Assembly (NCBI GenBank): GCA_017524725.1
Contig: JAFXUZ010000029.1
Span: 41,672 to 105,671, forward strand
Direction: 5' to 3'
Source of the DNA: Clostridia bacterium
GTDB lineage: Bacteria; Bacillota; Clostridia; Christensenellales; Aristaeellaceae
Length of the DNA stretch: 64,000 nucleotides
Position numbers and translations under genes: made by a program. Shown here piece by piece: positions 1 through 64,000 of this stretch. The first letter of the stretch is position 1. Each line of letters opens with the position of its first letter. The notes under the pieces are model-generated. The model was given only the letters and a program-made list of their open reading frames with translations. It was not told the DNA's origin and searched no databases.

Positions 1-502
1 CCTTCAGGCTGTCCAGGCTCCTGGCAGCGTACTCCATCATTTCCATGGTGAACACGTTGCTTTTTTCCTCCAGCAGCTTTTCGCGGAATACCGGGGGCAG
101 GCGGCTGTTCATGCCTTCCACGTCGGCGCAGTAGATCACGCCGTCGCAGTCGTATTGGGACTGGTCCTCGGTGGCGAAATGCGCGGCCACCAGGGGGGAA
201 TATGTCCAGTCCAAAAGACGGGTGGGCAGCCCGAACTGCTGCCCGATGACCAGGATCTGCCATATGGAAGCGTCGGACTTCAGATCGGCGTAGCCGTATT
301 TCCTCAGGCTGCGCAGAAGATGCCTTTCAAGGCTCAGGTCATGGGCGCACACACGGTTCAGGGACGGCATCAGTCCCCAGTCCGCGCGGCTCATGCCCCG
401 GTATACATAATTGGCGCGGTATCGCATGACACGGGAGTCCCAGACGCCGTCGAAAATGGCGTTCTGCAGGTCCTCCCAGCAGTGGATGATGGTCTCGTGC
501 AT
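1..502 (-). CDS. FRG domain-containing protein (5' part; gene runs off the left edge)
   Basis: Own minus-strand translation from ATG at 502 (GGAG about 8 nt upstream): MHETIIHCWEDLQNAIFDGVWDSRVMRYRANYVYRGMSRADWGLMPSLNR...IGQQFGLPTRLLDWTYSPLVAAHFATED. The YRG...PSL and QxGLPTRLLDWT...A.FA blocks match the FRG domain family. Absent from the ORF track because there is no stop in the window. Confidence 0.6.
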   Translation of the reverse strand, partial: MHETIIHCWEDLQNAIFDGVWDSRVMRYRANYVYRGMSRADWGLMPSLNRVCAHDLSLERHLLRSLRKYGYADLKSDASIWQILVIGQQFGLPTRLLDWTYSPLVAAHFATEDQSQYDCDGVIYCADVEGMNSRLPPVFREKLLEEKSNVFTMEMMEYAARSLDSLK

Positions 503-696
503 GAAATCGTCTCCGATCGTATCCGGCGTTTCCGTATGGGAGCGTTTTGCGCTCCGTATCCCGCAAGCGGAATTGTAACATGCCCCGGCGCCTTCGTCAA
601 TGGACGCCCGGAGGCGGGTTTATTGACAAAACCCCTGAAAGAAATTACAATGGTAGTCGTTCCCGAAGGCGATTTTTTAAAAGAACGGAGGATCCT

Positions 697-1794
697 ATGA
701 GGCAAGTCCCCTGGATCAGAACCCGGGCGTCGGCCCTGGCGATGGTCCTGATCTTTTCTGTGTGCCTTCTTGTGTGCGTGACGCCGCTGATGAGCTACGG
801 ACTGATGTTTTTATACTTTGCCTCTCCGTGCCTTCTGTGCCTCGCGTGGCTTTTGAGCGGCCGGGCGGCGGCGGACGCATGCCTTGCCCTGGCCGCGGCC
901 TCGTTTTATTTCTGCGGAGGCGCGGGCGCCGCGCTGGCGGGGGCCGTTTATCTTTTCCCGGCGCATTTTGTGTTCCGTTTCATGACGGTAAGGAACTTTT
1001 CCGCCCTGAAGACCGGGATCGCCGTAGCCGCGTCCCTGATGCTCAGCCAGCTGGCCCTGTATGTCTGGGCGCAGGCGTCCCTGGGCGGGAAAGCCTACGA
1101 AGCCGCGGCCGACGCGGCCAGGGCCTGGTTTGAAGGCGACCGGGAACTGGGCGATATGCTGCTGATCTACCTCAATTATTCGGGCATGCTGCCACTTTCC
1201 GCTTCCTATACGGGGCAGGGAATGAGCATGGCCGGGGTGCTGACCGCCGCCGCCAGGGAGGACCTGCTGAACGGACTGCAGCTCAGGATCATCACCTACC
1301 TTTCGGCGCTGGTGCCGGCGATGCTGGTGGAGATGAGCATCTACCAGGGCGCCATGACGGTTTTGATCCCCCGGCGGGCTGCCGAAAAGTATATCCGGAA
1401 GCGCGCTGCGGCGGAATGGGACGGAAAGCCCTCCCTCCCCGGCGAGGACACCCCCCAGCTGAGGACCTGGCACCTTCCCCGGGGCTGGGGATGGAAGATC
1501 GGCATCCTGGGCGCGGGATATTTCCTGATCGGCTCCGCGAACGCCACCGTTTCCCTGCTGGGAAAACTGATGTTCTACGCGTTTTTCGCGATCTATACGA
1601 TCCAGGGGGTCGCTTTCCTGAACCACATCCAGTGCATGCGGGCAAGGCGCAGGATCTGGCGGATCATCATCCCCATTCTGATACTTATGATATTCCAGGA
1701 AGCGATGTGCCTGATGGGCTGTGCGGACCAGATGCTGGATATGCGCAGGCTGAGAGTAAAAAACAACGACGAGCATGACCAATGGGAGGTATGA
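697..1794 (+). CDS. DUF2232/YybS-like polytopic membrane protein
   Basis: Subset of ORF 547..1794, starting at the ATG at 697 behind GGAGG. Multiple hydrophobic helices. Sits directly upstream of and overlapping rplI, the position yybS occupies in Bacillus. Confidence 0.55.
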
Positions 1795-1798
1795 ACAA

Positions 1799-2248
1799 AT
1801 GAAAGTGATCCTGCTGGAGGATGTCAAGAACGTAGGCAAAAAGGACGATATCGTCAACGTATCCGACGGTTACGCCCGCAATTTCCTGTTCCCCAGGAAA
1901 TGGGCCGTGGAATCCACTCCCGGCGCGGCCAAGGAGATCGAGCGCAAGCGCGCCGCCGAGCGCGCCAGGGAGATGGAGCGCCGCCAGGAGGCGGAAAAGA
2001 AGGCCGGCTCCCTCAGGGGCAAGGTGGTCACCGTCCGCACCCGCTGCGGCAGCCAGGGCAGGCTGTACGGCAGCGTGACCAGCGCCGAAGTGGCGGCCGC
2101 CCTGAAGGAGCAGTACGGCGTGGACGTGGACAAGCGCAAGGTGGAACTGGCCGAGAACATCCGTACCGTGGGCGAAAGCGCCGTCACCATCCGGCTGTAT
2201 CCCGAGATCAGTGCGAAAATGACGGTGAAGGTGGTCCCGGCGGAATGA
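1799..2248 (+). CDS. rplI: 50S ribosomal protein L9
   Basis: [36 protein letters not shown] is the canonical L9 N-terminus. About 150 aa. Followed by dnaB as in most Firmicutes. Confidence 0.92.
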
Positions 2249-2279
2249 TTTTAAGACCGGCGTTGGAAGGGGTGACAGG

Positions 2280-3626
2280 ATGAGCGAGACGATCCTTCCG
2301 AAGCTGCCCCAGAGCCCGGACGCGGAGCGTTCGGTGCTGGGCGCCATGATCCAGGACGAAAAAGCCCTCACCCAGGCGTCGGAAAGCCTGAAAGCGGAGG
2401 ATTTCTTTGTTCCGGCCCACCGGGAGATCTTCGGCGCGATCCTGCAGGTGATGCACAGCGGCATGGCTGTGGACCTGATCACCCTGGAGACCGAGCTTCA
2501 GCGGCGCGGAACGCTGGTGGGTGTGGGCGGCACGGAATACCTGGTGGACCTGGGGAGCACGGTCCCAAGTACGTCCAATATCAGGCATTACATCCGCATC
2601 GTGCTGGAGAAGAGCACCCTCCGCCAGCTGGCCGAATGCGGCCAGGCCATCCGCAGCGAAGCCATCGCCGAGGAGGACGACCTGGAGACCGTCCTTGAGC
2701 ACAGCGAGAAAAGCATATTCGATATCGTGATGCGCCGCACCGGGGCCGACAGCCTGGAGGGGATCGCGACCATCCTGCAGCGCACCTATGCCCTGGTGTC
2801 CGAATACGCCAGGAACAAGGGGCAGGTCAACGGCGTGACCACCGGATTTTACGACCTGGACAACCTGCTGACCGGAATGCACGGGGGCGAGCTGATCCTG
2901 ATCGGTGCGCGCCCTTCCATGGGCAAAACGTCCTTTGCGGTCAATATCTGCACCCGGGCGGCCCTGAAAGGACATAAGGTCGCTTTTTTCTCCCTGGAAA
3001 TGCCCCGGGAGCATATCGCCCTGCGCATGCTCTGCGGCGACGCGCGGGTAAATATGCAGAGCGTGCGCCAGGGCCGGCTTCGGGACGAGGAATGGGTGAA
3101 GCTGGCCAAATCCCTGGGCCCGCTGAGCCGCAGCGGCATTTTTATCGACGATACGGCCGGGATCTCGCCCATCCAGCTCCGCTCCCGCTGCCGGCGGCTG
3201 ATGATGGAGCACGGCCTGGACCTGATCGTCATCGATTACCTGCAGCTGATGACCTCGGACGGGCGGGCCGAAAACCGCCAGCTGGAGGTCAGCGAGATCA
3301 GCCGCGGGCTGAAGGCCATCGCCCTGGAACTGAAGGTGCCGCTGATCGCCTGCGCCCAGCTGAGCCGCGCCAACACCCAGCGGGCGGAAAAACGGCCCGT
3401 GCTTTCCGACCTGCGCGATTCCGGATCCATCGAGCAGGACGCCGATGTGGTGATGTTCCTCCACAGGGAATCCTATTACGACGACTCCGTGGAGGATAAA
3501 AACATCGCCGAGGCCATCGTGGCCAAGCAGCGCAACGGCCCCCTGGGCGTGATCAAGATGGCGTGGAACGGTGAATACACCCTGTTCGACAACCTTGCCT
3601 CCGGCGGGCTGGTCACGGGCGGATAA
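2280..3626 (+). CDS. dnaB: Replicative DNA helicase DnaB
   Basis: 448 aa. N-terminal PQSPDAERSVLGAMI motif, Walker A GARPSMGKTSFAVNI, and C-terminal RecA-like core (IAKQRNGP). Confidence 0.93.
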   Translation: MSETILPKLPQSPDAERSVLGAMIQDEKALTQASESLKAEDFFVPAHREIFGAILQVMHSGMAVDLITLETELQRRGTLVGVGGTEYLVDLGSTVPSTSNIRHYIRIVLEKSTLRQLAECGQAIRSEAIAEEDDLETVLEHSEKSIFDIVMRRTGADSLEGIATILQRTYALVSEYARNKGQVNGVTTGFYDLDNLLTGMHGGELILIGARPSMGKTSFAVNICTRAALKGHKVAFFSLEMPREHIALRMLCGDARVNMQSVRQGRLRDEEWVKLAKSLGPLSRSGIFIDDTAGISPIQLRSRCRRLMMEHGLDLIVIDYLQLMTSDGRAENRQLEVSEISRGLKAIALELKVPLIACAQLSRANTQRAEKRPVLSDLRDSGSIEQDADVVMFLHRESYYDDSVEDKNIAEAIVAKQRNGPLGVIKMAWNGEYTLFDNLASGGLVTGG

Positions 3627-3656
3627 TAAAAAATACAGAACATACAGCGAGGTATT

Positions 3657-4715
3657 ATGCAGGATACGGTTTCTTCCCTCCGCAAGGATATGCGGTTCCT
3701 GGGATTTTTGCTGGTACGGATGGCCGAAACGCGGGTGAGCAACGCCAAGGGCACCCAGTACCTGGACATGACGCTGGCGGACAGGACCGGCGAGATCAAC
3801 TGCAAAGTGTGGGACGGGAACACCAAACCGCCCAGGGTCGGGTCGGTGGTCAAGGTGCAGGGGCTCATCCAGGAATACAACGGACGGCTCCAGATGCGCG
3901 TGGAGCGCATGCGCGCCGCCGAGGAGAACGATCCGGTGGAAATGGAGCTCCTGGTCAGATGCGCCCCCGAAAAGCCCGGGGATATGCTGGCCGAGATCGA
4001 AGGGGCCATCGATGAAATGACCTGGGAGGACCTGAAGGCCATCCTGAAAAAGATGATCGCCCGGGCAGGGAAAAAGCTGATGTATTATCCCGCGGCCCAG
4101 AGGCTGCACCACGCGGAAAGGGGCGGGCTTCTGCACCACACCCTTTCCATGCTGCGGGTCGCCCGGGCCGTGGCGCCCATGTATCCCTTCCTGAACCGGG
4201 ACCTGCTTTTTGCCGGCGTGATCGCCCATGACCTGGGCAAGATCGACGAAATGCAGTCCGACGAGACCGGGAGCGTCGGCGATTACACCGCCGAGGGCCT
4301 GCTGCTCGGGCACCTGGTGGACGGCGTCGCCGCCGTCAGGGAATGCGCCCGAGAGGCCGGGGTGGACGGGGAAGCGGTGCTGCTGCTCAGCCACATGATC
4401 ATCAGCCACCACGGCGTGCCGGAATTCGGCAGCCCCAGGGCGCCCATGTTCCCCGAGGCGGAAGCGCTCCACATGATCGACGACCTGGACGCCAAGCTCA
4501 ACGAGATGGAAAGCGTCATGGACCGCACCCCGGCGGGGGTCTTCAGCGAGAAGATCTGGTCCCTGGACCGCAGGCTCTACCATCCCAGGTATCCCCTCGG
4601 CGAAAAGGAGGCCCCGGAGGCGGAGCCCGCTCCCGCGACCGTGGAAAAGCCGTCCCCCGCGGGGGATACGGGAAGCGCCGCCCCCGGCAGGGGGAGTTAC
4701 GACGGACTTCTCTGA
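3657..4715 (+). CDS. YhaM-like 3'-5' exoribonuclease (OB-fold plus HD domain)
   Basis: N-terminal OB-fold pattern (GTQYLDMTLADRTGEINCKVWD) followed by HD-domain motifs (HHAERGGLLHHTLSM, IAHDLGK, ISHHG). Confidence 0.7.
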   Translation: MQDTVSSLRKDMRFLGFLLVRMAETRVSNAKGTQYLDMTLADRTGEINCKVWDGNTKPPRVGSVVKVQGLIQEYNGRLQMRVERMRAAEENDPVEMELLVRCAPEKPGDMLAEIEGAIDEMTWEDLKAILKKMIARAGKKLMYYPAAQRLHHAERGGLLHHTLSMLRVARAVAPMYPFLNRDLLFAGVIAHDLGKIDEMQSDETGSVGDYTAEGLLLGHLVDGVAAVRECAREAGVDGEAVLLLSHMIISHHGVPEFGSPRAPMFPEAEALHMIDDLDAKLNEMESVMDRTPAGVFSEKIWSLDRRLYHPRYPLGEKEAPEAEPAPATVEKPSPAGDTGSAAPGRGSYDGLL

Positions 4716-4790
4716 TGCCGTGTCCTGACGGACCTGAGACGCGAAACGCCGGGATATTGTAACGAATTGTGAAAATGTGTTTCGGAATAC

Positions 4791-4819
4791 TTGACGAATC
4801 ATTAAATAATTGTTACAAT
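4791..4819 (+). promoter_or_regulatory. Sigma-70-type promoter candidate (TTGACG-17-TACAAT with TGn extension)
   Basis: TTGACG at 4791-4796, a 17-nt spacer ending in TGT, then TACAAT at 4814-4819. Lies about 120 nt upstream of the lipoprotein gene. Confidence 0.45.
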
Positions 4820-4939
4820 ATCGTTAAACAGCCGGACTCTGCCCGTCTTTCGGGCGGCAAAAAAGGGCCCGGCTTCCGGCGGGCGTCTGCCTGCCGGCGG
4901 ATTTCCGTTACCCGCAGGGTGGATGGGAGGCGTCAGGAA

Positions 4940-5749
4940 ATGGCGAAAGCATCTACATGGAAAAAACGGTCCTTCGCGCTGCTTATGCTGGCGTCGGTTC
5001 TTTTGCTGTGTGCCTGCAGCGGCGGAGGCGGCAACGGGACCGATATCGTAACGGCGGTGCCCACGCAGAACGCGGCGCTGATCCCCACGGCAGTCCCCTC
5101 CGGCGGAACGGACTACCTGAGCGATCTTCCGGAAGGATACGATCCCGCCAGCGAAGAGAACGGCACGGAATACGACGGCGGCGACTATGACGAAATGGGC
5201 CGCTCGGTCTATGCCGGCGCCACTCCGATCCCGCTGGATCCGGTGGACAAACCCACCGCGTCCCCCCGTCCGGAATTGACCTTCAACTATAAGGAATACG
5301 CCTCCGCGGCCTTCGGCATCCGCTTTGAGATCCCCTACGACTGGACGGTGGACGACACCGCTTCCGACAGGCTGGTCTTTACCGATCCCAACACCCTGGA
5401 CAACGTGAACGCCACCCTGACCATCACGGTGAAGACGGTGGCCTCCACCTACAAGGGCGAGGACCTCAAGGCCGACCTGCAGTCCGAGGTGGCGGCGCTG
5501 GGCCAGTACAACTACACCGAATGGAAGCCGACCACCGCCGAAAAGCGCACCCTCCTTGCGGGAGAAGGATATTACGTCAACTACCGCGGCGTCCTGTATG
5601 ACGGCACCATCGTGCGCGGCAGGGTGCATATGGCCATCATCAACGGCAACCGCCGCATCGAGGTGGTGCTGAACTGCCCCGGATGGTTCAATTCCAGTTA
5701 TATCACGATGTTCACCCATTTCCGCAATACCCTTGCGTATATGGAATGA
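4940..5749 (+). CDS. Secreted/lipoprotein of unknown function
   Basis: Internal start of ORF 4769..5749 at MAKASTWKKRSFALLMLASVLLLCACSGGGG, a signal peptide with a lipobox-like LCAC. No family recognised. Confidence 0.55.
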   Translation: MAKASTWKKRSFALLMLASVLLLCACSGGGGNGTDIVTAVPTQNAALIPTAVPSGGTDYLSDLPEGYDPASEENGTEYDGGDYDEMGRSVYAGATPIPLDPVDKPTASPRPELTFNYKEYASAAFGIRFEIPYDWTVDDTASDRLVFTDPNTLDNVNATLTITVKTVASTYKGEDLKADLQSEVAALGQYNYTEWKPTTAEKRTLLAGEGYYVNYRGVLYDGTIVRGRVHMAIINGNRRIEVVLNCPGWFNSSYITMFTHFRNTLAYME

Positions 5750-5780
5750 GACCTGCCGCTTATACCGTGAGCTTTCATGG

Positions 5781-5806
5781 GGCCGCTTGCCAGAAAGCGG
5801 CCTTTT
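5781..5806 (+). terminator. Rho-independent terminator candidate
   Basis: GGCCGCTT-gccaga-AAGCGGCC followed by TTTT, downstream of the lipoprotein gene. Confidence 0.5.
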
Positions 5807-5837
5807 GAAATAAATACATGAAAGGTAAAGATGATTT

Positions 5838-6827
5838 TTGAGTACATCCCGATTTGCTTTGTTCGTGGACCTGGAAAACTGCGGGGCCAAGGCTTCCACG
5901 CTTTTGAACATCCTTGAAAAGGTCAAGATCCGCGGCGACATCCTTCTGGGCAAGGTGTACGGATACACCGACCGTTTTTCGGACCTGAAGGAGATCCTTC
6001 TGAGCAATACCTTTACGGTGGTGCCTTCCCTGCGCTACGGCATCAGCCAGAAAAACAACGCGGACATCCTCCTGGTGATCGACGCCCTGGAGGTGGCCTA
6101 CACCAATCCGCTGATCGATTCCTTCTGCATCGTTTCCGGCGACAGCGACTACACCCCGCTGGTGGGCAGGCTGAAGTCCATGGGCAAATTCGTCCTGGGC
6201 ATGTCCCGCAGCGAGGTGGCATCCTCCATATTCATCAACGCCTGCAACGAGTTCCAGTTCCTGGAGACCGTCAACTCCGCCACCCGTTCGGTCCGGCCCA
6301 AGAAGGGGCAGAACAAGGACGACCCGCTGGACGAGGTGGCCCTCAATAAGCTGCTGGAGGGCATCCTGGACGAACAGGACGCGGACGAAATGTACGCCAG
6401 CGAGCTCAAGGGCGTTTTGCTGCGCCTTCGTCCGGATTTCAACGAAAAGAATTACGGCTGTCCGGGCTTTGGCAAGCTGCTTGCCAAGCTGAGCGAAAAA
6501 TACGGCACCATGAAGATCAGGAACGACAACTACAACGTGCTGGTCTCCCTTTCCGCCGAGCCGTCCCCGGGGGACGACACCCCGAAGATCACCGGCGAAA
6601 ACTGGAGGAACCTGTTTGCCGAGCAGCTGAAGCATTACAAGGACGACGGCTTTGCCCGCGTCAATCCATCCATCCTGAAGGCGGACATCCAGTCGGCATA
6701 CCCGGATTACACCGACAAGGGGATCGGCTTCAAGCGCTTTTCCGACGTGCTCAAGCAATTGGAAAAGGACGGACTGCTGAAACTGGAGACCGACGGACAG
6801 AACAACCTGCTGATCCGCATGCTGTAA
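5838..6827 (+). CDS. NYN (LabA/DUF88-like) domain protein with C-terminal OST-HTH/LOTUS-like region
   Basis: TTG start. FALFVDLENCG...ADILLVIDALE...FCIVSGDSDYTPLVGRLKSMGKFV is the NYN/PIN-like acidic signature. The C-terminal part resembles OST-HTH repeats. Confidence 0.65.
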   Translation: MSTSRFALFVDLENCGAKASTLLNILEKVKIRGDILLGKVYGYTDRFSDLKEILLSNTFTVVPSLRYGISQKNNADILLVIDALEVAYTNPLIDSFCIVSGDSDYTPLVGRLKSMGKFVLGMSRSEVASSIFINACNEFQFLETVNSATRSVRPKKGQNKDDPLDEVALNKLLEGILDEQDADEMYASELKGVLLRLRPDFNEKNYGCPGFGKLLAKLSEKYGTMKIRNDNYNVLVSLSAEPSPGDDTPKITGENWRNLFAEQLKHYKDDGFARVNPSILKADIQSAYPDYTDKGIGFKRFSDVLKQLEKDGLLKLETDGQNNLLIRML

Positions 6828-6917
6828 GGCTATTCCCGCCTTTGCCGGCGCTTGAGCGTCATGAGGGTACGCGTTTTCTTAAAAACCCGGCCCGTCTTTT
6901 CTGTTGAAAAAGAAAAG

Positions 6918-6946
6918 TTGACAACTGTCCCGGGCGGGAGTAATAT
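6918..6946 (+). promoter_or_regulatory. Sigma-70-type promoter candidate (TTGACA-17-TAATAT)
   Basis: TTGACA at 6918-6923, 17-nt spacer, TAATAT at 6941-6946, upstream of the DUF1858 gene. Confidence 0.5.
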
Positions 6947-6996
6947 CGGTTTGGGCGTCCGGGAAACGGACGACATAAAACGGAGGTTTTTTGAAC

Positions 6997-7215
6997 ATGG
7001 AGATCACCAAGGAAATGAGCATCGGCGATGTCCTGCAATTGGACCGCTCCACCGCGGATATCCTGACCAGCTTCGGAATGCACTGCTTCGGTTGCCCCTA
7101 TTCCCTGATGGAGAGCCTGGAAGACGCCTGCATGGTCCATGGGGCCAATGTGGACGAACTGGTGGACCAGCTGAACGCCTATCTTAACGAAAAGGCCGAA
7201 AAGAAGGGCGAATAA
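6997..7215 (+). CDS. DUF1858 / hybrid-cluster-protein-associated redox disulfide domain protein
   Basis: 72 aa from the ATG at 6997 (GGAGG 9 nt upstream). MEITKEMSIGDVL...ILTSFGMHCFGCP with the CxGC motif typical of this small family. Confidence 0.6.
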   Translation: MEITKEMSIGDVLQLDRSTADILTSFGMHCFGCPYSLMESLEDACMVHGANVDELVDQLNAYLNEKAEKKGE

Positions 7216-7671
7216 ACCGCCCGGGCGGCAAAAAAAGACCGCGGAAGACAGTCCGGATCAGGGGTCCGCAGAGGACCGGATCCGGACCGACGCCTTCGGG
7301 CGGGGCAGAAAAAGAACGGCCATGCAAAAAGCGGAAACGCTCCTTCATGGCTGTTTTTATTTGTTCGGAAAGGATCTGCGCGCGGCCGGCCGGGGGCGGG
7401 AGATCAGGGACCCCGTTCCCGGAAAACAGGCAGCGGCAAAGTTTGCTTGCAAAAAGCTGTCCCTTCCTTGTATAATGATTATAGATGTTTGTATATTGAC
7501 CTGAGGCAGGGCGGAAGGGGCCGGCAACGATGGCAGACGGATATAGGAGCACTCAGTCAGTCAGGAACCCTTTGTCCCCGGCAAAAGCCAGGGGTCTCAT
7601 TTGACGCGGCAATACCGCCGCGCCTTTTTGTGTTTCGGAAGCATTGAGCTATAGTAAGGAGACAAGGGATC

Positions 7672-10005
7672 ATGAAACGGAAACCGTGGATCATCCCGGT
7701 GCTGACGGCGTTTCTGGCGGTGCTGTTTTGCGGCGCGGCGTTGGCGGACCGGAGCGGCACCTGCGGCGACAATGTGACCTACTCGTTCGATTCCGCCACC
7801 GGCACCCTGACCGTCAGCGGGACCGGCCCAATGGCGGATTATACCCTGTCCGCTCCCGCTCCATGGGTTGATGAACGTGCGCTCATCCAAACCGTTGTCA
7901 TTGAAAACGGCGTAACGCGCGTTGGCAGCCGCGCGTTCCAGGAATGCGCCAACCTGGACAGCATTTCCATCCCGGACAGCGTGACCGGTATCGGCAATTA
8001 TGCTTTCCTCAGCTGTACCGGTTTGACCGGTATAACCCTGCCCGGCAGTTTGACCGGCATAGGCAGTTTCGCCTTCGCCGGCTGCCGCGGTCTGGACAGC
8101 GTGGCCATCCCGGATGGCGTAACGGATCTTGGCGAATATGCTTTCAACCAATGCTCCGGCCTGATCACCGTGACCCTTCCTGGCAGCGTGACCAGTATTG
8201 GCAGCAGCGTCTTCAACGGCTGTACCGGTTTGACCGATATCGCCATCCCGGATACCGTGACCAGCATCCATTCCAATGCCTTCCGCAGCTGCACCGGCCT
8301 GAGCAGCGTGAGCCTTCCGTTCAGTGTGACCGGCATCGGGCCCGACGCTTTCGCTTATTGCACCGGCCTGACCGGCGTCACCGTCAACAACCCCGGCGCC
8401 GACATCGATGAGGACGCTTTTACCGCCCATGGTGCTTCCCTTACGTTCTACGGTCTGACGGGATCGACGGCGGAGACCTACGCCGCGGAACACAGCATCC
8501 CATTTACATCCGTTGGCGCTTTCGGGCAGTGCGGCGACAACGTGCAATACGCTTTCAACTCCGTCGCCGGTGTGGTGAACATCACCGGCAGCGGGCCGAT
8601 GTGGGATTACAATTACAGCACCGCCCCTTCCCCGTTTGAGTCGGATGATTCGGTCACTTCCGCGATCATCGGCGAGGGTGTGACGAGTATCGGCAGCTGG
8701 TTCTTCAACGAATGCGGGAACCTTGAAGGCGTCAGCCTGCCCGGAAGCCTCCTGCAGATCGGAGAGGGCGCCTTCTTCTACACTGCTCTGACTTTCGTGA
8801 CGATCCCCGGCAGTGTGACCGGCATCGGCGATGGTGCTTTCAGCGAATGCGTAAATCTGACGGGCGTTACCGTCCCGGACAGCGTGACCAGCATCGGCGA
8901 CTATGCTTTCTATGACTGCCGCAGCCTGAACAGCATCACCATCCCGGACGGCGTGACCGGCATCGGAGAGAATGCTTTCTGTAATTGCAGCAGCCTGAGT
9001 GGCATCAACATTCCGGACAGTGTGACCAGCATCGGTGACAATGCTTTCTTTGACTGCTTCAACCTGACCGGCATCACCATCCCGGACAGCGTGACCAGCA
9101 TCGGCGATTATGCTTTTGCCGGCTGCTTTCGCATTACCGGCGTCACCATCCCGGACAGCATGACCAGCATCAGCTGCGGTACTTTCTCGCGCTGCACCGG
9201 CTTGACGGACGTCACCATCCCGGACAGCGTGACCGGTATCGGCGACTATGCTTTCGACTACTGCACACACCTGACGAACATCACCATCCCGGACAGCGTG
9301 ACCAGCATCGGTGAGCATGCTTTCGATGCCTGTGGTGACTTGACGGGCGTCGCCATCCCGGACAGCGTGACCAGCATCGGCGACCAGGCTTTCGTTAACT
9401 GCATCAGCCTGACCAGCATTACCATCCCGGACAGCGTGACCAGCATCAGCAACGGTGCATTCGGGAACTGTTACAGCCTGAATAGCGTCACCATCCCGGG
9501 CAGCGTGACCAGCATTGGCAGACAGGCGTTCGTTAACTGCTACGAGCTGACCGACATTACCATCCCGGGCAGCGTGACCAGCATCAGCTATCTGGTTTTC
9601 AAAGGCTGCAGCGGGCTGACCGGTGTAACCATCCTCAATCCCGACTGCATCATCGGCGACGGTGACTACGACGTCTTCGAAGGCTGCCCCGCCGCCCTCG
9701 TCATCCGCGGCTACGAAGGCTCCACGGCTCAGGCCTACGCCCAGGCGGCGGGCATGAATTTTGCCGCCCTCGCCGTCCCGTCCCCGACCTTCACCCTTCC
9801 CGCCGGCCTGACGAGCATTGAAGCCGAAGCTTTCTCCGGCATCGCCGCCGAAGCCGTCCTGATCCCCGATACAGTGACAGCCATCGAGGGCGATCCCTTT
9901 GCCGGCAGCCGGGTAAAGTTCATCTACGGCGCGCCCGGCTCCGCCGCGGAGACCTTTGCCAACGGCAATGGTTATCTCTTCGTACCCGTACCCGTTGGAG
10001 ACTGA
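7672..10005 (+). CDS. BspA-type leucine-rich repeat surface protein
   Basis: AAGGAG RBS and a signal peptide (MKRKPWIIPVLTAFLAVLFCGAALA). More than 20 tandem ~23-aa units of the form IPDSVTSIGDYAFxxCxxLTxITIP. Confidence 0.85.
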   Translation: MKRKPWIIPVLTAFLAVLFCGAALADRSGTCGDNVTYSFDSATGTLTVSGTGPMADYTLSAPAPWVDERALIQTVVIENGVTRVGSRAFQECANLDSISIPDSVTGIGNYAFLSCTGLTGITLPGSLTGIGSFAFAGCRGLDSVAIPDGVTDLGEYAFNQCSGLITVTLPGSVTSIGSSVFNGCTGLTDIAIPDTVTSIHSNAFRSCTGLSSVSLPFSVTGIGPDAFAYCTGLTGVTVNNPGADIDEDAFTAHGASLTFYGLTGSTAETYAAEHSIPFTSVGAFGQCGDNVQYAFNSVAGVVNITGSGPMWDYNYSTAPSPFESDDSVTSAIIGEGVTSIGSWFFNECGNLEGVSLPGSLLQIGEGAFFYTALTFVTIPGSVTGIGDGAFSECVNLTGVTVPDSVTSIGDYAFYDCRSLNSITIPDGVTGIGENAFCNCSSLSGINIPDSVTSIGDNAFFDCFNLTGITIPDSVTSIGDYAFAGCFRITGVTIPDSMTSISCGTFSRCTGLTDVTIPDSVTGIGDYAFDYCTHLTNITIPDSVTSIGEHAFDACGDLTGVAIPDSVTSIGDQAFVNCISLTSITIPDSVTSISNGAFGNCYSLNSVTIPGSVTSIGRQAFVNCYELTDITIPGSVTSISYLVFKGCSGLTGVTILNPDCIIGDGDYDVFEGCPAALVIRGYEGSTAQAYAQAAGMNFAALAVPSPTFTLPAGLTSIEAEAFSGIAAEAVLIPDTVTAIEGDPFAGSRVKFIYGAPGSAAETFANGNGYLFVPVPVGD

Positions 10006-10040
10006 CCGATCAGAAAAAGACCGCGGGCTGAAACAAAACG

Positions 10041-10071
10041 GCCGCTCCCGGCGGTGGGAGCGGCTGTTTTT
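10041..10071 (+). terminator. Rho-independent terminator
   Basis: GCCGCTCCC-ggcggt-GGGAGCGGC followed by TGTTTTT, about 35 nt after the LRR gene stop. Confidence 0.65.
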
Positions 10072-10159
10072 CACCCGCCTTTATTTGACCGTGCTGTTTT
10101 CATTGCCTCATGCATCCTTCACCTGTCCAGGGACCCGCGCCGGCCCCGGACCTCATACA

Positions 10160-10310
10160 GATCTCATTTTAAAACAGCTAATGCTGTTTTAATAGCGCCG
10201 AAGGCGCGTATGAGATCGCATGTGACGTCATGCAGCGCATTGCGCTGCATGGAGCGTGCGCAGCACGCGGCATCTCAAATTGGCTAAATCAATTTGGGAT
10301 AAGTATCAGT
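10160..10310. repeat. Multi-hairpin intergenic element, copy A (second copy at 17404-17550)
   Basis: Shares sequence blocks and hairpin architecture with 17404-17550: an identical ATAGCGCCGAAGGCGCG, CACGCGG..CTCAAATTG, and a terminal AGTATCA. Several stems differ by paired compensatory changes. The terminal TCA is the PBP1A stop codon. Confidence 0.6.
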
Positions 10311-13134
10311 ACTGCGCCGCGGCCATGGCCCGGGTCAGCTCCACCATGGCGGCGTAGAGGGTGTCGGAGGACGGGGAGCCCGAGAGGAGGGCCCCCAGAC
10401 TGTTGTAGGCGTTCACCAGGTCGTAATAACCGGGAGCGTCCTGGGCCAGTGAGCCGAGCAGCGCCGAGGCGCTGTTCATCAGCCCCCAGGCGTCGCTGAC
10501 CAGTGTGCTGTCCGCCATGGTGGCATAGGAGGCGCTGGTATGGATGCCGCAGGTCATGGTGCGGATGGCGGCGTTGTTGGCTGTGGCGTTGTCGGCGGTC
10601 ATCCTCAGGGACGCGAAGGAGCCGAGCCAGTCCTCCAGGACGCCCTCGTACCGGGTGCCGATGAACCGGTACAGGGGATGGCCGTAGGGGATCAGGATCA
10701 CGGAACGCGACTCGGTGGAGGGGCAGTAGGTGCCGGCCAGCAGATGGGAATCGGAGCAGACGGTCAGGTTCATGTGCATCTGGCAGGAGGTGGTGGGCAC
10801 GTTTTCCCGGGGCCACCAGTCGGTGACGGTGCCGTAGCCCATGGCGTCGTGCCGGCAGGCGTCGGTGGCCAGCTGGCCCGAAACGGCGCAGGTCTCCACC
10901 TTCACCAGGCCGAAATTTTCGGCGCTGCCCTCAAGGATGTCCTTGTCACTCAGGTTTTTGCGGCTGTGGACGGAGCTCATGAAGGCCTGCCACAATTTGG
11001 CGGCGGCGCTGCCGCCGGTGGTCTTGGAGGACAGGGGCTTGTAATTGTCGTGGCCGATCCATACCGAGGCGCAGTACCAGCCGGTCATACCGGTAAAAAA
11101 CACGCCGCGCTGGTCGCTGTTGGTGCCGGTCTTGCCGGCGACGGTCTGTCCCCGGATCTTCGCGTTGGTGCCGGTGCCTTTGGAGACCGCGTCCTTGAGC
11201 ATGTCCACCACCAGGAACGCCGTGGAATCCCGGAACACCTGCCGGCGTTCCTGCACCTGGTGGGCGTCGTAAATGGTGGTGCCGGCGCTGTCGGTGATGG
11301 CCAGGACGCTGATGGGCTCCTGGTATACGCCGTAATTGCCGAACACGCCGAAGGCCACCGTCATCTCCAGGGGGGTGATGCCCGAGGAGCCGAGAGTGAC
11401 GCCGAAGGGCGTTTCGGAGATGTGATCCGCGCTGACTCCCAGCGAAAGGAGGGTGTCCGCGGCGGCCGATACGCCCACGCAGTTCATCATGCACCAGGCG
11501 GCGGCGGTGTTGTCGGATTTGACCAGCGCGGTGCGCATCGTTTCGGGCCCCCGGTAGCTGGACCCGCCGTAGTTCTGGGGCCAGGTATCCCGGCCGGACG
11601 AATCGGTCCAGCCGGTGATGGGCAGCTCCATGTTGTAGAGTATCGTGCCGGCGCCGGCGCCGTTCTCGATGGCCGGGGCGTAGACGGCGATGGGCTTGAT
11701 CGCGGAACCCACGGGCATGTTCATGTCGGTGGCTCGGTTGAGGGTCTTGCGCTGGGTGGGGCGGACCCGGCTGCCCACGATGGCCTTGATCTCCCCGGTG
11801 CGGTAGTCGAGCACCACCGCCGCGGCCTGGGGCTGGGGGACCTCCTCATAGGTGCCGTCCGAATTCCTAGCCCGGTAGACGCCGTCCTCGGGATCCCGGG
11901 TCCCGGGCCAGTCGGTCCAGGAGTACAGCGTTTCCTCCACCGTGTTCTGGATCTCGGGGTCGATGGCAAGGTAGATGCGGTAGCCGCCGGTCCTCAGGTC
12001 CTGCTCCATCCGGGCCCGGTTGGCGGAGGTGTTCTGAAGGCCGTTCAGTTCCAGAAGCACCCGGACGGCTTCCTTTACGGCGTATTCCACGTAATGCGGA
12101 TAGGAATACAGCTGCGTGCTCTCCGGGCTTTTTTCAAGCACGCCGGCGGCGGCGGGGGAAAGGGCGGCGGTGTATTCGTCATGGGTGATGAACTGGTTTT
12201 CGTACATGCACCTGAGCACGTAATCCGTTCGGTCGTTGGTGATGGCGGCGTAGTCCACGGTGTCGGACTGCCGGGTGTAGAAATTGCGCCGGGGGTTGTA
12301 ATAGTAAGGGCTGTTGCAGATCCCCGCCAGCATCGCGCATTCCCTGAGCGTCAGGTCGTTCAAGTCGTTTTTGCCGAAATAGCCGTAGGCGGCGGTCTGC
12401 ACGCCGTAATAATCCTCGCCCATATAGATGGTGTTCAGGTAGCACTCCAGGATCTGGTCCTTGGTGTAGCGCTGCTCCAGCTGCATGGCGAGGTAAGCCT
12501 CCTGGATCTTGCGCTTGTAGCTCTGCTCGCTGGACAGGAGGGTGTTTTTGATCAGCTGCTGGGTGATGGTGGAGCCGCCCTGGCGGGAGCCGGTGATGGA
12601 ATTGGCGATGAAGGAGCCGACGATGCGCTTGATGTCGATGCCGTTATGGGTGTAGAAACGGGCGTCCTCCACCGCCACGAAGGCATGCTGGAGGTACCGG
12701 GGCATCGACGAAATGGACACCATCACCCGGTTTTCGGTGCCGTGGTATTCGGCGATCAGGTTGCCGGAGGCGTCATAAATGAAGGAGGTCTGGGCCTGGT
12801 CGTCGATGGCGGCCAGGTCCAGGTCCGGCGCGGTGTCCACATAGGCGCGGGCGATGCCCACCACCGCCCCGATGCCGGAAAGCATCAGAGCCAGCACCAG
12901 CACCGCCAGGGTGCGGAAGGTGTTGACGATTACCGCAAGCACAAAGGAAGGCCTGCGGGGCGTGCTTTTGAAAATGCTCCGCCGGGAGGGCTCCTTCTTC
13001 TCCTCCTCCTCCCATGCGCCGCCGCCCCAGGCGTCGTCCGGGAAAAGCGCTTCTGGAAGATCGCCGGCGCGCTTATCCTCCGCCGCGCCGTCCTCCGGCA
13101 CGGGGAAAGCGCCTGTATCGCGGTCCCGTATCAT
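10306..13134 (-). CDS. Class A penicillin-binding protein (PBP1A-type transglycosylase/transpeptidase)
   Basis: N-terminal TM helix. GT51 motifs EDARFYTHNGID and GGSTITQQL. Transpeptidase motifs SAIKP (SxxK), SDN and KTGT. About 200-aa C-terminal extension. Confidence 0.9.
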   Translation of the reverse strand: MIRDRDTGAFPVPEDGAAEDKRAGDLPEALFPDDAWGGGAWEEEEKKEPSRRSIFKSTPRRPSFVLAVIVNTFRTLAVLVLALMLSGIGAVVGIARAYVDTAPDLDLAAIDDQAQTSFIYDASGNLIAEYHGTENRVMVSISSMPRYLQHAFVAVEDARFYTHNGIDIKRIVGSFIANSITGSRQGGSTITQQLIKNTLLSSEQSYKRKIQEAYLAMQLEQRYTKDQILECYLNTIYMGEDYYGVQTAAYGYFGKNDLNDLTLRECAMLAGICNSPYYYNPRRNFYTRQSDTVDYAAITNDRTDYVLRCMYENQFITHDEYTAALSPAAAGVLEKSPESTQLYSYPHYVEYAVKEAVRVLLELNGLQNTSANRARMEQDLRTGGYRIYLAIDPEIQNTVEETLYSWTDWPGTRDPEDGVYRARNSDGTYEEVPQPQAAAVVLDYRTGEIKAIVGSRVRPTQRKTLNRATDMNMPVGSAIKPIAVYAPAIENGAGAGTILYNMELPITGWTDSSGRDTWPQNYGGSSYRGPETMRTALVKSDNTAAAWCMMNCVGVSAAADTLLSLGVSADHISETPFGVTLGSSGITPLEMTVAFGVFGNYGVYQEPISVLAITDSAGTTIYDAHQVQERRQVFRDSTAFLVVDMLKDAVSKGTGTNAKIRGQTVAGKTGTNSDQRGVFFTGMTGWYCASVWIGHDNYKPLSSKTTGGSAAAKLWQAFMSSVHSRKNLSDKDILEGSAENFGLVKVETCAVSGQLATDACRHDAMGYGTVTDWWPRENVPTTSCQMHMNLTVCSDSHLLAGTYCPSTESRSVILIPYGHPLYRFIGTRYEGVLEDWLGSFASLRMTADNATANNAAIRTMTCGIHTSASYATMADSTLVSDAWGLMNSASALLGSLAQDAPGYYDLVNAYNSLGALLSGSPSSDTLYAAMVELTRAMAAAQY

Positions 13135-13428
13135 CCGTGTTCGTCCTTTCCGTGCGGCCGCGTCCGTATTAATGCGGCCCTGACCGATTATAACATAACG
13201 CGGCTATAAATCATACCTGTAATATGTAAACGTTTTTGCGCCCGCGGAAAGCCTTTTGTTGCAAAGCGCGCCGTATTGTGCTAAAATAAACAGAATAAAC
13301 GCGCTTGTAAATTAAGAAACTTTGACAAATACCCGATTTGGCTTGACAGACGCGCTTTCCTGTTTTAACATTAAATTTGGATTTGTGTTATTCCGACGGC
13401 TCTGCGCCGCCGGAAGGAGGGACGGACG

Positions 13429-15396
13429 ATGGAAACTTCCCGGAAAAAGGGGTTTGCGGCACTTCTTCTTGCCGTACTGATGACAGTAATCAGCGCGATG
13501 AGCGTCCTTGCCGCCGCCGAGTGGCTGGATCCCATCGCGTTCACTATGGAAGCGACCGGGACCGAAATGACGGGTCCCGGGGAGATCGGTATCCAGGTGC
13601 GCGTTACCAATACCACGGGAGAGGATATGACCGATCCCGTGACGCTTTATGACCCCTCCGGAAATGTAGTGACGGCGTTCGGCGACAGCGGCTCGAAGAT
13701 CCTCAAGGCGGAGCAGCCCTATTCCTGGAGCGGCACCTACAGCGTATCCCAGGAGGAACTGGAAAAAGGCAGGCTTACTTTTTCCGTCCTCTGCCATATG
13801 ACGGACGCCGACGGCACCGTGCGTGAATTTTCCCAGCAGGCCGACATCCTTCTGACCTACGCGGGCGAGCATGCCCGCCTGGGCGTGTACCGGACCGTGA
13901 CGCCGGAAGTCTGCCGCCAGGGCAAACAGGTCAGCGTCACCTATGAACTGGTGAACGCCGGCAACGTGGAGCTGACCGGCATCAAGGTGGCCGAAAAGCT
14001 CAACGGCCGCAGCCAGACCGTGGACCACCTGTCCCCCGGAGGCAGCCAGAAGGTCACCTTTACCGCCAACATGGGCGCAAACGACATGACCTGCGGCGCG
14101 ACGATCACCTATAAGGTAACCGGCGAAAGCGGCCTCAAGACCGAGACCGTCCCGGAACTTGTGATCCCGCTGGCCCGTCCCGGCCTGCAGATGACCCTGG
14201 AGGCCGTGGAGAGCGGCATCAATATCGGCGAGACCGCCACGCTGAAGCTGATCTTCGTCAACAACGGCAATATCACCTATAACGGCGTGACCGTGCGGGA
14301 CGAAAAGCGCGGCGAGGTCATGACCGGCCTGGAGATCCCGGCCGAGACCACGGTGGAGTTCACCAGGGAATTCGTGCTGACCGAGCCCTCTACCTTCAAG
14401 TTCACCGCCCTTTTGCCGGACAATACCGGCGAGACCAGGGAGATGACCTCCCAGCCGGTCAGCGTCCAGGTGTTCGACCCGGACAATGACCTGATCCTTA
14501 CCCTGGACCTTTCCAGCGACACCACCACGGTGTATGAGTTCCCGGCGGTGCTGCGCTTTACCCTGAACGTGACCAACAACGGCGACAGCGCGGTCAAGAA
14601 CGTCAAGATCACCCACGGCTCGGTGAATATCCGGGAGATCGGCCTGCTGGAAGCGGGCCAGACCGCAAAGATCGAGTGCGACGTGGAGATCAAGCAGGAA
14701 GGCCAGTTCCGCTTCACCGCGTCGGCCAGGGACAACCTGAACAACAACCGCACCTTCCAGTCCAACGTGATCCGTGTCAGCTTTACCGCGCCCACCGTCA
14801 GGCCCACCGACGTGCCGGTGCCCACGGTCGCCCCGTTGGTGACCGAACGGCCGGTGACCGACGCTGATATGGACCCGATGGTCGTCAAGGGCAGGAACGT
14901 TACCCGCCTGTTGGCCTATGTCTTTGCCGGGCTTCTTGCCGCTGCGCTGGTCCTCCTGATGGTGGCCGGCATCATGCGCAGGCACACAAAGAAGCGCAGC
15001 GAAAACGCCTATGACCACCTGGACCTGGCTGCCCGCAGGGATTACGGCAGGGATCCGGACGAGGCGGACGACGACGAGGACGAAGGGGACGACAGCCCCG
15101 ACCGGGCCCCGACGGCCTCCGCGGAGCGTGAAGAGGTGACCGAAGAGGATGTGAAGCGCCCGGTGTCGGTGCGCGCCATTCCCAACGATCCCCTGGACGA
15201 CGGCGCTCCGGAGCCCGAAGTCGCGCCTGAGGACGCAGACCGTGCCGCGCAGAAAATGGACGAGGCCGAACGCGTCATCCAGGACGACGACAGCACCTTT
15301 CGAGTCAGCCGCCGCTCGGCCGCTGACGCTGCGCCCCAGGCATCCCACCGCAGGGCCGCGCGCAGGCGCCAGAACGTGCAGGACGATGACGAATAA
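13429..15396 (+). CDS. Type I membrane surface protein with repeated Ig-like (CARDB/DUF11-like) domains and an acidic cytoplasmic tail
   Basis: Signal peptide, then about four ~100-aa beta-rich repeats (patterns like VxVTNxGxxxxxxVxV). One TM helix (LLAYVFAGLLAAALVLLMVAGIM), then a D/E-rich low-complexity tail. Confidence 0.55.
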   Translation: METSRKKGFAALLLAVLMTVISAMSVLAAAEWLDPIAFTMEATGTEMTGPGEIGIQVRVTNTTGEDMTDPVTLYDPSGNVVTAFGDSGSKILKAEQPYSWSGTYSVSQEELEKGRLTFSVLCHMTDADGTVREFSQQADILLTYAGEHARLGVYRTVTPEVCRQGKQVSVTYELVNAGNVELTGIKVAEKLNGRSQTVDHLSPGGSQKVTFTANMGANDMTCGATITYKVTGESGLKTETVPELVIPLARPGLQMTLEAVESGINIGETATLKLIFVNNGNITYNGVTVRDEKRGEVMTGLEIPAETTVEFTREFVLTEPSTFKFTALLPDNTGETREMTSQPVSVQVFDPDNDLILTLDLSSDTTTVYEFPAVLRFTLNVTNNGDSAVKNVKITHGSVNIREIGLLEAGQTAKIECDVEIKQEGQFRFTASARDNLNNNRTFQSNVIRVSFTAPTVRPTDVPVPTVAPLVTERPVTDADMDPMVVKGRNVTRLLAYVFAGLLAAALVLLMVAGIMRRHTKKRSENAYDHLDLAARRDYGRDPDEADDDEDEGDDSPDRAPTASAEREEVTEEDVKRPVSVRAIPNDPLDDGAPEPEVAPEDADRAAQKMDEAERVIQDDDSTFRVSRRSAADAAPQASHRRAARRRQNVQDDDE

Positions 15397-15417
15397 ACGA
15401 ATAAGGCATAATAATTC

Positions 15418-15451
15418 CGGGCTGTGATATGCTTCACAGCCCGTTTTTTTT
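15418..15451 (+). terminator. Rho-independent terminator
   Basis: CGGGCTGTGA-tatgct-TCACAGCCCG followed by T8. Confidence 0.75.
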
Positions 15452-15674
15452 GCGCGCCTCCTGCTTCGATCGGACAGGGATACCGGTATAAGGCAGGAAC
15501 GGTGGAAACGGGCGGGCGGCTTATCCCGACAGGAGAGCCGAATTCAGAGAGAAGGCGTACTCTCGTGATGCCTGAGCGCCGGTGAAGGCAAAAACCTTCG
15601 GTCGGCTGCCGGCCCTTATATAGCCTTCAGGGGTTTATGTCCGTTCCGCCTATTTTTATGCCGTGTGCCGAATT

Positions 15675-16862
15675 TTATTCGGTTTTGCTGCCGCCTTTTT
15701 CCTTCGCGGAACCCGCGCCGGCGTTTTCATTCCCTGTTTTCCCGCTGATGATCCCGTGCTTTTTTTCTAGCATCGGAAGGAACATGGTGGTGTAGGCAAA
15801 ATCGATGATCGCCACGGCCGGGACGGCCAGCAGGATGCCGATGACGCCGAACATGTTGCCGCCGGCGATGACGCCGACCATGATCAGAAGGCCCGACACG
15901 CCCAGGGAATTGCCGAACAGGCGGGGCTTGATCACATAGGCGTCGAGGGTCTGCAGGACGAGGGTGAAGATCAGGAAAATCAGCGCGTGGGTCGGATTGA
16001 CCATCAGCAGGATGAACACCGCGATGACCGCGCCGATCATCGGGCCGAAGGTGGGGATCAGGTTGGTGACCGCCGCCACAAAGGAGATCAGGCCCACGTA
16101 CTGCATGCCGCAGATGGTCATGAACGCGGCGTTGACGCCGCCGATTATCAGGCTGTCGATCAGGTTGTAGACGATGTAGCGGTTGCAGATCTTGTCGCAC
16201 TTGCGGAGGAAAACGTGTACCTCTTCGTAGCGTTCCTCCCCGAAGACGGCCCTCAAAAGCCGCTGCATGCCCATCTTCAGCCGTGGCTTTTCGGTGAGCA
16301 GGTAAATGGACAGGATGAAGGCGATCACCCAGCGGAATACGACCATGCCTACGTTGACGGAGGTGTTAAGGACGGTCTGGCTGTTTTCCTTAATGTATTT
16401 GGATATCGTGTCAAGGACGCTTTCCGTGGAGTCGATGATGCTGGACAGGTCGAACATGCTCTTGGTGACGCCCAGGTTTTCCAGCATGTTATTGACCGAC
16501 GCGATGTATCCGTCCAAGTTGCCGACAAAGGTGGAGATGCTGGAGATCAATTGGGGGACCAGGATGAGGCCGGTGAAAAAGATGAACAGGACCACCACGA
16601 AGAAGGCCAGCCCGTTGGAAAGCAGCCGCCGGGTCCCGTCTTTTTTGATCCGCCCGAACACCCTTGACAACAGTCCGGCAAGGGGATTGACGATATAGGC
16701 GATGACGCAGCCCAGGATGACGGGACTGAAATACCCGAAAAAGGTATTGATGCCGGCCCGGATCGATGAAAAGTCCGCCAGGAAAAAGTATAAAAGAACG
16801 CCGATGCAGATCGCCACCGCGAGCGGATACCACGGGGCATTGCGGATCTTTCCAGTTTTCAT
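15675..16862 (-). CDS. AI-2E family transporter (PerM/UPF0118)
   Basis: Started at MKTGKIRNAPWYP (GGGAGG 8 nt upstream) rather than the ORF-track start at 16898. Eight or so TM segments and a conserved C-terminal half (LIPTFGPMIGAV...LLAVPAVAII) typical of the family. Confidence 0.8.
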   Translation of the reverse strand: MKTGKIRNAPWYPLAVAICIGVLLYFFLADFSSIRAGINTFFGYFSPVILGCVIAYIVNPLAGLLSRVFGRIKKDGTRRLLSNGLAFFVVVLFIFFTGLILVPQLISSISTFVGNLDGYIASVNNMLENLGVTKSMFDLSSIIDSTESVLDTISKYIKENSQTVLNTSVNVGMVVFRWVIAFILSIYLLTEKPRLKMGMQRLLRAVFGEERYEEVHVFLRKCDKICNRYIVYNLIDSLIIGGVNAAFMTICGMQYVGLISFVAAVTNLIPTFGPMIGAVIAVFILLMVNPTHALIFLIFTLVLQTLDAYVIKPRLFGNSLGVSGLLIMVGVIAGGNMFGVIGILLAVPAVAIIDFAYTTMFLPMLEKKHGIISGKTGNENAGAGSAKEKGGSKTE

Positions 16863-17078
16863 GGAACTTGCCTCCCATGCGGAATAATCATGGTGCACCA
16901 GGTTGGATAAGTATTTCCCGTGGATACAATATTAATGCTTTTTGCCCCGGATGTCAAAGGGCTTCATGGGCGAAAAGACCGGGACTTCGAAAAATGTTGA
17001 ATAAAAAGGCGAGCAATAAAAGGCGCGAAAAAAACGCGAAAAAGCATCGGAAAAAAACTGAAAAAAAGAAGAAAAAGG

Positions 17079-17107
17079 TTGACAACGGCGCGCGGCGGGT
17101 GTATAAT
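17079..17107 (+). promoter_or_regulatory. Consensus sigma-70 promoter for the tRNA pair (TTGACA-17-TATAAT)
   Basis: TTGACA at 17079-17084, exactly 17 nt, TATAAT at 17102-17107, preceded by an A-rich UP-like tract. The tRNA starts about 40 nt downstream. Confidence 0.75.
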
Positions 17108-17148
17108 CTTTTCTGCAGTCAGCGAGCTGGCTGGTCAGAAACAGGCGT

Positions 17149-17222
17149 TGGGGAATGGTGTAACGGCAGCACCTACGACTCTGACTCGTATTGTCTAGGT
17201 TCAAATCCTAGTTCCCCAGCCA
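17149..17222 (+). tRNA. tRNA-Gln (anticodon CTG)
   Basis: Hand-folded cloverleaf. Acceptor TGGGGAA/TTCCCCA, anticodon stem TACGA/TCGTA with loop CTCTGAC, T-arm CTAGG-TTCAAAT-CCTAG, encoded GCCA tail. Confidence 0.9.
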
Positions 17223-17226
17223 TTTT

Positions 17227-17302
17227 GCCTCCATTGTCTAGTGGCCTAGGACACCGCCCTCTCAAGGCGGAAACATGGGTTCGAATCCCATTGGAGGTGC
17301 CA
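17227..17302 (+). tRNA. tRNA-Glu (anticodon CTC)
   Basis: Acceptor GCCTCCA/TGGAGGT (G1-U72 wobble), D-arm GTCT..GGAC, anticodon stem CCGCC/GGCGG with loop CTCTCAA, T-arm ATGGG-TTCGAAT-CCCAT, encoded CCA. Confidence 0.85.
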
Positions 17303-17305
17303 GCG

Positions 17306-17330
17306 CCCGTTCCGCGTGGACGGGTTTTTT
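17306..17330 (+). terminator. Rho-independent terminator after the tRNA pair
   Basis: CCCGTCC-gcgt-GGACGGG followed by T6. A second hairpin with a T-run (GCCCTTGAAGGGC T7) follows at about 17341-17360. Confidence 0.65.
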
Positions 17331-17403
17331 GTTTGGCGGAGCCCTTGAAGGGCTTTTTTTATTGCCTGCGAAGCGGCAAAAAAACAGCCGCGAAAGCGGG
17401 AGG

Positions 17404-17550
17404 TCATACTGATCCTGTTTAAAAAGGCTAAATGCCTTTTTATAGCGCCGAAGGCGCGTTCAGGATCGGACGGCATGACGCGCTTTGCGCGGCAGAGATA
17501 AGCGTAGCACGCGGATACTCAAATTGATTATTTCAATTTGAATAGTATCA
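17404..17550. repeat. Multi-hairpin intergenic element, copy B (see 10160-10310)
   Basis: Same block order and orientation as copy A. Lies between the tRNA terminators and the 3' end of the minus-strand HAD gene. Confidence 0.6.
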
Positions 17551-17623
17551 CTTTTCGCGGCTGGCGGTAATCTGCAACCCGTTTCGGTACGGTTTCGGCA
17601 AGGCGCCGGAAAGCCGCGTCCCT

Positions 17624-18283
17624 TTATTCCGCCTCCCCGTCCCGGAGCAGGGTGAACAGCTCCGTAAGGTTTGCCGCGGTCCGGGCGCCGGCGGCACGGA
17701 GGCGGGGGGCGGACTGGTGCCCGTTTTCCACCAGGATGCAGCCGCAGCCCAGGGCCCGGGCAACCTCCAGGTCGTGGAGGGTATCGCCCACCAGCAGGGT
17801 CCTTTCCGGGTCCGCGCCGGTATCGGCCATCCATTTCAGGGCAATGTCCTTTTTGCTGCCGGCGTAGATGTCCCCCAGCCCCCGGGGCGGATCGAAATGG
17901 GCGAACTGGGGACGGGAGGCAAGCTGCAAAAGCAGATTTTCCAGCTTGGATGCGGACACGATCACCTGTCGGATCCCCAGCTGCCTGATCTTTTCGGTGA
18001 CTTCCGCAGCGTCTAAGTGCAGCGGGATGGTTTTCTCGTTTTTCATGTAGGCGTCCATCCAGATGACGGCGACCTCGGGAAAGATCTGCCTGTCAAAGCC
18101 CAGATGACCGTAATAATCGATCACCGGGAAGCCGAAACGCTCCCGGTAGTTTTCCAGGGTCTCCATCGGCTTCAGGCGGAAGATCCGTAAAAGCCGGTCC
18201 GTCAGGTCCAGGCAGTAGGCGGCGTCATCCAGAAGCGTGCCGTTCCAGTCCCAGATGATGTGGGTGATGTCCTTGAAAGCCAT
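17624..18283 (-). CDS. HAD-superfamily hydrolase (phosphoglycolate-phosphatase-like)
   Basis: Trimmed from ORF 17624..18610 to MAFKDITHIIWDWNGTLLDD (GGAGGAG RBS). HAD motif I variant DWNGT, plus VSAS, GDIYAGSKKD and VGDTLHD motifs. Confidence 0.75.
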   Translation of the reverse strand: MAFKDITHIIWDWNGTLLDDAAYCLDLTDRLLRIFRLKPMETLENYRERFGFPVIDYYGHLGFDRQIFPEVAVIWMDAYMKNEKTIPLHLDAAEVTEKIRQLGIRQVIVSASKLENLLLQLASRPQFAHFDPPRGLGDIYAGSKKDIALKWMADTGADPERTLLVGDTLHDLEVARALGCGCILVENGHQSAPRLRAAGARTAANLTELFTLLRDGEAE

Positions 18284-18590
18284 TGGTCTTCTCCTCCCGG
18301 GCCGCGTCCCTTGGGGGACGGCACCGGCTGAATTCCGTTCGGGTCCGGGGCCTGAAGCAAACCCGGATCGGGATATGCGGCATGGCGGCATGCGAAAAAA
18401 GCATGCCGGGCGGCCCCTGCCCTGACCAGAATAGCACAGAACCGGGAAAAAGGCCAGAGGGGATCGGGTGTTCGGATGCCCTTCCGTACGGCCGCACCGC
18501 AGGGAGGGGACAGGATTTCCCGACGGAGGCGACGGGGACGCCCGTCCGTGGCGTGCGGCCGGTGCCGGCGCCGGATCACAGAAAAACCGC

Positions 18591-18619
18591 TTGCCTTTCT
18601 CCCCAAACAATGGTATACT
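18591..18619 (+). promoter_or_regulatory. Promoter candidate for the T-box leader (TTGCCT-17-TATACT with TGn extension)
   Basis: TTGCCT at 18591-18596, 17-nt spacer ending TGG, TATACT at 18614-18619. Confidence 0.5.
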
Positions 18620-18625
18620 TTTTTC

Positions 18626-18864
18626 CGCACGATGAACGGGAACGCCTTTCCGTTCCGCGAACAGAGAGCCGCCGGGTGGTGCGAGGCGGCCGCGGGAGAA
18701 AGGCCGCTCGCCCGGGAGTGGCCGCCAGGAGCGGCGGGACGCGCCCGATACAGCGCCGACGAGGGCTTTCCCTTACACCGGGAAAGAAGCAGAGTGGTAC
18801 CGCGGAACGCGCAGGTGATTACAGCCGTTTCGTCTTTGCAAAGGCAGGGGCGAAGCGGTTTTTT
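18626..18864 (+). promoter_or_regulatory. T-box riboswitch leader, probable Leu (CUC) specifier
   Basis: GATGA K-turn-like element at 18631. AG bulge AGAGAG at 18663-18668, followed by distal hairpin CCGCC-GGGTGGTGCGA-GGCGG. Stem I 3' side GAAAGGC pairs with GCCTTTC. Internal loop CG-CTC-G (CTC at 18707-18709, purine after the codon). T-box core AGAGTGGTACCGCGG at 18791-18805. Terminator GCCGTTTCGTC/GGCGAAGCGGT plus T6 ends near 18864. Confidence 0.75.
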
Positions 18865-18957
18865 ATTGCCCCGGGTTTTTCCGGCATTATCAGCGGCCGG
18901 ACATCATGGGAGGCTGTCTTTTTGCGGACCTGCCTCCCGGATCGGGAGGTAAGCGTC

Positions 18958-19749
18958 ATGGCAGCCTTTCAAATCAGATATTTTTCCAACTGCCTGCACC
19001 GTATGACGTCCTTTGAGATGCTCATCCCCAACGATTACCGCACGGATCTCGGGCAGAAGCCTCCGGCGGAGCCCATGCGCACCCTGTTCCTTCTGCACGG
19101 CTACACCGGCATGTCGGGAAACTGGGTGCCGGAGGGCCTGCCGGAGAAGTACAACTTTGCCATCGTCATGCCCACGGCGGAAAACTCCTTCTACCTGAAC
19201 GGGGCGGCTACCGGAAGCGCTTACCAGTCCATGGTGGGCGAGGAGCTGACGGATTACGTCCGCAGGACCTTCGGCCTGGTAAATAGCGCTGAAGATACCT
19301 GCATTGCGGGGCTTTCCATGGGTGGGTTCGGCGCGCTGCACACGGCCCTGGCCTATCCGGAACAGTTCGGCAGGGCGGCATGCCTGTCTTCCGCCCTCAT
19401 CGTCCACGGGATCGCCGGAATGAAGCCGGGGGAGGACAACGGCGTGGCCAATTATGAATACTACCGCGCCTGCTTCGGAGACCTGGACCGGGTGGAGGAG
19501 AGCGATGCCAACCCGGAGACGCTGGTGAAAAAGCTGAAGGCTGCCGGGAAAAAGATCCCGGACCTGTACCTGTGCTGCGGCACGGAGGATTTCCTGATCG
19601 AGCCCAACCGCGAAATGCATCGGTTCCTGGAATCGGAGAAGGTGCCGCATGAATACCACGAGGGCCCCGGGATCCATGATATGGTCTTCTGGTCCCAATG
19701 GATCGTGAAGGCCGTGGAGTGGATGTTTGGCCGGCCGCTCGGCCGCTGA
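18958..19749 (+). CDS. Esterase family protein (putative esterase/tributyrin-esterase-like alpha/beta hydrolase)
   Basis: Trimmed from ORF 18283..19749 to MAAFQIRYFS (GGGAGG RBS). LFLLHGYTG, nucleophile elbow GLSMGG, C-terminal DFL...H pattern. Confidence 0.75.
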   Translation: MAAFQIRYFSNCLHRMTSFEMLIPNDYRTDLGQKPPAEPMRTLFLLHGYTGMSGNWVPEGLPEKYNFAIVMPTAENSFYLNGAATGSAYQSMVGEELTDYVRRTFGLVNSAEDTCIAGLSMGGFGALHTALAYPEQFGRAACLSSALIVHGIAGMKPGEDNGVANYEYYRACFGDLDRVEESDANPETLVKKLKAAGKKIPDLYLCCGTEDFLIEPNREMHRFLESEKVPHEYHEGPGIHDMVFWSQWIVKAVEWMFGRPLGR

Positions 19750-19833
19750 GGCGGCGGGACGGGAAGCGTATCAGGGTATAGCAGGCCGCATTGGATAATC
19801 AACCATTTCCATCATACAAGGAGGACCCCCATC

Positions 19834-22248
19834 ATGCCTATCCAACCCTACAACCCGAAAGCGATCGAGCCCAAATGGCAGAAGATCTGGGCCGAGACCC
19901 ATGCTTTTGAGGCGGAAGCGAGCCACGCCAAACCCAAGTTTTACGGACTGATCGAGTTCCCGTATCCGTCCGGAGCCGGCCTCCACGTGGGCCATCCCCG
20001 GTCCAACACGGCCATGGACATCATCAGCCGGAAGCGGCGGATGCAGGGCTATAACGTGCTTTTCCCCATCGGCTGGGACGCCTTCGGCCTGCCGACGGAG
20101 AACTACGCCATCAAAAATCACATCCATCCGGCCCATGTGACCAGGGAAAACATCGACCATTTCCGCAAACAGCTGCAAATGCTGGGCTTCTCCTTTGATT
20201 ATACCAGGGAGGTGGACACCACCGACCCGGATTACTTTAAATGGACCCAGTGGATCTTCCTGAAGATGTTTGAGCACGGCCTGGTTTTCCGGGACAAAAC
20301 GCTGGTCAACTACTGCCCGTTCTGCAAGGTGGTGCTGTCCAACGAGGATTCCCAGGGCGGCAAGTGCGACGTCTGCCACAACGACGTGGTGCAACTGCCC
20401 AAGGACGTATGGTACCTGCGCATCACCAAGTACGCGGACCGCCTGCTGGAGGGCCTGAAGACGGTCGATTACCCGGAAAACATCGCCCAGCAGCAGATAA
20501 ACTGGATCGGCAAATCCACCGGCGCCTTTGTGCGTTTCCCCTTTGAAGGCCTGGACGAGACCATCGAGATCTATACCACCCGCCCCGATACCCTTTTCGG
20601 CGTCACTTTCATGGTCATGGCGCCGGAGCATCCGCTGATCGACAAGTACGCCGCGCGCATCGCCAACATGGACGCGGTGCGCTCCTACCGTGAGGAATGC
20701 GCCAAAAAGACCGAATTTGAGCGCACCCAGCTGGTGAAGGACAAGACCGGCCTGAAACTGGAGGGCCTGGCCGCCGTGAACCCGCTGACCGGGAAGGTGG
20801 TCCCCATCTACCTCTCCGACTACGTGATGATGGGCTATGGCACCGGCGCAATCATGGCCGTGCCCGCCCATGACCAGCGCGACTGGGAGTTCGCCCATAA
20901 GTTCGGCATCGACATCGTGCAGGTCATCAAGGGAGGGGACATCGGGAAGGAAGCCTATACCGGCGACGGCGAGATGATCAATTCCGGCTTCCTGAACGGC
21001 TATACCAACAAAAAGGATTCCATCGCCCGCGCCGTGGAAGAAGTGGAGAAACTGGGCTGCGGCCGTGCCGGCGTACAGTACAAGATGAAGGACTGGGCCT
21101 TCAACCGCCAGCGCTACTGGGGCGAGCCCATCCCGCTGGTCCACTGCCCCAGGTGCGGCGTTGTTGCCGTGCCCTATGAGGAACTGCCCCTGCGGCTGCC
21201 GGATGTGGAGAATTTCGAGCCCGGCACCGACGGCAAGAGCCCCCTGGCCAGGATCCCCGAGTTTGTGAACTGCGCCTGTCCCAAGTGCGGCGGCCCCGCC
21301 CAGCGCGAGACCGACACCATGCCCCAGTGGGCCGGCTCCAGCTGGTACTTCCTGCGTTACTGCGATCCGCACAATGACAAGGCCTTTGCCGACAGGAAGG
21401 AACTGGACTACTGGATGCCGGTGGACTGGTACAACGGCGGCATGGAGCACGTGACCCGCCACCTGCTGTACAGCCGCTTCTGGCATCAGTTCCTCTATGA
21501 CCTGGGGGAGGTATCCTGCCCCGAGCCCTATGCCAAGCGCACTGCCCAGGGCATGATCCTGGCTGCCGACGGTGAAAAGATGTCCAAGAGCCGCGGCAAC
21601 GTTATCAATCCAGACAACGTGGTGGACGAGATCGGTGCGGACGCCTTCCGCTGCTATGAGATGTTCATGGGCGCTTTCGACCAGGCGATCCCCTGGTCCA
21701 CCAACGGCGCCAAGGGCTGCCGCAAGTTCCTGGACCGTGTGTGGCGCCTGCAGGAAAACATCGTGCCCGGGAAAGCCTTCTCCCCGGCCCTGAATACCGT
21801 CATCCACGAGACCATCAAGAAGGTGTCCGAGGACATCGAGAAGATGAAGTTCAACACCGCCATCGCGGCGATGATGGCCCTGGTCAACGAGATGTGTGCC
21901 CGGCCCTCCGTTACCCAGGCGGACATGGAAGCCCTGCTGCTGATCCTCTCTCCCTTCACCCCGCATATCTGTGAGGAGATCTGGCAGAACCTGGGCCACT
22001 CCGATCCCATCCATCACCAGCCCTGGCCCGAATGGGACGAAAAGGCCCTTGTCAGGAGCGAGGTGGAGATTGCGGTGCAGGTCAACGGCAAGGTCCGCGG
22101 CCACATCATGGTGCCCGCGGACCTGACCAAAGCGGACGCCGAGCGGGACCTGCCCTCCAACCCCGAGGTGCAGCGCTACACCGCGGGCAAGACCGTCGTA
22201 AAGGTGGTCTTTGTCCCCGGGCGCCTGCTGAACATCGTGGTCAGGTAA
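19834..22248 (+). CDS. leuS: Leucine--tRNA ligase
   Basis: 804 aa. HIGH-type motif (AGLHVGHP), KMSKS present verbatim, and typical LeuS N-terminus (YNPKAIEPKWQKIW). Confidence 0.95.
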   Translation: MPIQPYNPKAIEPKWQKIWAETHAFEAEASHAKPKFYGLIEFPYPSGAGLHVGHPRSNTAMDIISRKRRMQGYNVLFPIGWDAFGLPTENYAIKNHIHPAHVTRENIDHFRKQLQMLGFSFDYTREVDTTDPDYFKWTQWIFLKMFEHGLVFRDKTLVNYCPFCKVVLSNEDSQGGKCDVCHNDVVQLPKDVWYLRITKYADRLLEGLKTVDYPENIAQQQINWIGKSTGAFVRFPFEGLDETIEIYTTRPDTLFGVTFMVMAPEHPLIDKYAARIANMDAVRSYREECAKKTEFERTQLVKDKTGLKLEGLAAVNPLTGKVVPIYLSDYVMMGYGTGAIMAVPAHDQRDWEFAHKFGIDIVQVIKGGDIGKEAYTGDGEMINSGFLNGYTNKKDSIARAVEEVEKLGCGRAGVQYKMKDWAFNRQRYWGEPIPLVHCPRCGVVAVPYEELPLRLPDVENFEPGTDGKSPLARIPEFVNCACPKCGGPAQRETDTMPQWAGSSWYFLRYCDPHNDKAFADRKELDYWMPVDWYNGGMEHVTRHLLYSRFWHQFLYDLGEVSCPEPYAKRTAQGMILAADGEKMSKSRGNVINPDNVVDEIGADAFRCYEMFMGAFDQAIPWSTNGAKGCRKFLDRVWRLQENIVPGKAFSPALNTVIHETIKKVSEDIEKMKFNTAIAAMMALVNEMCARPSVTQADMEALLLILSPFTPHICEEIWQNLGHSDPIHHQPWPEWDEKALVRSEVEIAVQVNGKVRGHIMVPADLTKADAERDLPSNPEVQRYTAGKTVVKVVFVPGRLLNIVVR

Positions 22249-22253
22249 ACCCA

Positions 22254-22309
22254 TAAAAAAGCAGAGACAGACGCCGTGCGCCGTCTGCCTCTGTTTTTTT
22301 TGAGATCCC
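22254..22309. terminator. Bidirectional rho-independent terminator between leuS and cca
   Basis: A6 - GCAGAGACAGACG - ccgtgcg - CGTCTGCCTCTG - T8. The flanking A and T runs serve both convergent genes. Confidence 0.7.
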
Positions 22310-22328
22310 CGTGTACCTGATACGGAAT

Positions 22329-23729
22329 TCAGGGGGCGTTTTTTCCGCCGCCGTCACCGCCGCCGTTTCCAGGGGGCCCGAAGGCGGTCGTCATCCTTTC
22401 GTAATGGGCTTTGGCGGCCTGCATCAGAAGGTCGCGGTCGTTGGGCACGTGGAAGCGTACCACCGCTTCCAGCAGGTAATGGAGCATTTCACCCACAGCC
22501 GGCCCGGAGATGCCCAGGGCCAGCATATCCCTGCCGCTGACGGCCAGCTGCTCCAGGTTCCAGCAGTCCCCGTCGCGTTCGATCCGGTCGAGCTCATCGA
22601 GGAGGGCGTTGGTCCACCGGGCCCTGCGGGCAACCATCGGGCTGTGGGCCCCCTGGTCCGCCATGTGCAGAAGGCACAGGTCCCGGGCGTTGTCAAGCCC
22701 GATGCGGGACGCGAGCAGCAGCATGTCCCCGGGGGAAAAGCGCTCGTCGTGGCGCAGTACCAGCATGTGGATGCGGGAACGCCAGGAGGAGGGCATGTTC
22801 AGGGCCGCGCAGATCCTGTCCGCCAGCATTGCGCCTTTGGCCGGATGGCCGTAAAAGTGGTCCACGCCGTCCGCGTCCCGGGTGTGGGTCTCGGGCTTGC
22901 CGCAGTCGTGCAGAAGGGCCGCCCAACGGACCACGGGATCCGGGGGAGACAGGTCCACGGTGCGCAGGCTGTGCTCCCATACGTCCCAGGAATGGTATAT
23001 GCATTCCTGGGGACAGCCCTTCATGGGTTTCAGTTCCGGGAGGGCCTCCAGGAGAACGCCGCCGTAATTCAGGGCGGCGTCGAGGAAAAAGGGGGAAACC
23101 AGCATGCCGGTGATCTCGTCGCATATCCTTTCCCGGCTGAGCATGGCCACCCGTTCCTTTTTTTCTTCCAGGGCGCGGGCGGTGGATCCCTCCAGGGAAA
23201 AGCCCAGGCGGGCCGCGAAACGGACGGCGCGGAGCATCCGGAGGGCGTCTTCCTCAAAGCGGCGGGCCGCATTGCCCACGCAGCGGATCAGTTTGCTTTC
23301 GATGTCCCTGAGCCCGTTGAAGGGATCCCTGAGACCCACGCCGTATTCCCAGGCCATGGCGTTGACGGTGAAATCCCGCCGGGCCAGATCCTCGGTGAGC
23401 TCAGTTGTAAAGCGTACGCCCTCCGGGTGCCTGCCGTCCAGGTAATCCCCGTCGGTGCGGAAGGTGGTGATCTCCACTTCCATGCCGTCCCTGACCAGGG
23501 TCAGCGTGCCCAGGCGGATGCCGGTCTCCTTCAGGGTATCGTTTGCAAATACCTTCTTCATTTCCTCCGGCAGGGCGGAGGTCGTCAGGTCGAAATCGTG
23601 GGGCTGCGCGCCAAGCAGCGTGTCCCGGACGCATCCGCCCACGGCGGCGGCCCGGAATCCGGCGGCGTTCAGGCGCTCCATCGCGTACATGACCGCGTCG
23701 GGGAAATGCATCTGAAGCGTTTCCGTCAT
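22329..23729 (-). CDS. cca: CCA-adding tRNA nucleotidyltransferase with HD domain
   Basis: Trimmed from ORF 22329..24293 to MTETLQMHFPD (GGAGGG RBS). GGCVRD...DFDL nucleotidyltransferase motif, RDFTVNAMA, and a C-terminal HD region (LLHDCGKP). Confidence 0.85.
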   Translation of the reverse strand: MTETLQMHFPDAVMYAMERLNAAGFRAAAVGGCVRDTLLGAQPHDFDLTTSALPEEMKKVFANDTLKETGIRLGTLTLVRDGMEVEITTFRTDGDYLDGRHPEGVRFTTELTEDLARRDFTVNAMAWEYGVGLRDPFNGLRDIESKLIRCVGNAARRFEEDALRMLRAVRFAARLGFSLEGSTARALEEKKERVAMLSRERICDEITGMLVSPFFLDAALNYGGVLLEALPELKPMKGCPQECIYHSWDVWEHSLRTVDLSPPDPVVRWAALLHDCGKPETHTRDADGVDHFYGHPAKGAMLADRICAALNMPSSWRSRIHMLVLRHDERFSPGDMLLLASRIGLDNARDLCLLHMADQGAHSPMVARRARWTNALLDELDRIERDGDCWNLEQLAVSGRDMLALGISGPAVGEMLHYLLEAVVRFHVPNDRDLLMQAAKAHYERMTTAFGPPGNGGGDGGGKNAP

Positions 23730-23864
23730 AAATATCCCTCCTGCTTCGGCTTTATGATAGCGAAAATACACCGCGATGTCAATGAAAGCGATACGGCAAA
23801 AGCCTTGCCCCACGGCAAAGCGCCGTGATAAAATGATCGTGACAATCTTTCGGGAGGGAAAAGG

Positions 23865-24371
23865 ATGGACGCGCTGGAGAAGGTCGTCAGGGCAAGGGAA
23901 ATCCTCAGGGACGTCACGCCCCTGAAATCGGACTGCGGGCGTATCTGCGGCCGCGCCTGCTGCGGGCAGGATGAAAACGGCAAGGGCGGCATGCTGCTTT
24001 TCCCCGGTGAGGAAGCGCTGTATCAAAACAATGCGGATTTCACTGTCCTTAGGGACGAAAGCGTTATCCCGGACGGAGCCATCGTCACATGCTCCGGACG
24101 CTGCGACAGGAATGAGAGGCCCCTTTCCTGCAGGTTTTTTCCCCTCCGGCCCACAGCCGGGGGAAAAGCGGTGATGGACCGCCGCGCCTCCTGGGTGTGC
24201 CCGCTGTACGAGGCCGGGAAAGCGGGCCTGTCGCCGGGGTTCGTTTCGGCGGCCGGTGAAGCGGCACTGGTGCTGGCGGAGAGCGAAGAGCATGTACGGT
24301 TCCTTACCGCCCTTAGGGAGCGCATCCTGTATGAGACCCGGGAGGAAATGTTATGGGGGACGGAAAAATGA
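23865..24371 (+). CDS. CxxCxxCC (YkgJ-like) putative zinc/iron-chelating domain protein
   Basis: 168 aa with CGRICGRACC near the N-terminus and further Cys clusters (CSGRCD, CRFFP). Its stop overlaps the next start (ATGA at 24368-24371). Confidence 0.5.
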   Translation: MDALEKVVRAREILRDVTPLKSDCGRICGRACCGQDENGKGGMLLFPGEEALYQNNADFTVLRDESVIPDGAIVTCSGRCDRNERPLSCRFFPLRPTAGGKAVMDRRASWVCPLYEAGKAGLSPGFVSAAGEAALVLAESEEHVRFLTALRERILYETREEMLWGTEK

Positions 24372-25573
24372 GGTTTATCCAGGTGCCCTCCCACAGGGAG
24401 CGGATCCCCGGAGGAAAAGTCGGGGGCAGGATCATTCTGGCGGACGGAACGGAGCCGCTTTGGGAATACGCAGGCACGGTGAAATGCGTTTACATCGACC
24501 CGCCCTTCAATACCGGCGGATCCTTTGTGATGCGCCAGAAGGTGGGGGAGAAGGACTGGGCCGGGGACAAAAGCTCCCTGACGGTGCCGGCTTATTCGGA
24601 CAGGAACGAAAGCCGGGGGGCGTATCACGCCTTCCTCCGGTCGCTGATCTACAGCGCCTGGACGCTGCTGGACGAACGGGGCGTGTTTTTCCTGCACCTG
24701 GACCCGCGGGAGAGCGCCTGGGCGAGGATCCTGTGCGACCAGGTTTTCGGCGAGGATCATTTTGTCAACGAGATCATCTGGTCCTACCAGAGCGGCGGCA
24801 GGACCACGAAGCGCTTCCCGACCAAGCACGACACCATTCTTTTTTACCGCAAGGGCAGGGACATGCGTTTCGACCTGAAGGCCGTGCCGATCAAGCGGGA
24901 GGACAACCGCAAAAACCATATGCGCCGCCTGGTGGATGAAAACGGCCGGACGTACAGGACCATCGTCTCGGGCGGGAAGATCTACACTTATTATGACGAC
25001 GACCCTGTGTATCCCGGCGACGTGTGGACCGACATATCCCACCTGCAGCAAAAGGACCCGCGGCGCACCGGCTACGACACCCAGAAGCCTCCGGCGCTGC
25101 TTGAGCGGGTGCTGCTGCCGGTGACCCTGCCCGGGGAAACGGTTGCGGACCTGTGCTGCGGCAGCGGTTCAACCGGGGCGGCCGCGGCGGCCCTGGACAG
25201 GCCTTTCCTGATGACCGATATATCCCCCCTGGCGGTTTTGACGGCCCGGCGCAGGCTGGTCGACTGCGACCTGACGGTGGACCTGCCCTCCGTCACGGAC
25301 GGCGGGGACCTGGAGTGCGAATGTGGCCGGGAGGGGGACAGCCTGACCTTCACCCTGAAAAGCTATGGCAAAGGCGGTCTGGACGAGGCCGACACCTGGG
25401 CCGTGGGCGAGATAAGGGACGGTGTGTTCACGGTTTCGGCCCTCAGCCGCCGCACCCGCAAAACCCCGGCCCTGGCCGAATCCCTCACCATGCCCGCAAG
25501 CCCATACGCCGCGGTAGAGATCACCGACGTGTACGGGAAAAGGAGCGTTTGGGCGGCGGAGAGCGAAAAATGA
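24368..25573 (+). CDS. Site-specific DNA methyltransferase (N6/N4 family, beta-class motif order), orphan
   Basis: Start taken at the ATG at 24368 (MRFIQ) overlapping the upstream stop. Catalytic motif IV VYIDPPFNTG comes first, then TQKP, then the SAM motif LCCGSGSTG near the C-terminal third. About 110-aa C-terminal extension. No nuclease gene on either side. Confidence 0.8.
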   Translation: MRFIQVPSHRERIPGGKVGGRIILADGTEPLWEYAGTVKCVYIDPPFNTGGSFVMRQKVGEKDWAGDKSSLTVPAYSDRNESRGAYHAFLRSLIYSAWTLLDERGVFFLHLDPRESAWARILCDQVFGEDHFVNEIIWSYQSGGRTTKRFPTKHDTILFYRKGRDMRFDLKAVPIKREDNRKNHMRRLVDENGRTYRTIVSGGKIYTYYDDDPVYPGDVWTDISHLQQKDPRRTGYDTQKPPALLERVLLPVTLPGETVADLCCGSGSTGAAAAALDRPFLMTDISPLAVLTARRRLVDCDLTVDLPSVTDGGDLECECGREGDSLTFTLKSYGKGGLDEADTWAVGEIRDGVFTVSALSRRTRKTPALAESLTMPASPYAAVEITDVYGKRSVWAAESEK

Positions 25574-25665
25574 AGAGTGAAGAGTGAAGAGTGGAGAGTG
25601 AAGAGCGGAGAGTGAAGAGTGGAGAGTGAAGAGTGGAGAGTGAAGAGTGGAGAGTGAAGAGTGGA
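25571..25665. repeat. Tandem heptanucleotide array (TGRAGAG, equivalently GTGRAGA), 13 units plus a partial
   Basis: Direct reading gives 13 contiguous 7-nt units from 25571 to 25661, alternating GAAGAG/GGAGAG types with one CGGAGAG variant. The first unit contains the methyltransferase stop codon. The array ends in GTGGATCTTTGGATTAC. Confidence 0.9.
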
Positions 25666-25765
25666 TCTTTGGATTACCTGGTCCGCCGGCTGCGGTGTTC
25701 CGGGGTGCGGCGATCGGCAATGAATGGCGGCCCGGGGGCCGCCGCCGAGGGCAAAACGCAGGAGT

Positions 25766-25810
25766 CGCAAAAAACAAAGAGCGGAGAACGGCTCTGTTTC
25801 CGTTCTCCGC
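25766..25810 (-). terminator. Rho-independent terminator (minus-strand sense) between the two heptamer arrays
   Basis: GCGGAGAACGG-8 nt-CCGTTCTCCGC (11-bp stem). On the minus strand it is followed by TCTTTGTTTTTTG. No U-run on the plus strand. Confidence 0.6.
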
Positions 25811-25821
25811 AATCAAAGTAA

Positions 25822-25934
25822 TCTTACTCTCCACTCTCCACTCTTTCCGTTCCCCGTAATCAGAGTAATCTTACTCTTCACTCTCCACTCTTCACTCTTC
25901 ACTCTGTAATATCACTCTCCACTCTGTAATCTCC
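25822..25934. repeat. Inverted-orientation heptamer array (TCTYCAC units) punctuated by GTAAT motifs
   Basis: TCTCCAC/TCTTCAC units (reverse complement of GTGRAGA) at 25828-25841, 25875-25902 and 25916-25922, plus degenerate units. They are interrupted by GTAATC/GTAATA motifs that mirror GATTAC at the end of the left array. Confidence 0.8.
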
Positions 25935-25937
25935 TGT

Positions 25938-26954
25938 TCAGCAGTCGATATCGTTGAATTCCCTTAAGTTTTCCTCCCCGGGCGTCAGTTCCCCTTTTTC
26001 AATGCGCCGGATCACCTCGACGATGCGGTCGTTGACCGGGGTGGGGGTGTTTGTGCGGTCACCCTCCCGGCACAGAGCGCCGTTGATGGCCTCGATCTCG
26101 CATTTTTTGCCCTTTTTGATATCCTGCAGCATGCTGGGCTCGATGGCGGCGTGCTTGCGGATGGCCAGGGGGAGGATCTTAAGGGCCAGGGCTTTTTTGA
26201 AGGCGGTTTTATAATAAAGCAGTGCTTCGATGTCCTTGCCCTGGACTTTGGCGAAGGAGACCCCCGCGGCGCGGCCGGCCTCGATGCATTCCTGTATGGC
26301 CTGGAGGGTGAGGCGGCAGCATCTTTTGCCGCGCACGCAGTCCCCGAAGGTGCCGCCGATGACCGTTCCCATGCCGGAGAAAGCGGCGTTGATCAGCAGT
26401 TTGGACCAGCGGGTGCCGGCCAGGTCGTGGACCTCGTCCACCGGGCACATGGTCTCCAGCACGTTCCTGACGTCGTCGCAGCGCCGGTCCCAATGGCCGT
26501 CCCAGGGTCCCAGGCCGAAGGTCATGGAGGACGCGCTGCTTGTCAGGCGGGAAACTCCGTCCTCCACCAGGGTGGCGCCCCAGGCGACGGTGCAGCCCAG
26601 CACACGGCTCTGGCCCAGGATGTCCGCCAGTTCCTTTTCGGGCAGTCCGTTCTGCATGGTGCACAGAACGCCGTTTTCACCGAGCCGTGATTTTAAAAAC
26701 TGGGCGCTCCGGGCGTTGTCCAATTGTTTTGTTATCAGGAAGATCACGTCGTAGACTCCGTCCATTTCCCGGGGCAGGACGGCGCGGACGGGGACCGTCA
26801 TCTCCACGTTCCCGATCACCCTGGCGCCCTTTTCGTTGAGGACGTCCACCATCTCCTGCCGGTGGTGGACCAGGGTGATGTCGACGCCTGCCTTGGAAAG
26901 ATAAGCGCCCAGGACGATACCCAGGGAGCCGGCGCCGTAGATCGCAGTGCGCAT
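25938..26954 (-). CDS. 2-dehydropantoate 2-reductase family protein (PanE/ApbA-like)
   Basis: Trimmed from ORF 25938..27179 to MRTAIYGAGSLGIVLGAYL (Rossmann GxGxxG; GGAGG RBS). About 338 aa, the typical length and pattern for ketopantoate reductase-like proteins. Confidence 0.7.
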   Translation of the reverse strand: MRTAIYGAGSLGIVLGAYLSKAGVDITLVHHRQEMVDVLNEKGARVIGNVEMTVPVRAVLPREMDGVYDVIFLITKQLDNARSAQFLKSRLGENGVLCTMQNGLPEKELADILGQSRVLGCTVAWGATLVEDGVSRLTSSASSMTFGLGPWDGHWDRRCDDVRNVLETMCPVDEVHDLAGTRWSKLLINAAFSGMGTVIGGTFGDCVRGKRCCRLTLQAIQECIEAGRAAGVSFAKVQGKDIEALLYYKTAFKKALALKILPLAIRKHAAIEPSMLQDIKKGKKCEIEAINGALCREGDRTNTPTPVNDRIVEVIRRIEKGELTPGEENLREFNDIDC

Positions 26955-27010
26955 TGAAACCTCCTGAGATGAGGGCCGGATCGTAAAGGCGGCCCTCTGT
27001 GATGAAGTGA

Positions 27011-27247
27011 TTACGCGTCCGGCCGGTCCGGGACGGGCGGAAGCGGGAAAGTGTCGCCTGTACCGCGGACCAGCAAAGCCTTGCGGCGGCGCAGGAACGT
27101 TTCCCTGTCCAGCATGACCACGCGGCCGCAGCCCTCGCATTTCATCTTGATGTCCGCGCCGTTGCGGGTCACGGTCCATTGATCGCTGCCGCAGGGGTGC
27201 TTTTTCTTTGTCCGGATCACATCGCCTACGTGGATCTCTTCCGGCAT
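27011..27247 (-). CDS. DUF951 family small protein
   Basis: Started at MPEEIHVGDVIRTKKKHPCGSDQWTVTRNGADIKMKCEGCGRVVMLDRETF (AGGAGG RBS). The HPCG...W...R.GADI..KC.GC pattern matches DUF951 (Bacillus YyzM-like). Confidence 0.65.
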   Translation of the reverse strand: MPEEIHVGDVIRTKKKHPCGSDQWTVTRNGADIKMKCEGCGRVVMLDRETFLRRRKALLVRGTGDTFPLPPVPDRPDA

Positions 27248-27303
27248 ATCCCGTCCTCCTATGGAAACATCACTGCCTATTATATGCTCCCGGGAATGTT
27301 TTT

Positions 27304-28062
27304 TCAAGGGTCTTTGATCTCAAGGGCGGGGGCGTAGCTTACGCGGGTGAGTTCCAGTCCCTGGGGCGGTGCCGTGACGCCCAGGTCCAGGCGGCTGAGG
27401 CTTTGAAGCGCCCGGGAAAAACAGTCCCCGTCCAGTTTCCCCAGCCCGATGGCGGCAAGGGTACCGGAGATGATGCGGACCATGTTGTAAAGGAAGCCCG
27501 TGCCTGTGATGCGGATCTCGATCATCGGCCCGCTGCGACTGACCGATGCGTCCAGCATCCGGCGGACGGTGGTCTTCGCCTGGCCGCCGGCGGCGGCGAA
27601 GGCGGCAAAATCGTATGTCCCGAGGATCGTCCTGACGGCGCGGTCCATTTTTTCCGTGTCCAGGGGCAGCGGCACATGCCAGGAGACCGCGTGGGTGATG
27701 GCCGAGGGATGGGGGGCGTTGTAGATGCGGTAGGTGTAGGTCTTCTCCCGGGCGGCGAAACGGGCGTGGAAATCCCCGGGCACCTGCTGCCCCAGCATCA
27801 CCCGCACGTCCTCGGGCAGGTACCGGTTAAGGACGAAAGGATACCTTTCGGCCGGGATGGACGCCGGGGTGTCGAAATGAGCCCGCTGGCCCAGGGCGTG
27901 GACACCGGAATCGGTCCGGCTGGCGCCGGTCACCCGGATCGAAAGTCCGGTGGCCTCAAAAAGCGCCTTTTCCAGGGTCTCCTGGACACTGATCCCGTTT
28001 TCCTGGAACTGCCAGCCTACATAATTCGTGCCCAGGTAGGATACGTTCAGCAATACGCGCAT
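27304..28062 (-). CDS. truA: tRNA pseudouridine(38-40) synthase TruA
   Basis: MRVLLNVSYLGTNYVGWQFQ and the catalytic GASRTDSGVHA motif. 252 aa. Confidence 0.9.
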   Translation of the reverse strand: MRVLLNVSYLGTNYVGWQFQENGISVQETLEKALFEATGLSIRVTGASRTDSGVHALGQRAHFDTPASIPAERYPFVLNRYLPEDVRVMLGQQVPGDFHARFAAREKTYTYRIYNAPHPSAITHAVSWHVPLPLDTEKMDRAVRTILGTYDFAAFAAAGGQAKTTVRRMLDASVSRSGPMIEIRITGTGFLYNMVRIISGTLAAIGLGKLDGDCFSRALQSLSRLDLGVTAPPQGLELTRVSYAPALEIKDP

Positions 28063-28082
28063 ACGGTCCTCCTGTCAGGCGT

Positions 28083-29024
28083 TCAGGGCCTTTCCGCCGC
28101 GAAGGCCACCCAGTCCTTTTTCCGGCGGACCTCCAGGACGCGGTAACCGCTGTCAGCCAGGGCTTTTTGCACCGTATCCTCCTGCTCCGCAAGGATGCCG
28201 GAGCAGATGAAGCGGCTCCCCGGCGTCAGGTGATCGAACAGCGGCGCGCACAAAAGGCACACGATGGGAGCCAGGATATTGGCTGCGGCAAAATCAAAAG
28301 ACCGGTCCAGCCCTTTGATCAGGTCTCCCTGCCGCACGTCCACCTTTCCCTTCAGGCCGTTCTTTTCCACGTTTTCCTTTGCCACCCGCACCGCGTCGGG
28401 GTCGATGTCCACGGCGGTCACGTCCCCGGCCCCCAGCAGTCCCGCGCAGATGGCCAGGATACCGCTGCCTGTGCCCACGTCAATGAAAGCACCGCCGCGG
28501 TAGTATGCCTCGATCATCTCCACGCAAAGGGCGGTGGTCTCATGGGTGCCGGTGCCGAAGGCCATGCCGGGATCCATTTCCACCACCAGGTCGCCCTCCT
28601 GCCGGTCCCAGCTTTCCCAGGTGGGCTTGATCACAAGGCGCTTGCCTGCCCGGAAGGGCTTGTAGTATTTCTTCCAGTTTTCGCTCCAGTCGGCCTGCTC
28701 GGCTTCGGCGGTGGTGATCTTCAGCGTCCCGGGATCCGGCAGGGTGCGGCGCAAAAGCGGAAGGCGGGCAGCGAGGGTCTCCAGGATCCGCGCCGCCTCT
28801 TCTTCCGGGTACCAGGCCTTCACCTGCACGTCCTCGGGCATGGCGTCGATCACGCTCTGGTCCATCAGTTCCCAGTCGTGCAGGGGATGGTCTGCGTCCG
28901 GCAGGTCCGCCCGGTCCAGGATCTGGGTGCCGGCGGCGCCCAGGGCCATCAGGGCGTCGGAAACCGCATCGGAGGCGGAGGAGGTGGTGGAGACGGTGAT
29001 CTCCATGTATTTCGGGTTGTCCAT
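28083..29024 (-). CDS. prmA: Ribosomal protein L11 methyltransferase
   Basis: 313 aa. PrmA N-terminal domain, SAM motif IDVGTGSGILAI, and conserved FGTGTHETT. Confidence 0.87.
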   Translation of the reverse strand: MDNPKYMEITVSTTSSASDAVSDALMALGAAGTQILDRADLPDADHPLHDWELMDQSVIDAMPEDVQVKAWYPEEEAARILETLAARLPLLRRTLPDPGTLKITTAEAEQADWSENWKKYYKPFRAGKRLVIKPTWESWDRQEGDLVVEMDPGMAFGTGTHETTALCVEMIEAYYRGGAFIDVGTGSGILAICAGLLGAGDVTAVDIDPDAVRVAKENVEKNGLKGKVDVRQGDLIKGLDRSFDFAAANILAPIVCLLCAPLFDHLTPGSRFICSGILAEQEDTVQKALADSGYRVLEVRRKKDWVAFAAERP

Positions 29025-29047
29025 ATCATTCGGTCCTTTCTGTATGC

Positions 29048-32000
29048 TTATTCGATCGGGATCTCCCTGCCCAGGAACAGGGAATATAAAAGCGTTTGCT
29101 TGACTTTCCGTCCCGTGATATCCTCAAGGGCTTTTTTGTACAGGTCCAGCTGCTTCCGGTACCGTTCCTTCAGCACGTCCGCGGGGACGCGGTCGGTCTT
29201 GTAATCGCAAAGGACCCATTCGTCCTCCTCGGTGAAGCACAGGTCGATGACACCCTGTACGTATTCCGCCAAGCTGCTTTTCAGGTGCAGGTCAAAAGCC
29301 CATTCCCGGCGGACGACGAAGCTCTTCAGCATCCTGCGCCCCAGGGGGGAGGCATAGAACCCCGACATCTGGCTGACGGCGGCGGGGGAGGTGACCTCCC
29401 TTGCCTCCCGGGAGGAGAAAAAGCCCTTCCGCACCAGTTTTTCCACCGCACCGCGGACGTCCCCGGCGCGGACCGTGTCCAGGTCCATCGCGCCCAGGCA
29501 CCGGTGGATCAGCGTGCCCCTCTCCTGTCCGGTCAGGCCGGTATCCTCCATCAGGAAACGCGGGCGCGCGTCGGGGCGGGCCGGCATTTCCCGCCGCTTG
29601 TTTTCGTAGGTTTCGGTGTCGTCCCCGCTCTCCTTCATCTCCCGGGCCAGGGCGGTGACGGAGGTCTTCAGCGGGACGCGGGGTTTTTCGTCCCGGACGA
29701 AGGCCGCGGGCACGCCTCCCCCGCCGGGATCCATCCGGGGCGGCGGGGGCATCCTGTCACGCTGCCGGGCCTGAAGGCCCTTCAATTCCGGGAAGGAGAT
29801 CAGGAACCTTTCGCCGCCGGGGAAAACGGCTTCCCCTTCATTTTTGAGGGCGTCCCCGCCCAGGGCGTCCAGCACCCAGTCCAGCATGGAATTTGCCTTC
29901 AGGGCGTTTCCTGCCGTGGGACGCCGTCCGGTGAGCGCTTTTTCCGTATTCATCGGGCAGCCCAGCAGGTACAGGCGCTTTTTTGCGCGGGTCATGCCCA
30001 CATACATCAGCCGGGCTTCCTCGGATTTCTGCTTCAGGACATTCTTTTCCTTCACCGCCGCCAGGGCCGGATTGGGCAGTTCCACCCGGTCCGGACTCAG
30101 GGTGCGGATGGCGACGCCCAGGTCGGTGTCCCACTGGACGCCGGTGCTGCTTGCGTATTTGAACCTCGCCGCCAGGCCGGGCATAAAGACCACCGGGAAC
30201 TGCAGGCCCTTGGATTTGTGCATCGTCATGATGCGCACCACGTCGTCCCTGTCGGACAGGGTGCGGGCCGCGGAACGTTCCCCGGCGCGGCGCTCGTTTT
30301 CCCGGAGCGTCAGGAATTCCTTCAGGTCCAGCCGGGAGTTTTCGCCCTGGGCCTGCTCGGCAAACAGCCTGAGCCGCGCCCGGGCGTCCTCGGGGAAGGG
30401 ATCGGCCCCGGCCCTGAGGTACAGCCCGCTTTCGCCGATCAGCTTCCACAAAAATGTGTCCAGCGGGATGGAGCGGGAATAAAAGCGCCACTCCTCCAGG
30501 CGCCTGAGTACCCCGGCGCATTTTTTTCCCAGGGGGTCGTCCTTCTCCGCACGGCTGAAGAAGGCCCGGTGGAAGGGGACCTTCCTGTCTCCCAGGCGGA
30601 TGAGGGCCAGTTCCTCCGACGAAAAGCCGAAGGCCGGACAGCGCAGGACACCCATCAGGGCGATGTCGTCGCAGGGATTGACCACCGCCCGGCACAGAAG
30701 GGTGGTGTCCCGCACCTCCGGCAGGTCCCAGTAACGGGCGTCGGCCTCGGAATATACCGGGATGCCGCTGTCTTCCAGCACCTTTGCCAGGTCGCCGGAA
30801 CGGTTCACGGCGCTGCGCAGGAGCACGACGATGTCGCGCCAGCGGACCGGCTCCCCGTCGACGCGCAGCTTTTCCCCGTCGTGGATGCTGCGGATCTCCT
30901 TTGCGATCCAGGCGCATTCCTTCTGCCAGACGGTCAGCGCTTCTTCCTCGGTCTCCTCTTCAGCGGCGGGTTTTTCTCCGGCGTCCCGTTTAAAGACCAC
31001 TACGCGGACGGGGTCGCCACCCATGTTCTCCGGTCCGGTCAGTCCCGGGATCAGGGCGTTTTCGCTGTCATATTCGATCTCGGTGACCGAGCGGCGCATG
31101 GCGTGGCGGAACACCAGGTTGATCCCGGCGATCAGGACGGGATCGGAACGGAAATTGGCGTTGAGCAGGATCTTCCTTTCCGCCCCGCCTTTTTCCGTGG
31201 GAAAGGAAAAAAACTTGCGCATGAACAGCGAGGGGTCGGCGGCCCGGAAGCGGTAGATGGACTGTTTTACGTCTCCCACCATGAACAGGGTGTTCAGCCC
31301 CGGGAAATGCAGGCGGGTCACGATGCTTTCCTGAATGCCGGACACGTCCTGGTATTCGTCCACGAACAGGTGGTCGAACCGCGCGCCGGCTTCCCGGGCG
31401 GTTTCGCCGTCGGAGAGCACCCGGAGAGTGAGGTGCTCCAGGTCGTTGAAATCCAGGCGGTTTTTGCGCTGCTTTTTGTCAAAATATTTCCGGTCGGCCT
31501 TTTCGCACAGGTCGATCAGCCCCCTCAGGGCCGGGAGTGAAGCCGTGTAAGCCTTTTCCATGGCTTCCCGCGTCCCGGGCCAGCCCGCGGCCGCATCGGA
31601 GAGCGCCTTGCGGAAAGCATCCCGAAGGGCTTTGTAATTTTCCGCCAGGGCGGGGTCCTCGTCGGGAGGCGCTTTTTTGCGGGAGAGCATCACCAGCTTC
31701 ACGTTTCCGGAGGATGCGTGGTCCTTCAGGACCGTTTCAAAGACCGCTCGGTCGCTCTGAAGGGTCTCCAGGTACCTTTCCGGCAGGCGTCCGGCGGCCT
31801 CAAGGGCTTCCATGTCGTCCAGAAGCTCTCCCGCGGCGATCAGCCTGAGGTCGGCGCACCTCTCCAGTTCCGCCATCATCAGGGCGGTGCCCGCTGCGGC
31901 CTGTGTCCTTGCCCAGGCAAAGGGCTCCGCCCGGGACAAAAGCGCCCGGCGCAGGGCGGGTATGAGATCCTCCAGTTCCTCATAATCGAACTGGGACCGG

Positions 32001-32446
32001 AGTGCCGCCGCGTCGGGATCCGGATCGGCCCACGCTTCGGCGAGGGACTCGGAAAGGGCCTCCTCCCACAGGGGCAGCAATTCGCTTTCGGCGGACAGGC
32101 GGAAGGCAGGGTCGATGCCTGCCTGGCTGAAATGGTCCTTCAGGAAGCGCTGACAGAAAGAATGCAGGGTGGAAATGTGGGCGCGGCCGACCCTGGCGGC
32201 CTGCCGCCTCAGGGCGGAAGGAGCGCCCTCACGGCTAAGCGCCGCTTCGATGCGTTCCCGCATTTCGGCGGCGGCCGCGCGGGTAAAGGTGACGATCAGC
32301 ATCCGGTCGATGTCGCAGCCCTCCCGCAGAAGCCGGATGACGCGCTCCACCAGCACCGCCGTTTTGCCGCTGCCGGCTGCGGCGCTGATCAGTACGGAGC
32401 TGCTGTCGGCCCCGATGGCCTCGGTCTGTGCCGGTGTCCAGGGCAT
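29048..32446 (-). CDS. addA: ATP-dependent helicase/nuclease AddA-like (UvrD-type helicase with C-terminal PD-(D/E)XK nuclease)
   Basis: 1132 aa. MPWTPAQTEAI...AAAGSGKTAVLVERV (motif I), VDEYQD, TMHKSKGLQFP, and the C-terminal nuclease motif GVIDLCF...VLCDYKTD. Extended -10 promoter candidate (TGGTATAAT on the minus strand, about 32476-32484). Confidence 0.8.
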   Translation of the reverse strand: MPWTPAQTEAIGADSSSVLISAAAGSGKTAVLVERVIRLLREGCDIDRMLIVTFTRAAAAEMRERIEAALSREGAPSALRRQAARVGRAHISTLHSFCQRFLKDHFSQAGIDPAFRLSAESELLPLWEEALSESLAEAWADPDPDAAALRSQFDYEELEDLIPALRRALLSRAEPFAWARTQAAAGTALMMAELERCADLRLIAAGELLDDMEALEAAGRLPERYLETLQSDRAVFETVLKDHASSGNVKLVMLSRKKAPPDEDPALAENYKALRDAFRKALSDAAAGWPGTREAMEKAYTASLPALRGLIDLCEKADRKYFDKKQRKNRLDFNDLEHLTLRVLSDGETAREAGARFDHLFVDEYQDVSGIQESIVTRLHFPGLNTLFMVGDVKQSIYRFRAADPSLFMRKFFSFPTEKGGAERKILLNANFRSDPVLIAGINLVFRHAMRRSVTEIEYDSENALIPGLTGPENMGGDPVRVVVFKRDAGEKPAAEEETEEEALTVWQKECAWIAKEIRSIHDGEKLRVDGEPVRWRDIVVLLRSAVNRSGDLAKVLEDSGIPVYSEADARYWDLPEVRDTTLLCRAVVNPCDDIALMGVLRCPAFGFSSEELALIRLGDRKVPFHRAFFSRAEKDDPLGKKCAGVLRRLEEWRFYSRSIPLDTFLWKLIGESGLYLRAGADPFPEDARARLRLFAEQAQGENSRLDLKEFLTLRENERRAGERSAARTLSDRDDVVRIMTMHKSKGLQFPVVFMPGLAARFKYASSTGVQWDTDLGVAIRTLSPDRVELPNPALAAVKEKNVLKQKSEEARLMYVGMTRAKKRLYLLGCPMNTEKALTGRRPTAGNALKANSMLDWVLDALGGDALKNEGEAVFPGGERFLISFPELKGLQARQRDRMPPPPRMDPGGGGVPAAFVRDEKPRVPLKTSVTALAREMKESGDDTETYENKRREMPARPDARPRFLMEDTGLTGQERGTLIHRCLGAMDLDTVRAGDVRGAVEKLVRKGFFSSREAREVTSPAAVSQMSGFYASPLGRRMLKSFVVRREWAFDLHLKSSLAEYVQGVIDLCFTEEDEWVLCDYKTDRVPADVLKERYRKQLDLYKKALEDITGRKVKQTLLYSLFLGREIPIE

Positions 32447-32544
32447 GGCGTTCCCTCCCCATAGGAATTTATGCCATTATACCACGCTTTTCGGGAAAAC
32501 ACAAAAAAGCGCGGCCTGCCAAAGGTGTGGTTTAGATGTCCGCA

Positions 32545-32590
32545 TACGCAAACGAGGCGCGGTTTATCCCCGCGCCTCGCGCCGTTTTTC
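32545..32590. terminator. Hairpin terminator after the LRR-caspase gene
   Basis: CGAGGCGCGG-7 nt-CCGCGCCTCG (10-bp stem) with a TTTGCG tail on the minus strand and a T5 run nearby on the plus strand. Confidence 0.55.
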
Positions 32591-32605
32591 GCATTGCTCC
32601 GGATA

Positions 32606-35059
32606 TCAGTAGATGGGCTCGGCCCGGAACAGTTCATAGGTGCTGCCGGCCGGGTAGACCTGGACCTGCTGGGTGGCCCCATTGGGGCCGAACTGCTGGC
32701 GGTCCCCGACGGTACTGATGTAGGAGAACAGTTCGTTCAGGGTGAGGATGCCGTTGCGGTCGGAGTCCGCGGGCATGCGACCTGAGGTCCCGACGCCGCC
32801 GGTGAGCCACTGGGTGAAGTAGTTGTGGGCGGGGGCGTCTTCGGTGCCCCAGGAATCCTGCAGGTAACGGGTGGCGCACAGCACATAGAACTTGTCAGGC
32901 ACGCGGAATTCGCCGATGCGGCTTTGGACGATCTGTCCATTGCCGTTTTCGTCATAGATATAGGTCAGATCCTCCGCCCGGTCCAGCTTTTGATCTGGGA
33001 AGGCGTTCACGATAGCGCCGGCGGTGAGGCCGGACGCGGAGTTCTGCTGATCGGGATGCGCCGGGTCGTAGACTGCGGCGCCGGCACCGCAGGATTCGAT
33101 GACCACGATCACCTCGCCCGGGACCGAATCCAGTTTGTCGGCAAGCTCGTAAAGCAGCAGCCAGCTTTCCTGCCGGGCGGAGTTCACGCAGTTCAGGGAC
33201 CCGGGACCCTGTTCCCATTCCCGGTAAGTCGTGACTGAGTCGCCGTGGGTGGCGATGAAGAAAAGGGAAACGTCGTCGTTGTCCGCGCCGGCGAACGTGC
33301 TGTCCACCAGGCTGAGGACGTCATTCGCCGACCGGTCGATATATTTCGACGGCGTTCTGTACCGGGTGCCTATGGGGGTAAAGCGCGAGGTAAGCATGGA
33401 ATACATCAGGTCGCAGTCGCCCCCGTTGCGGTTGCAGGTCTCGTCCGGATAATGGACCTGACCGATGAGCAGCGCGCGGTAATTGATCCCGCGGACCCGG
33501 GCCCGGGCATGGACTGACAGGGGAGTCTCATTATTGCCGACGGAGGCCGTCACCGCAAAGAGGTATTCGGTTTTAAAACGGAGGCTCGACAGGTCGATAT
33601 GGGTCTCGGTGATGCCCGGGATCCGGCTGCCGGACATGAGGGCGCCGTCCTCCGCTTCCGCGTAATACAGGGTGTAGCTCGAAGCCCCGGGAACGGCGGA
33701 CCAGGTGATGCTGACCGAACCGTCCCGGCGGGCCGTGATCTGGGTGATGGTCGGGGCGGCCGGACTGGCCGGACCCGATGTGACCGTGATCTGCACGCTG
33801 CCGGAGGGAGACCAGGTGCCGGTGCAGAGTTTGTTCACCATCTGCCGGTAGAGGGAGGCGGTGAAGCCGCCGGAATACTGCCCGGGGAGACCTACGTGGT
33901 TTGCGGCCGGATCGCCGCTGATCACGCCCAGGCGGGGATTGGTCCCGCCGAGCTGGCCCCAGCTGCCCGAAATAAGGCGGGACAGGGCGTCGACAGCCGT
34001 TACGCCGACGCGCTTCAGGGCGCTGGTGACCGCCTCTGGGAAGAAAACGGAACAGTCACTGTCCGTGCCGATGATGTGTCCGTTGTTCTGCACGGCGGCC
34101 TGCCGGATGGAATCGATGATGCCGCCGCCGCAGGACAGGATCACCTCCACGCCGCTCCGGTACCAGAGATCGGCTGTGGCGTATACGCCCGGACCGGCGG
34201 AAAAGGTGCCGGTGCAGGTATAGGCGACGGTCACGCTGCCTGTGACCCCCAATTCACGGGCGGCGGCGTTGGCGCCGCGGATAAAGCCCTGGCCGCAGGA
34301 TACCACGTCATCTGTTTCCATGCCGCCCATGAAGCCCAGGCTGCGGAAGCCCATGCGGACGGCGGCGTATCCTGCCATGAAACCCGCCTGGTCCATGCGG
34401 TAAAGGGAGGCAAAGACGTTGTTCGCCGGGCTGCTCATTTCGGCGTCCAGGCAGATGTAGCGTACCGAGGGGTTGGCCATGGCTGAGGCGCGCACCTCCG
34501 ACGAGCGCAGGGAACCCACCGTCACGATCACATTGAAGCCCTCCAGGACCGGGGTATCGATATCCCCGCAGTACCAGGCGCAGGGAAGGCCGCGGCCTGA
34601 GCACCAGGCGGACACTGCCTGCCACGCGTCATAGTGCAGGGTCCCGTTTGTGGGTGCGGCGCTGTCCCCGACCACGGCGACGCGGTATTCCGCGCGCGTC
34701 AGGGTAAGCCCCGTGCAGCCGGTGAAAGCCGTAGAGGCAACGCTTACGTTTTCCGGGAGGTAAAGAAGGCCTGAAAGGCCCGTGCAGCCGTCAAAGGCGT
34801 GGGCGCCGATGCGCTTCACGCTGCCGGGGATTTTCGGCACGCCTGTAAGCCTCGTGCATCCGGCGAAAGCGTATGCGCCGATCTCCGTCACGCCGTCCGG
34901 GATCGCAAGGACGCCGGTGAGGCTTTTGCATCCCCGGAATGCTTCGCTTTCGATCGTCTGTGTTCCGGCGGGGAGGGACAGCGTGCCCGCAGCGGCAAAG
35001 GCATGGACGGAAAGCGCCAGGCAGGCGAGAAGGAACAGGAGGATCACAGGCTTTTTCAT
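32606..35059 (-). CDS. Secreted multidomain protein: BspA-type LRR + BMP/PnrA-like binding domain + FN3 + caspase-like (peptidase C14-type) domain + Ca-binding/dockerin-like tail
   Basis: Start at MKKPVILLFLLACLALSVHAFA (AAGGAG RBS). LRR units (IPDGVTEIGAYAFAGCTRLTGV). BMP-like block (AGFMAGYAAVRMG...FIRGANAAA...ILSCGGG...IIGTDSD). FN3-like block (ITWSAVPGASSYTLYY). Caspase-like block (YRALLIGQVHY...DVSLFFIATHGD...VIVVIESCGAGA, a His/Cys dyad). DSDRNGILTLNELF at the C-terminus. Confidence 0.7.
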   Translation of the reverse strand: MKKPVILLFLLACLALSVHAFAAAGTLSLPAGTQTIESEAFRGCKSLTGVLAIPDGVTEIGAYAFAGCTRLTGVPKIPGSVKRIGAHAFDGCTGLSGLLYLPENVSVASTAFTGCTGLTLTRAEYRVAVVGDSAAPTNGTLHYDAWQAVSAWCSGRGLPCAWYCGDIDTPVLEGFNVIVTVGSLRSSEVRASAMANPSVRYICLDAEMSSPANNVFASLYRMDQAGFMAGYAAVRMGFRSLGFMGGMETDDVVSCGQGFIRGANAAARELGVTGSVTVAYTCTGTFSAGPGVYATADLWYRSGVEVILSCGGGIIDSIRQAAVQNNGHIIGTDSDCSVFFPEAVTSALKRVGVTAVDALSRLISGSWGQLGGTNPRLGVISGDPAANHVGLPGQYSGGFTASLYRQMVNKLCTGTWSPSGSVQITVTSGPASPAAPTITQITARRDGSVSITWSAVPGASSYTLYYAEAEDGALMSGSRIPGITETHIDLSSLRFKTEYLFAVTASVGNNETPLSVHARARVRGINYRALLIGQVHYPDETCNRNGGDCDLMYSMLTSRFTPIGTRYRTPSKYIDRSANDVLSLVDSTFAGADNDDVSLFFIATHGDSVTTYREWEQGPGSLNCVNSARQESWLLLYELADKLDSVPGEVIVVIESCGAGAAVYDPAHPDQQNSASGLTAGAIVNAFPDQKLDRAEDLTYIYDENGNGQIVQSRIGEFRVPDKFYVLCATRYLQDSWGTEDAPAHNYFTQWLTGGVGTSGRMPADSDRNGILTLNELFSYISTVGDRQQFGPNGATQQVQVYPAGSTYELFRAEPIY

Positions 35060-35125
35060 TCGGCGGCTCCTTAAAAAAGCTGCTGCGTTCAAACCGCAGC
35101 AGCCTGTGTTGGCTTTGTGTGAAGG

Positions 35126-35860
35126 TCAGCGGGTGGGGACCTCGTTCATGATGGGCTGGAGGCCGTTGCGATAGGCGACCCATTCGGGGGAGTTCTTCCA
35201 GTAATCGGTGAAGGTGTAAGTGACTTCGACGTAAGCGTTGAGGTCCTTATCGAAGATCTTTGCCTTGCGGATGTCCAGGTTGTAGGAGACCATGCCGTCC
35301 AGGTTCACCAGCACGCTCTGGGCGCCGCCCAGCTCGCCTTCGATGTCAATGCCCTGATAAGGCATCACCCTGATGCCCTGCTGCGCCTTGGCTTGGGCCT
35401 GGGTGGTGAAGACGGTGAAGGAAGGGTTCTCCTTGTAGAACACATTGCCGCCGGCGTCCCGCAAGGCCATGTTCAGCCGCAGGGTGCCGCCGCGGACGGT
35501 AGCCCACATCACGCCTACGATCTGCAGCGTGGTGGTGACGACGGGATAGACCAGGGTGACGTCACGGGTCAGGGGAACGGGAACCACGGTGTAGCGGTCG
35601 CTGCCCATATCGAACCCGGCGACCATGAAGTGGGCGACCTTCCATGTATCGCCCAGTTCCTTGTAGTGCTCATAGCGGGTGATCATCTTCCAGGTGGGGT
35701 TGTATTTGTGGTCGGTGATCTGGGGAATGGTCAGGAAATAGTCATAGGTCAGGGTATAATCGGAGGGAATGGCGGGAGCCCATTCGTTAACATTAGCCAT
35801 GGCGGGCGCACAGGCCAGCAGCAGGCAGAAGATCATCAAAAGCGAAACGATCTTTTTCAT
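35126..35860 (-). CDS. Secreted protein of unknown function (co-directional partner of the LRR-caspase gene)
   Basis: Start at MKKIVSLLMIFCLLLACAPAMA (AAGGAGAG RBS). No recognisable family. 66-nt gap to the downstream gene. Confidence 0.55.
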   Translation of the reverse strand: MKKIVSLLMIFCLLLACAPAMANVNEWAPAIPSDYTLTYDYFLTIPQITDHKYNPTWKMITRYEHYKELGDTWKVAHFMVAGFDMGSDRYTVVPVPLTRDVTLVYPVVTTTLQIVGVMWATVRGGTLRLNMALRDAGGNVFYKENPSFTVFTTQAQAKAQQGIRVMPYQGIDIEGELGGAQSVLVNLDGMVSYNLDIRKAKIFDKDLNAYVEVTYTFTDYWKNSPEWVAYRNGLQPIMNEVPTR

Positions 35861-36132
35861 GGAATAATCTCTCCTTCCTTTTGGCAGGCGGGGCCTGCCG
35901 GAACACATAAAATCGGTACGGGACTATTATAGCATATATATTGATAAAATCAAGGCTTACGCCGCCGCCGCCCGGATATAACGGGGAAGAGAGCAGGAAA
36001 CGGTGACAGGAAAAACGGGGGCAGGCTTGCCCGGGGAGGGGGCATTTGCTATAATTCGGACGAAACACATGAAAAAATGCCGGACGGATCAGGCGGAGCG
36101 AAAAAGGAACGAAGCAGACGGAGGGAGCGCCC

Positions 36133-37044
36133 ATGGACGGAACGGAAAGGGAAAAAATGTACCGCGCCTGCGGGCTTTGCCCCAGGATGTGCGGTTGCGA
36201 CCGTTTTTCGGGGCGCGGATTCTGCGGCATGGGTACGCTCCCGCGCATTGCCCGGGCGGCCCCGCACCTGTGGGAGGAACCCTGCATCGCGGGGACGGAC
36301 GGGAAAGGGACCGGGGCGGTCTTTTTTTCGGGCTGCACCCTGAAATGCGCGTACTGCCAGAACCGGGTGCTGAGCCATGATAATTTCGGCGCGGAAGTGG
36401 ACACGGGGCGCCTCAGCGGGATATTCGCGGAGCTGGAGGCCCAAGGGGTCCACAGCCTGGACCTGGTGACCGGCACCATGTTTATCCCATCCATCCTGGA
36501 CGCGCTGGACCTCAGGCGCCCCGGGGTGCCGGTGGTATGGAACACCTCGGGTTATGAACGGGCGGAAACGCTGAAAACGCTGGAGGGGTACGTGCAGGTG
36601 TACCTTCCGGACATGAAGCACGTTTCATCAAGGCTTTCCTCCCTGTGCGCCGGGGCGGAGGACTATTTCCGCCGGGCCTCGGCGGCTCTTTTGGAAATGC
36701 GGCGCCAGGTGGGGGAAAACGTATATGATGAAAACGGGCTGCTGAAGAGGGGCATGGTGATCAGGCACCTGGTGCTGCCGGGATGCACCGCCGATGCCCG
36801 GGAGGTGCTCCGCTTCCTGGCATCGGAGCTCAAAGGGGTGCCCGTCAGCATCATGAGCCAGTATACCCCCATCCCGGAATGCCGCATTCCCGGCCTGGAC
36901 CGGCGGGTGACGGACAGGGAATACCGGCGGGTGCTGGACTGGGCCGAAGAGCTGGGGATCACCGGATACAGCCAGGAGAGGACCAGCGCGGAGAGGGAGT
37001 ATACCCCGGAGTTCGATCTGAGGGGGGTCAAAGCTATGCGGTGA
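36133..37044 (+). CDS. Radical SAM protein (pyruvate formate-lyase activase-like, COG1313-type)
   Basis: N-terminal Cys-rich CGLCPRMCGCDR, radical SAM cluster motif CTLKCAYCQN, about 300 aa. GGAGGG RBS. TTGCCC-17-TATAAT with TG extension at 36027-36055. Confidence 0.75.
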   Translation: MDGTEREKMYRACGLCPRMCGCDRFSGRGFCGMGTLPRIARAAPHLWEEPCIAGTDGKGTGAVFFSGCTLKCAYCQNRVLSHDNFGAEVDTGRLSGIFAELEAQGVHSLDLVTGTMFIPSILDALDLRRPGVPVVWNTSGYERAETLKTLEGYVQVYLPDMKHVSSRLSSLCAGAEDYFRRASAALLEMRRQVGENVYDENGLLKRGMVIRHLVLPGCTADAREVLRFLASELKGVPVSIMSQYTPIPECRIPGLDRRVTDREYRRVLDWAEELGITGYSQERTSAEREYTPEFDLRGVKAMR

Positions 37045-37295
37045 CCCGGGGGGGCCCTGTCCCGCAGGGCCCAAGAGCGCAGGTACGGCAATGCCCTGCG
37101 CGGCGATGACGACCGGAAACCGCTTATTCCGGCCTCTTTCAAAAAAGAAATGGAAGCTGAAAAGGACGGGACAGGAGAACACAGAGAACCGTCCCCTATG
37201 TTCGGGTTGCATTCTCCGGGTGTTTGATTTATAATTGTCGTATTCGATATAATGACCGCCTGCGCGGCGGGACAGCTTGCGGAGGAGACAGCAAA

Positions 37296-39080
37296 ATGGA
37301 AATTCGTGAAAGAAAAGACGCCGATCCGCGGTATATGTGGCACCTGACGGATATCTACCCTTCGTCCGAAGCATTCGAAGCGGATTTTGAAAAAGCAAAG
37401 CAGATGGTGCCGGCGTTCGCGGCCTTTGCCGGGCACGTCCGTGAGGACCCGATGGCCGCGGTGCGTGCCCGTTTCGAAATGGAAAAACTGATCGGCAGGC
37501 TGTACAGCTATGCTTTTATGAAGCAGGACGAGGACACGGCCGACACCGCCGCCCAGACCCTGTCCGGCAGGTGCATGGGCCTGGCTGTACAGGCGGGGAG
37601 CGCGGCGGCGTTCCTGGAGCCCGAACTGCTTGAAATGGACGACGCCGAGATCCGGAAGCTGATCGCGGACCCTGCCAACCGGGATTACGACGTGTTCCTT
37701 TCGGATATCCTGCGCCGCAAGCCCCACACCCTGTCCGGCCCCGAGGAAAAACTGCTGTCCGCCGCCGGCGAGGTGCTGGCCGCCCCCGGCGAGGTGTTCG
37801 ACATGTTCGACGACGTGGACGTGCCCTTCCCGGAGGTGACCGACGCGGAGGGGGAGACACAGGCGCTGACCCATGCCTCCTACGGCGTGCTGATCCGTTC
37901 CGCCGACAGGCGGGTGCGCGAGGAAGCCTATCGGGCCATGATGGGCACCTTCGGGAAATTCGCTTCCACCGTGACGGCGATGTATGCCGGCCATGTCAAG
38001 GGCGATATCTTCAGCATGCGGGCGCGCAAATACGATACCTGCCGGCAGATGTCCCTGGATTATAACCAGATCCCCGAAAAAGTGTACGACAGCCTGATCT
38101 CCGCCGTAGGCGGGGCCATCCCTGCGCTGACGCGGGCCCTGGAGATCCGCAAAAAGCAGCTGGGCCTGGAAAAACTGCATATGTGGGACCTTTACGCCCC
38201 CATCCTGAAGGATTTTGACCTGAGCATGGATTATTCCACGGCTTACGATACGGTGATCGACGCCCTGGGCGTATTGGGGAAGGATTACACCGACCTGCTC
38301 AAAAAAGCCAGGGACGAGGGCTGGATCGACGTATATCCCAATAAGAACAAGCGCTCGGGCGCCTATTCCTCGGGCTGCTGGGGCGTGCATCCCTATGTGC
38401 TCCTGAACCAGACCGACAACCTGGACAGCTGCTTCACCATCGCCCACGAAATGGGCCATGCCCTGCACACCTGGCATTCCGAGCAGAACCAGCCCTATCC
38501 CAAGGCTGATTATTCCCTGTTCGTGGCTGAGGTGGCCTCCACCACCAACGAGGTGCTTTTGATGCGGTACCTGATGGATAAATACAGGGACGACCGGACC
38601 GCAACGGCCTACCTGAACAACCAGTTCATCGAGGCTTTCAGGACCACCGTATTCCGCCAGACGCTGTTCGCCGAGTTTGAATACCGCGCCCACACCCTGC
38701 TGGAGGGAGGCGCGCCCCTTACCAAGGAAAACCTGGGAGACATCCATTTTGAGCTCAACCGGAAATATTACGGTGCGGCGGCGGAGGTGGACGACCTGAT
38801 CCGCAATGAATGGATGCGCATCCCGCATTTCTACCGCTCCTACTATGTGTACGTGTATGCCACCGGCTACTGTGCCGCGGCGGCCATTGCGGACAAGATC
38901 CTCCGGGAGGGGGAAAGCGCGGTGAAAGGCTACAAGCGCTTCCTGTCTGCCGGATGTTCCGTGCCGCCCATCGAAGCGCTGAAGTACGCCGGGGTGGATA
39001 TGAATGACGAAAGGACCGTGGCGGGATCGCTCAAGGTGTTCGAGGCGGCCGTGGATGCGCTGGAAAAAGCCCTTGGGTAA
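37296..39080 (+). CDS. pepF: Oligoendopeptidase F (M3B family)
   Basis: Started at MEIRERKDADPRYMW (GGAGGAG RBS). Zinc motif TIAHEMGHALH. About 594 aa. Confidence 0.85.
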   Translation: MEIRERKDADPRYMWHLTDIYPSSEAFEADFEKAKQMVPAFAAFAGHVREDPMAAVRARFEMEKLIGRLYSYAFMKQDEDTADTAAQTLSGRCMGLAVQAGSAAAFLEPELLEMDDAEIRKLIADPANRDYDVFLSDILRRKPHTLSGPEEKLLSAAGEVLAAPGEVFDMFDDVDVPFPEVTDAEGETQALTHASYGVLIRSADRRVREEAYRAMMGTFGKFASTVTAMYAGHVKGDIFSMRARKYDTCRQMSLDYNQIPEKVYDSLISAVGGAIPALTRALEIRKKQLGLEKLHMWDLYAPILKDFDLSMDYSTAYDTVIDALGVLGKDYTDLLKKARDEGWIDVYPNKNKRSGAYSSGCWGVHPYVLLNQTDNLDSCFTIAHEMGHALHTWHSEQNQPYPKADYSLFVAEVASTTNEVLLMRYLMDKYRDDRTATAYLNNQFIEAFRTTVFRQTLFAEFEYRAHTLLEGGAPLTKENLGDIHFELNRKYYGAAAEVDDLIRNEWMRIPHFYRSYYVYVYATGYCAAAAIADKILREGESAVKGYKRFLSAGCSVPPIEALKYAGVDMNDERTVAGSLKVFEAAVDALEKALG

Positions 39081-39233
39081 AAACGGTAAAAGCGAAAACG
39101 CCGGGATCCGCAAAAAAATTAAGAACGCTGAAAACACGGCAGAACGTAAAAATCGCAATAAAACGCAGTAATAAGCAGCCCCGCCGCCGGCCCTCCCGCC
39201 GGAGCGCCGGCGGCGCACGGGATCGGGTGAAAT

Positions 39234-40799
39234 ATGACCGGGATCAATTTCGCAAAAAAACGGCGAACCATCGGTGAGATGGCTAATTTGAGCGTGCTGG
39301 TGGAAAAATGGAAGGAATCCCTCCTGAGCGTCCTTCCCATCACCACGCTGATGCTTTTGCTTTGCTTCTTCCTGGTACCGCTGCCATCCTCCGCCCTGTC
39401 GGGCTTTGTATTCGGCTCCTGCCTCCTGGTGATCGGCATGGGTCTTTTTAATCTCGGCGCGGAAATGGCCATGACCCCCATCGGCGAGGGTGTCGGCGCG
39501 GCGCTGACCGCGTCCCGCAGGCTGTGGGTGGTGCTGCTGGCGGGGCTGTTGGCGGGGGTACTGATCACTGTCGCCGAACCGGACCTGACGGTGCTGGCCA
39601 CCCAGGTGCCCTCGGTGCCAAACTACACGATGATCCTTTCGGTGGCGCTGGGCGTGGGCATTTTCCTGATGCTGGCGCTGTGGCGCATCCTCTTCCGGGT
39701 GAAAATGTGGATACTGCTCCTGGCTTCCTACGCGCTGGTCTTTGTGCTGGCGCTGTTCGTCCCCCCGGGGTTCATGGCGGTGGCCTTTGATTCCGGCGGT
39801 GTGACCACGGGCCCCATGACGGTGCCCTTCATCCTGAGCCTGGGTGCAGGCGTGGCCGGCATCCGGTCCGACAAGGGGGCGGAGAACGATTCTTTCGGCC
39901 TGGTGGCCCTGGCGTCGGTGGGCCCCATCCTGTCGGTGATGATCCTGGCGATCGTCTTCGATCCCCGGGGCGGGGAGAGTGCCGCAGTCACGCTGAACGG
40001 CGCCGGGGATTCCATGGCGCTGTTCCGGAGCTTCAGTTCACAGTTTCCCCACTATATGAAGGAGATGGTCATTTCCCTGCTGCCCATCGTGGGGTTTTTC
40101 CTGGTATTTCAGTTTATTTCCATGCATCTCGGGTCCTCCAGGCTGCGCCGCATCGTCATCGGACTGGTATTCACCTATACGGGCCTGGTACTGTTCATGA
40201 CCGGCGTCAATGTCGGCTTTATGCCGGTGGGCTGGTTCATCGGAAAAAGCCTGGGCGCGGCCCCCTTCAGGTGGGCGCTGGTGCCCGTCGGGGCCGTGAC
40301 CGGCTGGTTCGTGGTGTCCGCGGAGCCCGCGGTGGCGGTGCTAAGCCGCCAGGTATATGACATGACGGCCGGCGCCGTATCCCAGAAGGCCCTCAAGCGG
40401 TGCCTCAGCGCGGGCGTGGCCATCTCCGTGGGCCTGGCCATGCTGCGGGTGATATTAAGGATCCCGGTCCTGTATTTCCTGGTACCGGGCTATGCCCTGG
40501 CGATGCTGCTGATGGTCTTTTCGCCCCCGGTCTTCACGTCCATTGCCTTCGATTCCGGCGGAGTGGCCTCCGGCCCGATGACAGCGGCTTTCCTCCTGCC
40601 GATGGCCATGGGCGCCTGCGAGTCCGCCGGCGGAAACGTGGTGGCGGACGCCTTCGGCGTGGTGGCGCTGGTAGCCATGACGCCGCTGATCGCCATCCAG
40701 CTGCTGGGTATCGTTTACGGCACGCGCACCCGCCGCGCCCGCGGCAGCGTAAGCAGTGAACACGAGGAGATCATCATGCTGATGGAGGACGAAGAATGA
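39234..40799 (+). CDS. DUF1538 family membrane protein (two DUF1538 repeats)
   Basis: LSVLPITTLMLLLCFFLVPL...GMGLFNLGAEMAMTPIGEGVG, repeated in the second half (GLVLFMTGVNVGFMPVG). The start codon is uncertain (alternative at MANLS, 39279). Confidence 0.65.
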   Translation: MTGINFAKKRRTIGEMANLSVLVEKWKESLLSVLPITTLMLLLCFFLVPLPSSALSGFVFGSCLLVIGMGLFNLGAEMAMTPIGEGVGAALTASRRLWVVLLAGLLAGVLITVAEPDLTVLATQVPSVPNYTMILSVALGVGIFLMLALWRILFRVKMWILLLASYALVFVLALFVPPGFMAVAFDSGGVTTGPMTVPFILSLGAGVAGIRSDKGAENDSFGLVALASVGPILSVMILAIVFDPRGGESAAVTLNGAGDSMALFRSFSSQFPHYMKEMVISLLPIVGFFLVFQFISMHLGSSRLRRIVIGLVFTYTGLVLFMTGVNVGFMPVGWFIGKSLGAAPFRWALVPVGAVTGWFVVSAEPAVAVLSRQVYDMTAGAVSQKALKRCLSAGVAISVGLAMLRVILRIPVLYFLVPGYALAMLLMVFSPPVFTSIAFDSGGVASGPMTAAFLLPMAMGACESAGGNVVADAFGVVALVAMTPLIAIQLLGIVYGTRTRRARGSVSSEHEEIIMLMEDEE

Positions 40800-41545
40800 G
40801 CGCTGTCGAACTGTTTGTGCTGATCGTGCCCAGGGACCTGACCGACGGCTACGGGCTGTATTTCAGGGAAGCGGGCATCCGGACGCTGTTCAGCTTTCCC
40901 TGCGGAGGGACAGCCGGGGCGGGCATACTGTCCCGCCTGGGCCTGGAAAAAAACGAAAAGACCCTGTTCCTTGCCGTGATGGACAGGAAAGGCGCAAGGA
41001 AGCTGATGAACGGCTGTGTGACCGACATGGGCCTGAAGATGTCAGGCAACGGCATCGCGATGATCGTCCCGATGCAGGCGGTGGGCGGCGCCACCGCCCT
41101 GAAGGTGCTGGCGGACAATATGCCGATCGATCCTGATGAGGTGAAACCGATGGATAAAAAGCCCACATTTCCCTGTTCCCTGCTGGTGGCCATCTGCGAA
41201 AAGGACCATTCCGATGAGGTGATGGCCGCGGCCATCGCCGGCGGCGCCGGCGGCGGAACGGTGATCCATGCCAAGGGGACCGCGGGGGAGACGATGAAAA
41301 AATTCCTCGGCGTGTCCCTGGCCACTGAAAAAGAGATGGTGCTGATCCTGGTCCGGCGGGAGACCAGGGACGCGGTGATGCGCCGGGTAATGGACCTTGC
41401 CGGCGTGGACACGCCGGCCCACACCATCATGTTCGCCCTGCCGGTGGAGGAGACCGCCGGCGTCCGGAGCCTGGAGGCTCCCGCCGAAACCCCTGGAAAA
41501 ACCGACGAAAGCGCGGACGCGCAGAAAGGTGCTGAAACGGTATGA
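40796..41545 (+). CDS. Tandem P-II-like signal-transduction protein
   Basis: Two ~100-aa halves with a beta-alpha-beta pattern (ELFVLIVPRD... and SLLVAICEKDHSDEVMAAAIAGGAGGGTVIHAKG). ATGA overlap with the DUF1538 gene, a pairing that is usual for this family. Confidence 0.5.
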   Translation: MSAVELFVLIVPRDLTDGYGLYFREAGIRTLFSFPCGGTAGAGILSRLGLEKNEKTLFLAVMDRKGARKLMNGCVTDMGLKMSGNGIAMIVPMQAVGGATALKVLADNMPIDPDEVKPMDKKPTFPCSLLVAICEKDHSDEVMAAAIAGGAGGGTVIHAKGTAGETMKKFLGVSLATEKEMVLILVRRETRDAVMRRVMDLAGVDTPAHTIMFALPVEETAGVRSLEAPAETPGKTDESADAQKGAETV

Positions 41546-42957
41546 ACGGAAAACAGGCCGTCAATCCTTACCTTCCCAACTGGGAATATGTTCCGGACGG
41601 GGAGCCCCATGTGTTCGGGGACCGGGTGTACGTTTACGGCTCCCATGACTTTTTCGGCGGCGACGTATACTGCATGGGCGATTACGTGTGCTGGTCCGCC
41701 CCGGTTGACGACCTGGGGGACTGGCGTTATGAAGGGGTGATCTACCGCAAGGACCAGGACCCGCATAACGGCGACCTGCAGGGCAACCTGTACGCGCCGG
41801 ACGTAACGCGGGGCCCGGACGGACGGTATTACCTTTACTATGTTCTGTCCACCTGGGGCATCGTTTCGGTGGCGGTGTCGGACACGCCCGCCGGCGCTTA
41901 CGAATTCCTGGGGTACGTCCGGTATCCGGACGGCACGAGGCTGGGCGAAAGGGAAGGCGACGAGCCCCAGTTCGATCCCGGCGTACTTACGGAGGGAGAA
42001 AGGACCTATCTTTACACGGGGTTCTGCGGCTACGGGGACATGGGAAGGCACGGCGCGATGTGCACGGTGCTCGGCCCGGACATGCTCACCGTCATTGAAG
42101 CTCCGCGGTTCGTGGCGCCCGGGGTCATGTACGCCGCGGGAACGGGATTTGAGGGACACGCTTTTTTTGAGGCGCCGTCCATCCGCAAAAAGGACGGGCT
42201 GTACTGGTTCATCTATTCATCCATCCAGTTCCACGAATTGTGCTATGCCGTCAGCAGCCGGCCTACCGGCGGTTTTGAATACAGGGGTGTTCTCGTCAGC
42301 GGCTGCGACAAGGGCATCGGCGGCTGGAAGGACCGGGACAAGCCCATGTACTACACCGCCAACAACCACGGCAGCATGGAAAAGATCGGCGCCGACTGGT
42401 ATATTTTTTATCACCGGCACACCAACGGCACCAATTATTCCCGGCAGGGCTGTTTTGAAAAGCTGTCCTTCCGTGAGGACGGCATGGCGGAACAGGCGGA
42501 AATGACCTCCTGCTGCGGCCTGAAGCCCCTGGAGGGCCGGGGGGAATACCCCGCGTATATCGCCTGCCATCTGTTTACCGATACCGAGGTGACCTACGTT
42601 CCCTGGTCGGGATGGATGGACGACCGGTTCCCCAAGATCACCCAGGAGATCCGGGAGGGCGGGCACGGCATCGGATATATCGCCAATATGCGGGACTCCG
42701 CCACGGCGGGGTTCAAGTACTTCGACTGCCGGGGCGTTAAAAAGGTGACCGTTCGCACCAAGGGATACGCCAGCGGCGTTGTGGAAGTGAAGCTGAAATG
42801 GGATGGTGAAGCGGTCGGCAGCATTCCGGTGGGATACGCCAACGTGTGGAAGGAGAACTCGGCGGAGGTAAATATCCCGGACGGCGTGCACAGCCTGTAT
42901 TTCACCTTCCGAGGGCAGGGACATCTGCAGTTCGCCGCGTTCATCCTTGAAACTTAA
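41542..42957 (+). CDS. Glycoside hydrolase family 43 protein with C-terminal CBM-like domain
   Basis: NPYLPNWEYVPDGEPHVFGDRVYVYGSHD N-terminus and a five-bladed-propeller-like repeat pattern. No signal peptide. ATGA overlap with the upstream gene. Confidence 0.72.
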   Translation: MNGKQAVNPYLPNWEYVPDGEPHVFGDRVYVYGSHDFFGGDVYCMGDYVCWSAPVDDLGDWRYEGVIYRKDQDPHNGDLQGNLYAPDVTRGPDGRYYLYYVLSTWGIVSVAVSDTPAGAYEFLGYVRYPDGTRLGEREGDEPQFDPGVLTEGERTYLYTGFCGYGDMGRHGAMCTVLGPDMLTVIEAPRFVAPGVMYAAGTGFEGHAFFEAPSIRKKDGLYWFIYSSIQFHELCYAVSSRPTGGFEYRGVLVSGCDKGIGGWKDRDKPMYYTANNHGSMEKIGADWYIFYHRHTNGTNYSRQGCFEKLSFREDGMAEQAEMTSCCGLKPLEGRGEYPAYIACHLFTDTEVTYVPWSGWMDDRFPKITQEIREGGHGIGYIANMRDSATAGFKYFDCRGVKKVTVRTKGYASGVVEVKLKWDGEAVGSIPVGYANVWKENSAEVNIPDGVHSLYFTFRGQGHLQFAAFILET

Positions 42958-42959
42958 AC

Positions 42960-43271
42960 ATGAAAAAACGGATCATACTGTGCCTGTTGGCGCTGCTTTT
43001 CTGCGGCGCATCCGCTTTGTCCGCGCCTCCCATGCTTCCCGACGGGCTGAAGATCATTTGCGAAGAAGCGCTGTGCGGCGCTTCGTCACTGGAATTATCA
43101 CATGAGCGATTCGGTAAAGTGCTTCAAAACGGCCGCCGCCCGGATAACCCCGGCCATTATCGTCAGAGAGGGGGAAGCCTGGCCGGCCGGGGGCCAAGGA
43201 CTGCCGCCGCATGGAAGGCAGACGGAAAAATCCCATACCCCCGCCGCTGTCACCTACTGACGATGAGGTGA
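42960..43271 (+). pseudogene. Probable frameshifted remnant of a BspA-type LRR surface protein gene
   Basis: The ORF starts with a signal peptide and one LRR-like unit (MKKRIILCLLALLFCGASALSAPPMLPDGLKIICEEALCGASSLE) and then degenerates into Arg/Gly-rich sequence. A second frame from about 43100 reads MSDSVKCFKTAAARITPAIIVREGEAW..., resembling the C-terminal end of LRR proteins. Confidence 0.35.
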
Positions 43272-43283
43272 CGGCGGTTTTTC

Positions 43284-43313
43284 TTGACAGTCACCAAAGG
43301 GCGTCCGTATAAT
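43284..43313 (+). promoter_or_regulatory. Promoter candidate for glnN (TTGACA-18-TATAAT)
   Basis: TTGACA at 43284-43289 and TATAAT at 43308-43313. Confidence 0.55.
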
Positions 43314-43376
43314 ATGGACTGTTCACTTATCCCACCCGTTCACGGGATCTGACGACAAGATCGGAGGCCGCCTTCA

Positions 43377-45497
43377 ATGGACCTGGAAAAAGACTTCGGC
43401 AACAGGGTATTCAACGACGGGGTGATGCGCCGCAGGCTTCCCGGGGAAACCTACCGCGCCCTGCGCAGGACCATCAACGAGGGCCGGCATCTGGACCCGC
43501 AGGTGGCCCACGTGGTGGCCAACGCCATGAAGGACTGGGCCATCGAACAGGGGGCTACCCATTATACCCACTGGTTCCAGCCCATGACCGGGGTCACCGC
43601 CGAAAAGCACGACAGCTTTTTATCGCCGCTGCCGGGCGGCAGGATCATTATGGATTTTTCGGGGAAGGAACTGGTCCGGGGCGAACCGGACGCGTCCTCC
43701 TTCCCTTCGGGCGGCCTCAGGGCCACCTTTGAAGCCCGGGGCTATACTGCCTGGGACCCTTCCAGCTACGCCTTTATCAAGGGCCGCACCCTGTGCATCC
43801 CCACGGCCTTCTGCTCCTGGGGCGGCCACGCCCTGGACCAGAAGACCCCGCTGTTGCGTTCCATCCAGGCCATCAGCCACGAGGCCAAACGGATCCTGAG
43901 GCTTTTCGGCATGAACGACGTCAAGCGCGTCATGCCCACCTGCGGCCCGGAACAGGAATATTTCCTGATCGACCGTGAATACTACGACAGCCGCAAGGAC
44001 CTGAAATACTGCGGGCGCACCCTTTTCGGCGCCCGGCCGCCCAAGGGCCAGGAACTGGACGACCATTACTTCGGCTCCCTCAAGCCCCGTGTCGCCGAAT
44101 TTATGAAGGACGTGGACGAGGAATTGTGGAGCCTGGGAGTGATGGCCAAGACCGAACACAACGAGGTGGCTCCCTGCCAGCACGAGCTGGCCAGCGTCTA
44201 CGAAAGCGTCAACGTGGCGGTGGACCATAACCAACTGACCATGGAGGTTCTGCGCAAGGCGGCGGCCCGGCACGGTTTTGCGTGCCTTCTGCACGAAAAA
44301 CCCTTCATGGGGGTCAACGGCTCGGGAAAGCACAACAACTGGTCCCTGCAGACCGATACCGGCGTCAATCTGCTGGAGCCGGGGGACACCCCGGTGGAAA
44401 ACGCGCTGTTCCTCCTGATGCTGGCCGCGGTGATCGCCGCGGTGGACAGGCACGGGGACCTTCTGCGCGCCAGCGTGGCCGGGGCCGGCAACGAATACCG
44501 CCTGGGGGCCAGCGAGGCTCCGCCGGCCACGGTCAGCATGTACCTGGGAGACGAACTGACCGGCATCCTGGACGCGCTGGTGAACCACAACGCCTATACC
44601 CCCATGTCAAGCAGCGAAATGGACGTGGGCGTAAGGATCCTGCCTGCCATTCCGCGGGACACCAGCGACCGCAACCGCACATCGCCCTTTGCCTTTACCG
44701 GCAACAAGTTCGAGTTCCGCATGCCCGGGGCGTCGATGAACGTGGCGGCGTGCAACACCGTCATCAATACCGCCGTGGCCGATGAACTGCGTATGTTCGC
44801 CGACCGCCTGGAAAAGGTGGAGGACCTGCGAAGCGCCGTCCAGGGCCTGATCATCGAAACGGTGTCGGAGCACAAGAGGATCATTTTCAACGGCAACAAC
44901 TATTCCGACGAATGGAAGGCCGAAGCCATGCGGCGCGGCCTGAAGAACCTCCGGACCCTGCCGGAATGCGCATCCTGCCTGCTTGAGGACGAAAACGTGG
45001 CGCTGTTCGAGCGCATGAAGGTGTACACCCGGGAGGAGCTGCGTTCCCGCTACGAGATCCTGATGGAGCATTATTCCAAGGTAAAGGCCATCGAGGCCAA
45101 CACCATGCTGGACATGACCGGAAAGCAGTACCAGCCCGCCATCCTCAGGTATTCTCAGACCGTCGCCGGGGAAGCGCTGAAAAAGCAGGCCCTTTTGCCC
45201 GACGTGGACGCGTCCTATGAAAAGGACCTGCTCCGGGACCTGGACCGGCACCTGAAGGACATCGACATGAAAAAACGCCGGCTGCAGGAGCTGACGGACA
45301 ACGTGCCCGGGGACGGGGTGGCCTCCGCCGTGTATTTTTCCACGAAGGTCAACACGGTCATGGAGGAGCTGCGCGCCCTGGTGGACGAGTGCGAGGGCCT
45401 GGTGGACGAGACGGTCTGGCCCGTGCCGTCCTACGGACGGATGCTGACCCAGCGCGAGGGCGGGGATCGCGCCTTAAGGGAGACGGACGGGGAGTAA
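43377..45497 (+). CDS. glnN: Glutamine synthetase type III
   Basis: 706 aa. N-terminal [16 protein letters not shown]...[13 protein letters not shown] and central [18 protein letters not shown] are typical of GSIII. Confidence 0.85.
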
Positions 45498-45500
45498 GCG

Positions 45501-46256
45501 ATGGATAAGGATTTTTCAAAGGCCGCGGGGACGCTCCCCGCGGCCCTGATCCTCTTCAGGGACAGGGATCTGTGCGCCGCAGTGAAGCCCGCCGGCGCAG
45601 ATTCCGAAAATGACGGGGAAGGGAGCATGCCGGTCCTGATCGCCCGGGCGCTTTCATTGGAAGCCGGTCAGGTGCGCCCGGTGCACCGTCTGGACCGGGA
45701 GACCGGGGGCGTGATGGTCTACGCCCTGAGCGCCTTCGGCGCTTCCGCCCTTTCAAAAAGCGTCCGGGAAGGACGGCTGGAAAAACGCTATCTTGCCGCG
45801 GCCGCCGGGGCCGTCGGGGCCGCAGAGGGCGAGTGGCGGGACCTGCTTTATCACGATCCGGCAAGGAACCGGTCCTATACGGTGAAGCGGATGCGCCGCG
45901 GGGTGCGGGAAGCGGCGCTCAGCTTCCGCACGGCAGGGAGATTTGAAGCGGGGGAGGGCTGGCCCGCCGGCGAGATCCTGGATATCCGCCTGCTGACCGG
46001 ACGCACCCACCAGATCCGCGTCCAGTGCGCCTCCCGGGGGCACCCCCTGATCGGGGACAGGCGCTACGGCTCCTCCGCCGGTGTCCCCATGGCGCTCTGG
46101 TGCCTGGAGATCTCCTTCCCGCACCCGCGAAGCGGGAGGATCGTTAAGTTTTCCTGCCCGCCGGGTGAGGACACTTTCCTGGGGAAGATGTTGAAAAAGA
46201 CCGGAATAAAACCAGATGGGATAGTTTCCGATCCCTCCGGCGGCGCCGCTTTGTGA
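45501..46256 (+). CDS. RluA family pseudouridine synthase
   Basis: Catalytic HRLDRETGGVMVYA motif and GRTHQIRVQ. 251 aa. 3-nt gap after glnN. Confidence 0.8.
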   Translation: MDKDFSKAAGTLPAALILFRDRDLCAAVKPAGADSENDGEGSMPVLIARALSLEAGQVRPVHRLDRETGGVMVYALSAFGASALSKSVREGRLEKRYLAAAAGAVGAAEGEWRDLLYHDPARNRSYTVKRMRRGVREAALSFRTAGRFEAGEGWPAGEILDIRLLTGRTHQIRVQCASRGHPLIGDRRYGSSAGVPMALWCLEISFPHPRSGRIVKFSCPPGEDTFLGKMLKKTGIKPDGIVSDPSGGAAL

Positions 46257-46332
46257 AAGCTCCCCCCGGCGCGCCCGGCTCCCAAATTGGATAAAAAAAA
46301 CCCGCAGGGGCCAAAACAAAGTTCCCGAAACA

Positions 46333-46362
46333 TTGACAGAAGGCTTTTAAAAAGGATATAAT
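46333..46362 (+). promoter_or_regulatory. Promoter candidate for PFOR (TTGACA-18-TATAAT)
   Basis: TTGACA at 46333-46338 and TATAAT at 46357-46362. Confidence 0.55.
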
Positions 46363-46432
46363 CATACATGGCAGGCACGAAGGGATCCAAACCCAAGTGC
46401 ATATGTATGTTCGACAAAGAGGAGGAATTGAT

Positions 46433-49400
46433 ATGCCAATCAAAATGACCGTGGACGGAAACGAAGCGGTAGGACACGTTGCGTACATGTTTTCCGATGT
46501 AGCGGCGATTTATCCGATCACCCCGTCCTCACCCATGGCCGAGCATGTGGACGAATGGGCCGCGCAGGGCAGGAAGAACCTGTTTGGCCAGAAGGTCCAC
46601 ATCGCCGAAATGGAATCTGAAGGCGGCGCCGCGGGTTCCGTGCACGGCAGCCTTGCCGCCGGTGCGCTGACCACCACCTTTACCGCGTCCCAGGGTCTTC
46701 TTCTGATGATCCCCAACATGTACAAGATCGCCGGTGAGCTCCTTCCCGGTGTCTTCCATGTTTCCGCCCGCGCCCTGGCGTATCACGCCCTGAGCATCTT
46801 CGGCGACCACAGCGACGTAATGTCCTGCCGTCAGACCGGTTTCGCGATGCTGGCGTCCGCGTCCGTCCAGGAAGCCATGGACATGGCCCTGGTGAGCCAT
46901 CTGGCCGCCATCGAGAGCTCCGTGCCCTTCCTGCATTTCTTTGACGGTTTCCGCACCAGCCACGAGATCCAGAAGATCGACGCCTTCACCATGGACGAAG
47001 TGCGTCCCCTGGTGAACTGGGATAAGGTGAAGGAATTCCGCGCCCGCGCCCTGAACCCCGAGCATCCGCATCAGGCCGGCACCGCCCAGAACCCGGACAT
47101 CTATTTCCAGGGCCGTGAAGCCGCCAACAAGTATTACCTGGCTGTGCCCGAGATCGTGCAGGCCGCCATGGACAAGGTCGCCGCCATTTCCGGCCGCGCC
47201 TACAAGCTGTATGATTACTACGGAGCTCCCGACGCGGAGTCCGTCATCGTGGCCATGGGCTCCGGCACCGAAGCCATCCACGAGACCATCGACCGCATGC
47301 TGAAGGAAGGCCGCAAGGTGGGCGTCGTCAAGGTCCATCTGTACCGTCCCTTCTCCGCGAAACACTTCATGGAAGCCGTTCCCGCCAGCTGCAAGAAGAT
47401 CGCCGTGCTGGACCGCACCAAGGAAGCCGGCTCCTTCGGCGAGCCCCTGTACGAGGACGTGGTATCCGTGCTGTTCGAAGCCGGACGCACCGACATCAAG
47501 GTGGTCGGCGGCCGCTTCGGTCTGGGCAGCAAGGAATTCACCCCCACCTGCGTCAAGGCCGTGTATGACAACCTGGACGCCGCCGAGCCCAAGAACCACT
47601 TTACCGTGGGCATCAACGACGACGTGACCGGCCTGAGCCTGCCCCTGGGCGATCTTTACAACGCCGCGCCCGAAGGCACCATCTGCTGCAAGTTCTACGG
47701 CCTCGGCTCCGACGGCACCGTCGGCGCCAACAAGAACTCCATCAAGATCATCGGCGACCATACCGACAAATACGCCCAGGCCTATTTCGCCTACGACTCC
47801 AAGAAGTCCGGCGGCCTGACGGTGAGCCACCTGCGTTTTGGCGACGTGCCGATCCGTTCCCCGTACCAGATCGACGCGGCCGACTTCATCGCCTGCCATA
47901 ACCCCGCGTACGTCACCATGTACGACATGGTCTCCTCCCTGCGCCAGAACGGCACGTTCCTTCTGAACTGCCCCTGGACCGAGGACCAGCTGGACGCCGA
48001 GCTGCCCGCCTCCATGAAGCAGCTGCTGGCCAAGAAGAACGCCAAGTTCTACATCATCAACGCCATCGAGCTGGCCGGCAAGGTCGGTATGGGCGGACGC
48101 ATCAACACCATCATGCAGGCCGCCTTCTTCAAGCTGGCCAACATCATCACCTATGACAAGGCCGAAGAATACATGAAGGCCTATGCCAAGAAGACCTACG
48201 GCAAGAAGGGCGACGCCGTCGTTCAGAAGAACTACGACGCCATCGACATCTCCATCACCGGACTGAAGGAAGTCAAGGTGCCCGCCGAATGGGCCAACGC
48301 CACCACCGGCGCCGTCCCCATGAAGGTGAACGCCACCGAATACTTCGATACCTTCGTCAGGCCCATCCTGGCGCAGGCCGGCGATGAGCTGCCCGTTTCC
48401 GCGCTGGACGCCAGGGGCATCGTGCCCACCGGCACCACCAAGTTCGAGAAGCGCGGCATCGCCGTCAAGGTCCCCGAGTGGCAGGCCGACAAGTGCATCC
48501 AGTGCGGCCGCTGCGCCCTGGTTTGCCCCCATGCCTGCATCCGTCCCGTCCTGGTGAAGGAAGGCGTCGAAGTGCCCGAGGGCTTTGTGACCAAGAAGGC
48601 CACCGGCAAGGAATTCGCCGGCTACCAGTACCGTATGCAGGTGAGCGTTATGGACTGCACCGGCTGCGGCAACTGCGAGGAAGTCTGCCCCGCCAAGGAA
48701 AAGGCCCTCGTGATGAAGCCCCTGGACAGCCAGCGCGCCCAGGAAGCCAACTGGGAATTCGCCATGGCCAATCCCGTGCCCGAGACCGTCGTCTTCGAGC
48801 CCAAGTCCGTCAAGAACCTGCAGTTCAAGCAGCCGCTGTTTGAGTTCTCCGGCGCCTGCGCGGGCTGCGGCGAGACCCCCTATGTGAAGGTCATCACCCA
48901 GCTGTTCGGCGACCGCATGATCATCGCCAACGCCACGGGCTGCTCCTCCATCTACGGCGGCTCCGCCCCCACCTGCCCCTACACCGTCAACGCCAAGGGC
49001 CATGGTCCCGCCTGGGCCAACAGCCTGTTTGAGGACAACGCCGAATTCGGCTACGGCATGCACCTGGCCACCGCTCAGCGCCGCGCCAAGCTGGCCGACA
49101 TCGTCGGTGAGATGATCGCCTGCGAATGCGCCACCGAGGAAGTCAAAGCCGCCGGCAAGGAATGGCTGGACAACTTCAACGACGCCGAAGGCAGCCGCGC
49201 CGCCGGTGAAAAGCTGCTGGCCGCCGTCAAGGGCGTCGACAGCGAAAACGCCAGGCTGGTCGAGGAAATGGCAGACCTGCTGACCAAGAAGTCCATCTGG
49301 ATCTTCGGCGGTGACGGCTGGGCCTATGATATCGGTTACGGCGGACTGGACCACGTCCTGGCCCAGAACCAGGATGTCAACGTCCTGGTGCTCGACACCG

Positions 49401-49915
49401 AAGTGTACTCCAACACCGGCGGACAGGCCTCCAAGTCCACGCCCACCGGTTCCGTGGCCAAGTTCGCCGCGGCCGGCAAGCAGACCAAGAAGAAGGACCT
49501 TGGCATGATGGCCATGTCCTACGGCTATGTCTACGTCGCCACCGTGGCCATGAGCGCCAATCCCGAGCAGATGATCAAGGTGATGCGCGAAGCCGAAGCC
49601 TATCACGGCCCGTCCCTGATCATCGCCTACGCGCCCTGCATCAACCACGGCATCAACATGTCCAAGTCCCAGGCCGAGATCCGCAAGGCTGTGGAAGCCG
49701 GCTACTGGCCGCTGTACCACTTCAATCCCGACGCGGAGAAGCCCTTCACCCTGGACAGCAAGGATCCCACCGCTTCCTACCAGGACTTCCTGGCCGGAGA
49801 GGTCCGCTACACCTCCCTGAAGAAGCAGTTCCCGGATGCCGCTGACGCCCTCTTCGCCAAGAACGAGAAGGACGCCCAGGTGAGGCTGGCCCGCTACAAG
49901 GAAATGAACGGCTGA
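46433..49915 (+). CDS. nifJ: Pyruvate:ferredoxin (flavodoxin) oxidoreductase
   Basis: Start at MPIKMTVDGNEAV (GAGGAGG RBS). Two 4Fe-4S motifs (CIQCGRCALVCPHA, CTGCGNCEEVCP), TPP motif GGDGWAYDIG, about 1160 aa. Confidence 0.93.
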   Translation: MPIKMTVDGNEAVGHVAYMFSDVAAIYPITPSSPMAEHVDEWAAQGRKNLFGQKVHIAEMESEGGAAGSVHGSLAAGALTTTFTASQGLLLMIPNMYKIAGELLPGVFHVSARALAYHALSIFGDHSDVMSCRQTGFAMLASASVQEAMDMALVSHLAAIESSVPFLHFFDGFRTSHEIQKIDAFTMDEVRPLVNWDKVKEFRARALNPEHPHQAGTAQNPDIYFQGREAANKYYLAVPEIVQAAMDKVAAISGRAYKLYDYYGAPDAESVIVAMGSGTEAIHETIDRMLKEGRKVGVVKVHLYRPFSAKHFMEAVPASCKKIAVLDRTKEAGSFGEPLYEDVVSVLFEAGRTDIKVVGGRFGLGSKEFTPTCVKAVYDNLDAAEPKNHFTVGINDDVTGLSLPLGDLYNAAPEGTICCKFYGLGSDGTVGANKNSIKIIGDHTDKYAQAYFAYDSKKSGGLTVSHLRFGDVPIRSPYQIDAADFIACHNPAYVTMYDMVSSLRQNGTFLLNCPWTEDQLDAELPASMKQLLAKKNAKFYIINAIELAGKVGMGGRINTIMQAAFFKLANIITYDKAEEYMKAYAKKTYGKKGDAVVQKNYDAIDISITGLKEVKVPAEWANATTGAVPMKVNATEYFDTFVRPILAQAGDELPVSALDARGIVPTGTTKFEKRGIAVKVPEWQADKCIQCGRCALVCPHACIRPVLVKEGVEVPEGFVTKKATGKEFAGYQYRMQVSVMDCTGCGNCEEVCPAKEKALVMKPLDSQRAQEANWEFAMANPVPETVVFEPKSVKNLQFKQPLFEFSGACAGCGETPYVKVITQLFGDRMIIANATGCSSIYGGSAPTCPYTVNAKGHGPAWANSLFEDNAEFGYGMHLATAQRRAKLADIVGEMIACECATEEVKAAGKEWLDNFNDAEGSRAAGEKLLAAVKGVDSENARLVEEMADLLTKKSIWIFGGDGWAYDIGYGGLDHVLAQNQDVNVLVLDTEVYSNTGGQASKSTPTGSVAKFAAAGKQTKKKDLGMMAMSYGYVYVATVAMSANPEQMIKVMREAEAYHGPSLIIAYAPCINHGINMSKSQAEIRKAVEAGYWPLYHFNPDAEKPFTLDSKDPTASYQDFLAGEVRYTSLKKQFPDAADALFAKNEKDAQVRLARYKEMNG

Positions 49916-49938
49916 TCCTTCAAAGCGACATAACTCAT

Positions 49939-49992
49939 GGGCCGTGAAGGCCGGGCACGTTTTACGTGCCGGGGCTTCACGGCCCTTTTTTT
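49939..49992 (+). terminator. Rho-independent terminator after nifJ
   Basis: Long hairpin GGGCCGTGAAGGCCGGGCACG-tttta-CGTGCCGGGGCTTCACGGCCC followed by T7. Confidence 0.8.
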
Positions 49993-50170
49993 GATTGATA
50001 ATTATTCAATTCGGTGATATAATAATACGCAAAGAAGGAAAATGCCCCAAACAGGAGCTCCGTCCGCCGAGGGAGCCCGGAAGCGTTTTCCATAGCGGCG
50101 GGATCGCCATGAACCGGTGCGGCATGGGCCCACGGGCCTTTGTACATTATATGCGAGGAGGTTTTTTGAC

Positions 50171-50662
50171 ATGAAAAAACTGTGCGCGCTTATCCTGGCA
50201 CTTTCCCTTTTCACCCTGGGTGCGGTCCTGTGCTGCGCCGAAGAACCGGACGCCGTGACCAGCGCTTCCGTGGCGGATTTTTATGCATCCGCGGCGCTGA
50301 CCGGGGACGAGCTGATGGCGTCCGTCAACTCCTACAACGGGTTTTTCGCCGTGGCTTCCGTCAATCCGGACGGGACCCCCAATGTGGGCTTCTACATCTT
50401 CAGCTGCGTTAAGCTGGGCGACGATTATTACCTGCAGCTGGGCCTTTCCCCCAACCAGACCACCGCGAACGTCGAAAACGGCAGCGCCCTGATGGCCATC
50501 TATGCCCAGGCTCCCTCGGAAGGAATGTCCTATGCCACCGCAGGCGCCCGCATGAAGCTGGAAGCGGTGACCGACGCCGGAGTGATCGAGGAGCTGAAGG
50601 CCATTGCGCCCCAGCAGTCCGAGATGTTCTATAAGATCGTGGAATGCCGTCCTCTGGGCTGA
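50171..50662 (+). CDS. Secreted small protein, possibly pyridoxamine-5'-phosphate-oxidase-like split-barrel fold
   Basis: Start at MKKLCALILALSLFTLGAVLCCA (GAGGAGG RBS). The segment GFFAVASVNPDGTPNVGFYIF resembles PNPOx-like/general stress protein 26 folds, but the assignment is weak. Confidence 0.4.
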   Translation: MKKLCALILALSLFTLGAVLCCAEEPDAVTSASVADFYASAALTGDELMASVNSYNGFFAVASVNPDGTPNVGFYIFSCVKLGDDYYLQLGLSPNQTTANVENGSALMAIYAQAPSEGMSYATAGARMKLEAVTDAGVIEELKAIAPQQSEMFYKIVECRPLG

Positions 50663-51011
50663 AACGCCTGCCCGGAGACGCGTGTGGTAAACAGCGTTTT
50701 TCCCAAATGCCCGCGGACCTGAGGACCGGTTCGCGGGTCCTTGTTTTCAGCGTCGGGCGGCCGGACTTTTTTGAAAGGCGTGCCGAAAGCGGATTTCATT
50801 CATCGGCGGGCCGCCCTGGATGCCGGATTGCTGTTTTGCTGAGGCGGAAAGGATAACGGGCATACAAATACGTGAGCTTCCGTATGAACGGCCCGGAAGG
50901 ATGGAGCAGGCCCTTTTTTATCACGCTGATCTATGCTATAATCGGCAATGCCCCTCGCGGGCAAATAAATGCGGCGCCCCATCCGATAGCGGAGGGACAG
51001 CCGGCGAGGAT

Positions 51012-51848
51012 ATGACGATGAACGAGATCATCAGACTTGAGAAAGTCAGCTACGCCTATGAGGAGGACGGCCCCAGGGCGGTGGACGGGCTGGATCTTTC
51101 ATTTGAACGGGGCTCTTTCACCGCGGTTCTCGGGCACAACGGGAGCGGGAAGAGCACCATGGCCAAGATGATGAACGGGCTTTTCCTGCCCACCGAAGGC
51201 CGCGTGACCGTGGACGGCATGGATACAGCCGATGAAAAGAACACCTGGGAGATCCGGAAAAAGGCCGGGATGATCTTCCAGAATCCCGACAACCAGCTGG
51301 TGGCGACGGTGGTGACCGACGACGTGGCCTTCGGCCTGGAAAACCTGGGCGTCCCGCCCGCCGAGATGCCGGAAAGGATCAACTGGGCCCTGGAACAGGC
51401 GGGGATGGCGGAGCACGCCTTCAAGGCGCCTCACCTCCTTTCAGGCGGGCAGAAGCAGCGCGTGGCCATCGCCGGCGTACTGGCCATGCGGCCGGAGATC
51501 ATCATCTGCGATGAGGCCACGGCCATGCTGGACCCCCAGGGCCGCAGGGAAGTGCTGTCGGTGATGGAAAAGCTGAACCGGGAGCAGGGCATCACCGTCA
51601 TCTGGATCACCCATTTCATGGAGGAGGCGGTGCGCTTTTCGCGCCTGCTTGTGATGGACCGGGGCCGTGTGGTAATGGACGGGACCCCGGCGGAGGTGTT
51701 CTCCGACGAGGAAAAGCTGGAAAGGATGCACCTGAGGCTGCCCGTGATGGCCAGGCTCAGCATGAAGCTGCGGAAGGAAAACGGGGATATCCCGCTGTGC
51801 CTTACCGCGGAGGACCTGGCACGGGAGGCTGAGAAAAGATGGAACTGA
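51012..51848 (+). CDS. ecfA1: ECF transporter ATPase EcfA1
   Basis: Trimmed to MTMNEIIRLEKVSYAY. Walker A GHNGSGKST, signature LSGGQKQR. Followed by a second ATPase and the T component. Confidence 0.85.
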   Translation: MTMNEIIRLEKVSYAYEEDGPRAVDGLDLSFERGSFTAVLGHNGSGKSTMAKMMNGLFLPTEGRVTVDGMDTADEKNTWEIRKKAGMIFQNPDNQLVATVVTDDVAFGLENLGVPPAEMPERINWALEQAGMAEHAFKAPHLLSGGQKQRVAIAGVLAMRPEIIICDEATAMLDPQGRREVLSVMEKLNREQGITVIWITHFMEEAVRFSRLLVMDRGRVVMDGTPAEVFSDEEKLERMHLRLPVMARLSMKLRKENGDIPLCLTAEDLAREAEKRWN

Positions 51849-52735
51849 AGCTTGATCATGTGACCCACACCTACCAGCCCGGCAGCCCCTTCCAGGCCAC
51901 CGCCATCCGGGATATCTCCCTGACGGTGGGGGACGGGGATTTTACCGCCCTGATCGGGCCGACCGGCAGCGGCAAATCCACCCTGGCGCAGCACCTGAAC
52001 GGCCTGCTGAAACCCACGGAGGGGACCGTGACCCTGGACGGTGAAGACATCCACCAAAAGGGCTTTGACCGGCGGCGGGTAAGGCAGCAGGTGGGGCTGG
52101 TATTCCAGTATCCGGAGACCCAGCTGTTTGAGGAGACGGTCAAAAAGGACATCGCGTTCGGCCCAAGGAACCTGGGCCTTTCCGAAGACGAGATCGCCGA
52201 ACGGGTGCGGACGGCCATGGAGCAGGTGGGGCTGGACTTTGAGAACGAGGGGGATAAGAGCCCCTTTGAGCTTTCTGGCGGGAAAATGCGGCGGTGCGCC
52301 ATCGCCGGCGTCATTGCCATGCGCCCCAAAGTCCTGGTGCTGGACGAACCGACCGCGGGCCTGGATCCCGAAGCGCGGGAAGATCTGATGGAAATGGTGG
52401 CTGATCTGCACCGTAAGGGCACGGCCATCGTGATGGTGACCCACAGCATGGACGACGCGGCGAAGTACTGCAGCCGCACGGTGGTGCTGGAAAAGGGCAG
52501 GGTGGTTATGGACGGCGCGCCGCGGGAAGTGTTTTCCCGTGCGGAGGAGCTGACCCGGATGGGCCTGGACGTGCCGCAGGTGCTCAGGCTCGGGATGCTG
52601 CTGCGGGAAAAGGGGATCCCCTTCCCGGAGGACGCGATCCGTGAGGAGGAAGCGGAAAAAGCGCTGCTTGAACTGTTCGGGAACCGTTCCGGTCCGGGAC
52701 TGCAGGACAGGAAAGGAGGGCGCGGACATGCTTGA
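51839..52735 (+). CDS. ecfA2: ECF transporter ATPase EcfA2
   Basis: MELKLDHVTHTY, Walker A GPTGSGKST, signature LSGGKMRR. Overlaps the end of ecfA1 by 10 nt. Confidence 0.85.
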   Translation: MELKLDHVTHTYQPGSPFQATAIRDISLTVGDGDFTALIGPTGSGKSTLAQHLNGLLKPTEGTVTLDGEDIHQKGFDRRRVRQQVGLVFQYPETQLFEETVKKDIAFGPRNLGLSEDEIAERVRTAMEQVGLDFENEGDKSPFELSGGKMRRCAIAGVIAMRPKVLVLDEPTAGLDPEAREDLMEMVADLHRKGTAIVMVTHSMDDAAKYCSRTVVLEKGRVVMDGAPREVFSRAEELTRMGLDVPQVLRLGMLLREKGIPFPEDAIREEEAEKALLELFGNRSGPGLQDRKGGRGHA

Positions 52736-53543
52736 CAATTTCGCCTTCGGCCAGTACTATCCGGGGACCAGCGTCTTCCACCGGATGGACCCCCGGATGA
52801 AGATCATCCTGCTGATACTGTATATCGCCGGTATTTTCTGCGCGGGGACCCTGCCGTCCTTTGCCGTGCCGCTGCTTTTTATGGTCTTTTCCATCCGCAT
52901 GGCGGCCGTGCCGCTGAAGATGGTCTTCAAATCCCTGAAGCCCCTCAGGTTCATCCTGATCTTTACCTTTGTGCTCAACCTGTTTTTCCTCCAGGGAGAC
53001 AAGGTGCTCCTGGACCTGGGATTTGCCCGGATCACCCGGGAAGGCCTGGTGAACGCCGTGCTTTACGCCCTCAGGCTGGTGTTCCTTGTGATGGGTTCCT
53101 CGCTCCTGACCCTGACCACCGCGCCGGTGCCCCTGACCGACGGGCTGGAAAGGCTCCTGAGCCCCCTGAAAGCGATCCGGTTCCCTGCGCATGAGATGGC
53201 CATGATGATGACCATCGCCCTGCGCTTTATTCCCACCCTCCTGGAGGAGACCGACAAGATCATGAAGGCACAAAGCGCCAGGGGCGCCGACTTTGAAAGC
53301 GGCAACCTGATTCAGCGCGCCAAGGCCATGGTGCCCCTGCTGGTGCCGCTGTTCGTGTCCTCCTTCCGGCGGGCCGGGGAGCTGGCCATGGCCATGGAGG
53401 CCCGGTGCTATCACGGCGGCGAGGGCAGGACCCGCCTGCATGTGCTGAAAATGGCCAGGCGCGATTATATCGCCCTGGCCCTGGGGATCGCCATGGTGGC
53501 GATGACGGTGGCGCTTTCCCGCCTGACAGCCGGTCTCATCTGA
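52728..53543 (+). CDS. ecfT: ECF transporter transmembrane component EcfT
   Basis: Trimmed to MLDNFAFGQYYPGTSVFHRMDPRMKI. Conserved ARGADFESG motif and multiple TM helices. Confidence 0.85.
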   Translation: MLDNFAFGQYYPGTSVFHRMDPRMKIILLILYIAGIFCAGTLPSFAVPLLFMVFSIRMAAVPLKMVFKSLKPLRFILIFTFVLNLFFLQGDKVLLDLGFARITREGLVNAVLYALRLVFLVMGSSLLTLTTAPVPLTDGLERLLSPLKAIRFPAHEMAMMMTIALRFIPTLLEETDKIMKAQSARGADFESGNLIQRAKAMVPLLVPLFVSSFRRAGELAMAMEARCYHGGEGRTRLHVLKMARRDYIALALGIAMVAMTVALSRLTAGLI

Positions 53544-53669
53544 TGTCCCTCCGGTATTTTTACGGGACCGGGTTGAAAAATGAAGCGGCCGAATATTGAG
53601 AAGTTGGCAAAAATCAGGTATACTTGAACCGGTACGTGATACCTGTCAAGAGAAAGGGGTCCGATTCGA

Positions 53670-55871
53670 ATGAAGAAATGCGCTGTTTCCCTGATGCTGA
53701 TCCTGTCGCTGCTGGCGGTGTGCCTTGCACCCTGCGCCGCCGAAGCGCCCGGCGATGTGACCGCCACGGTCTCCGACATCCAGAAATACGGAAACGTGGT
53801 CCTCTCCCTTGGATGCAAGGATCTGATGGACGCCGGCTATGCCTACGGCGACGTCATCACCGTAACGGTGGGCGGGACCGGATATGACATGCCCATCGGG
53901 TCCAACTATGCGGACGTGGACCAGGGAAGCATGATCTGCCGTGCCGTGTACAGCGAATCCGAAGGCACGGATTATGTGCTGGTGGCCATCAATATGGGTG
54001 ATTTCGCCACCGCCGCCGGCATCGCATCCAAGACAAAGATCGAAGAGGATCCGGGCTACGTCTGGACCTACCTGATGGAGCTCCCCGTGACCGTCACCGT
54101 TTCCATGAAGGAAAAAGGCGGCTATTATGACGAGTACGTCATGCGCCAGCTGTCCCGCAGCCTGGAAAGGAACGATTATCCGGACCTGACGGACAGCGAG
54201 TTCGCCAATTTCCGCCCCGTGACCACCACCGGCATGGGCAGGGGCGTGCTTTACCGCTCCTCCAGCCCGGTCAACCCCGAGATCAACCGCAATGCCCAGG
54301 CCGCGGCGGCGGCCGAAGCCGCAGGAATCAGGACCGTGATGAACCTTGCGGACGCGGAATCCGCCCTTGTGAATTACGAGGGCTACGAGGGCTCCTGGTA
54401 CAGCACCCTGAACGTGATCCCCCTGAACCTGGGAGTGGACTTCACAGCCGACGACTTCCGCGCCGGACTGGCCGAAGGCTTCCGCTTCATCGCTTCCCAC
54501 GAAGGCCCCTACCTGGTCCACTGCAACGAGGGCAAGGACCGCGCGGGCTTTGCCTCCGCTATCCTGGAGTGCCTGATGGGCGCCACAGCCGAGGAGGTCG
54601 TGGCAGACTACATGGTGACCTATTACAACTATTACGGGGTCGCTGACGGCACCGACCAGTATAACACCATCGCCTCCTCCAACATCGTCAAGTCCCTTTC
54701 CACAGCCTTTGGCGTGAACGACCTCTATTCCGCGGACCTTGCGAAGGATGCGGAGAAATACCTGGCCTCTGTCGGCATGACCGCTGATGAGATCGCCGCC
54801 CTGAAAGCGGTCCTCGGCCCGGACGCGGCGGTCGAAGAAGCGACGGTCACCGGCAGGGTCACCGAGATCGAAAAATACGGCCACGCGCTCCTGGACATTT
54901 CCATCGCGGATTTCGCTTCGGCGGGCTTTGAACTGGGCGACGTCGTCACCGTTGAGGCGGGCGGCGCTTCCTATGACATGCCTTTCTTCAACGGCTATTA
55001 TGTGGACCGCGGCGAAATGATGCTTCGCGCCTATCCCGGGCACGAATACATTGCCGTGTGCATCAACTACGGCAAGTTCGCCGAGACCGCGGGCATCGGC
55101 GTGGGCGACGAGGTGACCATCTCCCTGAAGGAGAAGGCCGGCGCCCTGACCACGCAGGAGGTCAATTCCCTGGTCTACACCGACGCGCGCGCCGACTATG
55201 CCTCCGACGAAGTGTTCGCCAACTTCCGCCCCGTGGCGCTGGGCGATATCGCCGAAGGACGCCTGTACCGTTCCGCGTCTCCCGTCAACAACGAGCACGG
55301 CCGCGCCGCATATGCCTGCACCCTGATGGTAAACGCCAGGGTGAAGACCGTCCTGAACCTGGCCGAGACCCCCGAGGAGCTGGAAGCGCTTTTTGCGGCC
55401 GAAGGCTTTGCCTCCGCCGGCTATAAGGCGCTTCACGACGAAGGGCATGTCCTGGCGCTGGGCCTGCCGATCAACTACACCTCTGATGAATTCGGCGGCG
55501 AGGTGGCACGGGGCCTGACCTTCCTTTCCGGGCAGGAGGTCCCCTACCTGGTGCACTGCACCGAGGGCAAGGACCGCGCCGGTTTTGTGTGCATGCTCCT
55601 GGAAGCGCTGATGGGCGCGGACAAGGACGGGATCGTGGCCGACTATATGGAAAGCTACGTGAATTATTACCACATCGATCCCGAACAGGACGCCGCCAAG
55701 TACGAAATGATCGCCGAAAAGAACGTGTGCCAGATGCTGTGCGCCGTCTGCGGGCTGGAAGCCGGGACGGACCTTGCGGGCGTGGACCTGGCCCTGGCGG
55801 CGAGGGATTACCTGACCGCCCACGGCATGGCCGGGAAAGCTTTGGACGCCCTGACTGCGAAGCTGAAATAA
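53670..55871 (+). CDS. Secreted protein with two tandem modules, each a beta-barrel (SAM-hydrolase C-terminal-like) plus a tyrosine-phosphatase-like domain (HCxEGKDRAG)
   Basis: Signal peptide MKKCAVSLMLILSLLAVCLAPCAA. Module 1 carries YLVHCNEGKDRAGF and module 2 carries YLVHCTEGKDRAGF (CX5R P-loops). Each is preceded by FANFRPV...LYRSSSP and by an xIxKYGxxxL...GDVxTV barrel-like segment. The two halves align along their whole length. Confidence 0.65.
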   Translation: MKKCAVSLMLILSLLAVCLAPCAAEAPGDVTATVSDIQKYGNVVLSLGCKDLMDAGYAYGDVITVTVGGTGYDMPIGSNYADVDQGSMICRAVYSESEGTDYVLVAINMGDFATAAGIASKTKIEEDPGYVWTYLMELPVTVTVSMKEKGGYYDEYVMRQLSRSLERNDYPDLTDSEFANFRPVTTTGMGRGVLYRSSSPVNPEINRNAQAAAAAEAAGIRTVMNLADAESALVNYEGYEGSWYSTLNVIPLNLGVDFTADDFRAGLAEGFRFIASHEGPYLVHCNEGKDRAGFASAILECLMGATAEEVVADYMVTYYNYYGVADGTDQYNTIASSNIVKSLSTAFGVNDLYSADLAKDAEKYLASVGMTADEIAALKAVLGPDAAVEEATVTGRVTEIEKYGHALLDISIADFASAGFELGDVVTVEAGGASYDMPFFNGYYVDRGEMMLRAYPGHEYIAVCINYGKFAETAGIGVGDEVTISLKEKAGALTTQEVNSLVYTDARADYASDEVFANFRPVALGDIAEGRLYRSASPVNNEHGRAAYACTLMVNARVKTVLNLAETPEELEALFAAEGFASAGYKALHDEGHVLALGLPINYTSDEFGGEVARGLTFLSGQEVPYLVHCTEGKDRAGFVCMLLEALMGADKDGIVADYMESYVNYYHIDPEQDAAKYEMIAEKNVCQMLCAVCGLEAGTDLAGVDLALAARDYLTAHGMAGKALDALTAKLK

Positions 55872-55957
55872 GCGGCGCGGCATTGACAAATGGGTTAGGT
55901 TAGTCTATCTTTAAAACGGCGTTCCCGGATAAGGGACGCGCAGGAGGTTTAAGAAAA

Positions 55958-57565
55958 ATGAAAAAACCGGTAGTTCTGGTCGTCATGGACGGCGTCGGCG
56001 AGACCCCGAATGAACTTGGGAACATGGTCATGAAGGCCACCACCCCCACCCTGGACATGCTCAAGGCGGAATATCCCTTCCGTACCATCAAAGCGCACGG
56101 CACGGCGGTGGGCCTGCCTTCCGACGACGACATGGGCAACAGCGAAGTGGGACACAATGCCCTGGGCTGCGGGCAGGTCTATTCCCAGGGCGCGCAGCTG
56201 GTCAACGAATCCATCGAATCCGGCGCGATCTACCAGAGCGAGACCTGGAAGGACCTGGTCTCGTCCGTCGTTGAGAAGGGCACCGCCCTGCATTTCATCG
56301 GCCTTCTCTCTGACGGCAACGTTCATTCCAACATCTCCCACCTGATCGCCATGATCCGCGAGGCGAAGAAGGAAGGCGTAAAGAAAGTCCGCGTCCATGC
56401 GCTGCTGGACGGCCGCGACGTGCCCGCCACCTCCGCGCCGGAATACATCGCCAAACTGGAAGCTGTTTTCGCGGAACTGAACGACGCCTCCTTTGACGGC
56501 AGGATCGCCTCCGGCGGCGGCCGCATGCAGATCACCATGGACCGCTACCAGGCCAACTGGGCGATGGTCAAGGCCGGCTGGGACGTGCACGTCCATGGCA
56601 TCGGCCCGGACTGCAAGATCGGCGGGGAAGGCCGTTTCTTCGGCAGCGCGCTTGAGGCTGTCGAGACCCTGCGCGCTGAGACCGGCGCCATCGACCAGGA
56701 CCTGCCCGCCTTCGTCATCGGCGAAAACGGCAAGCCCGTCGGCGCGATGCAGGACGGCGACAGCGTCATCCTGTACAACTTCCGCGGCGACCGTGCCCTG
56801 GAGATCTCCATGGCATTCGACGGCGATGCGTCCTTCGACAAATTCGACCGCGGCGTGATCCCTCAGGTCAAATACGCCGGCATGCTGGAATACGACGGCG
56901 ACCTGCACATCCCCCACAAGTACCTGGTAAACCCGCCGCAGATCCGCAATACCCTCACCGAGCTCCTGGTAGCCAACGGCATCAGGGAGTACGCCGTGTC
57001 CGAGACCCAGAAGTACGGTCACGTGACTTATTTCTGGAACGGCAACCGTTCCGGCAAGGTCAGCGAGGAACTGGAGGATTACTGCGAGATCCCCAGCGAC
57101 GTCCGCTCCTTTGACGAGTGCCCCTGGATGAAGGCCACCGAGATCACGGACAAGGTGATCGAAGCCATCGAAAGCAAAAAATACGGCTTCATCCGCTGCA
57201 ACTATCCCAACGGCGACATGGTTGGCCATACCGGCAGCCTGCCGGCCACCGAGATCGCCGTGGAAAGCGTTGATTTGCAATTGGCCCGCGTCCTCAAATG
57301 CTGCCAGGAGAACGACTGCATCCTGCTGGTCACCGCCGACCACGGAAACTCCGACCAGATGCTGGAGAAGAACAAGAAGGGCGGCGTCCAGGTGCGCACC
57401 GCCCACAGCCTGAATCCCGTTCCCTTTATCATCTGGGACAAGGACGAGCGGCACGAGATGGACACCGAAAAGCCCTTCGGTCTTGCCAACGTGGCCCCCA
57501 CCGTGGCCGAACTCCTGGGTGTCAAACCCTATGACTGCTGGGAAGAGAGCATGATCAGGCACTGA
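55958..57565 (+). CDS. gpmI: 2,3-bisphosphoglycerate-independent phosphoglycerate mutase
   Basis: MKKPVVLVVMDGVGE, GNSEVGHNALG and TADHGN motifs. 535 aa. TTGACA-17-TATCTT candidate promoter at 55883-55911. Confidence 0.88.
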   Translation: MKKPVVLVVMDGVGETPNELGNMVMKATTPTLDMLKAEYPFRTIKAHGTAVGLPSDDDMGNSEVGHNALGCGQVYSQGAQLVNESIESGAIYQSETWKDLVSSVVEKGTALHFIGLLSDGNVHSNISHLIAMIREAKKEGVKKVRVHALLDGRDVPATSAPEYIAKLEAVFAELNDASFDGRIASGGGRMQITMDRYQANWAMVKAGWDVHVHGIGPDCKIGGEGRFFGSALEAVETLRAETGAIDQDLPAFVIGENGKPVGAMQDGDSVILYNFRGDRALEISMAFDGDASFDKFDRGVIPQVKYAGMLEYDGDLHIPHKYLVNPPQIRNTLTELLVANGIREYAVSETQKYGHVTYFWNGNRSGKVSEELEDYCEIPSDVRSFDECPWMKATEITDKVIEAIESKKYGFIRCNYPNGDMVGHTGSLPATEIAVESVDLQLARVLKCCQENDCILLVTADHGNSDQMLEKNKKGGVQVRTAHSLNPVPFIIWDKDERHEMDTEKPFGLANVAPTVAELLGVKPYDCWEESMIRH

Positions 57566-57583
57566 TCCCCAAGACGATCTTTG

Positions 57584-57611
57584 GGCCCCGTCGACGCGGG
57601 GCCTGTTTTTT
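57584..57611 (+). terminator. Rho-independent terminator after gpmI
   Basis: GGCCCCG-tcgacg-CGGGGCC followed by TGTTTTTT. Confidence 0.75.
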
Positions 57612-57773
57612 ATCGCAGAAAGAGACGCCGGGGGCCTGTTCAGCCCCCGGACCCCTGAACCAGGGAGATGATCTCCCTGGACCCGCAATCTGTTTGGCGC
57701 ATGCGTCCGCCTCCTGACAGGCGGGTATTGTCAGAGGCGCTGCATGCAGGGGCCGCGAAGGCCCCGGCTTCGT

Positions 57774-59570
57774 TTATAAAAGCTTCATCAGCCGGTCGTA
57801 TTTGTCGCGGTAGTCCTCCTCGCCTATGATGCCGAGGGAGCGCATCCGGGTGAGGGAATTGATCATGGATACGATCTGGGCGGGAGAGGGGGGCGCGCCT
57901 TCGGGGATCTCCTCCTCCCGCGGAACGGTAGCGGGCGCGGGGCTTTCAAATGGAACGGGCCGGGTGGAGGGACGTGAATAAACGGAAGGGTCTGCGGGCT
58001 CGGACGGCGCTGCCGCGGGAGCAGGCGCTTCCTCGGCAGCCAGGGTGAGGGAGGGGACGGGGGTCTCGTGAGGCTCCCGTGAAAGGACGAACTGCCGGGT
58101 GTAGTTGGAACGGGCGGGAACGGCCGTCAGGATGGGCGTTTCGGCTTTGGGCGCGGCGGACCGCACCTCGGGGGCGCCCTGTCCCACGGGGGAAGCGGCG
58201 GGAAGCGCCGACGTGGCGCCGGCACGGCCCTTATCGTTCCAGCCCTGGGAAAGGACCACCCGGTCTCTTTCCGAGGCAGCCTTCTTCCTGTCCGCGGGCC
58301 ATACGAAGACGGAAAGGAGCAGGGCGCAAAGGACGTACATCAGCAGGGGGAAGACCAGCAGGCGGGCGTTTGCCGCGGCAGGCAGGCTGCCGGGAGCGCT
58401 GAGGCCCAGCACCTGGGGAAGGACGGAGGAGTATCCCCGGGCGGCGGCAAGGCACGCGCAGGCCAGGGCGCCCCGCAGTGAGGCGGCTGTGCCCCGGGCC
58501 GAGAGCGCGGCAAGGCACAGGAGCAGGGAAAGCGGCAGGGGCGAGAAGGCGGCGAAAAAGCCGGAGGTCACCGCGGGAGAAAGGGAAGCCTGTTCCGCCA
58601 AGGCGCATTTGGCGGCGGAGAAGGCTGACAGCATGACCAGCGCCAGGCACAGGACGGCAGTCACCGCTTTGCCCCGCGGCCGCGAAAGCAATATGGCCGC
58701 GGAAACGGCCAGCGACAGCCCGAAGGCCAGGGCTGCGGCGCCAAGCCCGGCGGAAAAGGCCGGGCCGGAGAAAGCGGAGGAAAGGCTTGAGAATGCCGGG
58801 AACAGGCAAAAGCAGGCGGCGGCGAGCGCTGTCAAAGCGCAGCCCAGGGCGCCCGCGGCTCCGCCGCGGAACGAGGGGGAGCCCGTGTCCGCCCGGGACA
58901 GGAACACCGCGGGGATAAGGCACAGCAGGCATTCAAGCAGGATCCTGAGGGAGGAGACCTGGGCGGAGGAGGTATAAAACCCGCTCTGGAACAGGCTGAC
59001 CGCCCGGGCGTCCAGGGTCATGAACCCGGAACCCGCGGCCAGGACGGGGTCCAGGTCCGCGCTGAAAGCGAAGACCGCGCCGGCGGCCAGCGGGAGGAGG
59101 GCTGCCGTTTTTTTCATTTTATCGGGGAATGCCGAGGCGCAGAAAAGGCTGAGGAATAGGACGGGAAGCGCCATGACCGCGCCGCACCTGAGGATGGGGG
59201 AGGGGATCAGGTTAAAGGGAGCGGAGGCCAAAAGCAATTGCGGGGGCAGGAAAGCGGGGACAGCGAAAAGGGTGGCGGCCACCCCCCCGGCCCAGGCGGG
59301 AAGGCGCCTGAAAAGCATGCCCAAAAGAAAGCCCAGTCCGCATCCCACCGCCAGGGAAAGGAGGCGCAAAAGGAGGGAGTGAAACAGGTCCTGGAGGAAT
59401 ACGGTCTCGGTCAGGCGGTCAAAAAAGCCGCCGAGGTTCGCCTGCCCCGTAAAGTCGCGCATTTCGGGGCTGTATTCCACCGCTCCCATCCACAGGGTGA
59501 AGCCGAAAAGGATCAGGGCGGGGACAAGCAGGACGGCGACGGGGATCCAGGGAGTCATGCGTCGATTCAT
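57774..59570 (-). CDS. Polytopic membrane protein with Pro/Ala-rich linker and C-terminal SHOCT-like domain
   Basis: Trimmed to MNRRMTPWIPVAVLLVPALILFG (GGAGG RBS). About 12 hydrophobic segments, then a low-complexity P/A-rich region. The C-terminus QIVSMINSLTRMRSLGIIGEEDYRDKYDRLMKLL matches the SHOCT pattern. Confidence 0.55.
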   Translation of the reverse strand: MNRRMTPWIPVAVLLVPALILFGFTLWMGAVEYSPEMRDFTGQANLGGFFDRLTETVFLQDLFHSLLLRLLSLAVGCGLGFLLGMLFRRLPAWAGGVAATLFAVPAFLPPQLLLASAPFNLIPSPILRCGAVMALPVLFLSLFCASAFPDKMKKTAALLPLAAGAVFAFSADLDPVLAAGSGFMTLDARAVSLFQSGFYTSSAQVSSLRILLECLLCLIPAVFLSRADTGSPSFRGGAAGALGCALTALAAACFCLFPAFSSLSSAFSGPAFSAGLGAAALAFGLSLAVSAAILLSRPRGKAVTAVLCLALVMLSAFSAAKCALAEQASLSPAVTSGFFAAFSPLPLSLLLCLAALSARGTAASLRGALACACLAAARGYSSVLPQVLGLSAPGSLPAAANARLLVFPLLMYVLCALLLSVFVWPADRKKAASERDRVVLSQGWNDKGRAGATSALPAASPVGQGAPEVRSAAPKAETPILTAVPARSNYTRQFVLSREPHETPVPSLTLAAEEAPAPAAAPSEPADPSVYSRPSTRPVPFESPAPATVPREEEIPEGAPPSPAQIVSMINSLTRMRSLGIIGEEDYRDKYDRLMKLL

Positions 59571-59936
59571 GGGGAACCTCCTTCGGGTCGGAGCCCGGGG
59601 GCGGGACGGAGCCCCGCTTCCGGTTTCGATGGGATTCGCACTGTCTATTGTAAAGCAGTTTTCCGCTCCTGTCATCTGTTTTCTTCCTCCCGTGGCAGGC
59701 CGAGCCTGCCGATCCGGTCCGGGGCGGATTGTTCAAACAGTGTTTTTGCCGTTTCCGACGTTGCCGGTGATAACGGAGATGATATAATCGATCATATACA
59801 CGAAATCTTTTCCCTGCCTGACCGCCGTTTGTGTTTCTGTCCCGAACAGGTACATATTATTATGCCCGGCAGGAGGCGCATGTAAAGACAGACAACATCC
59901 AGAAAGGAGCGGAACAATGAGAAGGAACGGATTGAA

Positions 59937-60539
59937 ATGTCGGATGAGGATTTCCTGCGGGCCCTGTATGCCGCTCCCCTGGTTTACGCACCCGGCACCG
60001 ACTCAGACTACAGCAACACAAATTACCATCTCCTGGCCATGATCGTCGAACGGGTATCGGGGATGAAATTCAATGAATATCTGCAGAGGCACATCTTCGA
60101 TCCCTGCGGCATGGAACATACTTCGTCCATGGCGATCGGGGACGAGACCAGCGTTCCCGGGTACTTCGATGATCTTTTCAGCCTGGGGATCGTCAATGAA
60201 AACGGTTACTCCCCGCAGCCGAACACGGAGCGCGGAGCAGGCGGGATCCATACCTGCGTCGCGGATCTGTGGGCTTTCGACAGGGCGCTGATGTCCGGAC
60301 AGCTGGTCAGCGGCGATTCCCTGGAAGAAATGACGCATTTTGAAATGGACTACGGATGCGGACTGTATCCCTACGGAAAGAGGGCATACGGGCATTCGGG
60401 GAGGAACGGTACCTATACTACCGAGAACGTCATCATTGAATCGGAACAGTATGGAAGGCTTTACTTTATCGCTTCCACATCGACGGACGCGGGGATCTAC
60501 GGGCTCGGCGCCCTGACAAAGCTGATCGGCGGCATCTGA
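59937..60539 (+). pseudogene. C-terminal fragment of a serine hydrolase (beta-lactamase/PBP-like), lacking the SxxK N-terminal half
   Basis: The 200-aa ORF begins just before the YxN motif (GTDSDYSNTNYHLLAMIVERVSG) and carries the HSG(R) box region. No upstream ORF supplies the SxxK nucleophile. The local sequence looks less GC-rich than its neighbours. Confidence 0.45.
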
Positions 60540-60679
60540 ATCCGGGATTTCAGCGGAACGGGAACGCCTGCGCGATCCGTTTCACAAGTTCCGTCGATGT
60601 TACTCTGCAAGACCGAAAACACAGGTACGGTCATGTGAAGAAGCAAACCGTGCGCGGCAGGCTTCGGACCGTCCAAAGA

Positions 60680-60715
60680 AACCCCCCTGTTCTCATGCGC
60701 GAGAGCAGGGGGTTT
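60680..60715 (-). terminator. Rho-independent terminator after the STAS gene
   Basis: On the minus strand, AACCCCCTG-16 nt-CAGGGGGGTT followed by TCTTTGG. Confidence 0.55.
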
Positions 60716-60725
60716 GACGGCTTCG

Positions 60726-61034
60726 TCATTCAATGTGGAGGAAGGACGTGAAGCCGGTCACTTCGAAAACGTCCATGATCTCGCCGGAGACGCCGCGCAC
60801 GGTCAGGCTGCCGCCGATTTCTTCCATTTCCTGATGGATGTCCAGCAGCACGCGCATACCGGATGAGGTGATGTAGACGAGCTTTTCCATGTCGATGACG
60901 ATCTCGTTCATCCCGCCTTTGTTCTGCTCATAGGCCGCTTCAAATCGCGGCGCCGCCGGGGTATTCAGTTCCCCGTCCAGCACGATGGTCAGCCTGGCGC
61001 CTTCGGCCCTGACTTCGATATCCATTCCGGTCAT
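60726..61034 (-). CDS. STAS domain protein (anti-sigma-factor antagonist-like)
   Basis: MTGMDIEVRAEGARLTIVLDGELNTPAAPRFE...VYITSSGMRVLL...LTVRGVSGEIMDVFEVTGF is the SpoIIAA-like STAS pattern with the conserved Ser in ITSSG. Starts 27 nt after the upstream ABC gene stop. Confidence 0.7.
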   Translation of the reverse strand: MTGMDIEVRAEGARLTIVLDGELNTPAAPRFEAAYEQNKGGMNEIVIDMEKLVYITSSGMRVLLDIHQEMEEIGGSLTVRGVSGEIMDVFEVTGFTSFLHIE

Positions 61035-61060
61035 CCGTCCTTTCCGATGTGTTTTCCGTG

Positions 61061-63244
61061 TCACTTATCCAAACGCTGTCTCTCCACCAGGTCCGCGAAG
61101 AAGCCCCCCTGTTCGATCAGCTGGTCATAGGTGCCGTCTTCGATGATCCTGCCTTCGTCCAGCACCAGGATCCGGTCGCAGTTGCGGATGGTGCTGAGCC
61201 GGTGGGCGACCACGATGCGGGTGCACTTCAATCCGTCCAGCGCCTCGGACACCTGCTTCTGGGTCTTGTTGTCGAGTGCGCTGGTCGCTTCGTCGAAGAT
61301 CAGGATCTTTGGCTTGGGGGCGATGGCCCGGGCGATCATCAGGCGCTGTTTCTGTCCGCCCGATATGCCGCCCTGCCCCTCGGAAATGAGGGTCTGCATC
61401 CCCATGGGCATTTCCCGGATGTCATCGGCGATCCCCGCCACCTCTGCGGCTTCCCAGGCTTCGTTCAGCGTCAGCTGGGGTGCGGAGATGACGATGTTGG
61501 AAAAGATATCCCCCTGGAACAGCTGGCCGTTCTGGGTCACGACCCCCATTTTTTTGCGCAGGGATCTGGGATCGATGCGGTTCAGGTCTTTGCCGTCGAA
61601 ATAGACCGCACCCTTTTCCGGCTTTTCAAACCCAAGGAGCAGGCGGATCAGCGTCGATTTTCCGCAGCCCGTGCGTCCCACGATGGCGATGTATTCGCCC
61701 GCCCGGATCTTCAGGCTCAGGTCGTTCAGGATGTAGGGGCTGTCCTCGTCGTAGCGGAAGGAGACGTGGTTCATCTCGATCGCGCCGGAGATCCGGGAGA
61801 CGGCTTCCTTGCTTTCGGTCACTTCGGGTTCGGTTTTCAATATGGGCTCCGCCATTTCCAGCACGGGCCTGAAGGACGCCGCGGACGAGGCGATCGCCGC
61901 CATGGAAGCGAACGCGCCGGCCACATGCCCGTAAGCGGCGGTAAAGGCATAGTAATTGGATTGATCCACGCCGCTTCGGACCGCGAGATAATACAGCACG
62001 ATATTGCCGATGAGGGATATGGCGGAAAGGAACACGCCGTTCAGCTTCAGGACCGTCGGGGGGTTATACTTTAACGCGGCCCCCTGGGCGTACAGATCCG
62101 CCCAGCGGGCGAAAGCCCGTTTTTCCGCCCCTGCCAGACGGATCTTCTGGATGCCGCTGACCGTGGCGTAGGTGAGGCCCGCTTCTTTGGCGGAGAGATT
62201 CATCATCCTCCGCGACAGTTGGATGCGCATCAGGGAGTTTGCGAGGCCCAGGCCCACGGTGGCCAGGATGATGACGATGGAGGGCCACACCAGCAGGGGG
62301 GCGAAGCGGAAGATCTGGGTGATATAAAGCAGGGAGATGAGCGAGGTCAGGCCGGCGGACAGGATCTGGTTGAGCAGCATGTCGCACAGGGAATTGACGG
62401 AACCGACCCGGCTGGACAGTTCGCCGGAGGCGTATTTTCTGAAAAAGCTGACGGGCAGGGACAGCACCCGCATCATCACCGATGCTTCCACCTGCATGGA
62501 AGTCTTGGTGGATAGGCGGCTCATCAGCAGCCGTTTCACGACGCCCAGGAGCTGGGCCGAGAGCGCCGAAGCGAGCAGGAACACGGCCATGCTGACGAGC
62601 AGGGAAATGTTCCCGGTTTTAACCACCGTGCCGGTGATGGTCTGGTAGACCCGCGGCTCGATCATACCGACGAGGGTAAAGGCCAGCGTCGCGAGACCGA
62701 TAAGGACAAAATCGCCGGCGGAGAGGCAATTTTTCATGTAGAGCAGAAGGTCCGGGATGCCGAGCTTCTTCTGCGGGAGAGGCTTGTAGAAGCAGAAGGC
62801 TTCCTGCCCGAAACGGGACGCGGTCCTGCGGTTGATCGTCACGGAGCGGCCGGTGGCCGGGTCTTTGTACCAGTATCCGACGACCGGCTTGGGGAGGAGG
62901 GCTATCGCGGCGCCGGTGTCTTTCATAAAACCCAGCATGGGCCCGAAAGCGTCCCTGTACCAGCCGTCCTCCAGCTTCACGGAACGGGTCATGATGCCCA
63001 GGGGACGCAGTACATACTCCATCTGCTCGTCGGCGGTCCTGACGCTGTCGGGTACTTCCGCGGCCTTGCAGTGATAGTATTTCAGGATCTCATCCAGCGC
63101 TTCCTTTTCGATCAGGCGGCTATCCCGCATCTGCTGCGCCGTCTTTCCGCCCAGCACCGCCCCGGCGACCCGGAAGAAGGACTCTTCAAACGCATCCTGG
63201 TTGCTCTGCATCCTTTGGCGGATCTGTTTGTCGAACCATTTCAC
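61061..63244 (-). CDS. ABC exporter permease/ATPase with ~150-aa non-catalytic N-terminal domain (bacteriocin/NHLP-type exporter-like)
   Basis: 727 aa. N-terminal soluble domain without an obvious catalytic Cys motif, six-TM exporter core, Walker A GRTGCGKST, signature ISGGQKQR, Walker [13 protein letters not shown]. Confidence 0.8.
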   Translation of the reverse strand: MKWFDKQIRQRMQSNQDAFEESFFRVAGAVLGGKTAQQMRDSRLIEKEALDEILKYYHCKAAEVPDSVRTADEQMEYVLRPLGIMTRSVKLEDGWYRDAFGPMLGFMKDTGAAIALLPKPVVGYWYKDPATGRSVTINRRTASRFGQEAFCFYKPLPQKKLGIPDLLLYMKNCLSAGDFVLIGLATLAFTLVGMIEPRVYQTITGTVVKTGNISLLVSMAVFLLASALSAQLLGVVKRLLMSRLSTKTSMQVEASVMMRVLSLPVSFFRKYASGELSSRVGSVNSLCDMLLNQILSAGLTSLISLLYITQIFRFAPLLVWPSIVIILATVGLGLANSLMRIQLSRRMMNLSAKEAGLTYATVSGIQKIRLAGAEKRAFARWADLYAQGAALKYNPPTVLKLNGVFLSAISLIGNIVLYYLAVRSGVDQSNYYAFTAAYGHVAGAFASMAAIASSAASFRPVLEMAEPILKTEPEVTESKEAVSRISGAIEMNHVSFRYDEDSPYILNDLSLKIRAGEYIAIVGRTGCGKSTLIRLLLGFEKPEKGAVYFDGKDLNRIDPRSLRKKMGVVTQNGQLFQGDIFSNIVISAPQLTLNEAWEAAEVAGIADDIREMPMGMQTLISEGQGGISGGQKQRLMIARAIAPKPKILIFDEATSALDNKTQKQVSEALDGLKCTRIVVAHRLSTIRNCDRILVLDEGRIIEDGTYDQLIEQGGFFADLVERQRLDK

Positions 63245-63261
63245 TGCGTTTTCCCTCCCTT

Positions 63262-64000
63262 CTATTCGGCCGTGATCAGCTCGGCGTAATAGCCGCCTTT
63301 TGCGTACAGCTCCTCATGGGTGCCCCGTTCGACCACAAGGCCCTTGTCCATAACGATGATCTCGTCGCAGTCGCGGATGGTGGAGAGACGGTGGGCGATG
63401 ATGATGCAGGTGATGCCCCGGCGCCGGATGGCGCGCACCACGTCGTATTCCGTGCGGGCGTCCAGGGCGCTGGTGGCTTCGTCCAGGATGATGACGGACG
63501 GATCCTGGGCGAGCACACGGGCGATCTCCAGGCGCTGGCGCTGTCCGCCGGACAGATCCTTTCCGTTTTCCGTCAGCATGCCGTCATAACCGCCGGGGCG
63601 GTTCAGGATGTCGTCGTGGATCTGGGCGTCGCGCGCCGCCATGATGACTTCGAAGTCGCGAATGGATTCGTCCCACATCTTGATGTTGTTCGAGATCGTG
63701 TCTTCAAACAGGGTGATGTCCTGGTCCACCACGGCCACGGAGCCGGTGAACACGCCCCGCGGGATCTCCGATATCGGCTTGCCGTCAAACAGGATCTCCC
63801 CGCTCCAGGGCTGGTACAGGCCGGAGATCAGCCTGGACAGCGTGCTCTTGCCGCATCCGCTTTCGCCAACGAAAGCGATCCGGCTGCCTGGCTTCAGGGT
63901 CATGGAAAAATCACGGATAAGCGGCGGCGACAGGCGTGAATAACCGAAGGTGACGTGCCTGAGCTCCACCTCTCCGGTCAGCTTGGAATAGTCCATGTCC
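63262..64000 (-). CDS. ABC exporter ATPase domain (3' part; gene continues beyond the right edge)
   Basis: Walker [10 protein letters not shown], signature LSGGQRQR, Walker [13 protein letters not shown], and an H-loop [10 protein letters not shown]. The ORF is open to the window edge, and the ATG at 63996 is probably internal. Confidence 0.85.

Follow-up and report, generated by a model that had tools for sequence, protein, structure and literature searches.

A hairpin-rich intergenic repeat family of gut and rumen Clostridia with the features of a miniature transposon

Two look-alike intergenic stretches were noticed in a 64,000-nt stretch of Clostridia DNA (hereafter the window, meaning the whole stretch at its full length), and we found that they are homologous members of a repeat family that is very probably a MITE, that is, a non-autonomous DNA transposon and an ordinary kind of element. 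The repeat is multicopy and dispersed, has sharp ends with inverted repeats, is flanked by a 3-bp duplication of its target and is absent from orthologous loci, all of which supports the MITE assignment. The family is apparently undescribed; no description of it was found in the literature. The idea of a new sRNA or riboswitch-like family, in turn, turned out to be a false lead.

Copies in the window and in other genomes

All the sequence features named in the original prediction of two related stretches are present in the window. Copies A and B show 82% column identity on the alignment and have in common an identical 17-mer, ATAGCGCCGAAGGCGCG, located at 10192-10208 in copy A and at 17442-17458 in copy B. 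Both are matched by an HMM built from family members (nhmmer; Table 1), and a search with the family HMM revealed no third copy in the window. The copies reach slightly further to the left than was given earlier, with real boundaries at 10153-10308 and 17404-17550, including the flanking TCAs. Copy B is degenerate in that the CATGA linker is deleted, P2b is shortened and part of P2/P2b is lost.

Table 1. Features of the two window copies and their gene neighbours
Feature	Position	Strand	Basis
Intrinsic terminator outside copy A, 88 nt past its left end	10041..10064	-	terminator scan
Left target-site duplication TCA, copy A (same as right triplet)	10153..10155	.	family-wide T-N-A concordance, 53/62
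MITE body, copy A, A-type subfamily, TACAGATCTCA...GGGATAAGTA	10156..10305	+	nhmmer (E=2e-52), fold z, 46.8% G+C, stops in six frames
Copy A hairpin P1	10160-10167/10210-10217		folding
Copy A hairpin P1a	10169-10178/10183-10192		folding
Copy A hairpin P1b	10195-10199/10203-10207		folding
Copy A hairpin P2	10228-10238/10242-10252		folding
Copy A hairpin P2b	10254-10259/10263-10268		folding
Copy A hairpin P3	10272-10283/10289-10300		folding
Right target-site duplication TCA, copy A (TGA stop codon of PBP1A gene)	10306..10308	-	ORF list, Pfam
PBP1A gene	10306-13134	-	ORF list; Pfam Transgly + Transpeptidase
Predicted HAD terminator, 3' arm (17385-17396) and U-run (A7 on + strand, 17378-17384), split	17378..17396	-	
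Left target-site duplication TCA, copy B	17404..17406	.	family-wide T-N-A concordance
MITE body, copy B, B-type subfamily	17407..17547	+	nhmmer (E=7e-42), alignments, fold
Copy B hairpin P1	17409-17417/17461-17469		fold
Copy B hairpin P1a	17420-17428/17434-17442		fold
Copy B hairpin P1b	17445-17449/17453-17457		fold
Copy B hairpin P3	17519-17527/17533-17541, extended by 17514-17518/17545-17549		fold
Right target-site duplication TCA, copy B	17548..17550	.	family-wide T-N-A concordance
Predicted HAD terminator, 5' arm (minus-strand sense), parted from its partner by copy B	17551..17563	-	

The ORF list bears out the earlier proposal that PBP1A uses the terminal TCA of copy A as its stop codon. 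The intrinsic terminator beyond the left end of copy A is likely the end of the PBP1A transcript, so that the element would be carried in the PBP1A 3'-UTR. The end of copy B lies 73 nt past the HAD gene stop, and this copy is predicted to sit within the loop of the HAD gene terminator. When the empty site is reconstructed, it folds as CAGCCGCGAAAAG-loop-CTTTCGCGGCTG followed by T7, with the TGA target within the loop, and in the minus-strand RNA the terminator stem is still predicted to close around the folded copy B.

We also made several observations on the surroundings of the copies. Beside copy A, at 7672-10005 (+), there is a gene for a BspA-type leucine-rich-repeat (LRR) protein with 69-nt (23-aa) repeats. 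It is missing from the PBP1A loci of the four closest relatives, in which a DUF1858 gene directly follows PBP1A, and the gene adjoining copy A is therefore lineage-specific. Copy B and a D-type copy in locus L085 are each ~100 nt downstream of a tRNA cluster, which consists of tRNA-Gln(CTG) and tRNA-Glu(CTC) at 17149-17302 in the window and of four tRNAs at 44-471 in L085. Between the tRNAs and the element are two plus-strand terminators in the window, and one plus-strand and one minus-strand terminator in L085. Elsewhere in the window, a non-coding array of ~15 heptamers (AGAGTGA / AGAGTGG) occupies 25560-25665, and ~130 nt on, at 25797-25930, repeats of 47 and 20 nt contain the heptamer reverse complements ACTCTCC / ACTCTTC; the arrays lie inverted and face to face within the gap between converging genes.

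Outside the window, four MAGs of rumen and gut Clostridia contain at least 22 further full-length copies, located at loci unrelated to each other: RGIG6132 has at least 13, RUG13460 five, SRR12081294_bin.45 three and SRR12081293_bin.2 one. The motif scan behind these, with a single genome for each species, gave 52 stretches, roughly half of which are chance matches in unrelated phyla, and a second motif scan of metagenomes with the left domain gave more than 120 loci among the matches listed, from human-gut and rumen samples. BLAST against plasmids and phages yielded no match to the A- and D-type copies, and a motif scan of IMG/VR yielded no match to the element. The copies are 143-165 bp long with ~45% G+C in host loci of 57-62%, and they are non-coding, 25 of the 27 representatives having stop codons in all six frames, both window copies included. 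Several subfamilies occur side by side, with modules shuffled among them in the alignment, and near-identical copies are found at dispersed loci whose flanks are unrelated.

In one metagenome assembly, more than 20 contigs terminate inside the element, as is expected for a repeat; the element thus fragments the assemblies of gut and rumen Clostridia MAGs. It also appears to mediate rearrangements, since flanks are swapped between copies. In L057, L133 and L171, as compared with L085/L075 and L078/L102, a left flank from one locus and a right flank from a different one meet around the copy, the TGA and TCA triplets being discordant, and at L182:891-1140 copy B is found with a different left flank. 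These mixed-flank copies either arose when copies recombined or are chimeras made at the repeat during assembly. In L026, two inverted copies, at 663-826 (-) and 3135-3287 (+), bracket ~2.3 kb of ordinary genes and could in principle move as a composite. In L097, two tandem copies have one TCA in common (truncated MITE copy, 6841-6923; TCA, 6924-6926), which, like the nesting of an IS5-family IS in one copy, is behaviour seen with transposons.

Element ends, target-site duplication and insertion context

The homology edges are sharp in every copy, starting with TACT and stopping with AGTA, and a T-N-A triplet is located outside each end. With the right end placed by HMM coordinates alone as a guard against bias, the left and right triplets were identical in 53 of 62 distinct insertions, compared with 24 expected if the two sides were independent. 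The concordant pairs, rare triplets included, were TCA/TCA (29), TTA/TTA (16), TGA/TGA (7) and TAA/TAA (1). Because the middle base is identical and not complementary, the triplets indicate a target-site duplication of 3 bp. Of the nine discordant insertions, four have the left flank known from one locus but the right flank known from a different one. The rough flank consensus is (T)(C/T)|TNA|(G)(A). We noticed that A occupies the +2 position after the right duplication (e.g. window 10309-10310 and 17551-17552) in 39 of 53 insertions, including insertions that are not at stop codons, while the mirror position at the left is T in only 20 of 52; either the two sides of the target are preferred unequally or the right boundary has been placed slightly off.

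The ends, with the invariant TACT/AGTA, form imperfect inverted repeats of 11-14 nt. In the A type, the alignment of the left TACTGATCTCA with the reverse complement of the right TACTCATCTCA gives 10 of 11 matches. The C type has 11 of 14, the B and D types are weaker (~6-9 of 11-14), and in the F type CCCC is common to both ends. The left and right ends co-vary between subfamilies.

A hairpin-dependent single-stranded DNA (ssDNA) element, be it a PATE of the IS200/IS605 type or a unit like REP/BIME, would be mobilised by a RAYT or an HUH (Y1) transposase through recognition of the subterminal hairpins. Such an element would fit the hairpins near both ends, the weak terminal inverted repeats of some subfamilies and the almost purely Watson-Crick stems, as DNA hairpins should be. 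We consider it very unlikely, since a T-N-A triplet with a variable middle base is duplicated on both sides, whereas IS200/IS605 elements leave their target unduplicated and go in 3' of a constant sequence of four or five nucleotides. Moreover, the hairpins at the two ends differ from each other, a REP unit is far smaller than this element and has a GTAG-type head that is missing here, and no tnpA or RAYT was noticed nearby in an unsystematic search.

Comparison with orthologous loci further supports the MITE assignment. The element is absent from the four closest PBP1A orthologues (93, 90, 86 and 82% identity; nhmmer on fetched flanks), which have a single stop codon. In the closest one, L185 (93%), the gene ends ...AQY-TGA as in the window and then leads directly into the 3'-UTR and terminator. 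These results indicate that the copy A insertion is lineage-specific and that it left the PBP1A protein end unchanged. This empty-site comparison rests on the gene end, the DNA downstream of the PBP1A stop not being alignable because the relatives are without the BspA-type LRR gene. A scan of metagenomes gave no match to the empty site of copy A, and none was found for copy B, which is carried by all seven HAD places listed, of 19 contigs with the gene. The orthologous genes in L031 and L026 have copies at different offsets and in opposite orientations, indicating independent insertions; their use as mutual empty sites was dropped, the intergenic DNA being too diverged to align. Recent insertions could be usable as strain-typing markers.

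We then related the insertions to genes, which were called from long ORFs with the third-position G+C signature of the host genomes. In the MAG set, a gene 3' end reads into the right end in ~20 of 23 copies, and the other neighbouring gene usually converges, 50-190 nt away. In the reconstructed empty sites the target lies between the stop codon and the intrinsic terminator, and in L069 and L085 the terminator begins 5-13 nt past the left end of the element. The duplicated triplet is itself a stop codon in 25 events, compared with 11.4 expected if every T-N-A up to 120 nt downstream of a stop were equally likely. A TGA or TAA stop is itself a T-N-A triplet and is therefore restored by the duplication, which offers the transposon a simple and harmless entry into gene-dense genomes.

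The stop-codon insertions are also strongly oriented relative to the upstream gene, with ~17 having the gene read into the right end and two into the left (distinct loci in the per-insertion table), counts that take in related genomes and may not be fully independent. This bias and the conservation of the hairpins are testable oddities of the family. No promoter or terminator within the element accounts for the orientation, and a tie between orientation and replication was not convincing (GC skew positive in 34 of 55 loci). Specific insertion into hairpin loops was likewise rejected, as just 2 of 18 reconstructed sites fit, and so was a role of the left end as a Shine-Dalgarno sequence plus ATG for a downstream gene, the frames not corresponding to real ORFs.

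Conserved folding and the RNA readings

Every stem proposed earlier was recovered by folding, and the folding energy of copy A is far below that of dinucleotide shuffles on both strands (z=-7.0 for plus, z=-8.6 for minus). All 27 representatives (<93% identity) have the same fold plan, in which the ends pair together (P0) and enclose a P1 three-way junction bearing P1a and P1b, a linker, and the hairpins P2, P2b and P3. The compensatory changes seen between the two window copies are real and extend family-wide, with 28 of 55 pairs changed on both sides. In an 18-sequence alignment, 94.3% of the cells are paired versus 82.2% in shuffles, and the covariation score is 0.393 versus 0.177 in shuffles (0 of 500 as high) and at most 0.085 when the partners were slid. 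P1b seems invariant because both scans required its sequence; a copy found independently has GCACT-GAA-AGTGC at P1b.

The few non-Watson-Crick cells are symmetric (20 G·T vs 16 A·C), and the two strands reach similar totals of folding energy (-1735 vs -1699 kcal/mol), which argues for a constraint on palindromic DNA or on either strand and not on an RNA of a single polarity. Unpaired columns vary about twice as fast as paired ones, and about half of the paired-column variants are compensated; uncompensated stem mismatches are common within individual copies. Our best guess is that the hairpins are conserved via selection on master copies for DNA mobilisation, or via template-switch (palindrome-correcting) mutation. 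We also observed that the linker (G)CATGAGACG(G), which is unpaired and separates P1 from P2 (window 10218-10227), is kept in most subfamilies despite their differing stems. The region contains GAGACG/CGTCTC, and its first five bases are gone in copy B. The linker may be a protein-binding site.

Such folding could suggest stand-alone structured small-RNA genes or a cis-regulatory RNA multiplied by duplication, with the hairpins serving an RNA function, and the high significance of the folding, the strong covariation and the conserved unpaired linker are what this reading has in its favour. An Rfam check of the kind proposed originally was run on both window copies and ten loci of other subfamilies, and neither at gathering nor at permissive thresholds did a relevant family match; only tRNAs reach the threshold, the best scores below it being 12-21 bits (E 0.8 or more). 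The earlier suggestion of a terminator-like end did not hold, as the P1a hairpin fails a simple intrinsic-terminator criterion; in the four copies scanned we found no intrinsic terminator inside the element, the real terminators being just outside, and no promoter was detected within the scanned copies. An independent sRNA gene is thus not supported, given that strand asymmetry, a promoter and an Rfam match are all missing. The sharp ends with target-site duplications, the near-identical dispersed copies at which contigs break, and the finding that copies face either way with respect to genes and also lie within terminator loops also stand against RNA genes, and we regard them as extremely unlikely. 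Of the two readings originally offered, therefore, the REP/MITE-like DNA element stands and the independent sRNA gene does not, while the 3'-UTR element was right in position only.

The element is probably co-transcribed as part of 3'-UTRs, as judged from its location. This position is accounted for by where the element inserts or survives and provides no evidence of RNA function. That the MITE was in addition co-opted as an RNA module is rather unlikely; in this reading, its stable hairpins would be transcribed by read-through from the upstream gene and, lying before the terminator, would make the 3' end of the mRNA more stable, take part in its processing or insulate it. If true, this would account for the predominant orientation and would add to the MITE explanation rather than exclude it. 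It would agree with copies lying between stop codon and terminator, as close as in L069 and L085 or with the terminator around the element as in copy B, and with the orientation (~17 vs 2) and the exact stop-codon insertions (25 vs 11.4). In addition, ERIC and Correia elements are co-transcribed with their neighbours and ERIC is reported to affect mRNA stability (PMC2229807). Against co-option, the wobble counts and strand energies favour neither strand, and the copies decay, as seen in the loss of part of P2/P2b in copy B and in many uncompensated stem mismatches.

Proposed mechanism and comparison with known elements

For the MITE, we propose that a transposase supplied in trans would recognise the ends TACT[A/G]...[T/C]AGTA with their imperfect inverted repeats and cleave a T-N-A target of about the form C|TNA|G(A) with a stagger of 3 nt, and that repair would then duplicate the triplet on either side of the element. 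Insertion into a TGA or TAA stop would regenerate the stop and leave the protein intact. Surviving copies would build up between stops and terminators or in terminator loops, where they are probably read through as 3'-UTR.

A C|TNA|G target has been described for one group within the IS5/PIF-Harbinger (PHIS) superfamily, in which 3-bp duplications are typical (PMC4482050). Since the C|TNA|G-like target and the 3-bp duplication of the present family are the signature of this superfamily, a PHIS-type transposase is the most likely driver, although we give the assignment to the PHIS DDE transposase class only a roughly even chance. Counting against the MITE explanation, the inverted repeats have little length, and those of the B and D subfamilies are weak. 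IS5-family ends, as described in ISfinder, usually begin with G and not with TACT. In ~1.2 Mb of collected loci, no autonomous parent with the same ends was found by searching for end motifs 0.5-3.5 kb apart, by tblastn with an IS5-family transposase or by all-against-all BLAST for IS-sized repeats.

Likewise, we found no DDE_Tnp_1/DUF4096-type transposase gene having its ends in common with the family, the sole such IS found being an 863-bp IS5-family element at L097:6932-7794. This IS encodes OrfA (DUF4096) and OrfB (DDE_Tnp_1) with an A-rich slippery frameshift site near 7325, has the ends GGCCTTGTTTGAAAAAT / ATTTTTAAAACAAGCCC and a duplicated TA within CTAG, and interrupts one MITE copy at its left terminus (TAC-TA|...|TA-GTCTC). 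It was rejected as the MITE parent, for its ends are unrelated, it duplicates TA and it is merely nested in a copy.

Five local hairpins and 28 covarying pairs exceed the known needs of a DDE-type MITE, which counts against that assignment. The element might be more than a passive MITE, its covarying local hairpins and conserved linker then marking either (a) a mobilisation route dependent on folded ends, for instance ssDNA or cruciform DNA recognised by its transposase, with a 3-bp duplication or (b) a mobile self-folding 3'-UTR cassette, but we hold this to be unlikely. Under (b), the cassette would land in stops, regenerate them and tolerate terminator loops, and one orientation would be retained through an effect of its RNA on the end of the upstream transcript.

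Among known elements, those of the PHIS superfamily and its Tourist-like MITEs, including the NuwaII group with its C|TNA|G target, have the same 3-bp T-N-A duplication and C...G flank preference (PMC4482050), and an IS5-family transposase occurs alongside the present family in L097. However, the TACT ends are unlike the GG...-type ends of the L097 IS or of Tourist MITEs, the NuwaII elements are eukaryotic, and the right flank of the present family adds an asymmetric A preference at +2 to C|TNA|G. The CerM-associated intergenic repeats (CIR elements) of Caulobacter have similarly independent 5' and 3' stem-loops joined by a linker (PMC2229807), but they are only partly MITE-like, contain a GANTC methylation motif, have no sequence relation to the present family and move by a mechanism that is unknown. 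SPRITE and REP-BIME sequences have the same position at gene 3' ends and may form hairpins in the mRNA (PMC10969869). The present family differs from them in having no internal terminator signature, in its target duplication and inverted repeats, and in being much longer than REP.

The Correia/NEMIS, RUP and ERIC/IRU elements are short non-coding MITEs that form stable hairpins when transcribed and are co-transcribed with their neighbours (PMC2229807). Those of Neisseria (Correia/NEMIS), S. pneumoniae (RUP, derived from IS630-Spn1) and enterobacteria (ERIC/IRU) resemble the present family in being non-coding, 100-170 bp long and AT-rich relative to the host, as well as multicopy and intergenic with terminal inverted repeats and a short target duplication. 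While they duplicate TA or bear a TA motif at their ends, the present family duplicates T-N-A, and while they fold mainly 5' end to 3' end, it pairs each terminus internally (P1 and P3) and has three further hairpins between P1 and P3. It also differs from them in its hosts, which are uncultured gut and rumen Clostridia, and in that its insertions often coincide with stop codons.

Follow-up and report, generated by a model that had tools for sequence, protein, structure and literature searches.

Tandem arrays of heptanucleotide units are over-represented in bacteria; in Xanthomonas, each genome carries 186 intergenic GGGAATC heptamer arrays, 70–75 of which form plus/minus inverted pairs, and the array lengths differ between species (Rehm et al. 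2015, PMC4692102). Heptamer arrays are also present in Nostoc and Calothrix, inverted pairs being reported as rare in Nostoc (PMC4692102), while repeats of TAACTGA, intergenic and with a transfer mechanism that is not known, are common to Beggiatoaceae, Cyanobacteria, and Bacteroidetes (MacGregor 2015, PMC4679880). The locus presented here, an inverted pair of heptamer arrays, was of no described form known to the initial annotation, a view contradicted by these published examples.

The arrays lie between two convergent genes in a window of 64 kb (the whole stretch of DNA that was analysed), belonging to a Clostridia (Christensenellales-like) MAG. The features of the locus are the following.

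24353–25573, plus strand: gene for an N6_N4 DNA methylase of 406 aa (ORF list; Pfam PF01555, E 3e-34).
25560–25570, plus strand: degenerate lead units AGAGCGAAAAA, coding for the last methylase codons (TRF array start at 25560).
25571–25661, plus strand: left array of 13 heptamers in direct succession, TGAAGAG/TGGAGAG apart from a single CGGAGAG.
25662–25685, plus strand: tail of the left array, TGGATCTTTGGATTACCTGGTCCG, found by alignment and resembling the tails in L017 (TGGAGTTTTGGAATGGTCCG) and L141 (TGAAGTTATGGAATTTG).
About 25605–25845, no strand: segment reversed in contig L005 (limits approximate, the crossover lying within heptamer units).
25726–25743, no strand: GC-rich hairpin GGCGGCCCGGGGGCCGCC, seen in the sequence and paired in both MFE folds, with a U-tract on neither strand.
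25768–25810, minus strand: intrinsic terminator for panE from the terminator scan, an 11-bp stem at 25810–25781 (8 GC pairs) and then TCTTTGTTTTTTG.
25794–25887, no strand: tandemly duplicated 47-nt unit, 25794–25840 and 25841–25887 (89% identity in the repeat search; TRF period 47).
25822–25934, minus strand: right arm, TCTYCAC units punctuated by GTAATC/GTAATA.
25938–26954, minus strand: gene for a ketopantoate reductase (PanE/ApbA) of 338 aa, stop codon at 25938–25940 (Pfam PF02558 and PF08546; gene calls in L001 and L010).

The left array opens with the methylase stop codon, TGA at 25571–25573. Its units 1–3 read TGAAGAG, and TGAAGAG and TGGAGAG follow in turn from unit 3 on, with CGGAGAG as unit 6. 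The 13-unit arm is thus as initially described. TRF detects a period of 7 with 14.9 copies at 25560–25663 and a period of 14 with 6.8 copies (96% matches), an extent from which it follows that the last four methylase codons overlap two degenerate units. Apart from this overlap of the stop codon and ca. four codons, the left array is non-coding and located between the stop codons of the convergent genes. The claim that stops occur in all frames holds for the purine-rich strand, but the pyrimidine strand is open in all three frames because it contains no TA or TG dinucleotide, and spurious minus-strand ORFs are consequently listed across the arrays. The identical methylase protein is on record in at least 19 contigs. 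Phase-variable methylase contingency loci comprise a simple repeat inside mod or hsdS ORFs, and the present locus resembles them in that a DNA methylase gene and a simple repeat are physically contiguous. Here, however, the repeat begins only with the stop codon, and the methylase frame cannot be shifted by a change in array length; with the stop codon as the first unit of the array, a phase-variable methylase of this kind was ruled out. Recognition of the repeat by the methylase, or CcrM-like GANTC sites within it, were weighed by eye, and the heptamer unit contains GAGTG, not GANTC.

The right arm is much more degenerate, since it retains seven exact TCTYCAC units against the 13 units on the left; they are found at 25828–25841 (two), 25875–25902 (four), and 25916–25922 (one), with GTAATC or GTAATA linkers between them. 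Each 47-nt unit takes in the terminator stem's 3′ half, a GTAATC linker, and the beginning of a heptamer block, and its occurrence in tandem shows that the right arm arose through duplication. The 11-bp hairpin at 25781–25810 is followed by a T-run on the minus strand and by none on the plus strand, according to the terminator scan. The three-block right arm, the GC palindrome, and the terminator acting only in the minus sense between the arms were all confirmed in the sequence. A 413-aa panE ORF was discarded, as it is not on record and the public calls take the 338-aa start.

Within the window the locus stands alone: all 17 occurrences of the 14-mer with at most two mismatches are located here (0.28 expected in 64 kb), and the arms form the sole inverted repeat of at least 24 nt within 3 kb, one weak pair aside, the best pairings extending over 32 nt (100% complementarity) and 41 nt (80%). 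Seven contigs, drawn from six other metagenome assemblies, carry the interval unchanged, and five of them span it entirely, so the arrays are not an assembly artefact. The seven contigs represent one strain type, and the constant length among them counts against reading the locus as a slippage-prone SSR.

Similarly to the (GGGAATC)n arrays of Xanthomonas, which comprise 2–26 tandem units, are mostly intergenic, and have no function assigned (PMC4692102), the present arrays are built of a 7-nt unit; close pairs of arrays on opposite strands and length differences between related genomes are further common traits. They differ from those of Xanthomonas in the unit, GTGRAGA, which cannot form a G-quadruplex, in the clostridial host, and in having a one-way terminator between the arms, one of which overlaps a stop codon. 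Moreover, unlike the many copies per Xanthomonas genome, one locus is known here, from 64 kb, and a many-copy family in the genome of this organism is therefore unsupported by the window. The STRR sequences of Calothrix and Nostoc and the GGGGAYT repeats of Nostoc are likewise dispersed non-coding heptanucleotide arrays with several unit types per genome, as also observed in L029, L050, and L056, although their units and phylum are different. The TAACTGA repeats share with (GTGRAGA)n the occurrence of one specific heptamer in distant phyla (PMC4679880); they are mostly found in 2–6 copies just upstream of start codons, a single indirect repeat being reported, while the array described here is located at a 3′ end.

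(GTGRAGA)n arrays are present at no fewer than 120 loci in GTDB genomes, against ca. two expected by our own estimate, in hosts including Prevotella, Chitinophagales, Planctomycetota, Acidobacteria, Verrucomicrobia, Clostridia, and Campylobacteria. More than one locus is found in several of these genomes, and an inverted partner lies near ca. 14 of the loci. In viral contigs 63 GTGRAGA loci were counted, against 17, 10, and 36 loci of three permuted heptamers matched in composition; as the permuted controls themselves form arrays at 10–36 viral loci, the notion of GTGRAGA as a unique heptamer was rejected. The fetched GTDB loci contain 205 arrays of period 7, made up of 126 of the GTGRAGA type (by which the loci had been picked), 8 runs of N, and ca. 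70 of other units, against ca. 8–20 for every other period from 4 to 12. In L050 and L029 different heptamers form in-register mosaics. Altogether, heptamer arrays occur across over ten phyla and in phages, with a recurrent layout of stop codon, array, hairpin, and inverse array. A literature search on the literal repeat strings returned eukaryotic primer and oligonucleotide matches only.

The same position was compared in relatives. The orthologous array of L141 has four to five units instead of 13, the right arm is absent, and the T-run of the terminator is on the plus strand. The array is missing from the 46-nt spacer of L142 and L153–156 and from the spacers of L019 and L020 (68 and 95 nt; identity of 76% and 73%, respectively). 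In L278 (identity of 89%) the methylase gene is followed by tRNA genes, and in L017/L018 (86%) by other genes, in both cases with no array there. Five related lineages thus keep the methylase without the array at this position. In the sister lineage a second, paralogous (GTGRAGA)n site is found at an unrelated intergenic position (L017:6551–6631), with seven units in L017, four in L143, six in L144, and six in L146, the flanks being otherwise near-identical. The proposal of a slippage-prone hypervariable locus is borne out by these unit numbers, while the suggested link of the arrays to the methylase family fails: the array is not tied to the methylase, and nothing calls for, or points to, a function dedicated to the methylase or panE. 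The idea of a special element was likewise overturned by the absence of the arrays in close relatives and by the wide spread of the simple repeat, which bears no relation to the flanking genes.

The locus is probably a non-coding, slippage-prone heptanucleotide SSR, (GTGRAGA)n, which grew at a purine-rich stop context and was later duplicated in inverted orientation. It consists of head-to-tail 7-nt units at a non-coding site, its copy number is variable, and the unit recurs at unrelated loci and in unrelated genomes. The left array was most likely born in place, by replication slippage on the purine-rich context of the methylase stop codon. This is suggested by an alignment in which homology with L153, L142, and L019 extends into the degenerate lead; the lead corresponds by homology to the purine-rich C-terminal codons found in array-less relatives, and L019, which has no array (stop context ...GACTGAAGAAG), already carries TGAAGAAG at its stop. 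Its length now varies freely, as the unit counts given above show. The right arm is probably a later, degenerate inverted copy of the array and linker, arising perhaps by template switching, and was amplified further as the 47-nt unit, the duplication of which is demonstrated. Several features would follow from this geometry and not be its cause: both convergent mRNAs would carry GUGRAGA repeats in their 3′ ends, plus-strand read-through RNA could fold into a stem of ca. 90 bp around the panE terminator, and the arms could serve as substrates for intramolecular homologous recombination inverting ca. 160–240 bp with the one-way terminator. Slippage alone leaves the recurrence of one heptamer across phyla unexplained.

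The predicted stem raises the question of a selected RNA element in which the long imperfect hairpin and a purine-rich 3′ UTR would serve as a terminator, an insulator of convergent genes, a 3′ exonuclease barrier, or an RNase III site, in the manner of the REP/BIME sequences of enterobacteria. The latter are imperfect palindromes of 35–40 nt spread by the RAYT transposase. They resemble the present arrays in their location at 3′ ends or convergent intergenic sites, in occurring as inverted pairs, and in their ability to form mRNA hairpins, but identity with REP/BIME was ruled out, the arms being tandem 7-mers with no imperfect palindromic unit of 35–40 nt. A selected RNA element nevertheless seems unlikely. 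The long stem anticipated for read-through RNA was obtained, as the RNA is predicted to fold very stably in both senses into ca. 90 bp (−205 and −194 kcal/mol, z of about −13), and arrays elsewhere are often situated directly 3′ of stop codons and beside terminator hairpins, sometimes as inverted pairs. A location between convergent genes was assigned to 22 of 70 classified arrays, which is a hint only, the count being a crude one that relies on greedy longest-ORF calls, unreliable at high G+C content, with 42 arrays placed 'inside' ORFs that are probably spurious. On the other hand, the large hairpin is not conserved, relatives having a plain terminator hairpin of 46–95 nt in its place, and the big stem is not followed by a U-tract. 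The Rfam 15 search of 25000–26500 at E up to 10 gave chance-level matches only (E above 1), and the gathering-score scan of the whole window found two tRNAs and nothing relevant.

A different behaviour of the locus is suggested by contig L005, in which positions 1–6446 correspond to window positions 19158–25604, while positions 6423–6549 correspond to window positions 25845 down to 25719, reversed; the end of the methylase gene is there linked via the repeat to the inverted central segment. It is a single MEGAHIT contig ending inside the segment, with two unexplained substitutions at the junction; it differs from the window by three SNPs in 6.4 kb, and the orientation of the window is found in L015, which comes from the same sample. 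Judging from this one contig, the arms may recombine with each other and invert the terminator segment, which lends suggestive support to the recombination hotspot proposed in the initial annotation. Scans of metagenome contigs (JGI) gave 0 matches to the terminator 30-mer and 0 to the conserved 26-mer of the panE 3′ end, and thus yielded no JGI contig of the lineage from which orientations might be counted.

The inverted arrays could mediate a flip-flop of the terminator independently of any recombinase, or a dedicated mechanism other than polymerase slippage could produce 7-nt repeats; taken jointly, these proposals appear improbable. With a flip-flop, sub-populations would alternate between one state in which panE is terminated and the methylase gene reads through, and another in which the methylase gene is terminated and panE transcription extends antisense into it. 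A 7-nt mechanism would draw on the spread over more than ten phyla and phages, the in-register mosaics, and the recurrent layouts mentioned above.

The same two states are those of a programmed inverton, in which the arrays would be the inverted repeats and the one-way terminator the cargo, with the window in the panE-terminated orientation and L005 in the flipped one. In invertons such as fimS and the invertible promoters of Bacteroides, defined recombinase sites are acted on by a dedicated invertase and the cargo is a promoter. The present locus is similar in comprising a short segment within inverted repeats, apparently seen in two orientations, but a recombinase site, an invertase, and a promoter cargo were not found here. 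The flipped junction of L005 and the standard one of L015, from one sample and, for L005, at so few SNPs from the window, the arm complementarity given above, the strictly one-way terminator of the window, and the plus-strand T-run in the homologous terminator of L141 are all consistent with programmed inversion. However, none of the 28 window ORFs scanned with Pfam encodes a recombinase (25 have non-recombinase matches and 3 have no match; ca. 15 ORFs lie outside the scan, and a distant gene is possible), the matched proteins being mostly housekeeping ones, such as DnaB, PBP1, LeuRS, the CCA-adding enzyme, an AddA-like helicase, PFOR, and GS-III. No sigma-70-like site was found in 24800–26800, including the segment between the arms, whose cargo is a terminator. 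The arms are a degenerate simple repeat and not a defined recombinase site, most close relatives have no such structure, so it is no conserved regulator, and the flipped junction, present in one contig, could reflect co-existing strains with a fixed difference at this site. A programmed inverton is therefore distinctly doubtful.

A small MITE-like mobile element or gene-conversion cassette, in which lead, array, and tail would be copied between intergenic sites, is very unlikely. The window locus and the unrelated L017/L143 locus of the sister lineage do have a common lead (GCGGAGAGYGAAAA) and tail (GTGGA..TTTGGAAT..GGTCCG), a similarity that hints at the copying of a defined element as opposed to two independent births by slippage, and single genomes hold families of arrays at several loci. 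MITE identity was nevertheless ruled out, as neither a target-site duplication at the ends nor a clean empty site in relatives was found. The relatives differ over the whole spacer, and no transposase is encoded nearby. Neither the window nor any fetched locus contains a second copy of the central 170 nt, which hence are not a dispersed element.

The iteron and GGA-motif RNA sponge of the initial annotation went unsupported, and an array bound by protein, i.e., a DNA iteron, a CsrA-type GGA RNA sponge, or the target of a HutP-like reader of NAG-N4 triplets, is hardly credible, since only the periodicity (a GAG at 7-nt and a GGA at 14-nt intervals) might suggest it, whereas close relatives differ in whether the array is present, in its copy number, and in its sequence, similar arrays form from many unrelated heptamers, and the array lacks its own promoter.

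With the slippage-born SSR as the preferred explanation, this striking sequence is best read as a labile simple repeat of an ordinary type, for which other bacteria offer published examples. The locus provides a ready-made variable-repeat strain marker for a lineage of ruminant-gut Clostridia, and the arrays are a breakpoint in short-read assembly, as Logan contigs end inside them. The occurrence of (GTGRAGA)n and other heptamers across phyla and phages again raises the question why 7 nt is favoured. If the inversion is real and reversible, expanding simple repeats alone could create an invertible terminator between convergent genes, which, if true, would offer a way to phase variation that needs no dedicated recombinase.

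The locus lies in the ordinary chromosome of an uncultured bacterium of high GC content (about 61%), Clostridia or Christensenellales-like; contig names (XIEF21, STEW19) suggest an origin in ruminant gut samples. The gene order is LeuRS, the CCA-adding enzyme, a conserved 168-aa ORF and the methylase, followed on the minus strand by PanE, DUF951, TruA, PrmA, and an AddA-like helicase. A Pfam scan of 28 window ORFs found no recombinase or transposase. Between the convergent methylase and PanE genes lie two inverted heptamer arrays and a central segment:

25571-25661, plus strand: left arm, 13 contiguous heptamers
25726-25743: GC hairpin between the arms
25781-25810: 11-bp hairpin between the arms, with a T-run on the minus strand only
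25828-25841, 25875-25902, and 25916-25922: exact reverse-complement units of the right arm, with GTAATC/GTAATA between the blocks

The left arm begins with TGAAGAG three times, followed by TGGAGAG, TGAAGAG, and CGGAGAG, and thereafter alternates strictly between TGAAGAG and TGGAGAG. Its first TGA is the stop codon of a 406-aa ORF coding for an N6_N4 DNA methylase (Pfam), and TRF reports the array both with period 7 (14.9 copies from 25560) and with period 14 (96% matches). The right arm is more degenerate and contains a 47-nt tandem duplication (25794-25840 and 25841-25887) copying the 3' half of the terminator stem and the linker. All 17 occurrences of the repeat motif in the 64-kb window (0.28 expected) are at the array locus, outside which no comparable inverted repeat was found in the window. 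The structure is real, since seven contigs of six further assemblies match it exactly over the portion covered, five of the seven covering the whole region. The arms, the stop codon overlap and the hairpins described in the initial annotation are borne out by the sequence, while its stops in all frames hold for the purine-rich strand but not for the complementary one, which is open in all three frames. The strongest tandem repeat of the window, a 69-nt/207-nt DNA periodicity (8806-9622), lies in a gene for a BspA-type leucine-rich-repeat protein (7672-10005, plus strand; LRR_5, E 3e-173). A 72-nt tandem repeat (34769-34903) is found inside a gene (32606-35092, minus strand) for an 828-aa protein of unusual domain composition: BspA-type LRR, Bmp/PnrA substrate-binding, fibronectin III, and caspase (Peptidase_C14).

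The convergent methylase/PanE pair is conserved among relatives, but the arrays are not. Several relatives keep the methylase without the arrays, and there is no support for reading the locus as a special methylase-coupled element. In L019 and L020 (methylase 76% and 73% identical) the spacers are 68 and 95 nt with a plain hairpin, and in L142 and L153-156, with PanE in the same 90% cluster, the spacer is 46 nt; L278 (methylase 89%) has tRNA genes downstream of the methylase and L017/L018 (86%) three inserted genes. L141 (88%) is the only relative with an array at the methylase stop, of 4-5 units with the TGA within the first, followed by a terminator with a T-run on the plus strand, without a right arm. 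The 168-aa ORF (23865-24371, plus strand), which has no Pfam match and shares 19 nt with the start of the methylase gene, lies upstream of the methylase in all the relatives examined (L017, L019, L020, L153, L278). It may be a conserved partner of this methylase, which is widespread and looks like an orphan.

In an alignment of methylase 3' ends, coding homology continues within the degenerate array lead, at whose position relatives devoid of the array carry a purine-rich tail (L019 ends ...GAC TGA AGAAG). The alignment fits a local expansion of the array out of a stop-codon context resembling TGAAGAR. The L017 lineage has an 11-unit TGAAGAG/TGGAGAG array between two unrelated genes, with a lead (GCGGAGAGTGAAAA) and a tail (GTGGAGTTTTGGAATGGTCCG) similar to those of the window. 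Exact units number 7 (L017), 4 (L143), 6 (L144), and 6 (L146) in near-identical strains of that lineage, which is direct evidence of copy-number polymorphism and supports the proposed hypervariable simple repeat. That array is located within the three-gene insert between methylase and PanE (L017:4216-7190, L143:3535-5420; 245-aa, 404-aa, and WG_beta_rep protein genes). Where L017 has a 28-nt tandem repeat (6725-6826, 3.6 copies), L143 and L144 have unrelated sequence.

RNA of 25560-25945 is predicted to form a stem of about 90 bp in both senses (-204.9 and -194 kcal/mol; z -13.1 and -13.8), in agreement with the long stem proposed for read-through RNA. Any inverted repeat would be expected to give such a stem. 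This one is not followed by a U-tract, an Rfam search gave no match, and the long-stem structure is not conserved in relatives.

In contig L005 (ERZ27256878), which differs from the window by 3 SNPs in 6.4 kb, the methylase is followed by about four degenerate units and immediately afterwards by window positions 25845 to 25719 in reverse complement, so that the terminator and its T-run lie on the plus strand. The homologous terminator of L141 likewise faces plus, and L015, from the same sample as L005, has the window orientation over the stretch between PanE and the left array. A true inversion difference between L005 and the window has about even chances: an assembler that took a false path through the inverted repeat in its de Bruijn graph would produce an identical join, but two junction substitutions present in neither arm argue for a distinct real haplotype. 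A programmed, reversible switch is improbable. The suggested recombination hotspot is plausible, the evidence being a single contig. The arrays are systematic assembly breakpoints, as Logan (k=31) contigs L007-L009, L013, L014, and L016 break off either within the left array, some 28 nt after its start, or within the right arm, at 25876.

A scan for GTGRAGA x3.4 in one genome per GTDB species gave at least 120 loci, against ~2 expected by chance (own estimate from database size). The matches listed include Prevotella, Chitinophagales, Saprospiraceae, Planctomycetota, Acidobacteria, Gemmatimonadales, Verrucomicrobia, Campylobacteria, Synergistia, and many Clostridia, with arrays of 3 to 20 units and more than one locus in several genomes. 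About 14 of these listed loci have an opposite-strand array nearby, typically as stop codon, array, short hairpin or loop, and inverse array. The same loci hold 205 period-7 arrays (126 GTGRAGA-type, the basis for picking the loci, 8 runs of N, and about 70 of other units) compared with some 8-20 arrays at any one of the other periods between 4 and 12, and in-register mosaics of different heptamers occur among them. In Planctomycetaceae, Saprospiraceae, and Campylobacteraceae MAGs (L050:735-990, L029:930-1129, L073:3719-3872) different heptamer arrays adjoin, partly in one continuous 7-nt register, which suggests that units drift or get replaced inside a persistent period-7 tract. Acidobacteria SZAS-13 contig L056 has five separate (GGATTTC)n arrays within 8 kb (1010-7513) plus a GTGGAGA inverted pair, and three contigs of one MAG (L030, L043, L056) share near-identical stop/(GTGGAGA)4/loop/(TCTCCAC)4 hairpins. 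In several Clostridia MAGs (L024, L054, L063, L071) GTGAAGA arrays are adjacent to tRNA genes and border directly on a terminator hairpin (e.g., AAAAATCGACAAG...CTTGTCGATTTTT), the whole arrangement being common to L024 and L063. In viral contigs GTGRAGA is frequent but not unique, as it matches 63 loci and three composition-matched permuted heptamers 17, 10, and 36. It can be dense in phage genomes, since one 88.7-kb viral contig (IMGVR_UViG_3300028805_000089; L159, L170, L190, L197, L219) has at least seven separate loci.

Heptameric repeats are over-represented in bacteria, and Xanthomonas has 186 intergenic (GGGAATC)n arrays, of which 70-75 occur in plus/minus pairs and whose length differs among species (Rehm et al. 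2015, PMC4692102); paired opposite-strand arrays are likewise present at the window locus. A polymerase-slippage hypothesis for the 7-nt preference and the heptanucleotide repeats of Calothrix are cited by the same authors (Rehm et al. 2015, PMC4692102), and TAACTGA repeats are common to Beggiatoaceae, Cyanobacteria, and Bacteroidetes (MacGregor 2015, PMC4679880). A search for literal GTGRAGA strings found them in no bacterial paper of the library covered. The array architecture is of a known kind, as heptamer arrays have been described in Xanthomonas, Beggiatoaceae, and Calothrix; new here are the GTGRAGA unit and the Clostridia host.
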